A stretch of DNA of 64,000 nt from Macrostomum lignano (lineage: Eukaryota). Below, one piece after another: positions 1 through 64,000 of the stretch. A program made the position numbers and the translations under genes. Location of the stretch: the NCBI GenBank assembly GCA_002269645.1, contig NIVC01001052.1, positions 62,001-126,000 on the forward strand, read 5' to 3'. Within the stretch, counting starts at the first letter, position 1; each line of letters starts with the position of its first letter. The notes beneath the pieces were generated by a model. The model worked only from the letters and a program-made list of their open reading frames with translations. It was not told where the DNA came from and made no database searches.

Positions 1-929
1 CTCAGCTAGTCTCTCAAGCACACCTGTCTGCACACCTGGCGCAATCGGGGCAGGTGTAATAAAAAAAACTCATGTCCTGACCTTTCAAAAGCTACTTAAA
101 AGTAGTCACGAAAGCATTAAATGCTTCATTTTAAAAACTTGTTTCAACGGGAGAGCGGGAAAATTAGCCTCGATGTAAGGCATGCAGCATGGGCTCACTC
201 ACGCACTCAGACCGTAGCCCTGCGGCAATCTGAGCCGCTCATTTAAGGCTTGGGGGTCACCCGGATCCAAAGTTCCCCATCCTCAATCTCTGTCGCTCTC
301 TCCACTCTCGGACACACAACACGAACTCGCACCAGCATGGCACATATGCCCGGAGCAAGATGAAGAGAAAGAGCTAGAGAGAGAGAGAGCGCGCGAGGCA
401 AAAAGAGAACCGGAGGAGCCGGACCGCCCCCCTCCCCTCTGAATGCGATCAATTTGGCTTCGCGGAGGAAAAAAATTAATCAATTTTCTTCTACCGCAAG
501 CAAGTTGCAGAATCTCTTCTTCTTCTTCTTCTTCTTCTCCTACTTCTCCATTCGCCTTCGCGCCGCTGTATTTGGCCCTATAGATTCCCAACGATCGGCC
601 AGCCCCAAAAAACTAACTTGTTTATTCGCCCCAGGGGGTAAAGATATTGAGGATCTCTCAATCGAGATCCCCCAGCTCTTAGCCAGCTGAACCAGCGCAG
701 AACCTCAACTGAGACTGGCCTCTCCTTATTTAGCTACTGGGAGAATGCAGGGTGAAGGGGAATTGTTCAGCCAATCCAAGTGGCCCATATAATTAACTGC
801 TTTTAGCTGTGTCATCGGGCCAACTGAAGAGGCCCAGCGAGGAGCGTCAAGACCATGAAGGCTAACACAGAGCCTTTGAGATCTGTGTGCACAGATTTCT
901 CTCTTTTTTCAATCCTTTTGGCTATTGTT

Positions 930-2165
930 GGTTTGATGATGGTCATTGAGTGTCTGATGATGGTCATTGAGTGTTTGATGGTGGTCATTGAGTGTTTGAT
1001 GGTGGTCATTGAGTGTTTGATGATGGTCATTGAGTGTTTGATGATGGTCATTGAGTGTTTGATGATGGTCATTGAGTGTTTGATGATGGTCATTGAGTGT
1101 TTGATGATGGTCATTGAGTGTTTGATGATGGTCATTGAGTGTCTGATGATGGTCATTGAGTATTTGATGATGGTCATTGAGTGTTTGATGATGGTCATTG
1201 AGTGTCTGATGATGGTCATTGAGTATTTGATGATGTTCATTGAGTATTTGATGATAGTCACTGAGTGTTTGATGATGGTCATTGAGTGTCTGATGATAGT
1301 CACTGGGTGTCTGATGATGGTCACTGGGTGTCTGATGATAGTCACTGAGTGTTTGATGATGGTCATTGAGTGTTTGATGATGGTCATTGAGTGTCTGATG
1401 ATGGTCATTGAGTATTTGATGATGGTCATTGAGTGTTTGATGATGGTCATTGAGTGTCTGATGATGGTCATTGAGTATTTGATGATGGTCATTGAGTATT
1501 CGATGATAGTCACTGAGTGTTTGATGATGGTCATTGAGTGTTTGATGATGGTCATTGAGTGTCTGATGATGGTCATTGAGTATTTGATGATGGTCATTGA
1601 GTGTTTGATGATGGTCATTGAGTGTCTGATGATGGTCATTGAGTATTTGATGATGGTCATTGAGTGTTTGATGATGGTCATTGAGTGTCTGATGATGGTC
1701 ATTGAGTATTTGATGATGGTCATTGAGTATTTGATGATAGTCACTGAGTGTTTGATGATGGTCATTGAGTGTCTGATGATAGTCACTGGGTGTCTGATGA
1801 TGGTCACTGGGTGTCTGATGATAGTCACTGAGTGTTTGATGATGGTCATTGAGTGTTTGATGATGGTCATTGAGTGTCTGATGATGGTCATTGAGTATTT
1901 GATGATGGTCATTGAGTGTTTGATGATGGTCATTGAGTGTCTGATGATGGTCATTGAGTATTTGATGATGGTCATTGAGTATTCGATGATAGTCACTGAG
2001 TGTTTGATGATGGTCATTGAGTGTTTGATGATGGTCATTGAGTGTTTGATGATGGTCATTGAGTGTCTGATGATAGTCACTGGGTGTCTGATGATGGTCA
2101 CTGGGTGTCTGATGATGGTCACTGGGTGTCTGATGATGGTCACTGGGTCTAGCAGTAGCTGGTGA
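930..2165. repeat. 21-bp minisatellite (GATGATGGTCATTGAGTGTTT), about 59 copies, with a 483-bp higher-order duplication
   Basis: Direct tandem periodicity. The diagnostic variant ATTCGATGATAGTCAC recurs at 1498 and 1981 (23 monomers apart). Explains spurious ORFs 812..2176 and 855..2165. Confidence 0.97.
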
Positions 2166-2470
2166 TGGTCATTCAATTTTCGATTAGGATCATTGGGTAC
2201 CTAGTGATAGGCACAATGTTTCTGCATATGATTACGCGATCACGGGGCGTTTGGTCACTCTGGTCAACCAGTATATGAATTTTTGGATATTGCATGCAAA
2301 ACAGCAGTTCTCCTGCAGCCACGATTGCTCATTCGTTAGCAGATTCAAGCGCTGGCTTGCTTCCAATTATGCAGCTCATCTTCCCTTCGCTCGTGTCGCA
2401 TTGGCCTCGTTTATCATATTTGTGCTTTTCTTCCGTAGTATTTATTTCACGCATTGCTGAGCTGTTATGG

Positions 2471-2986
2471 CAGCGCTTAACAAACCTTTTTACCTCATGG
2501 GCCAAAACCGGTTCATGGCTGTGGGTTACATGAGAGGGGGAAAGCCGAAAGGAGAGGGTATAGAGGAGAGAGAGAAGAGGGGATAATCGAGGCAAGAGAA
2601 GATATGAAAAAGAAAATACGAGAAAAGAGAGGAGGTAATAGGATAGATTAGATGAGAGATGAAAAGAGAGGAGAGAAGAGAGAAAAGAGTAGAGGGGAGA
2701 GAAGAGAGAGAAGAGGGAAGAGAGGAGAGAGGAGAGAGAAGAGAAGAAAAAAGAGGGAATAGAGAATACAGAAGCGAAGAGAGAAGAGTGGAGAGAGGAG
2801 AGAAGAGAAGGAGGGAAGAGAGAAGAGGGGAGAGAGGAAAGAAGAGATAAGAGAGAAGACAGGGAAGAGAGAAGAGGGGAGAGCAGAGAAAGAAGAGAAG
2901 AGAGAAGAGAGAAGAGAAGAGATACCAGCCTTGAGCGAGCCAGATTGCTATTGTAAGGTTTCAAAGAACCGATTGCCCGGCCCCTG
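2471..2986 (-). mobile_element. Degenerate hAT-type MITE with GA-rich internal tract (same family as 55012-55397, reverse orientation)
   Basis: 2929-2970 is the reverse complement of TTTGAAAC..CAATAGCAATC.GGC.C.CTCAAGG at 55048-55094. The left end CAGCGCTTAACAAAC..TTACCTCA resembles the reverse complement of the 55397 end. No TSD found. Confidence 0.55.
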
Positions 2987-3231
2987 CCTTGCAGCACACA
3001 TGCAACTCTTGTATTCGTGAGACAACAGCAAACAGTATCATTCGATCCCAGCCAATCAGAAGAGGCCAGCGTCCCCGCCTGCCCAACCCTGTCCGTCTTC
3101 CCATTTCCCAGTTGGTATATCTTATATCTCTAAACAACACACGCAAACTTTACTTCACTTCAAGTGAGGTGACAGTTTTAAGAACCTAAAACCGTAGCTA
3201 TGGTTTAAGACCAGACGTTAGGGTAATAGTA

Positions 3232-6200
3232 ATGCGCGAAATTTATTGTAAATTAGGTTTGCCTGCTTATCTGCTGTGCCTCTTGGTGGCCATTCATTTG
3301 CCAGTAGGTAAGTACGAATTAAAAAGTAAACGATTCTGAATTGTTTTCACTTTTGAATGTTCTTTTAATCTGGATAGTTTATTATGAGCAGTTTATTTTG
3401 AATTAGGGTAGTTTATGAGCGGAAAAGTCTTTTTTCGGGGTGATTATTGCTTGATGACAACATACTACGTTTACTGTTTGTGCAACGAGCTGATCAATGT
3501 GTCAAAAAATCATTTTTTTCTACTCGAATCAACACTTAAAGTCTTAAACAGAAGTTTCAGCCCTCAACAACTTTTGTTTGCATAAATACGAGTATTCTAG
3601 CAAAATACATACTGCAGATTAACAAAAATAAACTCCGCAATTTTTCTTCCTGTTGTATTCTGAAAAACGAAACGGAGAGGTAGAGAGAGAGAGTGAGATA
3701 GGAGAGAGGTAGAGAGAAAGGGAGAGAGGGGGAGGTAGAGAGAAAGGGAGAGAGGGGGAGGTAGAGAGAAAGGGAGAGAAGGGGAGAGGTAGAGAGAGAG
3801 AAAGGGATAGAGGGGGGAGAGGTAGAAAGAGAGAAAAGGAGAGATATGGGGAGAGGTAGAGAGAGAGAAAGGGAGAGAGATGGGGAGAGGTAGAGAGAGA
3901 GAAAGGGAGAGATGGGGAGAGGTAGAGAGAGAGAAAGGGAGAGAGATGGGGAGAGGTAGAGAGAGAGAAAGGGAGAAAGATGGGGAGAGGTAGAGAGTGA
4001 GAAAGTGAGAGAGATGGGGAGAGGTAGAGAGAGAGAAAGGGAGAGAGATGGGGAGAGGTAGAGAGAGAGAAAGGGAGAAAGATGGGGAGAGGTAGAGAGT
4101 GAGAAAGGGAGAGAGATGGGGAGAGGTAGAGAGAGAGAAAGGGAGAGAGATGGGGAGAGGTAGAGAGAGAGAAAGGGAGAGAGGGGGAGAGAGGGGGAGA
4201 GAGGGGGAGAGGGAAGAGGGAGAGAAAGGGAGAGAGATGGGGAGAGGTAGAGAGAGAGAAAGGGAGAGAGATGGGGAGAGGTAGAGAGAGAGAAAGGGAG
4301 AGAGGGGGAGAGAGGGGGAGAGAGGGGGAGAGGGAAGAGGGAGAGAAAACGGCGCCAGTATTTGAAGTAGCTTTCTGTCCCCGTCAGTGGGACGTCACTC
4401 GCCGCGTTCCTGTGGAGCTCGGGGCGGCGGCCCATAGGTGGGAGGGGGAAATTCCCAGTTTCCATGCCACTCCATGATGGAACTGTCGCTGCTGAGGCCA
4501 ATTTGTGCCCGCAGTGGCGGGGGCCTCAGCAGCAGCAGCAGAAATACACGGGCGGCGTGACGCGGCCTGGGACTGCGGCAGCAGCTGACTTGGCGTCGCG
4601 GGCGCAGAAGGTCAAAATGTTTTTTTTGCGGCAAGCTGCCCGCCGCATGTCAGCAGATGCGCCGCCCCACCTCGACCCCGGCTGGCCCTCCCATTCAAGA
4701 TTTGAACTTCGCGATGCAGAGGCACTGATTATAGATAGATAACTTCGCCTTCTTTACTTTATCCCCATTTGGCCCATTAGCAAATCGCTTCCCAACCTTT
4801 TCCCTCCGCCTGCCCCCAGAGGTGTCCGGCATCGAGGGAGCCAAGAAGCTGTTCAAGGACCTGATGAACAGGACCAATTACAGGGCTTCAGTGAGACCTG
4901 TCACCAACTACAGTCAGCCTGTGCTGTTGTACATGAACCTCAGCCTCACCCAGATACTCGATGTGGTAAGCCATTAGTAGGCAGATGATTATTATCAATA
5001 TTATAGTAATCCTTTTTGCATAACAGTGAGTGTTTGACTTTTCATTATGCTGTTGCTATGCTAAGTGGTTGCTATGAAACCATAACAAATCATAACATTT
5101 CAGTTGCTATGCAGTTGCTATGTTGTTGCTTTACAGTTGCTATGCAGTACAGTGGCGTATGTAGATTTGTATGCAGTGACTATGAGGTTGTTGTATGGTT
5201 GCTATGCGGTTGCTACGATCGCATTACTTATTCTAGAAATTCTATATGGTAAGTTAATTATTGAACTTATTTCATTCTTATACAAATATTTTTGTTTAAA
5301 AAGCAATTTCGAGCATGCTGAAAAGTATAGCACTTAAAGAAGCAGACACGATTAAAAAGAAAAGAAGACTGCTTTGCTTGCAAGGTAGCGTGATTAAAAA
5401 AGAAAAGATTATTTATTAGCCTCTCTGAAAACAGGCCAAAGTGAGCACACCAAAGCCTGAGAAGAGGATTAGCTCGTAGTTCCAAGAAACATGGCAACAG
5501 ATTAAACTTGAAAGGGGTTGCGAAAGAGCCTCTTCTTCTCTTTGATCTTGTAGAGATGTTAAAAACTCTTTAACAACTTTACTCAACAGTTAGAGCAAGT
5601 AGGCCGAGTTTCACAGCTCAGCACCTCTCTGAACTCCGAACAAAAGCTGTTGACGCGAACCCGGACCCTTCAACAGGACGAGAAGAACCAAATCGTCACT
5701 CTAAACATGTGGGTCTCGCAGCAGTGGTTCGACCCTAACTTTGTTTGGAATGAAAGCAACTATGGCAACATCTCTGAGCTGCACATCCCCTCAGAGGATA
5801 TTTGGACTCCGGATCTTGTGCTGTACAATAAGTGAGTAGGGAGGACAGACACCCAAACTGATAAGCCTGCACACCTGAGGAAGACACCCTAACTGATAAG
5901 CCTGCACACCTGAGGCAGACACCCCAACTGATAAGCCTGCACACCTGAGGCAGACACCCCAACTGATAAGCCTGCACACCTGAGGCAGACACCCTAACTG
6001 ATAAGCCTGCACACCTGAGGCAGACACCCCAACTGATAAGCCTGCACACCTGAGGCAGACACCCCAACTGATAAGCCTGCACACCTGAGGCAGACACCCC
6101 AACTGATAAGCCTGCACACCTGAGGCAGACACCCCAACTGATAAGCCTGCACACCTGAGGCAGACACCCCAACTGATAAGCCTGCACACCTGAGGCAGAC

Positions 6201-9200
6201 ACCCTAACTGATAAGCCTGCACACCTGAGGCAGACACCCCAACTGATAAGCCTGCACACCTGAGGCAGACACCCCAACTGATAAGCCTGCACACCTGAGG
6301 CAGACACCCCAACTGATAAGCCTGCACACCTGAGGCAGACACCCCAACTGATAAGCCTGCACACCTGAGGCAGACACCCCAACTGATAAGCCTGCACACC
6401 TGAGGCAGACACCCCAACTGATAAGCCTGCACACCTGAGGCAGACACCCCAACTGATAAGCCTGTACACCTGAGGCAGACACCCTAACTGATAAGCCTGC
6501 ACACCCTGGCAACCAAAACTCTCGCTGCAGCGCCGGCGGAGACTGGGACCTTGGCAGCTCAGCTAACAAGGTGAACGTGCTCAGTGACGGCACCATCCTA
6601 TGGCGGCCACCCATCATCTTCAAAAGCCAGTGCGAAATCAACGTGGAATTTTTTCCCTTTGACACCCAAAACTGCACACTGAAGCTGGGCACCTGGACTC
6701 ACAATGGCTACCTGATCGACCTGCGCCACGTCGCCCAGAAAGAGGAGGCGGATCGCAACGGACGCCAGAGCTTCGACGACTGCCGGGCCGTTATCGACTA
6801 CGCCATCGATCTCAGCCAGTTTGTTGACAATGTCGAGTGGGACATCCTCGGTGAGGACGTCTCCGAAAAAAAGAATTGACTGGGTCGATTTCCCTTTCTC
6901 CCCCATTTCCGTCGGAGACAAGAAGTGGTCGATGAGCTCAAGGGGGGGGGTCTGAGCAGTGGAGGCCAAGAATTCGGCAAACAAGAATGATTAAGGCATG
7001 CCATGCCGCCAGCCAATGCAGATATTGACTTTGGTATGCTGCGGCTCCAAGTGGGAGATGAAGCAGCTACTACAGATGGGAAGCTGAGATGTGGGCCCGG
7101 GATTTTGAGAATCTTCCCACTGAATAAGAAGGCGTTTTTTTATCAGCGTGAGCAGCTTGAGCTGCTCAAAGTTGGATTGCGATTTGGTTGGATAACTTCT
7201 TGGTGAAAATCAACTTCACTGCTTTCTGGGCCTGTTTCTGGGTGTAGCAGCTCGGTTCGAAATCTACTGGGTAAAAATTGAAATCTGCAGGGTAGATTCA
7301 GAAATCTGCAGGGTAGATTCAGAAATCTGCAGGGTAGATTCAGAAATCTGCAGGGTAGATTCAGAAATCTGCAGGGTAGATTCGGAAATCTGCAGGGTAG
7401 ATTCGGAAATCTGCAGGGTAGACTCGGAAATCTGCAGGGTAGATTCAGAAATCTGCAGGGTAGATTCAGAAATCTGCAGGGTAGATTCGGAAATCTGCAG
7501 GGTAGACTCGGAAATCTGCAGGGTAGACTCGGAAATCTGCAGAGTAGATTCAGAAATCTGCAGAGTAGATTCAGAAATCTGCAGGGTAGATTCAGAAATC
7601 TGCAGGGTAGACTCGGAAATCTGCAGGGTAGATTTTGGAAACCGGCTTTGGGATAGCTAAGTGTGATGAAATTTTAATGTAATATTTCGATATGAATTTT
7701 ATCTAGATTTTTGCTCTCAAGGTAATCAGGGCTCACCCAAAAGAGTCATTAGTAGTCGAAAGCAGATTGGCAAGCATACCCTGGCATTAATTTACAACAC
7801 AGGACTCGGAGCAATTAAGAATCTCCTGCAGAGCAATTCGATCTCGCAGCTCACAGAATTGAGCTGACGCACTGAGTGCAGCAATTTGATCGATTCTGCA
7901 CTCCCAGCATATCGATTTATCATTGACTTGGAGCAGAGGATTCGATGCTGCGAGGGAAGGAACTTGGGATCTGAGGGAAATGCGCGCTCGTGTATATAAG
8001 GCTTAAAATAACAAGTTTCCCCAACTCCAAGGAAAAAGTAGGAGGTACCAAATTAAGAGCCGGGGAAGAAGTGTAGCAGAGTTGGTTCGCTTTATTCTAT
8101 CTAGTGCTTAAATATCACTCTTGCCTCAAACCCAAATCCCATGCACTCAAGCGCGCGATGCTCCCCGACTCGAAAACTGCCTCCCCGCAACTGCTGTAGC
8201 TCCGCTCTTACCCAAAAAAATGCGCGACCCCTTTCCCCTCTGGCTAGGAGATAAGGGGCGGGGAGAGAGGAGAGCGCGTGTCCAGTGCTGATCCTCTTAG
8301 CAGGGAGAAGCGGTGAGCTGTGGCGATGAGTGAATATGCCAGCTTAAGCCCCCATGGGTTGGTTTGTAATCTTTTCTATCGTATACACCGGGTAGTGTCT
8401 TTGCTGCATCAGTTGAAAACCCGCATAGTATGCGGTAGCTATTAAACATTAATTATATAGTTTGAGCATAGTTGAGATCAGTGCGCGGAAATGAACTCGA
8501 ACACCTGTCAGTAACGAGTTTGATTAGACCATGCAGTTACTTCGAGCACAATGTCCAAGCAATTTGCCAGTAAAAAGACTAAATCAGTTTGAAATTAAAA
8601 CAGCAGAGCGTTCTCACTTCAACTGGAGTCTTCACATTCCAACCAAAATTTTCACACTTCAATTGGAGTCTTCACATTTCCAACCAAAATTTTCACACTT
8701 CAATTGGAGTCTTCATGCACATTTCCAACCAAAATTTTCACACTTCAATTGGAGTCTTCATGCACATTTCCAACCAAAATTTTCACGCTTCAATTGGAGT
8801 CTTCACATTTCCAACCAAAATTTTCACACTTCAATTGGAGTCTTCATGCACATTTCCAACCAAAATTTTCACGCTTCAATTGGAGTCTTCACATTCCAAC
8901 CAAAATTTTCACACTTCAATTGGAGTCTTCACATTTCCAACCAAAATTTTCACACTTCAATTGGAGTCTTCACATTTCCAACCAAAATTTTCACACTTCA
9001 ATTGGAGTCTTCACATTTCCAACCAAAATTTTCACACTTCAATTGGAGTCTTCACATTTCCAACCAAAATTTTCACACTTCAATTGGAGTCTTCACATTT
9101 CCAACCAAAATTTTCACGCTTCAATTGGAGTCTTCACATTTCCAATCAAAATTTTCACGCTTCAATTGGAGTCTTCACATTTCCAAGCAGAGCTTTCACA

Positions 9201-11208
9201 CTTTAAACATGTCATTCACACTTTTAACAGTGTGAATTTAACAGGCTTTGTTTAAATTATTATAAGAATCTCAGCAAGAGTTCCCCCACATTTTTACCAG
9301 AGGTGACAGCCAAGAGGAACATCGAGACCTACAAATGCTGCCCAGAGCCGTACCTGGACCTCACCTTCTACCTGATCATTCGTAGAAAGACCCTATTCTA
9401 CGGCATTAATTTGATTTGTCCGTGTTTAGCAATCAGCTTCCTCACCATCCTGGTGTTCTACCTGCCCGGCGAGTCTGGAGAAAAAATGTCCCTGTCAATC
9501 AACATCCTGCTCTCTCTGACGGTGTTCTTTCTGCTCATCTTCGACATCTGCCCGCCAACCTCGCTAGTTGTGCCGCTCATACTCAAGTACCTGCTATTCA
9601 CTATGATCCTGGTCACTCTGTCCGTCATGGCCACGGTTGTTGTGCTTAATGTGCACTGGCGCTCGCCAGACACCTACGTGATGTCGCCCTGGGTTCGCCA
9701 GGTGTTCATGCGCACCCTGCCGAAGCTGCTGCTGATGAAGAAGCCGGAGACTGAGCGACGGAAAGAGGAGGTAAGTCTTTAATTTCACTTTCTCTTTCAC
9801 TCGTCGCACAAAGGGGCGCCAGCACTATTTCTCATGCACACGCTCACACAGGATGTACCTGTCCCTGACTATATAATCGTCAGGAATCTACACAGCTCTC
9901 TTCACGACAAACCTCAAGCCCCTAATTAGTGCCACAGATTAAGCTTGAATTTTTACACGATTCTGAATTGGCAGAAACAAACGCCAAAGTGACTACTCAT
10001 AAGTAGCGCTAATTGAATCGCATTACACATGGACAGGTGATCCCCAACTTCGGCGGAGACGACAGCGAGCGTTTATTCAACTTTGCGGCGCCCGGTGAGG
10101 CCGGAATTTCGTCGGCAGACGCCGAAGACGAAGAGGCTGGACAGGAGGTGATGCGGCAGCGCCTGCGCAGCCGACGGACGGCCATGACCGGCTCCTCGGG
10201 GGTCATCAACGAAATCGAGCTGGCGCTGGAGGGGGTCAGGAATATTGCCGGGCACATGAAACGGGAAGACGAGAGGAACACGGTGAGGAATCCAGAGTAG
10301 GGGCAGCCTAGGAATCTCGGGGCAGGAGCTTGTAAGAAATTTAGGGAAAGGAGTTTCCAAGAAATCAGAGACAGAAGTATCTAAGAAATCCAAGGCAGGG
10401 CTAGCCTGAGAATTCAGGGCAGAAGTTTCCAAGAAATTTAGGGAAGTTTTTAAGAAATCCAGGTCTGGGCCATCCTAGAAATTCATGAAAAAGATTTTCT
10501 AAAAAATCAAAGAGCAGAAGTTTCTAAGAAATCCAGGACAAGAGTTTCTAAGAAATCCAGGACAAGAGTTTCTAAGAAATCCAGGACAAGAGTTTCTAAG
10601 AAATCCAGGACAAGAGTTTCTAAGACACTCAGGGAAGGAGCTTTTAAGGAAAAAGTCCTGCTCTTAAGTAATTCAGAACAAGAGTGTCTAAGGAATCCAA
10701 GACAGGAGTTTCTAAGAAATCTAGGACAGGAGTTTATGAGAAATCTAGACGATAAATTTCTAAGAAATCGAGGACAATAGTTTCTCAGAAATCCAGGACA
10801 AGAGTTTCTAAGACATCCAGGACAAGAGTTTCTAAGAAATCCAGGACAAGAGTTTCTAAGACATCCAGGAAAAGAGTTTCTAAGAAATCCAGGACAGAGG
10901 CAAGAATCCAGGCTAACACAGACGCTCTAACTTTCAGATCCGAGACGATTGGAAATACGTGGCCGTAGTGCTTGACCGACTGTTTATGTGGCTGTTCAGC
11001 TGCGCCGCCATCATAGGTACGCAGCTGTTTTCAATTTAATTATTTGTTATTTATTGTACCTGCAGCTAATCGATAAACCAATTCATCACTATTATCAGGT
11101 GCGCTAGGAATATTTATGCAGGCGCCCAGCCTGCGAGACAACAAGGAGCGGATGACGCACCTGAACACGCAGAACAAGATGCCTACCATCAAGCGAGACT
11201 GCAACTAA
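3232..11208 (+). CDS. Nicotinic acetylcholine receptor alpha subunit (Cys-loop cation channel), 8 coding exons
   Basis: Exons 3232-3307 (signal peptide [25 protein letters not shown]), 4820-4965, 5677-5831, 6531-6850, 9301-9770, 10037-10282, 10938-11016, 11099-11208; all GT-AG with consistent phases. Motifs: WTPDLVLYN (loop A), Cys-loop [23 protein letters not shown] vicinal cysteines (alpha-type), GEK before M2, [14 protein letters not shown] (M4). AATAAA at 11390. Confidence 0.96.
3675..4347. repeat. Polypurine (GA-rich) compound repeat in nAChR intron 1
   Basis: Almost exclusively G/A, with recurring GATGGGGAGAGGTAGAGAGAGAGAAAGGGAGA units. Confidence 0.95.
5845..6505. repeat. 35-bp minisatellite (AACTGATAAGCCTGCACACCTGAGGCAGACACCCC), about 19 copies, filling nAChR intron 3
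   Basis: Direct tandem periodicity of 35 bp. Confidence 0.97.
7280..7640. repeat. 21-bp minisatellite (GAAATCTGCAGGGTAGATTCA), about 17 copies
   Basis: Direct tandem periodicity, nAChR intron 4. Confidence 0.96.
8612..9190. repeat. 41-bp minisatellite (CCAAAATTTTCACACTTCAATTGGAGTCTTCACATTTCCAA), about 14 copies
   Basis: Direct tandem periodicity, nAChR intron 4; explains ORFs at 8531-9255. Confidence 0.96.
10350..10900. repeat. 24-bp minisatellite (GACAAGAGTTTCTAAGAAATCCAG), degenerate at its edges
   Basis: Tandem periodicity in nAChR intron 6. Confidence 0.9.
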
Positions 11209-11549
11209 GAATTCAAAACAAATATTGACTATTTATATTGAAATTGACGACGTAACTTATGTTATGATCATTATCTACATGCTCTTATGTTATGATTGCG
11301 TTATTTACGAGCTTTGACAATATATAAACTAGTTTAGTTCCACTTTACAGACTTTTCTTAAATACAGCACTGCGCCAGAGGCGTGAAACAATAAACTTTT
11401 GAACATTCTTTTAGTTCAGAGCCAAATACAGGATGAGCAACTTGCACTATTGTTGAATAGCAAAGAATTCAGGATGAGCATGACAGGCGACACCTTTAAT
11501 AAATGAGATGCTTAAATCAAGTGGAAGTGTTACTTTTTTAATGACGCTG

Positions 11550-12415
11550 AATTCAGGATAAGCGTCAACTTAAGGAAAGGCGAGAACTTCACAATAAGCG
11601 CCTGATTTAGGATACATGAACGAGCGCAAGCGCCAGCTTCAAGATAAACACCCGATTTAATACTCGTACAGGCGCCAACTTCAGGATAAGCGTCAAGTCT
11701 AGGATAAGCGGCAACTCAAGATCAGAAGAACGCCACTTTAGGATAAGGGCCAAGTATATGATAAGCACACACTTCAGGATAAGCGCCAATTTCAGGAAGA
11801 ACGCCAACTTTAGGATAAGGAAGTATTGATAAGCACACACTTCAGGATAAGCGCCAATTTCAGGAAGAACGCCAACTTTAGGATAAGGGCCAAGTATATG
11901 ATAAGCACACACTTCAGGATAAGCGCCAATTTCAGGAAGAACGCCAACTTCAGGATAAGCGCCAAGTTTAGGATAAGCACACACTTCAGGATAAGCGCCA
12001 AGTAATATGATAATCACACACTTCAGGATAAGCGGCAATTTCAGAAAGAACGCCAACTTCAGGATAAGCGCCAAGTTTAGGATAAGCACACACTTCAGGA
12101 TAAGCGCCAACTTCAGAAAGAAAGCCAACTTCAGGATGAGCGCCAAGTATATGATAAGCACGCACTTTAGGATAAGCGCCAACTTCAGGGTAGGGGTCAA
12201 CCTCAGGATAAGCGCTAACTTCAAAATAAGTGCTTGATTTAGGTAAGTGCCAACTTCAGGATAAGCGCTTGATTTAGGATAAGCACCAACTTTAGGATAG
12301 GCGTCAACCTTAGGATAAGCGTCAACTTCAGGATAAAGCGCACACTCTAGGGTAAGTCCACACTTTAGAAAAAAAGCAAACTTTACGATAAGCGTTAACT
12401 TCAGGTTGAAAGACA
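11550..12415. repeat. Complex minisatellite built on an 18-bp AACTTCAGGATAAGCGCC core
   Basis: Repeated core with variant spacers, downstream of the nAChR gene. Confidence 0.9.
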
Positions 12416-13171
12416 ACTATGAGCGTGTATTATGTGGACAAATTTATGGGATAGGTAGAATTTTTTTAAATTTCACTTAATTAATAAAACTAAGTTAATT
12501 ATTCTTTTTCATTTAAAATAGAAAAATGATAAAAGCAATTAATTTTTGATAGTTGACAAATGTACTCTACTATTGCACAGAACAATCGATTATAAATGTT
12601 TGATTTTAACAGTATAGTTTTTATCCGATTTAAAAACTGGCAATATTAATAAATAATTCAAATGAAAGCAAGGAGCAATAAAAACTAATAATTAACGGAC
12701 AATACTAAAGCAAGATATATTCGATAAAATCATTGATTTAAGGGCAGGTTCTGATCGCATTATATAAGCTACTTAAAGTAGATAATTGCTCATTGACAAG
12801 CCAATTGTGATAGGCCAATTTTGTAGGCATGCAAAAAGACTTTCGCAAAGAAGGGTCAGAAATCAAAATAGGATTTGCATAACTAGCAAAATTCTTTAGC
12901 TGGCTAAAGCATAGCTTGGGTAAAAGTTAAAATTCAAAAATATCTTAATTTTTGGTCAATAAAACCCGAAATTATACTTATCAGTGCCGTAACAAATAGA
13001 AAAATCAATAAGACAGTTATTCATTTACGAGTAAAAATCCATAATTTGATGGCTAGGGAAAATCGAAATATAAATATTGCGGTAAAAATTCGGATTCTAT
13101 TCTAGGAACTTTTCTTCAAGACATGGCTGGGGTTGACTTTCTCATTGAATAACTGAATAGATAAATAACTT

Positions 13172-13423
13172 GTTAACTAGCTAGCTAACTAACTAGCTAA
13201 CTACTCGTAACTAACTAGCTAACTAACTAACTAGCTAACTAACTAGCTGACTAACTAGCTAACTAACTAACTAGCTAACTAACTAGCTGACTAACTAGCT
13301 AACTAACTAACTAGCTAACTAACTAGCTGACTAACTAGCTAACTAACTAACTAACTAGCTAACTAAACAACTAACAGGCTAACTAACTAGCTAGCTAACT
13401 AACTAACTAACTAACTAACAGGA

Positions 13424-13459
<36 letters not shown>

Positions 13460-13463
13460 AGGA

Positions 13464-13507
<44 letters not shown>

Positions 13508-13511
13508 AGGA

Positions 13512-13575
<64 letters not shown>

Positions 13576-13579
13576 AGGA

Positions 13580-13615
<36 letters not shown>

Positions 13616-13619
13616 AGAA

Positions 13620-13655
<36 letters not shown>

Positions 13656-13659
13656 AGGA

Positions 13660-13715
<56 letters not shown>

Positions 13716-13719
13716 AGGA

Positions 13720-13760
<41 letters not shown>

Positions 13761-13830
13761 GACTAACTAACTAAACTAACTAACTGACTGACTAAATAAC
13801 TAACCTAGATAGCTAGCTAGCTAACTATCA
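13172..13830. repeat. (TAAC)n microsatellite with AGGA and TAGC interruptions
   Basis: Direct reading of the sequence. Confidence 0.98.
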
Positions 13831-13947
13831 GTAACTGATTGGCGGATCTGCTACATTTCCTAGAAAGGTTCAGCATATCCAATTCAAGGTAAAAAAACAA
13901 TTTAGGCGTGCCAGTCCGTTTTGGCTTCACTTTTTTGTTTTCCTTTT

Positions 13948-16900
13948 CTAAGCGCTAAGCGACTGGGCCAGCAGATGGTCAATCAGGCCATGAAGCTTGG
14001 CCACGCAGTCGTCAATGCTGTCGCTTTCCCAGCTGAGGCACCGCTCTGGCAGGCGGCTCAGCCTCTCCAGCGCTTCCGCCGCCGTTTCAGCCGGCGCTGT
14101 TGGCAGGCCGCGCGCCCGATACAAATCGGCAAACTTAGCCGGATGCGCCGTGGCGAAAACTACGCGCGGCGGCGCCAAATTAGCGCCAGAATTGGCGCCG
14201 GTGCTATCAGCGACTTTATCGGCATCGGCGCTAGAAGGTTCCAGCGCCGGCAATAGAGCGCAGGCAGTGTGCGGACAGGCCAGGTAGCCTAGCTCAGAGT
14301 GCGCCTTGACAACCGTTGCCTGGCAATCGGCGTCCGTAGCAACAAATGAGCTGACGCCCAAGTTGGCCAGCTGAAAATGCAGTTAAAGTTAAATTGAAGT
14401 TTTTTTAAGCTTGAAACTTTTTAACAGTTGTGCAAATGACTGAAGCTACGGTCAATCTGACATTAGAATGGGCAGCATCGACAGGCACAGACTCCAGCTC
14501 TCACCTTGGCCCGCTCCTGTTCCGTCAGCTCAACTGGCTGCTTCGAATCGAATCGGCGGGACAGCTCGGCGGCCCGGCTGCGGCTGCCGGCCAGCAGGCT
14601 GAGCAACCGGGGGATGTTGTAGGGATTCTGGGCGGCGGGGAGTGTGATTGATGGGTTCTGTTAGGCATTAATGTATTCATAGAATCAGCTTATTAAATTG
14701 AGGATCTGGGAGGCTGGCCCAGCAACTGAGGATCTGGGAGGCTGGCCCAGCAGCTGACACTCTGGGAGGCTGGCTCAGCAACTGAGGATGTGGGAGGCTG
14801 GCCCAGCAACTGAGGATCTGGGAGGCTGGCCCGACAACTCAGGATCTGGGAGGGTGGGCCAGCAGCAGAGCGTTAAACTTACAGCAATGTCCATAGCAAC
14901 AGATGTGGTGCACACAGACGGCCTGGGCAGGAAGCGGCCCTCGGAGATAAGCTGGTGCGCAGCGGCGTTCTGATTATTGGCAGCGCAGGTAGCAATAGGC
15001 AGGCCCATTGCTCGAGCCAAACAGGCCGCCGTTAAATTGCCGCAGCCTCCGGTTGGCACAAAGAATTGCACCTGTTGACCAATGCACCGGGTGGCCTGGA
15101 TAGGAGGGGTTGGGCAGAGAGTGAAGGATGTGGCGAGATCAAGCTGCAGAGGAGGGTCTGTGGTGAGAAGGGTGGGTGCATGGATGATGAAGCTGGGAGA
15201 GGGTGGGTGAATGGATGATAAAGCTGAGAAAGGGTGGGTGAATGGGTGATGAAGCTGAGCAAGGGTGAGTGAATGGATGATAAAGCTGAGCAAGGGTGGG
15301 TGAATGGATGATGAAGCTGAGCAAGGGTGGGTGAATGGATGATGAAGCTGAGCAAGGGTGGGTGAATGGATGATAAAGCTGAGCAAGGGTGGGTGAATGG
15401 ATGATGAAGCTGAGCAAGGGTGAGTGAATGGATGATGAAGCTGAGCAAGGGTGGGTGAATGGGTGATGAAGCTGAGCAAGGGTGGGTGAATGGATGATGA
15501 AGCTGAGCAAGGGTGAGTGAATGGATGATAAAGCTGAGCAAGGGTGGGTGAATGGATGATGAAGCTGAGCAAGGGTGGGTGAATGGATGATGAAGCTGAG
15601 CAAGGGTGAGTGAATGGATGATGAAGCTGAGCAAGGGTGGGTGAATGGGTGATGAAGCTGAGCAAGGGTGGGTGAATGGATGATGAAGCTGAGCAAGGGT
15701 GAGTGAATGGATGATAAAGCTGAGCAAGGGTGGGTGAATGGATGATGAAGCTGAGCAAGGGTGGGTGAATGGATGATGAAGCTGAGCAAGGGTGAGTGAA
15801 TGGATGATAAAGCTGAGCAAGGGTGGGTGAATGGATGATGAAGCTGAGCAAGGGTGGGTGAAGGGAGCTCACACTAAAGTAGGCATAGAAGTAGGCGGGT
15901 ATTTGGAAGAGCACCCGGCCCCAGTTGGCGGAATTCTGGGTGCACAGCAGCGTCCCATCGCACTGATCTCCGTCCGCAGTCCGCCGCTGTCTCTGCAGCG
16001 TGGCCGTCCGAATCACGTCGTCAAGCTGGTCGGAGTCCATAGTAACCGAGGCGACTCGGACGCGGTCGCATTGGCTAGTTGTCATGGCAACGCGTTGATA
16101 AGCGGACACGCGGCCCACCGGCAGCAGGACGACCAGGCCGAGCCGGCTGGAGCTGCCCAGCGACTCCACCGCGCGGATGGCGGAGCCGCCCGTGTCACCG
16201 GATGTGGCTGGCGGCGACGGGAGGGGGGTGGTAGTCGCTTTTATCATCAACAGAATATTCATCATTTATTATCAGCGGCGATATTAATAATTATCATATT
16301 CGCTACTCGACATTTACAATTAATATATTATACTTTTAGTTAGGCTTAGCTTATAATTAATATATAATGTCAATCGAAGAGAACTGCTAGTAAGCTCGAA
16401 AAGAATACGAAAACATTAAAACTACAATTTCACAGCTTTGCAACTTCCTTTATAATCTTCAATCCTTCTGTTAAAAAAAGCAAAATTTCCGTTCATAACC
16501 TCTAATCCTTCTATTCATAGTCTCTAATCCTTCTATTCATAATCTCTAATCCTTCTATTCATAATCTCTAATCCTTCTATTCATAATCTCTAATCCTTCT
16601 ATTCATTATCTCTAATCCTTCTATTCATAATCTCTAATCCTTCTATTCATAATCTCTAATCCTTCTATTCATAATCTCTAATCCTTCTATTCATAATCTC
16701 TAATCCTTCTATTCATAATCTCTAATCCTTCTTTTCATAATCTCTAATCCTTCTATTCATAATCTCTAATCCTTGTATTCATAATCTCTAATCCTTTTAT
16801 TCATAATCTCTAATCCTTTTATTCATAATCTCTAATCCTTCTATTCATAATCTCTAATCCTTGTATTCATAATCTCTAATCCTTCTATTCATAATCTCTA

Positions 16901-18787
16901 ATCCTTCTATTCATAGTCTCTAATCCTTCTATTCATAATCTCTAATCCTTCTATTCATAATCTCTAATCATTCTATTCATAATCTCTAATCCTTCTTTTC
17001 ATAATCTCTAATCCTTCTATTCATAATCTCTAATCCTTGTATTCATAATCTCTAATCCTTTTATTCATAGTCTCTAATCCTTCTATTCATAATCTCTAAT
17101 CCTTCTATTCATAATCTCTAATCCTTCTATTCATAGTCTCTAATCCTTCTATTCATAATCTCTAATCCTTCTATTCATAATCTCTAATCCTTCTTTTCAT
17201 AATCTCTAATCCTTCTATTCATAATCTCTAATCCTTGTATTCATAATCTCTAATCCTTCTATTCATAATCTCTAATCCTTCTATTCATAATCTCTAATCC
17301 TTCTATTCATAATCTCTAATCCTTCTATTCATAATCTCTAATCCTTCTATTCATAATCTCCTGTCCTTCCGTTCATAATCCCTAACCCTTCCGTTCATAA
17401 TCTCCAACACGGCAACACCCACAGGGCCGCCATCAGAAAAGCAGCAGACCTCCTCACCAACAAGGGAGACACATTTAGCCTGGCGCTTCTTCAGAAAATG
17501 GTTCATCAACGCAGTGGTGAAGCACATGGCGTAGTCTTTGAAGCACAGGGTAGGAGCGTGGAACATTTCTAGCACGGAGACGCTATCAGCCAGCTGGTGA
17601 ATTCGAGGCGATTGAAGATTTAAGTCCAGCGTTTTGTAAGCCTCGGTGAGCACAACTGCGAAATTTTGGCAATTATGGAATTAGAATTAATCGATTATTT
17701 AAAGCGATATGCGAATTGCGAAAAGTTTGGCTTTTGTTGTTTCAGGTTAGAAACGGATTGGGGATTATGGAGATATGAAGAATGAGGATATGAAGATTGG
17801 GGATATGAATATTAGAGGATATGAAGATTAGGGATATGAAGATTGGGGATATGAAGAATGGGGATATGAAGATTAGGGGATATGAAGATTAGGGATATGA
17901 AGATTGGGGATATGAAGATTAGGGGATATGAAGATTAGGGATATGAAGATTGGGGATATGAAGATTAGGGGATATAAAGATTGTGGATATGAAGAATGAG
18001 GATATGAAGATTGGGGATATGAAGATTGTGGATATGAAGAATGAGGATATGAAGATTGGGGATATAAAGATTGTGGATATGAAGAATGAGGATATGAAGA
18101 TTGGGGATATGAAGATTGTGGATATGAAGAATGAGGACATGAAGATTGGGGATATGAAGATTGGGGGATATGAAGATTGGGGATAAGAAGATTGTGGATA
18201 TGAAGAATGAGGATATGAAGATTGGGGGATATGAAGATTGGGGATAAGAAGATTGGGGATATGAAGAATGAGGATAAGAATGATTTGGGGATGTGGACTG
18301 TAGGATATGAAGACTGGGGGACATGAAGATAAAGGGATATTAAGACTGGGGGATATGAAGATTAAGGGATATGAAGACTGGGGGACATGAAGATAAAGGG
18401 ATATGAAGACTGGGGGACATGAAGATAAAGGGATATTAAGACTGGGGGATATGAAGATTAAGGGATATGAAGACTGGGGGACATGATGATTAGGGATATG
18501 AAGACTGGGGGACATCAGGATTAAGGGATATGAAGAAAGGCTACAAAAGTGAACAATGACCAACCTGACAGCTCGTCAGTGGCAATCTCAGCCGGATCAA
18601 TAAAGTAGCGAGCAATTCTAATGCACAATTTCAAATAGCTCAGCCGAGCCAGAGTTTCCAGTTCGAGTTTCTTTAGCTGCGGCACAGACTCGGGCATGAG
18701 AAGGCCGCCATCGGACGCGTACAGAGTGAACAGAGCCTGCTCAAAGGTCAGACCGCTGACCTCTCCACCTGTGCTCTCGTATCGCAT
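13948..18787 (-). CDS. THNSL2: Threonine synthase-like 2 (PLP-dependent phospho-lyase family), 6 coding exons
   Basis: Exons 18787-18565, 17655-17458, 16207-15873, 15095-14883, 14627-14505, 14370-13948, GT-AG and phase-consistent. Motifs MRYESTGG..FEQAL..YASDGGLLMP, FHAPTLCFKD (PLP lysine), ATSGDTGG, NSANWGR, VPTGGCGN, MDIA-NPYN, CPHTA, TAHPAKF. Subfamily call is from motif similarity to animal THNSL2. Confidence 0.9.
14700..14865. repeat. Short minisatellite of about 28-30 bp (CTGAGGATCTGGGAGGCTGGCCCAGCAA) in THNSL2 intron 4
   Basis: About 6 tandem copies. Confidence 0.9.
15170..15862. repeat. 31-bp minisatellite (GAATGGATGATGAAGCTGAGCAAGGGTGGGT), about 22 copies, filling THNSL2 intron 3
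   Basis: Direct periodicity. It makes ORF 14775..16265 read through the intron as a repetitive peptide. Confidence 0.97.
16490..17402. repeat. 22-bp minisatellite (ATAATCTCTAATCCTTCTATTC), about 41 copies, THNSL2 intron 2
   Basis: Direct periodicity. Confidence 0.97.
17758..18535. repeat. Minisatellite of about 15 bp (GGGGATATGAAGATT), about 50 copies, THNSL2 intron 1
   Basis: Direct periodicity with variants. Confidence 0.96.
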
Positions 18788-18984
18788 CGTAGATGCCGCT
18801 CTGTGCGAGTGACTTGACTCTTTATTGAATTTCTTTAGCCAACTGAATGCTATTCAAGCTGCATAAGTTTGGGGCTTATGCAGAAGTGGCAAGCGGAGAT
18901 GTAGTTAGCAAAAATAGATTTATGCCATGATAAAGACCGCCTTTTCTCAACAGGAGTCCAATCAGGGGTACATATAAAATGGTC

Positions 18985-20050
18985 TGGATCAGCGATAGGA
19001 GGGTGGAGATCAGGGATGGGAAGGTCGAGATCAGGGATGGGAGGATCTAGATCAGGGATGGGAGGATCTAGATCAGGGATGGGAGGATCTAGATCAGGGA
19101 TGAGAGGATCTAGATCAGGGATGGGAGGATCTAGATCAGGGATGGGAGGGTCTGGATCCGGGATAGGATAGGATGGTCTAGATCAGGGATAGAAGGGTCT
19201 AGATCGGGGATAGAAGGGTCTAGATCAGGGATAGAAGGGTCTAGATCAGGGATGGGAGGGTCTAGATCAGGGATAGGAGAGCCTAGATCAGGGATGGAAG
19301 GATCTAGATCAGGGATAGGAGGGTTTAGATCAGGGATAGAAGGGTCTAGATCGGGGATAGAAGGGTCTAGATCAGGGATAGAAGGGTCTAGATCAGGGAT
19401 GGGAGGGTCTATATCAGGGATGGAAGGGTCTAGATCGGGGATAGAAGGGTCTAGATCAGGGATAGAAGGGTCTACTAGATCAGGGATGGGAGGGTCTAGA
19501 TCAGGGATAGGAGAGCCTAGATCAGGGATGGAAGGATCTAGATCAGGGATAGGAGGGTTTAGATCAGGGATAAGATAGGATGGTCTAGATCAGGGATGGG
19601 AGGGTCTAGATCAGGGATAGGAGAGCCTAGATCAGGGATGGAAGGATCTAGATCAGGGATAGGAGGGTTTAGATCAGGGATAAGATAGGACGGTCTAGAT
19701 CAGGGATAGAAGAGTCCAGATCAGGGATGGGAGGGTCTAGATCAGGGATAGGAGGGCCTAGATCAGGGATGGGAGGATCTAGATCAGGGATAGGAGGGCC
19801 TAGATCAGGGATGGGAGGGTCTAGATCAGGGATAGGAGGGCCTAGATCAGGGATGGAAGGATCTAGATCAGGGATAGGAGGGCCTAGATCAGGGATGGAA
19901 GGATCTAGATCAGGGATAGGAGGGCCTAGATCAGGGATGGAAGGATCTAGATCAGGGATAGGAGGGCCTAGATCAGGGATGGAAGGATCTAGATCAGGGA
20001 TAGGAGGGCCTAGATCAGGGATGGAAGGATCTAGATCAGGGATCGGAGGG
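18985..20050. repeat. 21-bp minisatellite (TCTAGATCAGGGATGGGAGGG), about 50 copies, intergenic
   Basis: Direct periodicity; explains the GSRSGI/PIPDL ORFs. Confidence 0.96.
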
Positions 20051-20389
20051 TTTAAGTCACTGATGAGAGGGTCTACATCAGGGGTCAAGCTGAAGAATGA
20101 GAGTGCCTAAGAATATAGATTAAGTAAAACTGTTATTGGCGAAAATAGTCAAAGTTAATCACAATATCTTTACGTTATTGAAACACCCAGTGGGCATAAG
20201 ATTGATACAAACAAAAATGCAGCGAATAAATCAGGCTGTTATGTTTTTTACTAGTATAGCAACAAACACGGGTAGCAACCAAGCGAAAAAATTGACAATT
20301 TTAGAACACATGCATCAATAATAGAGGCAGCGATGACAGCGGCAAGGTACCAGTTGTACAAGATGTAATTCTTGGAAACAGCAGCTTGT

Positions 20390-20815
20390 GACGGCCTGAG
20401 TGGAGAGTGACAGCCTGAGGCTGAGGGTCAGACAAGTGACGGCCTGAGGCTGAGGGTCAGAGAAGTGACGGCCTGAGGCTGAGGGTCAGAGAAGTGACGG
20501 CCTGAGGCTGAGAGTCAGAGAAGTCACGGCCTGAGGCTGAGGGTCAGAGAAGTGACGGCCTGAGGCTGAGAGTCAGAGAAGTCACGGCCTGAGGCTGAGG
20601 GTCAGACAAGTGACGGCCTGAGGCTGAGGGTCAGAGAAGTGACGGCCTGAGGCTGAGGGTCAGAGAAGTGACGGCCTGAGGCTGAGGCTCAGAGAAGTGA
20701 CGGCCTGAGGCTGAGGGTCAGAGAAGTGACGGTCTGAGGCTGAGAGTCAGAGAAGTCACGGCCTGAGGCTGAGGGTCAGAGAAGTGACGGTCTGAGGGCC
20801 AGAGAGTGACAGCCT
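20390..20815. repeat. 29-bp minisatellite (AGAAGTGACGGCCTGAGGCTGAGGGTCAG), about 14 copies
   Basis: Direct periodicity. Confidence 0.95.
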
Positions 20816-20970
20816 CAAGCAGAGGGTCTGAATAGACAGACTAAGGACTGATTTAGGCCTAAGTTTGGCAGTCAAATAAAGCGCGACGGCTTCATCAAGA
20901 CTTTATAATTTAAGGCCATATGCTGCATATGCACGAGTGTAGTACTTAGCTACATAATTCTAAGACATAA

Positions 20971-22128
20971 TCATTGCGCCGACTTTCTACCAACAAAATA
21001 GCCCGTATAATAGCCGGACATATACCAGCTCATTAACATATTATAAGTAGATTCGTCCATAGCGGCCGAAGCGGCCTCTGGCAGGCTTGGCAGCGGAGGA
21101 GGCGGAGGAGGCGGCAGCTGATAAGAGCTCGAGGCACCTTCGGGATCGGTAGTGCCGATGGCTGCAGTCGCAGGTTCAGCGGGATAGTCAGTGGACGACT
21201 CGGCAGCGACAGCAGGCAGCAGGTCAGCCAGCGCCTGCTCTTCGCTGTTGCCGTAGTCGATGAATTCAACAATGCATCGATCGGAATTGGCGGCCAGGCG
21301 TACGATTCTAGCGCGATACTCGATGCCGTCCTCAGACCAGACTGCTCGGCAGAGGTCGCCAACTTGCCAGCGCTGCTGCTGGCTACTGTCTACTTGCTGC
21401 TTCTGCGACTGCTTTTTCTGTTGTTGTTGCTTTTGCTGCTGGTTCTGATTCTGCTGCTGTGGCTGCCTTCCTGTAGAAGAAATAGGAATAAAGACTTTTC
21501 CCCTCCTTAACCTTTAGGGTAATGTCTTCACCCGTCTTGTGTTAACAGGGTAATGTCTTAACAGGGTGATATCATAGCCTTCCTTTATGCTGATGCCTAA
21601 CCTTCAGGGCGATATCTTAACCTTCAGGGTGATATAATAACCTTCAGGGCGATGTCTTAACCTTCAGGGCGATGTCTTAACCTTCAGGGCGATATCATAA
21701 CCTTCAGGGCGATGTCTTAACCGTCAGGGCGATGTCTTAACTTTCAGGGCAAAGTCTTAACCTTCAGGGCGATATCCTAACCTTCAGGGCGATATCTTAA
21801 CCTTCATGGCGATGCCTAAACTTTATGACAATGTCAACCTTCATGGGGATGCCTTAACCTTTAACCTTCAAGATGCGTGTTTCCCACGTGTATTGATGCA
21901 TTTACGCCACGCTCTCTTATTCTCTGACAGTGTGCACAAAATTGCAACAACACTTTTGAATCCAAACGCACCGCCTCTTCGGCCAGTCCTAGCCGGTCCG
22001 GCCTCGCCCAGCACGAGTTCCCTGGCCCTGGCCACGGCTTCATCGTAAGCGGCAATCAGTGAAGAGTCGTCCCAATCTTCTGGGCGTAGCAAAAGATTCT
22101 CTTCCGGCTTCGCAGCCTGGTCTGACAT
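20971..22128 (-). CDS. SMN: Survival motor neuron protein (snRNP assembly), 2 coding exons
   Basis: Exon 1 22128-21972 contains WDDSSLIAAYDEAV (Gemin2-binding). Exon 2 21470-20971 (absent from the ORF track as a full product) encodes the Tudor domain WQVGDLCRAVWSEDGIEYRARI..CIVEFIDYGNSEEQALADLL, a poly-Pro tract and the YG box NMLMSWYMSGYYTGYFVG. Phase-1 GT-AG intron. Confidence 0.95.
21530..21860. repeat. 20-bp minisatellite (CCTTCAGGGCGATGTCTTAA) in the SMN intron
   Basis: About 15 degenerate tandem copies. Confidence 0.92.
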
Positions 22129-22768
22129 TCCACGCAATTCTTACACAGAAAATTGCTTTTCTTTCGATTTAGATTTAATTTAGGCTTCTTCGGCAGAAAG
22201 GCGAATAACGCATGACGTTTAACTAAAAAACAACTCTTTGAGCCTCCTATATCCCCAGGAGTGTAAGCTGCCTAACAACAAACAAGCCAGAAAAGCTTTG
22301 TTGTCGTATTATCGTTAGAAGCACTGCGATTTATATTATAATAGCTCAAAGTATAAGTACTAACCTACTAATTTTATTGTTTTTAATTTTGCGGATATTT
22401 AAAACAGAATATTGTGCAAAAAGTAAACTTATAGTACAGAAGTTATTTTAACCTCGCAGAATCTTACCTAGATTTTTGTCTGCCCAGTTAAATGTTTAAA
22501 AATACCTTTTATCAAGCGGCGCCTTACTGGTTTGCAAGTTAAATTGTGCCATATATTGCGTGCTACGAGCTAAACTTAGCATTAATAGCGAACTTCTTAT
22601 TTAAACAAAAACTGATTCTAAAAATAGAAACCAGCAAACGGCGAACTCGGAGAAGATGCTGGCAAAAATATTATAAAAGCATGTAGCCAGACAGGTAACT
22701 AACAGGTAAAGGTGGGACCTCTGCGATATACACTGAAAGTAAAGATATATCATTGTCAGCGCGCAAAT

Positions 22769-24259
22769 ATGAGATCGAGAAGCACTAGCTATATTTGTTG
22801 CCTGATATTTCTGTGCTGCTGCCTACTGTTTATAGTAGGATTACTTCTTGGTTAAACCTGTTGCTGCTGACTGACCAGCAAGATAGTGTTGACTCTGATT
22901 ATTTGAACCAATTCGCAAGGACGGCTACTCCTAGTCACAATGCCACAAGGTGAGAGACAGGTCTTCTTATTTATTATAACTTACCAACGCTTCATTTATT
23001 TTTCGACCAGATATACTGTCACAGACTTAGCTCAAAAATGACTCAAAGACCCATTTAACTTTCCAATTTTTATGAAGAATTCAAACTGAGTAAATAATCA
23101 TGACATTAAATATATAGTGTATGCGAGATGTATAGTAATGCTGAATTTAGCCCGTAGCACACAACATTTGGCAAAATTTAACTTGCAGGCCAGTATGGCG
23201 ACACTTTAAAAGTTTGGCGTTTTAGTAGGACCCATCAAGCGTGCCAAGTCGCGTGCTTTAAAGCAGAAAATACCTTGTTAACTATGCCAGTGGTCTAAAA
23301 GATGTAGTTGTCAACTATACTTTCAGTGTCCAGAAATGGAGAGGCAGACCACAGCAAGGCGGCAGCAGGTGCGCAATACCTCGCATGGAATCGAATCATA
23401 GCGCTGTAGAACGCCTAGTTTTCTGCCAGCTACTCGACCAGAAGAACCGCTTTGAGCCGTTTAATCGATCGAGACTAGTAAACATTACACAGGATCAAAA
23501 TGGCTCAACTAATTGCGACGCGTCTCACGGCAAGCAGCCTCTGTTAACGAATTGGTTCAACTCTAGCCAACTAGCCAAGCGTTGGATCAGCGTTGCGCAG
23601 TTTCTAGCCTTCATTGGAAACGACACATTCCAGGCGGATAAACGATTTAATCAAAGCTGGACAAATGGCAATCGGTTAGAGAGGCTGCGAATTTACACCA
23701 GATACTTGATGAGCACTCCAACTATGCAAAGCTTGCACTTAACACTGCTTAACAACGGACTAATACCAGCAAACCAGACCAGCATTGAAGCATTCTTCAA
23801 CGAGACAATGCACCCGTTGTGGTTTGAATTCTACGGCAGACGGAAAAAGCAGCAACGTCGAGGCTTCTACAATAGTTGCGGCTTTGAGCACGTGTTCGTT
23901 GGCGAACTGCGCGGCAAGAAGGTGATCGGCTTTCACAACTGGTTGCAGATGCTGTTACAAGAGGAATCAAACAGCCTGACCTACACGGGCAATCGGGAGT
24001 TCAGCAACAACCGGCCATTGTGGCTAGCGTCTGCTTCAACTGGTTCAATAGGAAAAAGGATTTCAGCACCATCATGCTAGGCGTGGAGCCAGAGTTTGAG
24101 CTGGCACTCTACACTGCAACGCATCTGCTCAAGGCTAATGGCGCTAGCAAGCTAACATTGGACGCATCAAGAAGGTGGAGACTAGAAGTGCAGAACTTCG
24201 AGAACGATTTCGCTCTCAATCACGTTCACGCAGCTTATCTGTACCGGTTAAAAGACTGA
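22769..24259 (+). CDS. ENDOU: EndoU/XendoU family poly(U)-specific endoribonuclease; as assembled, interrupted by two 1-nt deletions (assembly error or pseudogene)
   Basis: Exon 1 22769-22949 (hydrophobic N-terminus, shift near 22852), exon 2 23327-24259 (shift near 24016). Motifs FEHVFVGE, GFHNWLQ, FNWFNRKK, GVEPEFELALYT. The phase-2 intron is consistent after correcting the first shift. Confidence 0.85.
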
Positions 24260-25944
24260 GCTGATTTCTCTTTTATTGCTAATGCTATTGCTAAGCAGAT
24301 AAACTTATAGTGGTGGATAGAAATATTATTCTGTTTAATTTTTTGGATTCTGATTATATATTTTTCTTTTTTAAAATCCCAATTTTAAGCACTAACAACT
24401 TCAAGCTTTTAAGATTTTTGCATAGTTCCAATTTGATCCTCTGAGAAACTTAGAAGAAAAATATTTTTTGTTGTATCCGGGATACTCAAGTATATATTCT
24501 AAGAAAGTGTCAAGTCTAAAACCCTACTATCTAAATGTCAATAAAAATAAATCGCAAGCTTATAACTATGCTGCTGTATAACAACACAAAACAAAAATAG
24601 ACAATATATTTATGTTGATGGCTTCAATATGAATTAAAGTTTCACTCTGACAGCGCAATCTGACAACAAAGGCTACGCACAAATAAATCTGGGTAACTCA
24701 ATAATAACGGTCTGTCTCGAGTATGGAAGAAGTCCAGATAACTTTGGTTGAAATGATCAAATTAGTTAATTATGAAATTAAGGAATATCATGAAAAAATG
24801 GTTTCGGTTTCAAATGTTGACTAGCTGGTGAAACAAACGTGTTAAATCAATTTGAATAGGAATAATAAAGGTTTGACAGTTTTTCACGACAATTCTGGAC
24901 GAAATAAAAACACAAATAAACAAAAACTTTCTATTTAGTCACGAAGAATGAAAACCTTTATTATGTAAGGCTTGAATGACTACAGATTAATTAAATTCAT
25001 TAGAAAGCGCAACACCATAAGCAAAAAGTAATTATATGATAATTCACACAAAAGAAAAGGAAAGCAGTCACCAGGAGAGAAAAATTAACACCTGTTATAT
25101 ACCGTTAAGATTTCAACTGGAACAAAATCAATATCCAAAAAAGTACGACAATAGACGAGACAAATGAAAACGTCTAACTATTACGAAAAACAAATTAAAT
25201 GTCAACGTTATTTATTCATTAATAAATTCTGTCATGCGATAAAACGAGGATAACGAAAATCACAAATCATACAAGCTATCAATACAATGAGGCGCTAGAC
25301 ACAGGACAATAATAGTAACAATATAATTTTATTTTAAGTATATAATCACTGCTCTTTACAATTATCACAAAGCACTCGTTTAGGAACACTGAACAGTCGA
25401 ATTGAACGACTCAGAGGCATTTCAGGCAGAGAAAAAACGCTTATATCATTTGAATAATTGAATGAACAACTTCTACAAGTTTTCAATAACCATACTATAA
25501 ATAGAATATTCAATTTTTTTGCTTTACACCCTACTTACAATAGTTAAGAGAAAAATCCTAATAATAACAAAGGATTGACAGCTGCATGCATTTGGAAATA
25601 CCACCAAATCTTGCTAATATATTTCGGTAATTTATAGATCAATAAAGACACAAAGGAAACTTTAAGCTGCAATTCAGATTTTATACCAGTATGAGAAAAA
25701 AAGTTTGTTGACGCAGATCAAACATTATATTGCCAATACAACACAAGACTGAGAACACGCGTGCGCTTTACGACAAATGTTATAGAATTGCTGATTAACA
25801 CAATTTTATACATAGCTATTGTTAGTCCAGATGCACTCGTGACTCAACAGTCGCTCCAAAGTCACTAAGTGAGTTGTTTGCAATGAAGCAATTTCATAGC
25901 GATTCTGATCAGGGTAAAATTTTTAACGGGAATCGGCAATGTTT

Positions 25945-28900
25945 TTAAAAAGCGTCATTCATGTTGGTGAACTGGCGAACAGCCAAATCGCACGGCAGCT
26001 GAAATGGTATCTTGGCTAGCCGGTTCAGGGCGTGGAACGCGTCGCTCCAACCTGCGGATTTTGTTAATAAATGTGCGGATATTGTAATTGGATTAAAAAA
26101 CTATGGCTGTCACAAAACATGGCCACAAGCCTAATTTGTGACTACTTACGCTTATTACTTAAAACTAGGGCGTAGCAGTGCTTCATCAAAGCACCTGGGG
26201 ATAGAGGCACTTCATCAAAGCACCTGGGGATACAGGAGCTTCATCAAAGCACCTGGGGATAGAGGCACTTCATCAAAGCACCTGGGGATAGAGGCACTTC
26301 ATCAAAGCACCTGGGGATACAGGAGCTTCATCAAAGCACCTGGGAATAGAGGCACTTCATCAAAGCACCTGGGGATAGAGGCACTTCATCAAAGCACCTG
26401 GGGATACAGGAGCTTCATCAAAGCACCTGGGGATACAGGAGCTTCATCAAAGCACCTGGGGATACAGGAGCTTCATCAAAGCACCTGGGGATACAGGAGC
26501 TTCATCAAAGCACCTGGGGATACAGGAGCTTCATCAAAGCACCTGGGGATAGAGGCACTTCATCAAAGCACCTGTGGATACAGGAGCTTCATCAAAGCAC
26601 CTGGGGATAGAGGCACTTCATCAAAGCACCTGGGGATACAGGAGCTTCATCAAAGCACCTGGGGATACAGGAGCTTCATCAAAGCACCTGGGGATAGAGG
26701 CACTTCATCAAAGCACCTGTGGATACAGGAGCTTCATCAAAGCACCTGGGGATACAGGAGCTTCATCAAAGCACCTGGGGATAGAGGCACTTCATCAAAG
26801 CACCTGGGGATACAGGAGCTTCATCAAAGCACCTGGGGATAGAGGCACTTCATCAAAGCACCTGGGGATACAGGAGCTTCATCAAAGCACCTGTGGATAC
26901 AGGAGCTTCATCAAAGCACCTGGGGATACAGGAGCTTCATCAAAGCACCTGGGGATACAGGAGCTTCATCAAAGCACCTGTGGATACAGGAGCTTCATCA
27001 AAGCACCTGGGGATACAGGAGATTCATCAAAACACCTGGGGATAGAGGTGATTCATCACAGCACCTGGGGATAGAAGAGGTGATTCATCACAGCAGCTGG
27101 GGATATCACAGCACCTGGGATAGAGGTGATTCATCACAGCACCTGGGGATAGAAGAGGTGATTAATCACAGCACCTGGGAATAGAAGAGGTGATTCATCA
27201 CAGCACCTGGGAATAGAGGTGATTCATCACAGCAGCTGGGGATAGAGTTGATTCATCAAAGCAGCTGGGGATAGAGGTGATTCAACACAGCACCTGGGAT
27301 AGAGGTGATTCATCACAGCACCTGGGGATAGAAGAGGTGATTCATCACAGCACCTGGGGATAGAGGTGATTCATCACAGCAGCTGGGGATAGAGGTGATT
27401 CATCACAGCAGCTGGGGATAGAGTTGATTCATCAAAGCAGCTGGGGATAGCGGCGCTGCATCAAAAAGCACCTGGGATGGACTCTTATACGAATTCTGTT
27501 CTGCATCACATTTACAACATTTACAGTGAATCACTCACCAGTCTTAGCCGTATAAGACCAAGCAGTCCACCAGTTATCTAAGAAGAACGTATTGAGCACA
27601 ATTAGCCTCAACCAGGGCACCAATTTGCCTCGATTCAAAGCCAAACTAACCAAGGCTTTGAACCTGGGATCCCCGCCTCGGCCCCACTCTTCGTGCAGGC
27701 TGTTCACGTGATGAATAGCTGACAGCAGTTCCTCCTTAACTGTCACAGCCCGACTGCCAACCATGCTGAGAGAGAACGACTCGGATAGTTTCCTAGCCGG
27801 CGAGTCTGTGTACTCCTGACCGCCCTTCATTCGGAACCATTCGGCGAATAGAGACCAGACTTGGTCGGCGATATCTGAGCCGCCGGCGGAGGCTGCAGCG
27901 GATGAAGAAGCGGCGGCGACTCCAGAGCCGGCAGCTGGCCGGGGCACCAGCGGGCGCCTGCGGACGGAGAAGCAGCCGAGCAGAGACACCAGGCCGGACT
28001 GGCCGGAACCGCCGACGCCGCCGCCGATGCCGCTGCCAGACGGCAAAGCCAGGCCGTGCAGCAGAAGGTCCCTCAGCGCGGGGCAGAGTTCTTTGCGCAC
28101 CGCTAGGAGCACCTCTTCACTTGTTATGTACCTGGCAAGGTGGCAAAATCAAGCTATCAAATTACCTGAACATCTTAGCGTCTATCAGTGCGTTCGTTCA
28201 GGGGCCAGAAAAATATTGAGCCCTTCAGGTGAGATTCTAGTGTCATATTGAGCCCTTCAGGTGAGATTCTAGTGTCATATTGAGCCCTTCAGGTGAGATT
28301 CTAGTGTCATATTGAGCCCTTCAGGTGAGATTCTAGTGTCATATTGAGCCCTTCAGGTGAGATTCTAGTGTCATATTGAGCCCTTCAGGTGAGATTCTAG
28401 TGTCATATTGAGCCCTTCAGGTGAGATTCTAGTGCCATATTGAGCCCTTCAGGTGAGATTCTAGTGCCATATTGAGCCCTTCAGGTGAGATTCTAGTGCC
28501 ATATTGAGCAATTCAGGTGAAATCTAGTGCCATATTCTAGGCATCTGCCGGAAAATCTCGATGGCATTAAGCATCGCAGGTGGCATTAAGCATAAGCATC
28601 GCATCTATACAAATTGAAATTCCCCAAAGCCAGTCAGACTCATCATAAAAACTTACAGGTCCTCGTGCTCGGCTGATCGCGACTCCTCAGCCACTTCAAC
28701 CACTTTAGTGACGGCCACTTCCAACCGGGCTCGCAGGTCGCCAAAATGCCTGGCAGCTGCACCGTCGCCGCTCTTCATCTGGTTGCTGCCGGACGGGCCA
28801 AAGTCATGGCCCTGCTGCAGCTGGCCGCCGCAGCCCAGCTGAGAGACCGCCACCATCTGCAGCAGGGCGATGGCCCGGCGCATCATCTGGACAGTGACAG

Positions 28901-31900
28901 CGTGGAGTCGCGCTCGGGACTGACGCCGCTCAGAGTCGGAAGGTCCCGGTGAGCCGTCCGGACTGCCACCATTGGCCGAGTGGTCTTTTTGCTGGCCAAG
29001 ATTCGCTTTCTTTAGCTGCGGCGGTTAAAATCGATTTAAAAGTACAAAGCATGAAAACGATGTCATATCGGATGTCACGTAATGCGTTAACATTAACTTT
29101 TTAAGATTTTTAGCACTAAATTTTCTTCCATACTTTAGTCTCAAAAGTTTATCAAGTTATGAAACTTCAGCTGTTCCTATCGCTTTGGTGCATTTTTTGT
29201 CAAGACGGATTTTTATCCACCGATTTTGTCTATGGTGAAACCCCCATATAACTATGTAAAAGTATCAAACGTTTGGAAAACAGAACTGTATCATGAGCGT
29301 TGCCGCCTTCCAAGTAGAGTTTGTCTTTCTATTTGATCTAGTGATCTAGACAACATGATCTAATGATCTAGACAACATGATCTAGTGATCTAGACATGAT
29401 CTAATGATCTAGACAACATGATCTAGTGATCTAGACATGATCTAATGATCTAGACAACATGATCTAGTGATCTAGACATGATCTAATGATCTAGACAACA
29501 TGATCTAGGGGGTGGTAGCCTAGTTGTCTAGCGCAGCGCTCTGATGTGCCAGCGACCCAGGCTCGATTCCAAGTGCAGTCAAATTAATTTGGGGCTAAAT
29601 TGGAATCTCGGCTTGGCTCTGCTCGTGCAATTAACGCTCAGCTTGAGGGCCAACCCCCAAGGCACAGTGAAGTGTACATGCTTAGCGATAAATAAAATTA
29701 GGGCTGCTGTATCTCCTGTGTGAGTGCGTGCCTGTGCGTATGACTGCGTACGTATCCGCGCACACTTGTGTGCCTGCTCAGGGGAGTCGGCGGAATGGGC
29801 AGCAATGCCTCTCGCCCGTTGGCAGTAATTTCGCTTAAAATGCGCCAGGGTGCACAGAGCCCCCTGACTCTAACAAAAAGGATATAGACACCCATTTTGT
29901 GGATTTTTTAACCTTGTGGATAGACTAAATGCCTCAAAAAAGCCTGGCTGCCCTCAAAACAGCATTTTTATGACTAATTATTTAACTAAGCATATTAGAA
30001 AGTCTGTTTAAGCTGCTATGGTTGTAAGCAAAAAGTACAATAGGAAGGGCAAAAGTTTGGAATATATATTATGAAGTACTTTGCATCGAGAGAAATTAAC
30101 CTTGGCGAACAAAGAAAGTGAACTGACTCTGACTGGCTCAGAGTAATTTTTTTACTTTTTCCTTTCTAGCTTTACAAAAAAATCAACCGGACATGCAGCC
30201 GCTGCTGCTACTCTCTAACAGACAACTCGCCTAAATTGTGAAGTGGACATTCAATCGGGAATCCAGCACTGGCTAAGAACGAGAAGAGTGAGTGGGCGGA
30301 TTTTTTGGGGGATTGGGGGGGTGGAGTGAAGACTAAAATGGGGAAATCTGCCTTCCCTGAAAAAGCACACGCAATGCACACACACAAGAATCACTGTAGC
30401 AGTTGCTGTGCTAAATTATTTTCGATTGAAGCATTTTCTCAGAAAATTTGTTCCCCTGTGCCTCTGGAAATTCTTATAAAGTTCATATATACGGTTTCTA
30501 ATGCACGTATGGAAGCAAGCAAGAAAAGTACATAAATAACAGTATTAATAGCGAATTTAAATTAACTGTTATTAAAACATGGTTAAAAATGCAACTATAA
30601 CAATTAATAAACACAAGTTAATTAATTAAATAATTAATTATGGTGTAATTCAGTTTACTTCAGTATCTGTCTGTGGAATATCCATTGACGAGCGGTCGCA
30701 CCAGAAGAACTGGGTGACATTATTTTGTCAAATTAATTTTGTATTAGAACTACTGCAATTCAGATTAATTAGCTAACTCTAAAAAACAAATTCTACTAGC
30801 AGCTCATTTGACAACAATTCAGGCGAGGAATTTAAAATAAAGTGCAATAAACAATAATACAGACAATGTAATCAATTTAAATCTGGTTTTTAGATTCAAT
30901 ACACGTTGGATTATAAAGTTTTTTTAAATATTACTATTAATAAGACAACATCGTTAACAGCATATTCAGGTGTTACCTTGGCTGGCCTGTGCTCGGGGCA
31001 CAGGCACACAGAGTTCGGATTCTGTGCTCGAGTGCACGGAAATACCGTATTTTCGCCTGGCAACAAAGCAATACACAGAATTATTTCGGGTTATTCGAGA
31101 GTCGATACCTCAAATAAGAAGTTATAAATTATTAATAAATTACTTAGAACTCTTGTGCACCACTAACTTCGATAAAAATCAATCGAGAACAAAAGTACAA
31201 TTACCCGAAGAAGCACACCAGTATAGAAAATTCTTGAAAACCATCATCAACTCCGTTTTCAAATGCATAGTTATACTTTACCTTATCGTGACACTTGCAG
31301 GAGCAGGATTCGCCAATATCGTACACACACGTGATTTCCTCTAACAAGTTTTAAGAAGTCAATTAGCTTTGTTTAAATCGAACGAAAAGTCGCACCGATT
31401 TAAATTCTTACCATTCTAAGAATATGATAATATGTATATAATCACTACCCATCACTTCTTGACTTGTACTGATCGTCTAATGGGGTATTGTTCGTATCCC
31501 AATGATCAGGAGGAATTACTCAGATGCCAAGGCTCATGGGGTATTGCAAAGACATACGAATACGAGTAATGGTGATGCAGACATAATCAAATTTAATCGA
31601 ATGACACTTTTTGTCTTGGAAACAACAATTACTGGCAAGAAAAAATCATTTTAAGTTTTGTTAGAAAAACTAAGAAACGCAAGCATTGTTTTTCAAGACA
31701 CAAAGGGTCGCATGCGTGTACCCTTAATGGCACCAATTTTACAGCTTGTGTGAACTGAAGCAATTCAGAGTTAAGTGTCTTGCTCAAAGACCCAATTGTT
31801 CCAGTGGAATCGGGAATCGAACCCCCGACCTTCAAGTCGTGAGTCCGACGCTCTAACCACTAGGCTACAACCCCTCCACTAGGTTACAACCCCTCCACTA

Positions 31901-33074
31901 CACTAGACTACAACCCCTACACTAGGCTACAACCCCTCCACTACACTAGACTAAAACCCCTACACTAGGCTACAACCCCTCCACTACACTAGACTACAAC
32001 CCCTACACTAGGCTACAACCCTTCCACTACACTAGACTACAACCCCTACACTAGGCTACAACCCCTCCATTACACTAGACTACAACCCCTCCACTACACT
32101 AGGATACAACCCCCCACTAGGCTACAACCCCCTCCACTAGGCTACAACCACTTGTGAGTTATACATAAGCAATAACTGCAATTACTGAAACACAAAATCA
32201 ATAAACAAGCCAATATATAAAACAAATAGAAAGCTCACTCACCTTGCAAAAAATCAATAAACCTCTCCAGATCAGTGATTTGAGTCTTCAATTGCTCAAC
32301 TAGCTGCTCTTTGACCTTAGCCGGGTGTACAATCTGCGTTACTGCGCTATCCAACGCTTGCTTCACCTCATCCGCTGACAACTGCTTGTCAGTCGGCACT
32401 TCAACGTGCAGCTGGGAGCGCAGCGTCTCCATGACAACCCGATGCTGCTCGAGCTGCTGCAAAGTCGGCGGTCCATCGTATTGGCCCGTGTCGCAGGCGA
32501 ATTTCTCCAGCTCATCCAGCTGAGAGCGCAGCTGACTGATGAGCTGCTGGCTGGGATCGCGCTGCGCCCCACTAGGCAGCGAGCGAAGGTCCGGTACACC
32601 GCGTGAGCTGAACTCCTCCAACTGACGGAGCATCGCTTCGCGCTCCTCAGGCGGCGCGTCCAGCACCTGGGTGAGACGGAACTGCACCTGGGCAAAGTGA
32701 GAAGTCAGCGACATCAACGAGTTGGTGAGCTGCTCCTGCTCTTCGCGCAGGTTGCGCAGCTGGTCGCCGCTGTCCGAGGAGCAGGCGGCGGCGGTCACAA
32801 CAGCGTCGGGGTTCGATGCGCCCAGCGGGGCCCAGCGCTCCAGCGGAGGCTCATCATCATCATCATCATCCTCATCATCATCGCCATCGTCTACGTCAGC
32901 AGCCGGCTGGTGAAAATACTTAACGCCGTTATTTCCAATCTTGTACTCATCTTCATTGCCTGGCTTTGCTGGCGAACCCTTTTTAGCAGTGAAACTTGCT
33001 TCACCGCTGTCAAGGTCTGCAGCTGTTGCTGCGGCCGCTGCAGGCTGGACACCAGAATTTAAGAGTTCCGTCAT
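25945..33074 (-). CDS. RUNDC1: RUN domain-containing protein 1
   Basis: Exons 33074-32243, then either 31340-31282 or 31056-30977, then 29015-28657, 28131-27539, 26051-25945. Motifs LTSHFAQVQFRL, KEQLVEQLKTQITDLERFIDFLQ, MRRAIALLQ..AVSQLGC, AVRKELCPALRDLLLHGL, DSPARKLSESF, WSYTAKTG, DLAVRQFTNMNDAF-stop. Confidence 0.92.
26165..27475. repeat. 29-bp minisatellite (AGCTTCATCAAAGCACCTGGGGATACAGG), about 45 copies, grading into a variant subarray; last RUNDC1 intron
   Basis: Direct periodicity with no unique spacers. Confidence 0.97.
28213..28535. repeat. 32-bp minisatellite (ATTGAGCCCTTCAGGTGAGATTCTAGTGTCAT), about 10 copies, RUNDC1 intron
   Basis: Direct periodicity. Confidence 0.96.
29330..29508. 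repeat. Tandem repeat of GATCTAGAC(AAC)AT units, about 41-bp period
   Basis: Direct periodicity. Confidence 0.9.
29510..29700 (+). mobile_element. Putative tRNA-derived SINE (second family)
   Basis: A-box-like TAGCCTAGTTG and B-box-like GGCTCGATTCC at tRNA-like spacing, with an A-rich end. Degenerate. Confidence 0.45.
31690..31869 (-). mobile_element. tRNA-derived SINE with CORE/Meta-like central domain
   Basis: Minus strand reads TGTAGCCTAGTGGTTAGAGCG (A box)...GGTTCGATTCC (B box), then CTTTGAGCAAGACACTTAAC...GCTGTAAAATTGG, resembling the conserved SINE core. Near-identical head at 57790-57868. Confidence 0.85.
31860..32150. repeat. Tandem array built from the SINE 5' end (CCACTAGGCTACAACCCCT / ACACTAGACTACAACCCCT)
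   Basis: The unit contains the reverse complement of the SINE A box. Confidence 0.9.
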
Positions 33075-34375
33075 GCTTTGCTAATTTAAAGACCACTTTG
33101 TTTATCTTTTGCTTCTGCCTGACTTCTGACAGGTGGTCAGAGATAGATACAGATCATAATAGTGCATTAAACAGGTAGGGTATTGCATACTGTGACTAAA
33201 CAGCGATTGTAGATAAATTTTTTTAAAGCTTAATAAATTTTACATACTATACTTATTTATAATTCAGAAGTTCAGAATATACTTATATATTAAGCTTAAG
33301 GTAATGCCTGTCTCTTAGATACAATGGAACTTGGAAGCTTGTTCTCATTTTATTCAAAAAAGTAAGAAAGCCAGATTATTTACTCAATATCATTAATAGG
33401 CAGGCCAAACATAAATTCAGTCAATTTTTATTATTTGCTATTAATATACATTTTTCTAATATTGTCTTCTCAACTACTATAGCTATAGATATGTCTATAG
33501 GAAATTATGGATATGGAGGTTTTTAGATAGAGCATATAGATATAGATATGGTCCCAGGAGCACATATTTCCCATATCTAGGCCACATGATAACTTAGAAG
33601 ACTTGAAACTTTGAAATACTATTAGAGAAATTAATTTGATTGGTGGGGTAGAGTAGTAGAAAATGTTTAGAACTAAATGAATATTGCCAGTTTCAAAGCT
33701 TTTGTGAGGTCACTTTCTGAGTCTCTGGTTGTTGAGATCTCAAGCAAGAAAAAGGAGGAGAAAGAGAAGAGGGGAGAGGGGAAAAAGGAGAGGAGAGGAG
33801 AGGAAAGAGGGGAGAAGGAAAAGAAGAAAGAAAGGACAAGAGAAGAGGAAAAAGGGGAGAGAAAAGACAGAGAAAAGATCGAAAAGAGAAAACAGATAAT
33901 AAATCATAAATCTATATATCATAATCTAATAGTTATATATCATAAACCTACTATGCATGCATTAAAAAGGTTATGTTTAGTATATGCACTTATATACTTA
34001 TATGTATTGATATTAAGTGGCATAAACTAGGCCTATTATTAAAAAGAAAAGATTGCCAACTGGGTATTACTAGTTGCTTTATAAAGCAACAAGCACAAGT
34101 ATAGTCAATAATAAGATACTCTAAAAACCATTCCATTATATAATATATACCAAAAATATAAATGCATAAGGCAAAATTTTAAATTTATAAGTGTACAAGT
34201 CTTAAATCATAATTATTTTATATTTAAGCTTATATAAAAAGAAATTTGATAAATTTTTATCATTTCTCTTATATATGACTATAATAAAGTTTTTTTTTAA
34301 ATAAAAAAGGTTTTTATAAAAAAATTGGCAAGATTAAAAATTCTTAATAATATACATTTTGTTTCAATTTATATA

Positions 34376-35738
34376 CTTTGGGTATGTCATAAGTAATGTC
34401 ACTGTGGTTGTTGTGCAGAAACCCAAAGCCATAAGTATCCAAATATATTATATTCTGAAAGTAAATTTATTGAGAAGTTGCACCACACCAGAGCAGCAAT
34501 TTTGATGTCTATGGCCAAAACTGTTGCAAGAATTTGTTAATCAGATTTAGCTAGCACAATGCAATGAAAACTTCTTTTTGCAGCAAGCAAACCTCAACAT
34601 GAATCACAACAAGATGCATATCCAGTTCTACACTTTTGCTTGCTTTAAGCTTGGAAAATCTGCAGCAGAAATAGAGAAGGATCTCTGGACCACAATGCCA
34701 GACAACTACCCAACTTGCAGGACAATTTACAGGTGGTTTTAGAACTTTACTGATCCTGGGTTTGAATTGGGAGATGCTGCCAGATCTGGCCAACCATGTT
34801 CAACCAGGACAATAGAGAACATCAAAGTCATTAGTGACCTGGTCAAGGAAGACCCGCAACAGTCTATTAGGGAGCTAGCAGACTGCTTGGAGATTGATTT
34901 CAAGATAGTCCATTGTATCTTGACAGAGGATCTCCATCTCCAAAACATCTGCTTGGTCTGGGTGCCCTATGACCTCACTGTGGACCAACATCAGGCCCAT
35001 GTGAACTGCACCAAGCAGATCTGCAAGGCGTTTAGCAGCCAGGACTTGGATGACATCCTAAACTGCCTAGTTGTTGAGGATAAGACCTGGCTCCATCTAG
35101 ATGGCAAAAGCAGCAAGGCAGACAATTGCTACTGGCTAGGAGCTGAGGACTCAAGGCTAACAGTGACCAGGAGGTCTATCTCAGACAAGAAGACAATGCT
35201 GCTGGTGGCATTCATGCCAAACAAACGAGTCTCCATCTGTAAAACTCTGCCCAACACAAAGGTTGATGGCCAGTACTTCATCGAATTTGTCTGACACACT
35301 GGGGACCTCTGGCACATGCTCTGGTCAAACCCAATTCATCTGAACGAAGTGCTGTGGCAGATGGACAATGCATAGCTGCACACCTATCAGGCTGTTTCAA
35401 ATTTCTAGCTGGATAGTGAGTGAATCTATGCTAGCAGAGTCCCTATAGCCCAGACTTCAACTTGTGCGACAGGTTCCTCTTCAAATGGCTGAAGGCTGAC
35501 TTTTCCCAAAGAAGTTTCGCAAACCATGAGGAGGTCAAAAAAGCCACATTGCACTGGTTCCAACAGCTGGAGGAAAAACACCTATAGGCTAAGGTGGAGA
35601 AGCTATATGAGCATTGCCAGAGGGCGATTGATATTGGGGGACACTATGTTGTTGATTGATACAGTTTTGTTTATCTGCAATTGTTATTGTTAGTTGGTCT
35701 GTTTTCCCTTAGTGACATTACTTATGACATACCCAAAG
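34376..35738 (+). mobile_element. Full-length mariner (DD34D-type) element with inactivated transposase
   Basis: Perfect 28-bp TIRs CTTTGGGTATGTCATAAGTAATGTCACT (34376-34403 / 35711-35738), TA on both sides, 1363 bp. Transposase remnants about 34599-35659: GKSAAEI HTH, WVPYDLT, VVEDKTW, QMDNA, SPYSPDFNLCD, with in-frame stops and a frameshift. Confidence 0.93.
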
Positions 35739-38700
35739 TAAATGGTAATGTATATAATGTGATTTAAAGATTTCCATTTGCTAAATTTAACATTTAATAT
35801 ATTTTTATGAATCATGCATGATGGAACTAATATTAATAATAGAAATGGTAAAATACACTATCACAAAACTAATGTTTTAGCAAATTCAAAAAAGTATACA
35901 AAAGCAACAAAGTTAAAAGCAAAAAAGAGATAAAATTAACAAACAGATAGAATAGAGACAAGGGTGGCTAGACAGTTTCATTGTATATAGCATAATATCA
36001 AAGCCCAGAGGCTAGAGGCAGTCTTCCCAATATACTGAATACCATATATGGTCATTTTTTGAGGAGCCGCTACATTGTCACACTTTGCTATTTCTGAATT
36101 AAAATTGCACAGCTGCTTTACGCATGTCTCTACTTTAAAAAGACACATTAGACACACACAAAGATGCTTCAAAAGCTGAGATATTCCCAAGCAATGGTTG
36201 TTACGACATTTTCTAAATATACTGAATGCTATTTGATGTTGCTATTTGAATCATATAACCATTTTTTCAGAAACTGTGATCTTTCTGTGTGAAAATTGCA
36301 CTGCTGCTTTATGTATGCCTTGCTGTAAAAAGACACATTAAAGACCAAAAAGACACTTCACAAGCTGAGGTATTCTTTAGCCACTAATACCTCTGTGGAA
36401 GGGGCCTATACACTCGTAATTTATAAAGCTTAGAGAGTTCCAAAATTTTGATTTTATTTTCCAAAATTGAATTTTTAGAGAGCAAATTTCAATTTTTTAA
36501 AAAAATAGAAGTCAAAATTTTGAAGTGTCTAAAAAAGTCACTAAAAATAAACTAATTTCTGCTACATATACATGTAGCTCGTATTTTGTTTTGCATAAGC
36601 AGTAAATTGAAAGTAAAAAAGTGAGTGTTGGTCATACTAAACTTTGTTTTTCTGAATTTTGATTTCGACAAAACAGAACATCTCTAATAATCCTAAAGAG
36701 TGGTAAAATAGTTTGACTCTTTCCTAAAATGCACATTCGCAGGTTTTCAACATTTATTCCAATAGGGGTAACAACTGTTGCTAGGGAATATCTCAGCTTG
36801 TGGAGCATCTTTGTGTGTGTCTGATGTGTCTTTCTAAAGCAGAGACATGCATAAAAAAGTCAAAAAAATTACAGTATCTTGCATATTAAATAGACAATTT
36901 TGTTAAACATTTACTGAACAATTTCTGAATGTCTATCTGAATGTCTGTCGGGAAACCAATACATAAAGGTCATTTATTGTTGCAATACCATCCTAAATTT
37001 AGGATTGTGGGTATATACTTGAAATTCTTTGGCATGAATTTATAACTATTCCATTTTTGTTCAGGCATATACCCAGCATGATCTGGACTATGGCATTACA
37101 AGTATAGGCCAAGTTAGATACAACTTTAAAAACTTGCAATAGGCCTATTCTTATCAATCTTGTCAATTAAAACATACCATTCAATCATTAATTATATGCA
37201 TATAATGAAAAAATTATCTTTCATATCTTCTCTGCCACTGCTATTTTTTATTTTAGGAAATTGGTTGTCAAAAAATTACACAATCTCAAGATACTGCATT
37301 CTAAAAAAACTGGGGAAAAGTTGTGATTTAAACAAAGTAGGCCTAGTCAAAATTGCTATTGCCACTTGGTAATAGAAAGTTATTGATAGTTTAGAAGTTT
37401 AGATAGTCAAATATATAGAGAGCATTCGCCACCCACAGGCTATGGTCTATGATGTTTCACACCTGCTTCCTTTCTCCTAAGCAGGCATGGCTGGAGATCT
37501 CCATGCTGCACTACTAGCCAACCCAGGGATACACACCCCGTGGGTGTTCAAGGTGGACCCTAGGGCCACTGGACAAATTGGGCAACAGCGCCAGTCATTC
37601 TTCTGGGGCTTTGGCCTTGGCCAAGCCACTTAGGGTATGGGTTTTCCTAGTGCGCTTACCTGTGCACTATCAGGTGCCTCTGGCTATGGCTTTGAGGTAG
37701 AGGTGTTACTCTTTGACCTTACAGGGTATGCACCCAGTCTGCAGGTTTGTATACCTATGCGCTATCAGGTGCCTCTGGCTACAGCTTTGTGGTAGAGGTG
37801 TTGACCATACAGGGTATGCGGCCAGTCCACAGGCTTTTGCACAGCCAAAATTGCACTCCAAGCCTTCGGTGTCTGCCGCACCCATGGGCTCTTAGCTAGG
37901 AAGTAGTCCAGTCGTGAGCTTCTCTCTTTTCTTCATTAACCTTCATTGACCCCAGCTGCTTGGGATGTTGCCAAAGGCAGCTCCAACTCTGTCCTGCCCA
38001 GCCCAACTAGTGGGGACAAGACCAATACCACTGCTGGTGTCGCCGATAGTAAGTCAAATGCAAGGCGCAAGCAAAACTGCCATTGTGGCCATTCTGCTGA
38101 AGCAACCACAATGCAGGTAAAATTGAGCAGCAGCGACAAAAAGCTGCTGTAGACATGGTGGCATAGTTGGCTAATGGTGCTGAGTTGGAGGAGCCCTATG
38201 GTGAGGATGGGGCAGCGGTGGAGCCAAAAGACTGCCGCTGGCTCTGCCTCTTTCAAGGACATCTTAGCCCCCTAGCATGCTACCAATTAAGCTATACTAG
38301 CCAAGCCCTCGGGAACCGCCACATCTACCACCACCAAGACCAATACCAAGGAGAGCTATGCCTCCAAGGCTCAATGGGTTGCACTCCCACCAGCCACCAT
38401 CATTCTCAGTGAGGAGTGAAACCTTATGGCCACCAAGCTTGACATCGCCTGGCATACCATTGATGCTGAGCTCATTGACCTCACCATGGAGGGCATCTCA
38501 GTGGAGGTGGTCAAAGCAGCCAAGACTGGCAGCTACATTTTGCTCTGGTGCTCATTGGAAGAAAGCAGCCACTGGCTCCGCAAGCTACTTCCCTGCCACA
38601 AGTGGAAGAAGGAGCTCCCTAAACTATTTTTTGCCTTTGAAGGAGAAAGCAAAAGGACCCAACGCTTTTCTGTATTTGGATCCTAGCCATGAGCGCCATC

Positions 38701-40744
38701 AAGTCCAGGGAGCAGCTGAGGCTTTTCATGCTCAAGTGCTTCACTGACCTTAATGCCAGTGAGTTCTACTGCCATGGCTCTGCCTAGAAAGGTGCAGAGG
38801 GCTTTACAGCAATCATGGGGCTCTCTGACAAATGGTCTATGCGGGTTCCACATAAGACCACCATCTACATTGGCCTGCATCAGCTGACTTTCCTCTGATG
38901 CAAGGAAGGTAAGGCTGAAGCTAAGCTGACTAATCACATCCACCTCCTAAAGGAAAGGATGCGGCTATCCAAGACCTGCGGTCAGTGGATTCCACCCTAA
39001 TAAGGCAGTTTGCGCTGCCAAATCCACCCGCACTATCGCAAACCTGCCCGCAGCACTTGCAAGTCATGCCTGGTTCAGTGTGAGCTGGCGTAGGCCTGCA
39101 ACCTCAGTGAATACCTGGAGTGTCAATGCGCCAAAAAGACCCTCCTTAAACAAGATTGTATGGGTCCAGAAGTAATGGTATAGCACGTACTGACTAGGCT
39201 GAGGAATCTGACCATTAGGCAGAAACTGCCGCCTACCATAACCTGCCCATTGGCTCAGTTTAGGACTCCCCCAATGTCCATGCTGCAACATAGGATGAGG
39301 AGGGTGAAGCCAAGCAGTCCAGGCTCTCACCAGCCACAGGCACCACCAACTTCTCCGCGCTACACGCTGTGGATGATGAGGAGCCTATGGAGGTCAGCAG
39401 ACACTATTTCAGAAGAGATGTTAGAGGAGCTGCTACGTGAATCCCCAAGCAACTAGCCATGCCTAGTAATGCTACAGGGGTCGAATGTCTGCAGATAAAT
39501 CTGCAGCACAGCATGGCATCGTTGGTAAACCTCATGAGGCAGCCGAGCGTAACAAGCCAGGTCTCATCCTAGTCTAAAAACCTTGGACTGTTAAAGGAAG
39601 GCCCCAACATGTATCTGGTAGGTATCAGTGTCCAAGAGAAGGAACACCGCCACCTAGAGCTTGCATCTACATGGTGAAGTCATTCAATGCTTGGCTCAGA
39701 GGAGACCTTTCAAATGGGGACCTCTGCGTCATTCAAATAGAAAACCTCCTACCAGGAAAGACGGCCCTGATTGCCTCAGTTTATTTACCAGGCAACAAGG
39801 CTGTTGTCTCGGAAGAGCTTATCTTACTAGTGGAACTCTATTCTACCAGAGACTACGAGCTAATGGTTGCTGGCGCTCAACCTCTGTCTTTGATTCAAGG
39901 TCATTCTTTCTCCCCAAGAGGAGGCAAACAACCACTACAATCCACAGGAGGTCCATTGCTACATAGACGGATCCCTAAAAAATGGTCTCTCTAGCTTTGG
40001 GGTCTAAATTCTCATCAATGGCCACATTCTTGCCATGCATGCCCAGCACACTAGAAGACTCTTTACTGTCTTCTAGAACGAGGTCCTTGCTATTAGCTCT
40101 TACACTGTGAGCTTTGCAGCAAAAACAAAACACCTCTGGTAAAACTATCGTTTTTCACTTTGATAGCCAGGCGGCTCTGCTAGCTCTCTGTCATACCACT
40201 ATGGCCTCTTGGACAGTCTCTAACTGCATCCGGATGCTCAATACACTGGGACGCAAAAATGCTATCTAGCTCAAATGGATCCAAGGCCATGCAGGTTTCC
40301 TTGGAAATGAGCTGGCCAACTTGCTTGCAAAGCAAGGGAGCGGCAGCTCTCTTTAGGGACCTCTGCCCTTGGCTCTAATCCCTGGGGCCACTATCAATCA
40401 TAGCATTGATGCCTGGGCCTTGCCCTGCATAGGGACAAATAGATGAACCTGACCACCTGCCGCCAATAGCATGTGGCAATCCCTCATCTATCCCGAAAGT
40501 TCCGAACTGTCCTGAACCAAAGCAGGAAGGACATCCGAGCTCTTGCTATGACCCTCATGGTTCATGGTTGCTTTGCTAGGAACTGCTTTCTTGAGGGCGA
40601 AATCTAGAATGAGCTGTGCCCATTTTGTGAGTACGACAACTAAGATGCTCAGCATTTTGTTTGTCAATGCCCATTCTTCACTAGGGAGTGGCTTAACCAC
40701 CTCGGTCCAAACCCATCTATCAATGATATTTGCAGACCTGAGAA

Positions 40745-41515
40745 TAGTGTTCTACCATAAGGAGGTACCATGTACCATAGCCATAGCCATAAGCAATACT
40801 ATGGCTTATTCCAATTCTCTGTATTCTATAGCCGTAGGGACCCCAATATTACCATATTCCCATAGTTCCCATAGCCATAGCTGTAGTCTTAACAAAAAGT
40901 CTAGAAAACAAAATATTTTGAATCAAGAAGATAACCTAGTGCTTAAAAAACTGCAAGTTAAGTTAGAAAATAAAAGAAACACTTGATTGCCTTTAAGATT
41001 ATATTTCGTCTTTTTTCAGAGCAACAATACTTAATTGTTACTGAAAGTACTAATGCTGAGCTTTTTCACATTAATAAAAATTAGAGTTTGCTAGTGTTTT
41101 ACTGTACTTTTTTATGTATTTTTAAAAGTTTCTAAGTTGATAATATAGTTTACTAAAAGTATATTTGTTTTTACTCTACCTGTTTCTAATATTTTTTTCA
41201 TTTTTTTAACATTAAAAACTATGGCTATGGCTATAGGAATCTACGGAATGTGACAACAACTACCATATTTCTATAGTTAGTTGTAGCCATAAGAGTAGCT
41301 AGCTACTGTAGGCATATCCATAGCTGCCATAGGCACCTATTTTATCATATTTGCCATAGAACCCCGTAGCCATAGCTACGGCTATGGCCATAGCTATAGC
41401 TATAGCTATAGCACAGTAAAACACAATATGGCACAGTGTTATTTTTTTTTACTGTGTTATAAAACACAGTAAAACACAATTTAGTAGCCATAGCTATGGC
41501 TATGGCAGAACACTA
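40745..41515 (+). mobile_element. hAT-type MITE, copy 1
   Basis: Termini TAGTGTTCT...AGAACACTA; perfect 8-bp TSD CCTGAGAA (40737-40744 / 41516-41523). Confidence 0.92.
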
Positions 41516-41663
41516 CCTGAGAATAACTCATAGCTCCTCTGGTTCTTTTGGGCAACTAGACGAGCCTCTTTCTTTCCAAACAAAGAGAATGCTGCAGGAC
41601 ATACTGGTGGACTACCCTGACTGGCCCTGTGCATTTGCCAAAGTGGGTCACTAGGGTTTAGCA

Positions 41664-42312
41664 TAGTGTTCCGCCGTAGCCATAGCCTATGGGATCCTAC
41701 AGCAAATATGGTAAAATAGATGCCTATGGCAGCTATGCCTATGGATATGCATACGGTAGCTAGCTGCTCTTATGGCTAGGACTACGAAAATATGGTAGTT
41801 GCTATCACATTCCGTAGATTGCCATAGCCGTAGTTATTAATGTTAAAAATTGAAAAAAGATTAGAAACAGGTAGAGTAAAACAAAGATACTTTTATTAAA
41901 CTGTATTATCAACCTAGAAACTTATAAAATATACCTAAAAAAGAACAATAAAACACAAGCAAACTCTAATTTTTATTAATGTGAAAAAGTTTAGTGTTTA
42001 AATACTTTCAATAATGATTAAGTATTGTTGCTCTGAAAAAAGATGAAATACGTTCGTATAATCTTACAAAGACAATTTAAGTGTTTCTTTTATTTTCTAA
42101 TTTAATTTGCAATTGTTTAAGCACAGGGTTATCTTCTTGATTCAAAATATTTTGTTTTTAAGACTTTTTGTTAAAACTATGGCTACGGCTATGGGAACTA
42201 TGGGAATATGATAATTTTGGGGTCCCTATGACTATGGAATATGGAGAATTGGAATAAGCCATAGTTTTGCTTACAGCTACGGTACATGGACCCTCCTTAT
42301 GGCAGAACACTA
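41664..42312 (-). mobile_element. hAT-type MITE, copy 2 (same family, opposite orientation)
   Basis: Termini TAGTGTTC...GAACACTA; 8-bp TSD GTTTAGCA/GTTTAGCG; body is the reverse complement of copy 1. Confidence 0.9.
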
Positions 42313-43097
42313 GTTTAGCGGAATAGGTAACTCTCATTTCCCCATTGTGTGTTCGGACTGCCCTGCAGCTAAGTCAAGTCAAGAAAGCATTTGCCATTGG
42401 TTCTTTAAAATAAAAAAAATCCTCAAAATGAATTTACCAAAACATTATAATACTTTGTCAAAACATTACTTTACCAAAAATTGCTTTGTATAGCTATATA
42501 ATTCTATAAATAGACCCTAGCAAAATTGTTATTTTTATGGTTAACACAAAAAAACAAATACTAGGCCCTATCCTTTCTAAATTAAGTACAAACATGCAAT
42601 AACAAATAATTAAAGGCTGTAAAGTGCAAAATAAAATATAGTAGCCTATTAGGCAATTGCATTTAGCATTAGTATTAACTATGTTAGTATTAGTAATTAA
42701 AAATGTAATTTAAATATACTGTCACAATGGTAGGCCTACCTTATACTTTTCTAGCAGTTCTTGTCATTGACCTTAGCAGGCTTAGCTGGCCAAGAAACTT
42801 CATGCTAATGAATGAGATTTCTTCACATTATGCCATGACAATAAAAATAGCCACTTTGCTTTTTAACATTATATAGTTAAGATTAAGATGTGGTACAGCT
42901 TGCACAGCTGCGCAAGAAAAAATTACCAAAAAATTTGTCTGCACCATGCAACAAAACCCAAGGCAGTTTTGTGCCACCTATTACTCTGACCAATAAAATT
43001 TTGCATTGCAAATACAATTTACTTGAAAGTGAGGTCGGGGGTTTGAAAGAAAGTTCTGGGCCGTGGGGTTTTAATTCGGCTGACCAATATCCCCCGT

Positions 43098-43398
43098 GGT
43101 AATGGCTAGAGTTCCAGCCTTTCTAAACCCGTTTTCTAACAGCTAGGGATCCGGCAGTGCCGTATAGAAGCATATAAAGACTGCTACTGCTAAGAACATA
43201 TCTTAAGAAGTCTGAATATTATTAGAAGCATCTCGTCCCGAATCTTATCATATCGTCTTAAATTTTAATCTAGAACAAAATCTCAATATCAGCCACCTTT
43301 AGAAAGAAAAATATAATGTTCTATCTATATTATATTGGCACTGCCGGATCCGTAGCCGTTAGAAAATGGGTTCCGGTGCCGGAACTCTAGCCATTGCC
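43098..43398. mobile_element. Mutator-like MITE of about 300 bp
   Basis: About 63-bp imperfect TIRs (GGTAATGGCTAGAGTTCC...GGATCCGGCAGTGCC); 9-bp TSD ATCCCCCGT/ATCACCCGT. Confidence 0.75.
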
Positions 43399-44467
43399 AT
43401 CACCCGTGGCTTTAATTATAGAACTGGCAGGTGCATACGTGCGCAAATGTATTAAATACAACGTAAAGTAAAGCCAGAAATACATGCAGCGCTACACCAC
43501 TGCATTCATTACTGGGCTGCAAGGCCGTGTTTTCCGAGGATAGAAATAGAATGGCCTCACGAGTGGGACACGGCCGCCCTGTTAATTCGTTCGTTCCAGC
43601 CGTTCGAATCGGTGCGCTTCGGCGTTTCAAACAAACTTAAACGAAAACCTCGGCTTGCAGATGACGGGGAGCTCCGCTGCTGAGTTCCTCAGGCTCAGGG
43701 GGAGGGTAGCTGTGGTCGCGGCTGAGCGGTCTAGTTTTGCCGACGTTCAGAAGGCCGAATGCAGAGATAAGGGAACTTCAAAATAAGCTGGATTTGTCGA
43801 GAGTCTTACTAATAGTAGTAGGTCGCTGCCACCACCGCGATTGTGCGCGGGAAAAGCTCTAAAGCTTATGAATAGCTTGAGTTCGCTCTAGCGCTTCTCA
43901 GTAGACCTCTAAGGGTCAAATAATGCTTCCGAGGTCACGAAGGCTAGACACCGTTTTCACACACAAATATTAACTTGGCCGGAGTAACTAAGTGGCCGGT
44001 TGAGCTGGATCTTATTATTGACGGTTATTAAGGCAATAGTTTCACGCACAGTAGCAATTGACTAAACTTAAATCTTAATCGTTAAACTGATGGGCGAGGC
44101 GATCGGAGCTGGTCGGGTCGGGATGCTGGGCTTACAGGTAGGGTCAGTAGTATTATACGATACAAAATTGCCAGCAAACCGTTCTCATAATTCAATCAAT
44201 TTAACCCTTTATAATCAGTGTGAAATGAATCATTTTCCCTTCACATCGCTCGTCTTCACTTCGCTCGTGTTCATTACCGCTCGACTTCACTCCGCTCAAC
44301 TCGCTCCGCCCATCCTCGCTTCATTTCGGTCAATTTCCCAATTTCACACTTCCAACACTTCCAACACTTCCAACACTTCCAACACTTCCAACACTTCCAA
44401 CACTAACAAACACTCTATAACCCCAGGCCGCGCCGCAGGCGCGAAGGGTCTTTTTCTGTTACTAAAA

Positions 44468-44971
44468 ATGAACCGAGTTTACACCTTTTCAGTTAGTGAT
44501 ACTTTTGAGACCGTTGCTAAAAATTCAGAGATTATAAAACAACATATTTTGAATGGAATAATTGATGAAGTTTATTTAAAATATGATGACAAAACAGAAC
44601 TAAAACTTTATCCGTTAGAGTTGGATGGTTTGTATGATCTAGAACAAGAGGATGAGTTAATATTTCAACTTGGCAGATTTTTAAATTCAGACGATTGGGA
44701 GGTTCGTTCAGAAGATTCCGACTCAACAAATAGTTCATACGAAACCAGTGATTCGAAGAACGAAATTGAAATTGAAATTGATAGGTTGGTTAGACGAATA
44801 AAAGTACTTAGGAAAAAAATAAAATATTGTTTAAGTTATCCTGCCGACAGTGAAGACAATTGGTGTTCTATAAAATTTGAAATTGAAAAGGTTATTATGC
44901 TTAAACAATTACATGCTTTAGTTTTTTATAAGTGCTATAGTTCATCAATATCGAACTCAAAACAATTATAG
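44468..44971 (+). CDS. Polinton left-arm ORF, 167 aa, acidic, unknown function
   Basis: The ATG lies at the inner end of the left TIR (ACTAAAAATG); open to 44971. The upstream part of track ORF 44090..44971 is TIR read-through. Confidence 0.65.
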   Translation: MNRVYTFSVSDTFETVAKNSEIIKQHILNGIIDEVYLKYDDKTELKLYPLELDGLYDLEQEDELIFQLGRFLNSDDWEVRSEDSDSTNSSYETSDSKNEIEIEIDRLVRRIKVLRKKIKYCLSYPADSEDNWCSIKFEIEKVIMLKQLHALVFYKCYSSSISNSKQL

Positions 44972-47900
44972 TCAACGTCAAATAGTAAACTGTTATAATA
45001 TTCAATTGAGTGTTCATGCTGTGGTTTGTCATCAAAATAGTTTTTAAAGAATGGTTTCATAACTCCGTTTTTATCCGGTTTTTCTCTTTTATATGTGTTT
45101 ATCGTAGAAGTATATGTTTTTGATATTGTTGAGCCGCTTTGGGGGATTGTTATACCACCTTCAAACGATCGTTTCCACGGAGCATTATTATTTACTTTTA
45201 TTGATTGTCCATCATATAAAGTTTTAAACGATGCAAAATTGACCTTATCATTTGCACATCCTTTAAATGTTTTTTTTTCTCTTCCATATAATAAAATCGT
45301 CTTTCAACAAAAGACAATATTTAATTTTAGGAGCGATAAAATATCCGAATATAATTCCACCCTCGCCATAATTGTTTTTCCTTGACTTAAATTATTTCCG
45401 ACATGCCCGTTTTTATTTAATGTGTCCCAATGTTTTTTATGTATATATAACGAATCGGTGTCGCCGTAATAAATTTATGGAGTCTTTGAGCCTCTATAGA
45501 CGTGATAAAATTATTCATGATCCTTCTTGAATGAGCTAAGATAAATATCCCTAATTGCGCCGGACAAAGGCCTGTTGTAGGATTATCGTCGTCATCTACA
45601 TATTCTTGTGTGTCTTTCTTTTTTTCAAAATAAAATAAGTCATCACATATTTTCTCATAAGACTTGATTGTGTCGTCGTATTCTTTTTTTAATGTTTGCA
45701 AATTCCAGAGATGAGTTGTGAAAGTATTGTCTCTTTGAACTGTTTTACCATATAAGGAATTTAACAATGTTTTTACCAATTCAGAACCCGCCTCATTATT
45801 TTCTTTTTTAAATACTTTTCTCATTTCAAAAAGGTTTGTAATATAATTCTGAAACGGAGAGAACTCGTAATTTTTTTCATATACAATTCCGCTGTATATC
45901 TTTAATATTTTTCCACCCATTCTTACAATTTCTTGTATGTCTACGGAACATAAGGTATCGATTACCTTTCCGTTTCTAAACCTATTTAATGTTTTTGTTT
46001 CATTTGCTTTTGTTTCCGGATTATAAAATTTCTCTTTATCTTTCGATGGGAGATGTTGAAGAAAAACGCTGGTGGGATTCTCATACATAATCTTTAAAAC
46101 CGCTGTTTTTGGTCGAAAGGTTTGTGAATTAAATTGTGTCAAAAAATCCTTTTCCTCACTTATATCAAAAACTCTGCCTGTTTCTGCTCTTGGATATTCA
46201 CTATCCTTATCAGACATGGCGGATGGGTACAATGAGACTCCATCAAAATTCATTAAGCAATCTGATACAGTACCCAATTGGTTTTTTAGTTTAATTGCGA
46301 TTTTCTTTTTTTCTTCCATGTCGCTTTTGAGATAAGTTGATATAACCTCACATGGCTCGCTTGTTGGTGTTTTTAAATGATCTTTTACGATGTCTACGAT
46401 TGTTTGAAAACAGTCGCTTTCGTATTTATTTATTAATGCAAATACTCTGCCTCCTTTGACTGCGTCCCGCATAAACCTTCTTATATAAGGATTGGTATGA
46501 GAGTGAACCGAAAATTCTTTTCTTAATAGTGTTTGGTATTTCGTTTTTTCAAGTTTGCTCAAGTCAAAATAATCTTCGATTTTCAACGGAGATATTATTT
46601 CTTTAACTTTTTAAATGTAATTACTTTTTCTTTTGTCTTTAGGTATTGTTTCATTTTGTCTTCAACTCTAACAAAATCTTTAAACCAACATTTTAATGTT
46701 AAACTCGAACATGTAAGAGTATCAAACATTGTCATTCCTCCAATTTCATATGCTATTTCATTATACTTATGAATACAGGCACATAAAGAAATAAGATCAA
46801 ATTGTAAATATTCATACCATTCATCCATGCGCTCTAGGTAGTCGTGTTCGGTAATGTCATGAACCATTGAGGTCTTGCGCAAATCCTCTCTAATTGTCAT
46901 TGACGAGCAAAACCTTTTTAAACTCATTGAGGCGTGTTGATATGAGCAAAGCATCGTAATGGTTTGTTTCGAATCCTTGTGATTCTTCTTCTTATCTTTG
47001 TTTATAAACGCCCTAACCGCTTTTGACGCGTAATCGTTTACAAAAGTGATTGATAATATTTCTCTTGGGGTTTTAAGAATTTTAATTGGTTTTATATTAC
47101 AAAATAGTGGTATGTACGAATCGAAGCGGGATGAGTTGTGTGCGATCAAAACAATCTTTTTTGACCTAACTGTACCAAGGTGTTTAAACATTTTTCTAAC
47201 ACAGTCAACCTTAGCTCCGTCTGTTTGAAAATCACAACCGCGATGTGATATCAAGATCTTAGTTAGTTTCTTTATTGTCTCTGGGCTTCCGTTACAATTA
47301 TTAGAAAAGTCGTTATAGTTTAAAAGACCAACTGCATACGGGCATGCCTTGTTGATTATAATTTAAATATGTTTCAAAATCAAATATGTATACATTTGAT
47401 TTATTGGGATTTGTGGATGTGTTGAACATTTTTAGCTCTTTAACATTTTCAGACGTTGGGTTTTTAAATACTACTTTATAATTGTCTTTTATCCGATCGA
47501 GGGCGATTCCTCTTTGTTTATTGGATATAAGGCAATAATGACCAATGTGATAATCGGCTGTGTGATAGTAATTTAATAGCCAGTCGTGGTGAATCCCTCT
47601 TTGAGACTTCGGTTCAATTCCACGATTATTAGGATTATACAACCCTATGTTCAGATTAAAATATTCATTGAATTTTCCAATTCTTGAATTTGTCATTAAA
47701 CCTCTTTGGGTTCTTGAGTCGTACAACCAAGCACAATATTCGTCTTTGGATGGGGCTTTATCACCATAAATAAATTGAACACACTTGTAGAAACAATTTC
47801 CATCACTAGGTATGTAACAGTACTCGTCTTGATATTCACTAATTTCACACATGACGTTTGTGCCCATACCCTGCTTTGACCTTTCGTGTTTAAGTGTAAT

Positions 47901-48537
47901 TTCATTTGGTGTCATTTTAAGTCTTCCGGAAATCACACTAAATTCATGTCGTAGTTTTCTACCAAATGTTTAAACCAAGCTTGAAACTGACTTATATTAT
48001 AAAATGTTGCTAGGTATTGATTAATCTCTTCGCGATCATCTCCGGTTTTGTTATAAAAATATTGTACTCTTGCGTTTGTAATTTCAACACTATATCCGTT
48101 TGAAAGTTGGGTTTCAATAAAATCTAGGACGTTCTGCATTGGTTCAAATCGATAAACCCTAATAAACTCTTCTAGTGGTTTTTCATCCGATTTATTCCGC
48201 GGTTTCCGACGTATTGGTTTGGTTTGGTAGGGTCCTTTTGGTTTTTTTCTAATTCTGCTATTCTTTTTTCATATTCAGCCTTTTCTATTAAACGCTTCAT
48301 TTCATATTCTGCCCTTATATTATTTGCTAATTCTTTTATTTGCTGATCTTCTATTTGTTTTTCTCTTTGTCTTTGTCTTTCTCTTTCTCTCGCTCTCTGT
48401 CTTTCTCTTGCTCTCTGTCTTTCTCTTTGTCTTTGGCGCTGTTCAATTTGTTCAACCTGTCTTTGTAATCGATTGAACTGTTCGCGCTCATTTGCAAGAA
48501 GTTGTCGAATCTGATCTGGGGTCAGTCTTTGTTCCAT
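44935..48537 (-). CDS. polB: Protein-primed family B DNA polymerase (pPolB) with N-terminal coiled-coil/terminal-protein-like region and vOTU domain; split by about 7 frameshifts as assembled
   Basis: vOTU IPSDGNCFYKC...GHYCL; ExoI FDFETY; ExoII AHNSSRFD; ExoIII YLQFD; KGGRV; PolA FDGVSLYPSAM; PolB KTLLNSLYGK; PolC YYGDTDS (45471-45451, shifted frame); KKTFKG; WKRSF; stop at 44935. Confidence 0.92.
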
Positions 48538-48569
48538 TTTATAGAATAAAATTTATATAATATTTATTC

Positions 48570-49551
48570 GAGATCCGCTTTCGGTAACAGTAGTCCGCTG
48601 CCCATAACGTTTGCATTTAAGAAGATTCCTGAACCTGCTTTTGGTCGCATTTCGAGATATAATCCACTTCCGTCGTGTTTTTCAATTACGTTAAAATCTT
48701 TTTCCAATTTATTAAAAATCTTCTGAACGGCTGGCCTAAAATTAGCTCCAATATTGTCAAAAAATCCTTTAGCTTTCTCACCCGTTTTTTCTAAAGTTTG
48801 CCCAAACTCATGTAGTTTATCTGCGACAACTCCGCTTCCTTGGGTTGTTCCTTTTAAAATTAAACCGTCGCCGTGATTTGTACCTTTTAAATTAAACCTT
48901 TTCCGGCTGCTAATTTAGCTTCTGCATTTTCTTTTTTGTTCTGCTGTTGCTGAGCTACTATTAATTGTATCTATAAGTTTTTGTTTGAATTGTGCGTCCT
49001 GCGTTATTTGCTGTCTTTGAAATTCAGCATCTCTTTAAGCTTTTTCATCCGCTGCTTTTTTGTCATTTACTGCCTTTGTGATTCCGGCGCTCCTCCCGCT
49101 ATTCCACCGGCTGCTCCTATTCCTGCAAAAATTATTGGGAGCAAAGTTGCGAGGGGTAATATACCCCCTTCTTTTGCTTTTAATTCAGCTAATTTTTTCT
49201 GTTATCGTGAATTCTTTTGGCTGCTAATCCGGTTGCTCCGGCTGCTCCGAGACCCAAAAGTATTGGTAAAATGGGTAGCAACCCGCCGTCCTTTTTAGTG
49301 TGAGTCTCCAATAAAAATTTCACATCGGAGTCTGTTAGCCTATAGTTTCTACCGTGATTCTTAAAGGATATTGGCCTTCCTTCTTTTGCATATTTTGAAG
49401 CAAGTTTAAATGTATCGATATCATAGTCAAGTTTTTTGCCTAAGCGATACAATCTTTTTAACATTGCGTGACTATGTTTGTTATCGTCTAGATTTAAAGT
49501 ATCTACAATTTCTCCTATAAAATATAGCCGATCGTTATTAACTGAGTCCAT
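48570..49551 (-). CDS. Polinton core/cement-like precursor with two adenovirus pX-like GG-cleavage/hydrophobic motifs and repeated GxGL/I motifs (frameshifted, one in-frame stop)
   Basis: KKDGG-LLPILPILLGLGAAG and, after a 1-nt shift, KAKEGG-ILPLATLLPIIFAGIGAAGG; downstream GKGLI, GDGLIL, GSGLYL, GSGIFL, GSGLLL. Confidence 0.65.
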
Positions 49552-49561
49552 TTTTATATTG

Positions 49562-49972
49562 TTAAAATTTCTTTAATCCTTTTCCGCCTTTAATTGTGGC
49601 TAACATTTTATTAAAATCCTGAATATCTGTATTACTTATTGGTGTGCTTTTCGTGGGGGTTTCTGTTGGTTGTGCGGCTTGAGTTGCTTCCTGCGCTAGT
49701 TTCAAATCTTTTATTGCTTTTATTTGTGAGAGGGTGTCGTTAAATTCTCTCAATTTCTTTAGTTCTTCTGCTGCCCTAGCTGCTTCGATTCCGCCCTTTA
49801 CAGCGTTTGTTATAGATCCTGCTGCAGAGCCTGCTTGGCCTATAAGACCCATATTATCTTTAACGAAATTTGCTGCTGTTCCAACCACATCAAAAAGACC
49901 CTCACCTCGGTATTCAACTGGGACTCCTATTTGAAATTCATTCAGATTTTGTATATGTGTAACGTGTGTCAT
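49562..49972 (-). CDS. Polinton small structural-like protein, 136 aa
   Basis: Intact ORF starting just inside the right TIR; GEGLFDVVGTAANFVK amphipathic segment; VKGG and IKGG-KGLKKF resemble adenain-type cleavage sites. Confidence 0.65.
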   Translation of the reverse strand: MTHVTHIQNLNEFQIGVPVEYRGEGLFDVVGTAANFVKDNMGLIGQAGSAAGSITNAVKGGIEAARAAEELKKLREFNDTLSQIKAIKDLKLAQEATQAAQPTETPTKSTPISNTDIQDFNKMLATIKGGKGLKKF

Positions 49973-50935
49973 TTTTGTCTATTTTTAGTAACAGAAAAAG
50001 ACCCTTCGCGCCTGCGGCGCGGCCTGGGGTTATAGAGTGTTTGTTAGTGTTGGAAGTGTTCGAAGTGTTGGAAGTGTTGGAAGTGTTGGAAGTGTTGTAA
50101 GTGTGAAATTGGGAAATTGACAGAAATGAAGCGAGGATGGGCGGAGCGAGTTGAGCGGAGTGAAGACGAGCGGTAATGAACACGAGCGAAGTGAAGACGA
50201 GCGATGTGAAGGGAAAATGAGTCATTTGACACTGATAAAGGGTTAAATTGATTGAATTATGAGAACGGTTTGCTGGCAATTTTGTATCGTATATACTACT
50301 AGGGTCCCCTCGAATATCTGGAGCTCGGAGTTCGGGACGGGTGAAATTCAAATGAGAAGGGGGGTTCCAGTCGAGAGTCTGGCTGGAAAGGAGGGGCGCA
50401 GACTCTTAAACGTGCTCTTTGAGCCACCGGGAGGAAAAAGGGCTTACCCCGGGTGGGACAGGAGAGACACCAGGTGGGGAGAGAGGAGGGTACACCGGGT
50501 GGTGACGAATAAACACCGGGTGGACCCTAGGGAAAAACACGGGATGTTTGTAAAACAAAACATTACGGGAGGTGGGAAGGGAAATTTACATTAGGCGAAA
50601 AGCGGATTCCTCACAGGGAATGACGTCAAAAAAATGCGCAATTCACTGGGTGAGCAAATCCACTCGGCGGAAACAAAGTTTCGTTCGGTGGGAGCAGTGG
50701 GAGGCCGCGCCTACCACAAAAGGCCTGTCTAATAGCCGTTTTCTGTTTTCCAGGAACTTTTTAAGTTTAAGATAGAAATAACAAAAAATAATCTACAAAT
50801 ACTTTGTCCGTCTTTACATACTAAAACCATACTTTAGTTTAAGCAATAAACCAAACCAGTATCATTATAACTTATGTTGCATAAACATAAGCATAAACAT
50901 TATAACTAGTATGCATAAAACATTAGCCTTATTGA

Positions 50936-51773
50936 GAAATGAAGGCCAACACCAACATATAAGAAATTATTATAATAGCCAACGCGTTTCGACACAAACG
51001 CAAACTCCCATTCCTTGGAGTCCCGTCCCTGAGTCTGGAAAAGAAGCTTAAAAGAACTTTCTTGAAGTATTTCAACTCTCGGGTCATGGTTGTGTTTCAG
51101 ACCGCCAAAATTGGCCAGTTTGTTAGCAAGTTGAAGTCGAAGGCCCCTAGAGCTCTGTCTGCTGGTGTCATCTATCAATTTTGTTGCTCTGGTGATCAGA
51201 GCATTTCCTACATCGGAAAAACCAAAAGGCACCTGTACACTAGGGCTAGGGAGCATAGAATGAATAACTCTGCTGTGCATGATCACTTGCTTAGTTGCAA
51301 TGCCGAGCATGAGCCGACTGAGCTTTTCACTGTTTTGGATAGATGTAGATTTGATGGCAAGCTCAGAGTGCTGGAAGCCTTGCACATTAAGCATCATAGA
51401 CCTAGTTTGAATACTCAGCTTGCAGGTGGAGGAGCCAGTTTACAGCTCAAGGTTTTCTAGGCTTTGGTGTGGGTTTGAGGCTCTCTCCCCGCCAATATTG
51501 TTTGCTCTGTGGTTGCGTTTTCTGTGTGATGGCCAAATAATTTATTATAGTTTCGTCTCTTAATGTACAATTATCGACCGGACTGAACCCATTTGTCTAT
51601 TGCCATGTACAGTTTTTGATTTTCTCTATTTAAGTATACTGAACTGTGAATCATGAGTGCAAGCCCTGAAGATGACCGCTTGTGTCGAAACGCGTTGGCT
51701 ATTATAATAATTTCTTATATGTTGGTGTTGGCCTTCATTTCTCTATTATTTATTAAACGAGCATCGCTACCAG
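50936..51773 (+). mobile_element. 5'-truncated Penelope-like element with inverted 5' segment
   Basis: GIY-YIG endonuclease C-terminus (ORF 51062..51460: GVIYQFCC..SYIGKTKRHL..R..EH..LEALHI..RPSLN); 63-bp inverted repeat 50935-50997 / 51680-51742; flanking direct repeat ATTAGCCTTATTGA (50922-50935 / 51774-51787). Confidence 0.88.
51662..51700 (+). ncRNA. Minimal type I hammerhead ribozyme in the PLE pseudo-LTR
   Basis: Stem I AGCC/GGCU, core CUGAAGA, stem II GAC/GUC with 7-nt loop, GAAA, palindromic ACGCGU stem III; predicted cleavage after GUU at 51696. Confidence 0.75.
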
Positions 51774-51949
51774 ATTAGCCTTATTGATTCTGGCAACAAG
51801 ACAAGACATTTCTGTATAATGGAATACCGCCCTAGCTCTTAGCAGTGTAGCAAACCTGGGGACCTTGTTCTCGTTCGATTAGCTCTAGTAACTTTAACTG
51901 GATACTAGTACTGTGCTTCCAATTTTGATGAACAACAATAGCAGCAACA

Positions 51950-52760
51950 ACAACAAGGGTGCGTCAGATGGTGCACGCCGCAGAGCCTGGGAGCTCCGCG
52001 CCAAACAAAGTCCCCCCGTTAGCAGTGTCGGGCGCCCCAGCGTCGCACAAGAGGCAGTCCACGTATCGACGAGTTTGGGCCTGACCCCACTAGAACAGGC
52101 CCACTTGTAGAACTCCTGATGAAGTGTCGAACAGGTCAAACAGGCCGACCGCCGTCACCACAGCAGCTCGAGAGTGTCGCAATACAGTGCCATGACAGCA
52201 TCAATTAGCTGCTGGGGTACCCGGTAGGCTCGAAGGACAAAGGGAAGCGCGGCTCTCAGCACCGAGTCAAATGCATTTCGAAAGTCAACGAAGAAAATGA
52301 TCGGCGTAGACTGCATGGCGGATGCGCGCCTCCTCGATGACACGGCAGAATGCGAGGATCTGAGGCACTGTACTGGGGCCAAAATCCGTTCTGCTCGTAC
52401 CGCAGGTCCAGCACCGACTGCAGACGATCGAGCAGCAGCCTGTTGAAGAGATTCGCGGTGCAGGACATCAGCGAGATCCCGCAGTGGTCTTCTTTCCGCT
52501 TTGTCCCTGCCTTCTTTGGGGTCGGCACGAGATGCGCGACGGTCAACTCGGTGGGCGCGGGGCGCCGGCGAGCACGGCGGCTCATGACGCCTGTGACCTG
52601 GGAGGCCACATAGCGGAGCCGCATCGTCGCGACCGGGACTTCGCCGGGGCCGAGCGCCTTGCCACCTGATGTTTTTCGAGCGAACAGCACAACGTCCACC
52701 GTGGTGACTGATGGGCGCAGAAGTCCTCCTCAGCTGGGAGCGGCGTGTCCAGTGGAAGCG
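51950..52760 (-). pseudogene. Degenerate non-LTR reverse transcriptase fragment (RTE/CR1-like)
   Basis: VPTPKK..CGISLMS..NLFNRLLLDRL..QNGF and FVDFRNAFDSV..LRAYRVP in shifted frames. Confidence 0.82.
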
Positions 52761-54158
52761 CAAAGCTGGCGGGCAGCGGCGACGCGGGCGCGTTTACGAT
52801 GCCGGCGAAGAAGTCGCGCAGTTTATTCTTGCGCTTCTCCGGGGTGTCGCCGGCCAGGTTCAGTGCCGGCGCCGGAACCAGATTCAGTAGTTCATGTACA
52901 TGTATGCATGCATGTACATGTACACTATAATAACATGTACGTTGTTACGTTTGACTGTCAGATAATTCGCAATGCGTCGCTTCTACGTGGATATTATTTT
53001 TTACGCCACTATTGCCGTATCGTTTATCAATTAAAACGACTTTTATAGATTTTTTGCTTGAAACTCATACTGTACAAACTATAGAATAGTAGCTACTTGA
53101 GCATGATATTTCATGAGATGACAAATTAGCTACGGCATAATGATGATGAATTAGAACCGTTTCAATTCACACATGACGTACATGTACCATGTCGACATGG
53201 AATACGCAGGATGCACAGACATGCAATTTCCGATGGTTGGAAAAATTAGCAATATACTAATCGAAAGCTGAAGTTGCTTGTATAATTGTAATTAAAGCAT
53301 GTTTTCAAGCATGTTGATAAGGATTAGTGCAGGAGAGAGATGGACTGGAATATATGTACAACACGCTTTCATTTCACATTATAAGCTAAAACAATACCAA
53401 AGGGATTACATAATCAGATGAGCGAGAGATCGGCTCTGTTATTGGCCGTAATGTCACATTAAAGTTGATTAACAAGAACAGTTTGTAATTAAATTGTATT
53501 TAACTAAGCATTGGATTATACTTCAGTAATTAGCTAAATAAAAAATATCCGGAATTTGATTTATAACAAATCAAACAAAACAGCCGGATCGATTAAAACA
53601 ACTTGAGCAAGTTATAGAAAAATCAAATACTTTTTTATCAGTTCTGAAATTCATTTGTAAAAAAGTCCTGCTGCAGTAATCCTTGAAGGAAGCGTGCCCA
53701 TGATTTACATCTAGTACGTATTCAGTCGTATGTAAATTATAAGCAGAATAAATATAACTTGAGGGAATTTACTACAATAAAAGTTAACTGGCAACAGTAT
53801 CCATCTACTGCTTTCCAGGGCAGCCTCCGTGACTGTTTTATCGATCCATCGATCGCAGCCCTTAAAATTTTTAAAGGATAAAGCACAGAAGCACCTCAAA
53901 AGTACAAGTTATGAGTCAATTTTTAAGCGACTGTTCAGCTACCCAACAAATTATCGCTTTTGATCCCCTTCAGGACCCACATATATTGTCTATTGGATAA
54001 ACTGACGCGCATATACAAGGCTGGAAAACTGAATTTAATTTTTGTGAGCTATCCCATCCCTGATATCTAAGAGAGTCGATCAATTTCAATCATGGTTCAA
54101 TTCCCAATGCTAACACATGCGCTAGAAAACACACAGCCCGCGATAAACAGCAGGCTAG

Positions 54159-57100
54159 TTAATGTTGATCAAGACGAGCATCAATCTTGGGCATCAGCAT
54201 AAGATTGAGATTGGTTTCGCCAAAGAATGTTCTCACGGAGCTCGCATCCGTCATAGCAAAAATGCGCAGGGCGTCCCCGGCGCGCAACTCGATCCAGTCC
54301 ACAATCCGACAGCTGTTTGTCCGCTGAGCGTCGCAGCTCAGCACAGTGTCTCGGCTGTTCAAGCGAATTTCGAATGACACATTACCGGACAATCGAGCCT
54401 TGAGCAGGTAGACACCTGTAACTCGGACGATCAAGGAATCGTTCACGACTCGGAAAGTGTCAGACAAGTTGCTACAGTTTTGCGCTGGTATTTGCTCTGA
54501 CAAACGGACGAGCGCCAGTGGATTGAAGCAAGTTAGCGGGCCAATTGCGCTTAAAGCTGCGGGGATCGAGTAAATAACGCTTGGCCCATTAATACTCCAG
54601 AAGTACAAATAAACTAGCACCAGCACCAGGGGTGCCAGCACACCAAAGTGACATATATTCAGGCGCATAGAGACAAAAAACACTTGTTAAAATGGTAAAA
54701 TTCTCTTACCATCTGGTCTGATTTCATCGTCACCCACTACTCCGACGCTTATCTACAATATTTAAGGTTGCAATCAATGGAGACATTTTGCATGCGTAAC
54801 ATGTCATGTTAATACATTATTTAACTACATATAGCGTAGAGGTATATGTGCTCAACAAAAGGTATTTTTAGCTACAACTGAAAATCGATGAAGCGTTAAA
54901 TAAATAGAACATATAACTTAGACCTACATGTATGATTGACATGTATGGGCTACGGTATTCGATACCCATATAGAAAGTTCCTGGGTTGGATTCCTACATA
55001 ATGCTCTACTCCAGGGCTCGGAAAACTGAGGCCCGCGGGCCACCGGCCTTCGGATCCTTTGAAACTTCGCAATAGCAATCCGGCCCACTCAAGGTTTGTG
55101 TCTCTTCTCATGCAGTTCTTTCTCTTTTTCTCGCTCTTCTCTCTCCCCTCTCCTCTCTCCCCGTCTCTCCCCTTCATCTCTTCTCATCTCTCTCCTCTCT
55201 CCCCTCTCCTCTTTCCCCGCCTCTTCTCTCTCTCTCCTCTTCTCTCCCCTCCCTGCCTTCCCTACTCTCCCATTTTCTCTCATCTCACCTCTGATCTTTT
55301 ATCCTTTCTAGTTTCCTTTCTAGTTTCCTTTCCATAGACTGCAGCCATAAGCTGTATTTTCTACTGGTTTTTGAGGTAATATGTTTGCTGACCCCTGCTC
55401 AACTCAAAAAGAGAGCCAGGGCTGGCCGATAGACAGCCTGTGTACTTAATCTGATACAATTAGCAGCGATATAATTAACCAAAGCCAATTAGCAACAACT
55501 TACCCTTGGCAGCAACCGTGTTCTGGGCGCCGCAGTTTCCACAGCCTTCTTGATTTCGCACGGTTTCTTCAAGCGACTGCCGCAGGCCCCGCAGGTGCAG
55601 GCAATGCTGGCAATCAGTATGCAAAACGCAATCACCGAACACATCTTTGGATTAGCTAACTAAAAGAATTTGTCCTATTAGACACTAATTGCTAACAGTT
55701 GGCTTGATTGTGAGTTGTTAAATTTGGCGGCTTCATCTCTCAATTCCATCAACTTTTATACAAATTTGAGCCTGTCAGCAAAGGCACCAACTTGTCTATT
55801 TTTATCCCGGCAAAAACCAAAATTAATCAAATTGCACCATAAGATACGCCAGATTCGAAAATTCAAGGAACATTTGTACGCTAAGGTTTTGTTTACATTT
55901 TCATGTAGACATGCGAAATAAGCGAAATTTGTGCGCCAGTGCCTCCTTGTCCGCCCACTGCATCAATGTAAAAATGCGATAGAAAACCTCATTACGGAGT
56001 AACTTCGTTCCTATTTTTAACTTCACGAAGTTTTCAAACATGAAAACTACATGTATTCAATTATAGTGGTAATTTTTAGTATCTGGACTAGCAATTTGCG
56101 CAACCCCCCGTTCGGGGAGGCAACACAGAAACGAAAAAAAATAGACGAGTAATTTGCATAAAATTCACATCGGTTTTGACCTTGTACAGTCATTAGTATT
56201 AATTCTTACGGAAATTAATGATGTTTAAAACTAAAAAACATATTCACACTGAAAGTCATTAAATATAGCCTCAGCCATCAGCATCCACTATATTAGCTTT
56301 AACTCAAAGCATCTGAGCAGCCCCATGAGCCACAGAATTTCAGCATCTCCCTCATGAGTTTCGACATATCAGCAATTCCGCCATAAGCCTTGACATCTCA
56401 GCAATTCCCCATGAGCCTTGACATCTCAGCAATTATCATTGACGTCTTAGAGATTCCCGGTCATGAGTTTTGAAATCAAGCTTCTTTGATGAGCTGAGTA
56501 TACATCTTGTAAGGGATGCAATTTCAGCTAGAGAACTCAATGGTTGAGAAGAAAAATGTTTGCCAATGCCTCAAAGATTGCACATTTTATCCAATTCCTA
56601 CTAGGATCTGGAAATCTATGAAAAAAAATTGAAAAAAAGCTATATTTCTTGACGAATGTGTTCCGCGGTCCTGACTTAGTCCGAGACAAAGCAGGGCGTT
56701 ACTTTATAAAATTTCAGTTTAGTAAAAGTCTGATTGCTTGTAGAGCATGGTAGAAATTTTTTACCTCGACTGGGTAAAGAATGCAGGTCATGGCTGAGGC
56801 CCGGATAGGAGAGGAAAGGAGAGGAAAGATAGAAGAGAGAAAAGTTAAGATAAGAGAGAAGGGGAGAGAAGATAAAAGAGAAAAAAGGAGAGAGAAGAAA
56901 GAAGGGGTAGAAGAGAGAAGAAGGGAGAGAGGAGAGGGAAGAGAAGAGGGGTGAGAAGAGAGGGGAGAGAAGAGAGGAGAGAAGAGAGAAAGGAGAGAGG
57001 GGGAGAGAAAAGAAGGGAGAGAAGAGGGGAGAGAGGAGAGGAGAGAGAAGAGGGGAGAGAGGAGAGGGGACAGAAAAAGGGTGAGAGGAGAAGGGGGAGA

Positions 57101-57645
57101 AGGGAGAGAAGAGAGGGGAGAGAAGAGGGGAGAGAGGCGAGGAAAGAGGAGAGGGGAGAGAAGAGGGAAGAGTAGAGAAGGAAGAGAGGAGCGAATATAG
57201 AAGGGAACTGTGTTTTTTCGACATTTAAATTGACAAGCTCGTAAATCAAATCTATGCCAATTTCAATGCATGAGCCTTTTCGTGGAAATTCAGAGGCTGT
57301 CGATAAATTGTCGACTTAAATCTGAATAAATTCCAGTGTCCCAAATGCAATTTTGCAGCAAAATTAGACTTCAGGCCGCCGTAATCTCCGATCGTCAAGT
57401 TCTCAAACCCGCAATTCGGTTTTCTCTCTCAGTCACTGAGCCTGACCACCTGCCAACGAGTGTTTCTCTCCAGGCAGTCGATGGACAGACTTGTGCCTGC
57501 GTAGAGTGTCCGTTGCCACGGCGAATGCGCTCAACAGATCGCCACGTCTTGTAGGCGCAGCAGTTGACTGCCGAGGCTGCAGCTCTTTCGATCTGTTGCT
57601 GGTACGTGCAACCGACAGCTCAGCCGCAGCTATTGCGCGGCGCAT
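54159..57645 (-). CDS. TNF-superfamily-like type II membrane ligand (spliced model)
   Basis: Phase-consistent exons 57645-57450, 55655-55504 (TM: MCSVIAFCILIASIACTCG), 54752-54710, 54556-54159. C-terminal domain with DSLIVRVTGVYLL, ELRAGDALRI and TFFG motifs typical of the TNF homology domain. The 5' end may extend to an exon near 58602-58396. Confidence 0.65.
55012..55397 (+). mobile_element. hAT (Charlie-like) MITE carrying a CT-rich internal tract
   Basis: Termini CAGGGCTCGGAAAAC / GTTTGCTGACCCCTG; GGCCCGCGGGCC subterminal motif; 8-bp TSD CTCTACTC/CTCAACTC. Confidence 0.8.
56808..57205. repeat. GA-rich low-complexity tract
   Basis: Purine-only composition; preceded by TTTTACCTC...TCATGGCTG as in the 2471 MITE. 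Confidence 0.9.
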
Positions 57646-57680
57646 CTGAAGGCTGCGTGCGGCTGTTCAGTCCAAGGACT

Positions 57681-57868
57681 GGGGGTCGCCACACACACCC
57701 TCAATTACCCCAGCTAATGCTGGCACCCATTTTACAGCTGGGTGAACTGAACTGGGCAATGCAGAGTTGAGTGTCTTCCTCAAGGACACAAATTGGTCCA
57801 TTGGGATCAGGAATCGAACCTTCGACCTTCAAGTCGTGAGTCCGACGCTCTAACCACTAGGCTACAGC
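57681..57868 (-). mobile_element. tRNA-derived CORE/Meta-like SINE (same family as 31690-31869)
   Basis: Minus strand GCTGTAGCCTAGTGGTTAGAGCGTCGGACTCACGACTTGAAGGTCGAAGGTTCGATTCC...GTGTCCTTGAGGAAGACACTCAAC...CCAGCTGTAAAATGGG. Confidence 0.87.
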
Positions 57869-58989
57869 AGTTGTAACAGCATTGATAATTTGTTAGAACG
57901 TTGGAACTGACAAAAAAGGCTGTTGCATACCGACTCTCAAACCCATAAAGACTGTAACGTTCATGTTCAATCGCAAAGGCTAAAGGCCAAAGCCGAGACC
58001 AAGTATTTATTCATAACTAGAATCTTGAGACCCAGAGCCTTGACATAGAACTTTGAGCCAGTAAACTTAAGACACTGAACTACACTGTAAACGTATTGTT
58101 GTCCCCGGAGAACAGTTCTCGTGGTCATAGTCCTCAAATGAAGCATTTTGATGAATTTTAGCAAAGATAATAGAGAAGAGTGAACTGCGATGACTCAACA
58201 GTACTTTTTGGTTAATCCCAGATCGATGTATAGTTCATAAATATATATTTAAACAAAAGTTTTAAAATCAGTCTATTTTTAGGCTTTCTATATATGTCAG
58301 GCAGAACCAAGCAGAAAGCCAGAAGAAACTGCTGAAGAATTGGTTCCATAATTGTAACTACAGACAGCTAAATATAGACTGAAGTTCAGCTTAACCTTGT
58401 CTGATAGGTCAGTTGGCGATGAAGAACTAGTAGTATTTTTAGCGACGGATTGGCTAGCCAAGAGACAGAATGCTACCTGGAGTGCATCGACTGCGAGAAC
58501 CGGCGCACTAATCAAGGAAATTTCGATCTCTTGCAATTCTGCTGAATTGTTGCAGTCACTGCATTTTCCTCTATCAGGCACCAAATACATGTACTGCGAC
58601 ATTGTCAGTTGTTGAATATTTGCTTGCGGAACTTATAGCATATAGGGTTGGGAAAATATTGGTTAACAGTCTCGGATGTAGATAGCTATTTAATCCCCAC
58701 TTTGGCCCGGCCAGCTGCCTATCTCCTCTGTGTATTTTCATTTCTTGGACTCCAAGAAATAATTGTCTATGGCTAAAAACACTCTTTCAAATGAGTTGAG
58801 ACTCCCATCAGGCGTTTCTTGGAGGCCAAGAAATAATTGTCTATGGTAGAAACACAAAGATGCTGTTATAATTTTGAAACAAGACCGGTTTCACAAAACT
58901 GAATAGCAACAAATGGGGATCGAAAGTGAAAAATCTAACAACGAACAGTTATAAGCAGTCTTGTATCAGAGAGCGTCAGAGGGAGTCAG

Positions 58990-60391
58990 CGAAGGAGGGA
59001 GGATGAAACTAATCAAAGTGGAACACCACTCTGTTCCTGTCTCCAAAAGCCTCTATGCGCATTTTCTTCGTAGGAGCCTGCACCTCCAGAGGAGGCAAGG
59101 GCACTTGCACCTGCGCCGCAGTCACCCGAGACTCACTCACCGGTTGGCCGGTTGAGGAACCACTCAACAGTGCACTCGTGCGTTTCTCCATGGTCACCGA
59201 GGTACCGATGTACTTCTCCACTGCACTGGAGCTGTGGCCAGTCACACGGCAGATATCCGCCCGTTCCAACCAGCCTCGCGGAGGCGGGTTGTGCAACTCT
59301 TACGGAGACTCTGATTCGAGTAGCGTCCAGTGTCAGAGGGAGCAACCACGGCCACGGCGTCCTTGACGACGGTTGCCAATGAATGACGTCCAATCGGTGC
59401 CCTTGTCAACCAGGCAGATCCAGGCTGGCCATTCCAGTTTCGATTCCATCCCAGAAACAGCGCCTCGTTGCACTCATTAGGACGCACAGAGACGTACTGC
59501 TTGTAGACCCACAATGCATTTTTGGTGATTCTCAGTGTGGAAAGTACGAACGACTTTGGGGTCCCTTCGTAGTCCTTGTAAGCCGCCCTGATGAGTTTTG
59601 GTCACGGCATTGTCCACTACTTCAGACACTCTTCATCGTCAACTGTCTCAAGCTTGATTTGGCGATCGAACAGCAGATCTCGTAACTCCTGGCCACCACG
59701 CAATGCAAAATGTTTGCCAACGAGCCAAACAAGCGTGATCACCAGCATCTTGGGTTCCTTCACTCCAAGCACACCTTCGATCCAAAGCTTCTCTTCAATA
59801 GACTCGGGGATCACATCTGCCTTCCGCAATCCTGCACCCTTTCCAGCCTTGGTCGAGATTTTCATGGCGGCATCTAGAGCACGTTTACTGTCGGCGAACT
59901 CTTTGTCAAGCCAGAAGCTCCAATTCTTCTTAAACGTGTTTTGCCAGTGATACTGTAGCATTGAAAACAGATCCTTCAGCGTCGGCGCAGAGTAGCGCTC
60001 ACCATCTTTGTTCCGGGCCTCCATAACAAAAAAATTCAGCAGGTAATTCAGGTCACATTTGCTAGCATCCTCCAGCTCAGCGAGAACCATAAGTGACGGG
60101 CCTTCACCCATTTGCCCAGGCACGCTTCTTCTCGTCATCCCACTCGCGGAAGACGGAAAAGGCCCACTGCGCCTTTTTCTTGGTGGTCTTCGGCACGGTC
60201 TCTTCAATGTGTCTGGCAATTTCATTCTCCGAAAGTTGCTCAAACCGGCCAGTGAGAGCGGCTTCAATAGGTCCAGCGTTATCCCCGGGCTTCAGGATGA
60301 AATCCAGTAGGTCCGGCGAAATCTCCATATGCGGGGCTTCAACAACGACAGCAGCAGAGATGTCACCCATGTTCGGTACCAAGCTACACAC
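58990..60391 (-). mobile_element. Crypton-type tyrosine recombinase (DUF3504-like) coding region, frameshifted
   Basis: RFEQLSENEI..VPKTTKKKAQWAFSVFREW; FVMEARNKDGERY; LDAAMK; EEKLWIEGVLG; FALRGGQELR; KTHQGGL; YSNQSLR; VTGHSS..VEKY across four frames; intronless. Confidence 0.85.
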
Positions 60392-61483
60392 AACTGAAGC
60401 TTTTCTGATCTTATTCTGGCCTAGGAACGGCTAAGGACGAAGCCGAGGCCTAGAAGCTTCGCCTCGGCCTAGAAGCGCAGTCCAAAGTCGTTCTAGACCA
60501 TAGACAACGAAATCAAGTGAGGATTATCTTATAATTAATTTTGTCTGTGGCGTAGAAAGGAAGCAACCGCGGATTCTCTGCGAGAAATCCATGCAGCTAT
60601 AAATAACACACATGACGTAACTTTTTGAAGCTGCAGGCATGCAGCTGGTAAATCGCTAAAATGATCAAACTTTCTACATGACTTTACACAGGCATTAAAT
60701 GTTGGGCCAACAATAAATTCTTTAACATTAAAGAAGCCGCCTTTACTAATCCGACGTCCGCCGACGTTACTATCGACGTGCCACGACGAATGGCGACGTT
60801 CGCTATGCAAACGCTGGTGTATGCAAAAGTACGTGTATCCATTTGTCAGCGATGTCGATAGGCCAACTGCATATCGTCGACGTACTGGCATGGTATTTGT
60901 TTTGTAAATTTTGAGAATTCGTCTCAAGGTCACGTCTCCGCCCTCGTCTCACAATATAGGACAACAAAGAAATATAAATTTTTTTCTAAAAAACGATTTT
61001 TTCTTAGAAAAGGTTACGTAATCCCGCCATACTAGTATTCGATCTTTTTACCTCAGTCCCTATATTTTGTGTATATGTATTTGTGACGTGTTGGTTCGAC
61101 GCGCGCTAGATTTACTGTTCGCCGTACGAGGTTTGTTGTGCTATATGTACGCTCGCATGTATTTTGCGTAATTGGCTGCTTTCCGTTTGGCGTTTCTCTT
61201 AATTTGTATTTTATTGTGAGTGTGTGTACCGTGTTTGCAGTCCCTCGATACGGTGCCGATCGATTAAATGTAGAACATATGTACAGTACGTCTCTCCTAG
61301 TGCACCCAAAGCTGGTCCCATAGTCTGGCCTCTCCCAGGCCCCGATCGTCGATTCCTGTCTTGGTCCCTCGATCCCGCTGTACTTAGCCATGTTTACAAT
61401 GTAAATATTGAAAGAGCCATGCACGAAAAATTCAAAGTTAAAGTACTGCGTATCCAAGACCATCTTTGATCCGAGCCTGCGAT

Positions 61484-61661
61484 CAGGGACTACTCAAACA
61501 CCGGGACGGGAAACAAAAATTTTTTACGAGGCTGGCTGGCAATTATTTTCATTAGAGAGATGCTGTGTTACTTTGTTGTCTATGGTTATTTTCTACTGCT
61601 GATAAAAGACCAGCCTCGTAAAAATTTCTAGTTTCCCGTCCCGGTGTTTGAGTAGTCCCTG
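61484..61661. mobile_element. 178-bp hAT-type MITE
   Basis: About 52-bp TIRs starting CAGGGACTACTCAAACACCGGGACGGG; 8-bp TSD CCTGCGAT/CCAGCGAT. Confidence 0.88.
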
Positions 61662-61749
61662 CCAGCGATATTATTAAATACTCAAGGCTCCCCGGCCGCG
61701 CGTTCCCTGGATTCCTGCTATATAATTTCTGCAAGCCAATTTTACGCCA

Positions 61750-64000
61750 CACTGTGAATCAAAAAGGTCCAACGGAGGTCCAAATTTATAATTTGGACTT
61801 TTGTCATCTAGAGGTCCATTTTTATAAAAATGAAAAAAGGCTTTCTATTCCATTAAAAAGCCATGTTTAACTACAATTTGTGTAGCAATTGTTGTATGAT
61901 CAAATTCACGTAATGTTATCAGCAGTAACTGCATCTACAACTGGAATTTGTTTAGGGGACTTGGCTTTCGTTTTTGAAAATAACGAAAGGAAATGTTAGT
62001 GCTAATAACGTCGTGCAAAAACATTTACTGCTATTGATAATATAGTATCTAAGAGTTAGGAGTCTTGGTTAATTAATAATTATGTAATTGTTCTGCATTA
62101 ATATTTTGCCACTGTTATAATGCCTGCATTCAAAAGCAATACATACAGACTGGACAAACCGTCCATTTTTTCCAGCTTTTTTAAACTGATTTGCCCTCCC
62201 TGACGGTAGTGAAGTCAAAGCTTACGTTCACACTTACTTCAGGCCTCTTTAATTAATGTAAAGTCGAATAGATATTAGATATTTTGTCTTAGAAATAGGA
62301 TTTTCATGGAACAGGATGTGGATAGGCATCTTGCTTCTAAATCTAATCATAAGAATAGTGAAATAAGTATAAAATGTACATTTTGTTCATTTTCATGTCA
62401 AAGTATTTTTAAGGTTATATCTCATATTAAGTTTACACATTCATTTGGATGTCACTGTTTTACCTGCCCTATCTTAGATTGTTTTTATAGTAGTGGTTCA
62501 ATAGAAGCTTTAAGAGCTCATGCTTATCGTATGCATAGTCAACTTACTAATGTTGATTCTTATGTTATGTCTAATTTAGAAAATGTTCTGAAAACTGAGG
62601 ATGAAAAAAATGAAACAGTTGAAGTCTGTCCTGATCATTGTCAACCTAGTCTTAGTGGTACCAATGAGCCTAATAATGGCTTAAATGAAGAAAATGAAAG
62701 TATTCCAACAAAAATTCCAGAAAAAATAACATGTGATAGGCCTACCCTTCGAGACAATATAAGAAAAAACCTTGCTAAAAACTTTGTATACTATTATTTC
62801 AAATGTAAAAATGTATTTTTTATTTCTAAAGAAAAGTCTAATCAGTTATGTGAATTGGTAAAAGAAATGGTTTCACAATTTGCTCATGATTATCTTTGCC
62901 TATTTGAACAGTTTTTAAAGGAGGAATATCCATCTTTTAGTAAAAACTTAATTAATAATCAGTTTAATATGCAAGAAATGATTGATATCTCATTAGAATT
63001 TTTATTAACTGATTCAAAGGTCTTTGATATTCTAAAACATCAATATAACTTAGTTCAGCCAATAGAAATTGTCCACCCAGAGACGGGTTCTAAAATCCAA
63101 TATATCCCAATAGCTGAAATGCTTGCTTCAATAATAAAAAATGAACATTTGATGAAATTTTTTGTTGAGCCATGTATCAATAATTGTAACTTTTTTACAT
63201 CAACCTATTTTAAAGAATGTATATCATCATTGGTAACCAGTGACAGTGGGATTTTTTTGAAACTGTACTCAGACGAAATTGAAGTTTGTAATCCAATTGG
63301 ATCAGCCAAGACAAAGCATAAGCTATGTGTTATTTATTATAGTATTCTTAATTTTCCTGAATACTTGAATTCATCATTAGAATTATCTTTCTTGTCAACT
63401 ATTTTTTCTGAGTCTACAATAAAGAAAGCAAGCTTACAATTTTGCTTGTCTCCATTAATTGCTGAGCTTAATGATCTATATTATAAGGAATTTGAAATAA
63501 ATACTTCTTTAACACTGCCTGTTGTGGCTTGCTTTATGACTGGGGATAATCTATCTATGCATCAAATGTTAGGTTTACAGAAATGCTTTTCTAGTGGGTA
63601 TATATGCAGGTTTTGTTATAAGGAATATAGACAGCTTTGTAGTATAGATATTCAATGTTTAGATAAGCTCTTTCAATTTAATTATAGGACCCATTTATCA
63701 AATATCAATGATTCACAACAATTAAACAATGGCTTTGTTAGAAATTCAGCTTTTGAGGGTTTGTCTTATATTGATTTGCAATATTTTTTCCCACCTGATA
63801 TTATGCATGATGATTTGGAAGGATTTTCACATCTGGTTGTGTGTCTTGTACTATTAAATGCTATGGAAAAAAATCATATAAGCATGGAATTTATAAATGA
63901 ACAATTTAGCAAAATTTATGATGTATCACTTCCTAAGCTAAGCAAATATAACATAAAAAACTTTCATTTGCCATGCACTGCTAGTCAAATGATAGTCATC
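61750..64000 (+). mobile_element. CACTA/EnSpm-like (CMC) DNA transposon, left end
   Basis: CACTGT candidate terminus at 61750 followed by GGTCCA/TGGAC subterminal repeats, upstream of a transposase ORF; the right end lies beyond the window. Confidence 0.6.
62306..64000 (+). CDS. CACTA/EnSpm-type transposase with N-terminal C2H2 zinc fingers (open to the window end, at least 565 aa, missing from the ORF track)
   Basis: Manual translation shows no stop. CTFC..HIKFTH and CPILDC..HAYRMH fingers; LYSDEIEVCNPIGSAKTKHKL, GDNLSMHQMLG..CFSSGYICRFC, PPDIMHDDLEG. Confidence 0.88.
   Translation, partial: MEQDVDRHLASKSNHKNSEISIKCTFCSFSCQSIFKVISHIKFTHSFGCHCFTCPILDCFYSSGSIEALRAHAYRMHSQLTNVDSYVMSNLENVLKTEDEKNETVEVCPDHCQPSLSGTNEPNNGLNEENESIPTKIPEKITCDRPTLRDNIRKNLAKNFVYYYFKCKNVFFISKEKSNQLCELVKEMVSQFAHDYLCLFEQFLKEEYPSFSKNLINNQFNMQEMIDISLEFLLTDSKVFDILKHQYNLVQPIEIVHPETGSKIQYIPIAEMLASIIKNEHLMKFFVEPCINNCNFFTSTYFKECISSLVTSDSGIFLKLYSDEIEVCNPIGSAKTKHKLCVIYYSILNFPEYLNSSLELSFLSTIFSESTIKKASLQFCLSPLIAELNDLYYKEFEINTSLTLPVVACFMTGDNLSMHQMLGLQKCFSSGYICRFCYKEYRQLCSIDIQCLDKLFQFNYRTHLSNINDSQQLNNGFVRNSAFEGLSYIDLQYFFPPDIMHDDLEGFSHLVVCLVLLNAMEKNHISMEFINEQFSKIYDVSLPKLSKYNIKNFHLPCTASQMIVI

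Follow-up and report, generated by a model that had tools for sequence, protein, structure and literature searches.

The 6.2-kb element of the flatworm Macrostomum lignano described here has the ends of a Polinton, a polymerase gene and very little spare DNA. It lies in a stretch of 64,000 nucleotides (contig NIVC01001052.1, positions 62,001 to 126,000), hereafter the window, and raises the question of whether it is a polymerase-autonomous satellite, one segment of a bipartite element or a Polinton that lost its interior, the three options left by the original prediction. Our analysis indicates that it is very probably a dead Polinton copy, the middle two-thirds of which were lost in one deletion, rather than a satellite or a genome segment of a new kind.

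Ends and gene content of the short element

The element spans positions 44146-50300 of the window (6155 bp), with AGTAGT at both tips, and shows the following features:

44140..44145, + strand: left target-site duplication (TSD) AGGGTC; the identical TSD and left flank are found on contigs C4519 and C1053
44146..44469, + strand: left terminal inverted repeat (TIR), 324 bp, with the AGTAGT tip and a 9-bp tandem array
44468..44971, + strand: chimeric ORF, 167 aa, produced by the deletion: the beginning of the left-end ORF continues in frame into the end of the ORF located after pPolB
44764..44773, no strand: deletion junction, 10-bp microhomology AATTGAAATT; five left and six right donors compared
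44938..48537, - strand: pseudogene of the protein-primed polymerase (pPolB), of PF03175 type, in which an OTU-like match is weak; breaks near 48220, 47940, 47350, 46630, 45490, 45380, 45280 and 44940
48567..49551, - strand: second core-like ORF, of 328 aa in the long copies; the reading frame here is disrupted from about 49190 on
49562..49972, - strand: first right-end ORF, 136 aa, open; 93% identity to long copies, no family match
49981..50300, - strand: right TIR, 320 bp
50301..50306, + strand: right TSD AGGGTC; the identical TSD and right flank are found on contigs C3225 and C893

The AGTAGT termini, the TIRs of about 320 bp and the perfect 6-bp TSD were all as first described, and the two TIRs were identical at 314 of 320 aligned bases, with two gaps. 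The element has the long TIRs, the 6-bp TSD and the protein-primed polymerase gene of Polintons/Mavericks, and is derived from a Polinton. The left TIR is a variant without about 78 bp, a stretch in which long copies repeat the tip in inverted orientation. This private variant is carried by both TIRs and was found genome-wide at 6 ends, all belonging to this single insertion; since a genome-wide TIR search found this variant at no long copy, the direct parent is absent from the assembly.

The gene content was only partly as expected. The pPolB gene, described as full-length, does cover the whole span, about 44938-48537, and is recognisable by PF03175 (E 2.1e-16), but as a pseudogene only: six tblastn segments, obtained with family proteins against the window, are separated by frameshifts, and in-frame stops occur near 46613 and 45477. 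Its OTU region gave a weak match to Peptidase_C65 (E 0.009, below cut-off). Five of the nine one-base breaks fall within homopolymers of at least four bases and could be assembly errors; this does not apply to the two stops or to the multi-base indels. The two core-protein-like ORFs were both found, the second one, with a weak Adeno_PX match (E 1.4e-4, below the curated cut-off), being broken in the window. The supposed orphan ORF, instead, is no orphan gene: it joins two small ORFs across the deletion junction. Its N part corresponds to the first 102 residues of a left-end ORF of 104 aa (89% identical), and its C part to residues 61-117 of a 117-aa ORF located 3' of pPolB in long copies (84% identical). 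The tight packing was confirmed, with a gap of 10 bp separating the two right-end ORFs and one of about 30 bp in front of pPolB; the 37-bp tail-to-tail overlap is also present, but it is not peculiar to the short element, the long copies having the same convergent overlap, from which it was inherited. As predicted, the element lacks integrase, packaging ATPase, protease and capsid genes: tblastn with 15 family proteins found none of them anywhere in the window, where the matches were confined to pPolB, the two right-end ORFs and both halves of the chimeric ORF.

Long Polintons and the deletion junction

The genome harbours many Polintons of 16-19 kb that share these ends and encode integrase, ATPase and capsid. 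All the long copies retrieved over both halves (7/7) had integrase, capsid, ATPase and pPolB, and so did an eighth. The integrase was recognised by Pfam rve (E 1.3e-7, narrowly missing the curated cut-off) and the packaging ATPase by Pox_A32 (E 5e-7), while a 490-aa ORF has a fold like that of the mavirus major capsid protein (Foldseek E 3.5e-10; pLDDT of the model 50), an assignment also supported by Atlas leads. The putative minor capsid and protease ORFs are so labelled from their position and from motifs. Neither the major and minor capsid ORFs nor the protease ORF had a Pfam match, and a PDB sequence search gave no useful one. The element, without rve integrase, ATPase, capsids and protease, measures 6155 bp against the 13-25 kb of Polintons/Mavericks and, its parent family being mostly of 16-19 kb, it is a derivative rather than a complete member of the group.

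Comparison with the long copies revealed that the element consists of their left 628 bp fused to their right ~5.5 kb, with 10.4-11.5 kb lost; in long copies the missing stretch holds the integrase, major and minor capsid, ATPase, protease, fibre-like and accessory ORFs. Three long copies (C13, C506 and C734) align to 6093-6155 of the 6155 element bases, in two colinear blocks that abut at 44764-44773. Except for this one junction, the element is thus colinear with a full-length Polinton of the same genome, which is the outcome that the original prediction had named as speaking against a satellite or a segment; its third option, a one-off internal deletion, turned out to be the right one. The nearest long copies differ from the element pPolB at about 17-20% of synonymous sites.

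A search of 764 Mb returned the junction pattern twice (control 0), and 2 of the 40 scored BLAST matches spanned it. Since TSD and right flank are the same in both occurrences, they represent one insertion; many 6.2-kb copies at different TSDs, which would have supported a satellite, were not found. The two junction-bearing contigs are 65 substitutions apart over about 5.9 kb. These two and four TIR-bearing sister contigs were considered as extra copies and rejected, TSD and flanks being common to all, and no allele with the same TSD holding a full-length element was found. Between the window and the sister pPolB we counted 7 synonymous and 41 non-synonymous differences (pN/pS 1.4), the ratio against or among long copies being 0.09-0.17; pPolB therefore drifts neutrally between the two junction-bearing copies. 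All its breaks but one, common to both, are private to the window or to the sister copy, so pPolB was perhaps nearly whole at the time of the deletion.

The size census places the element outside the main class, 16-19 kb being the commonest size (12 of the 23 TIR pairs; 33 of 79 TIR ends were left unpaired). The far-side TIR was on the same contig for 23 of 39 polymerase markers; it lies less than 5 kb off in one of them, the window, and at least 11.4 kb away in the remaining ones. Other short copies of 3.0, 4.1, 7.8 and 11.3 kb have each lost a different block, the first three sizes being unique among the 23 TIR pairs. The rearranged copies on C87 and C2121 were examined as a mobilised short class and rejected, with a single TSD and 99.8-100% identity.

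Origin of the deletion

In the reading that we prefer, a 17-18 kb Polinton of a family abundant in the genome would have inserted once by its own integrase, generating the 6-bp TSD. Later on, a double-strand break was probably mended between two identical 10-bp words about 10.5 kb apart, presumably by microhomology-mediated joining, which would have removed the integrase, capsid, ATPase and protease genes and fused the two small ORFs. The locus would then have been duplicated, as alleles or homeologues, and the copies would have decayed independently without selection. The deletion presumably followed integration; in this order the integrase in trans invoked by the original prediction is not needed, although it may have been supplied in that way.

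Less probable is that the same deletion arose during extrachromosomal replication. The resulting genome, of a defective-interfering (DI)-like kind, would have been replicated by a pPolB of its own or of a helper, inserted once by the integrase of a full-length helper, and dead since. The private variant, present in both TIRs and at this insertion only, is in line with it, as are a deletion that preceded nearly all pPolB breaks, the retention of both origins and of the polymerase, and the abundance of helpers (39 and 120 polymerase markers of two classes). However, any Polinton is thought to replicate outside the chromosome, and the private variant shows only that the inserted molecule had done so; in addition, the other short copies lack arbitrary blocks, pPolB or integrase included, and the genome-wide pattern search found no second insertion of the junction. 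On this less probable reading, a free DI-like genome with the private TIR variant and a polymerase working at that time would have been integrated by a helper integrase acting in trans on its TIRs, leaving a trace of Polinton trans-complementation in an animal germline.

A satellite family, polymerase-autonomous or parasitic in the manner of linear plasmids, would be compatible with the gene content and the intact ends. Such a family would require numerous insertions with differing TSDs and a functional polymerase, whereas the junction occurs at one TSD and flank, only 1 of the 23 assessable polymerase copies is short, and pPolB, on which purifying selection would be expected, has a pN/pS of 1.4, frameshifts and stops; we regard this option as very improbable. 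Equally improbable is an assembly artefact by repeat collapse: public contigs, too fragmented to bridge the junction, showed no bridging piece among the 32 listed of 1473, but the same junction stands in two contigs that differ by the 65 substitutions reported above. Among the public runs listed as containing the sequence, none was of RNA.

That the element is one segment of a bipartite Polinton, finally, is hardly credible. In favour of it are the TIR-bounded, TSD-flanked 11.3-kb copy on C3209, which nearly complements the element (integrase, capsid, ATPase and protease present, pPolB absent), and a 9-kb pPolB-less copy on C2121 with the other TIR type. However, such a system needs a recurrent pPolB-less partner and no complete element, whereas complete elements are the main class, and the C3209 copy has a junction that occurs once genome-wide and interrupts two ORFs, its TIR also being unlike the window variant.

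Relation to known systems

As a dead deletion copy, the element is itself of little weight. It is rather a reminder that one deletion can produce what looks like a neat 'minimal replicon', perfect ends and fake orphan ORF included. If the deletion preceded integration, a Polinton integrase would act in trans on defective genomes. Non-autonomous Polintons exist in Repbase. Among the papers listed by our literature searches, mostly openly available ones, none dealt with a Polinton satellite that has only pPolB, or with the Polintons of M. lignano.

As a separate observation, related Polintons number well over a hundred in this genome, and among them two polymerase classes (39 and 120 markers) swap integrase and core genes, the second class having different TIRs and the same recombining gene set as the window-type Polintons. 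Over its outer ~250 bp the TIR is not the same in the two classes and mostly tracks the polymerase, two contigs with a second-class polymerase (C2834 and C2322) having the window-type TIR. Nematode Polintons (PMC10748475) swap pPolB1 and pPolB2, and resemble the flatworm elements in that, within one species, elements that are nearly identical elsewhere carry one or the other of two very distant polymerases, and in having an HNH-type domain in one class; their TIRs, by contrast, are described there as conserved across classes. The two-class set of M. lignano offers natural data on how terminal-protein priming recognises its origin.

With the animal Polintons/Mavericks of the Alpha adintovirus polymerase type (PMC8502044, PMC4028283), the element shares TIRs with AGTAGT tips, a 6-bp TSD and a PF03175-type pPolB, in which a stretch weakly resembles OTU, and its parent family, of 16-19 kb, agrees with them in rve integrase, A32-type ATPase and double jelly-roll capsid. 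The element differs from them in that every integration and virion gene went with the lost 10.4-11.5 kb and pPolB is a pseudogene. Among vertebrate Maverick loci, 96% are degraded (PMC8097293). These fossils, Ds-del (PMC3260210) and microhomology-made MITEs (PMC3814204) have their ends kept, the middle gone at microhomology and the reading frames decaying, as in the element; MITE and Ds families have multiplied, whereas the element has one insertion site. Cytoplasmic linear plasmids, transpovirons and bidnavirus segments (PMC11161782) also have pPolB between inverted terminal repeats and no capsid or integrase. They keep a working polymerase and persist as replicons, while the element is integrated, single-site and broken and, unlike them, aligns nearly wholly to complete Polintons of the same genome.

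The deletion joint and its insertion site

The element belongs to a known kind, being a dead Polinton derivative with an internal deletion, and its ends are as originally described, with AGTAGT tips, terminal inverted repeats (TIRs) and a 6-bp target site duplication (TSD). The TIRs are 324 and 320 bp long, with 314 of 320 aligned bases identical. A MITE-like inverted-repeat element of 300 bp (43097-43399; arms of 36 and 22 bp) adjoins the Polinton on the left.

Ends of the element in the window
44140-44145 and 50301-50306: TSD AGGGTC, direct duplication flanking the element
44146-50300: the element, 6155 bp, AGTAGT at both tips

When compared with the long copies, i.e., the Polintons of 16-19 kb with the same TIRs in this genome, the element resolves into two colinear blocks, 44146-44773 and 44764-50300, and three long copies cover 6093, 6125 and 6155 of its 6155 bases. 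The blocks overlap by the 10-bp word AATTGAAATT, which is present in five donors at the left break and, exact or near-exact, in six at the right break; the stretch between the two words in the long copies is 10.4-11.5 kb. Across 764 Mb, the junction pattern is present twice (control 0), in the window and in contig C3225, and 2 of 40 scored BLAST matches cross the junction. The right flank with the TSD is common to the element, C3225 and C893, the left flank with the TSD to the element, C4519 and C1053, and C4519 and C3225 overlap. The junction-bearing and TSD-sharing contigs thus represent a single insertion, split in one copy by a large insert that came later. The split corresponds to 44633/44634 of the window (C4519 from 25869 onward, C3225 from 48859 onward), and the insert, about 24 kb long, begins with TC, terminates in a hairpin and CTAG, lacks a TSD and carries a nested 17.9-kb Polinton; by these hallmarks, it is probably Helitron-like. 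The right flanks of window and sister contigs are 99.8% identical (stretch 50063-55458), whereas divergence is about 1% in the element and 1-6% per bin in the left flank (38795-44140); the step near the right TIR may be a recombination boundary or a collapsed assembly. Duplicated loci are expected in M. lignano, for which three subgenomes are reported (PMC10733133).

Decay of the coding sequences

A full-length pPolB had been claimed; no single frame of the element codes for it. The ORF listing contained pieces of 121, 68, 200, 198 and 351 aa, tblastn with the 1205-aa family polymerase as query gave six segments with the frame changing between them, and the codon-level comparison revealed two in-frame stops besides nine indels that disrupt the frame. 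Five of the nine one-base break sites tested lie inside runs of at least four identical bases, and these may be assembly errors; this does not apply to the in-frame stops or to indels of several bases. Between the window and sister copies we counted 7 synonymous and 41 non-synonymous differences in pPolB (pN/pS 1.4), against 0.09-0.17 in comparisons against or among long copies. One frameshift is common to both copies and the rest are private to one. The gene was under constraint within the active family and has been drifting since the locus duplication. Most Mavericks end in a similar way; of the vertebrate loci, 96% are degraded (PMC8097293).

The two core-protein-like ORFs predicted were confirmed in part, the second (minus strand) being broken too by tblastn. 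The supposed orphan ORF of 167 aa is a product of the deletion joint and matches two ORFs of the family: residues 1-102 the 104-aa left-end ORF of the long copies (89%), and residues 100-156 the second half of the 117-aa ORF converging on pPolB (84%).

Origin of the deletion

Probably, a complete Polinton inserted by means of its own integrase, a microhomology-mediated chromosomal deletion followed, and the locus with the deleted element was then duplicated, its copies decaying afterwards. Of this account, the data show the colinearity, the junction, the single site and the neutral drift; the route of repair and the sequence of events are inferred. In a possible but doubtful alternative, the deletion arose while the element replicated freely, and integration in trans came afterwards. 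In its favour, both TIRs show a private variant from which about 78 bp are missing, including the inverted inner copy of the tip. This variant was found at six ends, all of this one insertion; therefore, the direct parent is not among the long copies of the assembly.

A satellite family, expected to show many copies at differing TSDs, is very unlikely: the junction was found twice, with the same TSD and flank, and among 39 polymerase markers, 23 with a far-side TIR on the contig, that TIR lies within 5 kb in the window alone. The single insertion site and the drifting, broken pPolB led us to reject a polymerase-only satellite, of which no description was found in the literature searched (further literature: PMC11161782, PMC3014272, PMC6431247). 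That the deletion is an assembly artefact is equally improbable. The public contigs over the region are too fragmented to span the junction and speak neither for nor against it.

As for one segment of a bipartite Polinton, extremely unlikely, a single TIR-sharing copy with integrase and capsid and without polymerase was found (C3209, L049-L050; 11.3 kb, own TSD), whose junction is present a single time and interrupts two ORFs, and a different block is missing in each of the short copies C393, C1040, C578, C3209 and C2121; we ruled this reading out in favour of independent deletions scattered around a complete element. C393 (L047, 4.1 kb) keeps integrase and core genes only, and C1040 (L048, 3.0 kb) and C578 (L088, 7.8 kb) are, like it, TIR-bounded deletion copies; C2121 (L108, 9.0 kb) retains virion genes without polymerase.

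Complete Polintons and a second polymerase class

Searching the genome with the TIR yielded 55 matches, drawn from 40 scored candidates, and an exact-motif census 79 TIR ends (control 0), forming 23 inward pairs and leaving 33 ends without partner. Twelve pairs span 16.0-18.9 kb, six 24-42 kb and five less than 12 kb, no two of the latter alike in size. All seven long copies retrieved across both halves carry pPolB, integrase, ATPase, capsid, and minor-capsid-like and protease-like ORFs, although most of them also have some broken ORFs, and an eighth has the same gene set. Profile matches were obtained to rve (E 1.3e-7) and Pox_A32 (E 5.1e-7). The 490-aa ORF is a putative major capsid by fold, matching those of mavirus, iridovirus and Sputnik (best E 3.5e-10) with a low-confidence model (pLDDT 50); the Atlas leads agree with this label. 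The minor capsid and protease labels are presumptive, taken from position and motifs. Among named polymerases, the closest is one of Macrostomum lignano, at 94% identity. The gene set of the long copies is the standard one of Polintons (PMC4028283, PMC10748475).

Between the integrase and a 223-aa ORF, a variable slot contains small genes that differ between copies, one with a weak RE_Eco47II match (E 8e-5), and the integrase ORF start shows a weak phospholipase-A2-like match (for slot and integrase ORF: L042:4934-5440, L046:4669-5232, L042:5847-6995). In long copies of both classes (e.g., L041, L096, L098, L106) the tip of each TIR recurs in inverted orientation about 230-310 bp further in, and each such end could fold back on itself.

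Many copies match the right-end genes of the element but not its pPolB; they carry a different polymerase.

Second-class Polintons
C77, C283, C1776, C151, C1549, C2379 and C926 (loci L092-L107): Polintons of 17-18.6 kb
L094:2471-6445: second-class polymerase, 1324 aa, Endonuclease_7/HNH domain at 487-538

This polymerase gave no PF03175 match in the profile search and is unrelated to the window type (22% over 164 aa); its markers number 120, versus 39. The class names of both polymerases are leads. The integrase, capsid, ATPase and core genes of the second class are mostly 83-98% identical to those of the window's family, and the second class as one clade was rejected in the integrase (16 rows, p-AU 0.003) and core-gene (20 rows, p-AU 0.0002) trees; therefore, the classes exchange genes. 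Their TIRs are alike only at the tip and in the inner 40-100 bp, the outer 250 bp or so being different. TIR type mostly tracks polymerase class: for 27 of the 39 window-type markers, the window-type TIR motif lies on the core side at a distance of up to 9 kb, and six further markers fetched gave three window-type TIRs, one of the other type and two with no TIR seen. Two exceptions were found, C2834 (L120-L121; window-type left TIR, second-class polymerase, second-type right TIR) and C2322 (L126; second-type TIR, window-type polymerase), which may be recombinants or assembly chimeras.

The second class is probably of more interest than the element itself. Polymerase swaps have been described for the Polintons of nematodes (PMC10748475) and in the form of Alpha/Beta hybrids (PMC8502044); the swap here resembles the nematode one, but the TIRs, reported as conserved in nematodes, differ by class in M. 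lignano.

Follow-up and report, generated by a model that had tools for sequence, protein, structure and literature searches.

The 64,000-nucleotide stretch of Macrostomum lignano DNA analyzed here (the window; positions 62,001 to 126,000 of contig NIVC01001052.1) contains one Polinton/Maverick insertion from which about 10.8 kb has been lost internally; its polymerase gene, pPolB, is very probably a genuine pseudogene decaying without selection. This reading is based on the classes of lesions in pPolB, its two nonsense codons, the neutral pattern of its private changes, a contig from a public sequencing run (X1), the broken pX-like gene next to it, a second version of the insertion that is broken differently, and the loss of the integrase and virion genes.

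The pPolB gene is housed in a 6,155-bp element (44146–50300; Table 1). Polintons/Mavericks are characterized by long TIRs beginning with AG and by a 6-bp TSD; the element has arms of ~325 bp starting with AGTAGT, a 6-bp TSD, and a PF03175 polymerase, broken here, and the integrase and packaging ATPase expected at the family level are found in a full-length relative, the integrase profile (rve) scoring below its cut-off. The 2 arms of the element are 6 substitutions and 2 indels apart over ~325 bp, compared to 0 substitutions in 170 bases between the arms of an open-frame copy, a divergence that we count toward decay. Both arms of a 17,071-bp full-length relative align colinearly with the element, and comparison with this natural copy places the missing ~10.8 kb, comprising the protease-, ATPase-, capsid-, and integrase-type genes, at a single junction. 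Genes that would speak for autonomy (integrase, ATPase, and the putative protease and capsid genes) are absent inside the element, all of them belonging to the deleted 10.8 kb. In the full-length relative, Pfam searches matched Pox_A32 (E = 5.1e-7) and, at 32.2 bits against a cut-off of 32.6, rve (E = 1.3e-7), and ORFs of 490 aa and 146 aa occupy the places expected for the capsid and protease genes, with no matching Pfam family. Judging by size, position, and motifs, these ORFs may encode a double jelly-roll major capsid protein and an adenain-like protease, respectively.

Table 1. Features of the internally deleted Polinton/Maverick element, in window coordinates.
Feature	Position	Strand	Basis
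TSD, left copy, 6 bp	44140..44145	.	Identical hexamer at 50301-50306
TIR 1, ~325 bp, starts AGTAGT, contains a 9-bp tandem array	44146..44470	+	Arm-versus-arm comparison
Fused open frame, 167 aa: last gene of the family plus end of the gene following pPolB	44468..44971	+	Comparison with full-length copy
Deletion junction, 10-base overlap (microhomology)	44764..44773	.	Comparison with the 17,071-bp natural copy
pPolB, very probable pseudogene: coiled coil, TP-like domain, vOTU, ExoI-III, PolA-C; interrupted by 7 frame breaks and 2 nonsense codons	44935..48537	-	PF03175; open-copy comparison
Adenovirus pX-like (mu core protein-like) gene, frameshifted	48564..49551	-	Adeno_PX PF05829, E 3.4e-5, below its cut-off
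First gene, with an open frame of 136 aa	49562..49972	-	ORF list; comparison with full-length copy
TIR 2	49976..50300	-	Arm-versus-arm comparison
TSD, right copy, 6 bp	50301..50306	.	Matches hexamer at 44140-44145

At the junction, 2 genes are joined in frame through a short repeat present in both, and this in-frame fusion is likely due to chance. The pX-like gene encodes 328 aa in an open copy and forms a single frame in the version of the insertion on contig C3225; in the window it is in pieces. Its product (L011:925-1911; 48564-49551 in the window) has 2 hydrophobic stretches of the Adeno_PX type, along with several Gly-X-Gly-Leu repeats, which presumably resemble adenain cleavage sites. 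A Pfam search with the open copy's version of the first gene returned no family.

The element belongs to a young Polinton family with open-frame members under purifying selection. A search of the 764-Mb genome with the largest pPolB piece of the window yielded at least 73 matches among the 102 candidates scored, at least 5 of which lie in stop-to-stop frames of 1,201 to 1,211 aa. When 13 polymerase-bearing stretches, taken mostly from the top of the match list, were compared, 5 were found to contain an ATG-to-stop pPolB frame of 1,196 to 1,206 aa, and since the left flank differs in each, these 5 copies represent independent insertions. Full-length relatives in this genome measure ~17 to 19 kb. 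The 6-bp TSD is also present at the C56 and C734 copies; comparison of the hexamers flanking the C506 copy revealed no matching TSD. The closest named protein, likewise from Macrostomum lignano, is 98% identical, and the next matches reach at most 44% identity. In the openly accessible literature searched on Macrostomum and Polintons/Mavericks, we found no description of this family; it may be undescribed, or it could be catalogued in Repbase, subscription papers, or supplements. Three further TIR-bounded copies, 3 to 11 kb in length, were noted on C393 (L042), C1040 (L043), and C3209 (L044-L045), with 3 different internal deletion breakpoints, all distinct from the junction in the window. Full-length relatives also have a variable cargo slot before the integrase, where unlike genes are carried (L012:5369-5932 versus L014:5337-5822): one is a Cys-rich ORF without a Pfam match, containing a stretch that we assume to be HNH-like, and the other is an unrelated ORF of 161 to 168 aa.

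An earlier note on this DNA had reconstructed pPolB as one polyprotein of about 1,200 aa with the coiled-coil/TP-vOTU-Exo-Pol layout of the Polinton lineage and intact catalytic motifs, and this layout was borne out. The gene, on the minus strand (48537-44935), is colinear with the natural single-frame copies, and all 8 motifs compared (the Cys and His of the vOTU, ExoI-III, and PolA-C) read identically in the window and an open copy, with the vOTU Cys codon near 47795 and the His codon near 47540. PF03175 matched the largest window piece with an E-value of 1.8e-16 and an open copy with 1.7e-18. The layout is supported by the natural open copies, by the conserved motifs, and by a structure model; the open copies show it directly, so that the window copy need not be mended to read it. 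The domain order is real and already published (10.1101/2024.03.18.585575; PMC8502044), not new: the former source reports, for polintons, a TP-vOTU-EXO-PALM order in which the Cys and His are active and offers vOTU cleavage releasing the terminal protein as a hypothesis, and the latter defines the PolB of Alpha adintoviruses by OTU plus pfam03175.

Conservation and structure add detail to this layout. In an alignment of 37 proteins (the query plus 36 of 74 matches, picked for covering the vOTU region), 36 retain the vOTU Cys, and of the 28 with a residue at the His position, 23 have His; the Peptidase_C65 profile matched the vOTU region weakly (E = 0.007–0.014). Residues 108 to 370 of a natural open copy were modeled with a mean pLDDT of 84.6, and the model comprises a confident four-strand, two-helix domain (beta-alpha-beta-beta-alpha-beta; residues 108–200) followed by a second domain, for which the best fold match, with a middling score, is the OTU domain of OTUD2 (Z = 5.0, rmsd 3.9, 111 aligned residues). 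The TP-like domain, for which a PRD1-like LF/PAD fold would be expected, matched the little-finger domains of Y-family polymerases weakly, with Z of about 3 and a rank below unrelated entries. A Foldseek search of the model against the PDB gave nothing at an E-value of 0.001 or better, and sequence searches of the PDB gave no relevant match; in a viral structure library, an adintovirus protein was the one match at 4e-4, with bidnavirus-like and mavirus polymerases in weaker positions beneath it. The N-terminal coiled coil of ~100 aa is rich in Arg, Gln, and Glu and is absent or partial in the aligned relatives from outside the host.

Aligning the window pPolB against 3 natural open-frame copies revealed 7 frame-breaking indels, near 48230, 47940, 47350, 46630, 45490, 45380, and 45290. 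The earlier note had placed its breaks near these positions, but described all of them as single-base shifts, whereas 2 of the 7 are multi-base insertions, 1 is a single-base gain, and 4 are single-base losses. The first break, near 48230, is an insertion longer than ten bases, and the frame from the pPolB start codon ends after 121 aa, so that this break alone abolishes the polyprotein. Nor could 5 of the breaks be put down to the loss of a single base from an A/T homopolymer, as had been supposed, given that only 2 of the 4 single-base losses fall in A runs. Such runs account for no more than 12% of the gene. Furthermore, the frame of the open copies contains 2 stop codons in the window, near 46610 and 45480, contrary to the contention that no nonsense codon is needed. 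Beyond these breaks, the gene has an in-frame deletion, private to the window, near 47575, and its stop codon is affected by an indel. Each nonsense codon is located within about 20 bases of a frameshift (46610-46630; 45480-45490), and since they adjoin frameshifts, the stops are avoidable only by moving the shift, at a cost of about 5 to 6 residues found in no compared copy. This closeness, which does not favor the decay reading, may stem from clustered mutation, a local consensus error, or bias in the way the finding was selected. By-eye threading of frame breaks may thus mask both nonsense codons and multi-base insertions, and siblings from the same genome resolve the matter.

The substitutions specific to the window copy follow a neutral pattern. 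Across the 2,778 sites in gap-free codons where the 3 comparison copies agree, the private changes of the window comprise 3 synonymous, 13 missense, and 2 nonsense substitutions (pN/pS 1.00; 1.2 nonsense changes expected under neutrality), versus synonymous:missense ratios on the ancestral branches of 22:6 (pN/pS 0.06) and 35:16 (pN/pS 0.11), and the window and ancestral spectra differ (Fisher p = 5.5e-5). A functional polymerase in the window copy is not supported, the gene having neither a single open frame nor a mark of purifying selection. Together with the non-homopolymer spectrum of the breaks and the 2 stops, the neutral private changes speak against the earlier proposal that the damage is confined to indels, resembles long-read consensus error, and may leave the polymerase functional. 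As sequencing errors would also produce a pN/pS near 1, further tests were needed, and these came from a second version of the insertion and from contigs of public runs.

About 10 kb of the right flank of the window is common to C3225 (99.1%) and C893 (98.5%), and C4519 and C1053 match parts of the left flank, indicating that these 4 contigs carry versions of one insertion. The C3225 version has the same deletion as the window element. Its private changes number 3 synonymous, 17 missense, and 2 nonsense (pN/pS 1.31), and it has frameshifts of its own in addition to one break that the window shares; the 2 versions are dead differently and to a similar degree, which argues for divergence rather than one bad contig. 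Three versions of the insertion would fit the 3 subgenomes that PMC10733133 reports for Macrostomum lignano, with a paralog SNP rate of 1.1% to 2.2%. Foreign sequence interrupts other versions near window position 44625-44630, and their parts lie on separate contigs (C3225/L025 near 5850; C4519/L027 and C1053/L028 near 670-700), and their flanks tie these interrupted versions to the insertion site in the window. The difference between versions amounts to 1.0% to 1.3% in the element (44630-50300) and 0.2% to 0.4% in the right flank (50301-60150), and the left-flank matches range from 88% to 99%. C3225 and C893 show 0 substitutions in 4,948 bases inside the element; because both contigs may have been assembled from the same reads, this identity was excluded as a calibration of error. 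Mosaic haplotypes, conversion, or assembly collapse could underlie the uneven divergence; the excess in the element over the right flank counts against the preferred reading. Within 12 to 30 kb of the other versions (C3225 L025/L035-L037; C4519 L027/L040), more Polinton termini and a second pPolB were observed: Polinton copies cluster or nest.

We considered whether the 6.2-kb unit, with its termini, pX-like gene, pPolB, and fused end gene, might be the fossil of a self-replicating, polymerase-only Polinton from this young flatworm family with its several open-frame insertions, that is, a defective or satellite genome or a split-Polinton segment that was integrated in trans by the integrase of a helper and died later. 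This origin appears improbable. The deletion is indeed common to both versions of the insertion, and it leaves both termini and pPolB, with a clean TSD, but the junction occurs in only 2 of the 40 places scored (out of 298 candidates), and both belong to the same insertion, so that no independent target site with this junction was found among those 40. Likewise, the 6 closest TIR matches are all at the site in the window, as far as the flanks show, and the 3 other short copies have 3 other breakpoints, as random deletion would give. The fused frame at the junction has stayed open, but given the density of lesions, chance alone would be likely to leave 500 bases open. The branch leading to both versions was under purifying selection (the 22:6 branch), and the deletion is older than the split between them, which makes a single helper-integrated polymerase-only unit compatible with the data; nothing requires it. 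A propagated non-autonomous subfamily, hinted at by the shared junction in C3225, was rejected, as the flanks of the 2 places with this junction, among the 40 scored, show the same insertion site.

Far less probable still is that the breaks are long-read consensus errors and that the window copy encodes a working polymerase of 1,200 aa. The 8 intact motifs would agree with this, but with only 18 private substitutions such intactness is expected by chance, and the 2 single-base losses in A runs, a small part of the gene, are accompanied by multi-base insertions and nonsense codons. The second version of the insertion, moreover, is broken at other places. Contigs from 4 of the 24 public runs were compared with the breaks (contigs only, with 32 of 1,102 and 16 of 423 pieces listed). 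A 79-nt contig from run X1, at a depth of 7.4 versus tens to hundreds for the other contigs listed, shows no difference from 48185-48263 and spans the whole first insertion, extending 36 and 29 letters beyond it, one side falling just under the 31-letter rule. The first break, which lies upstream of the polymerase motifs, is thus matched exactly, and this part of the earlier list of breaks is confirmed by an independent contig; the other 6 breaks, as well as both stops, have no exact contig among the pieces listed, which could be taken in favor of consensus error. Among the same pieces, the break near 47350 has low-depth ungapped cover in X1 and sibling-type contigs in X2, only sibling-type contigs occur in X4 and X6 at 2 breaks, and 45852-45953 has no exact cover in X1 or X2. 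As multi-copy siblings dominate, contigs are filtered, and few pieces were listed, the uncovered breaks are uninformative and weigh little either way. Single-base errors may nevertheless exist in the assembly: C929 carries 3 single-base losses in the gene that are missing from C56, which represents the same insertion. Accordingly, assembly errors may account for a few single-base breaks of the window as well, but this would not rescue the gene.

The pPolB segment of bidnavirids is about 6 kb in length, and the window element likewise is TIR-bounded, about 6 kb long, and carries a pPolB with TP- and vOTU-like domains; a bidnavirus-like segment was rejected, given that the element keeps the vOTU Cys and His, has a TSD, and is colinear with both arms of the 17-kb Polinton. 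The bidnavirid vOTU is described as inactivated (10.1101/2024.03.18.585575). The window element shares an OTU-bearing PF03175 polymerase, TIRs, a 6-bp TSD, and a pX-like gene with Polintons/Mavericks (the Alpha-class adintoviruses of PMC8502044), but differs from them in its length of 6.2 kb, in lacking integrase, ATPase, protease-like, and capsid-like genes, and in its broken pPolB and pX-like genes. Its polymerase resembles the polinton TP-vOTU-EXO-PALM pPolB (10.1101/2024.03.18.585575) in domain order, catalytic Cys and His, and the beta-alpha-beta-beta-alpha-beta domain preceding the vOTU, and is distinguished from it by the extra N-terminal coiled coil and, in the window copy, by the broken frame. 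Deleted and decayed Maverick copies keeping only the polymerase or the integrase region are described for Mayetiola and other animals (PMC8504770); the window copy is similarly deleted and decayed, but unlike those fragments it keeps the TSD and its 2 termini, and the genome still holds open-frame relatives.

Under the preferred reading of a deleted, decaying Polinton, the element would have been inserted by a Polinton integrase, and the deletion would have arisen through microhomology-mediated joining before the duplicated chromosome versions diverged, each version then presumably gathering separate lesions. In intact members of the family, according to a published hypothesis, the polyprotein of 1,200 aa would prime replication at the termini through its terminal-protein domain, which the vOTU protease may free. 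The window copy itself is of little weight, being deleted and dead and belonging to a known kind of element whose polymerase layout is already published; the open-frame family, residing in a laboratory-model flatworm, is a possible system in which to test the hypothetical release of the terminal protein by the vOTU. Elsewhere, the window is rich in minisatellites and contains 4 other inverted-repeat pairs (40781-42282, 36117-36855, 22509-23211, and 50931-51746), which are probably small foldback or MITE-like elements.
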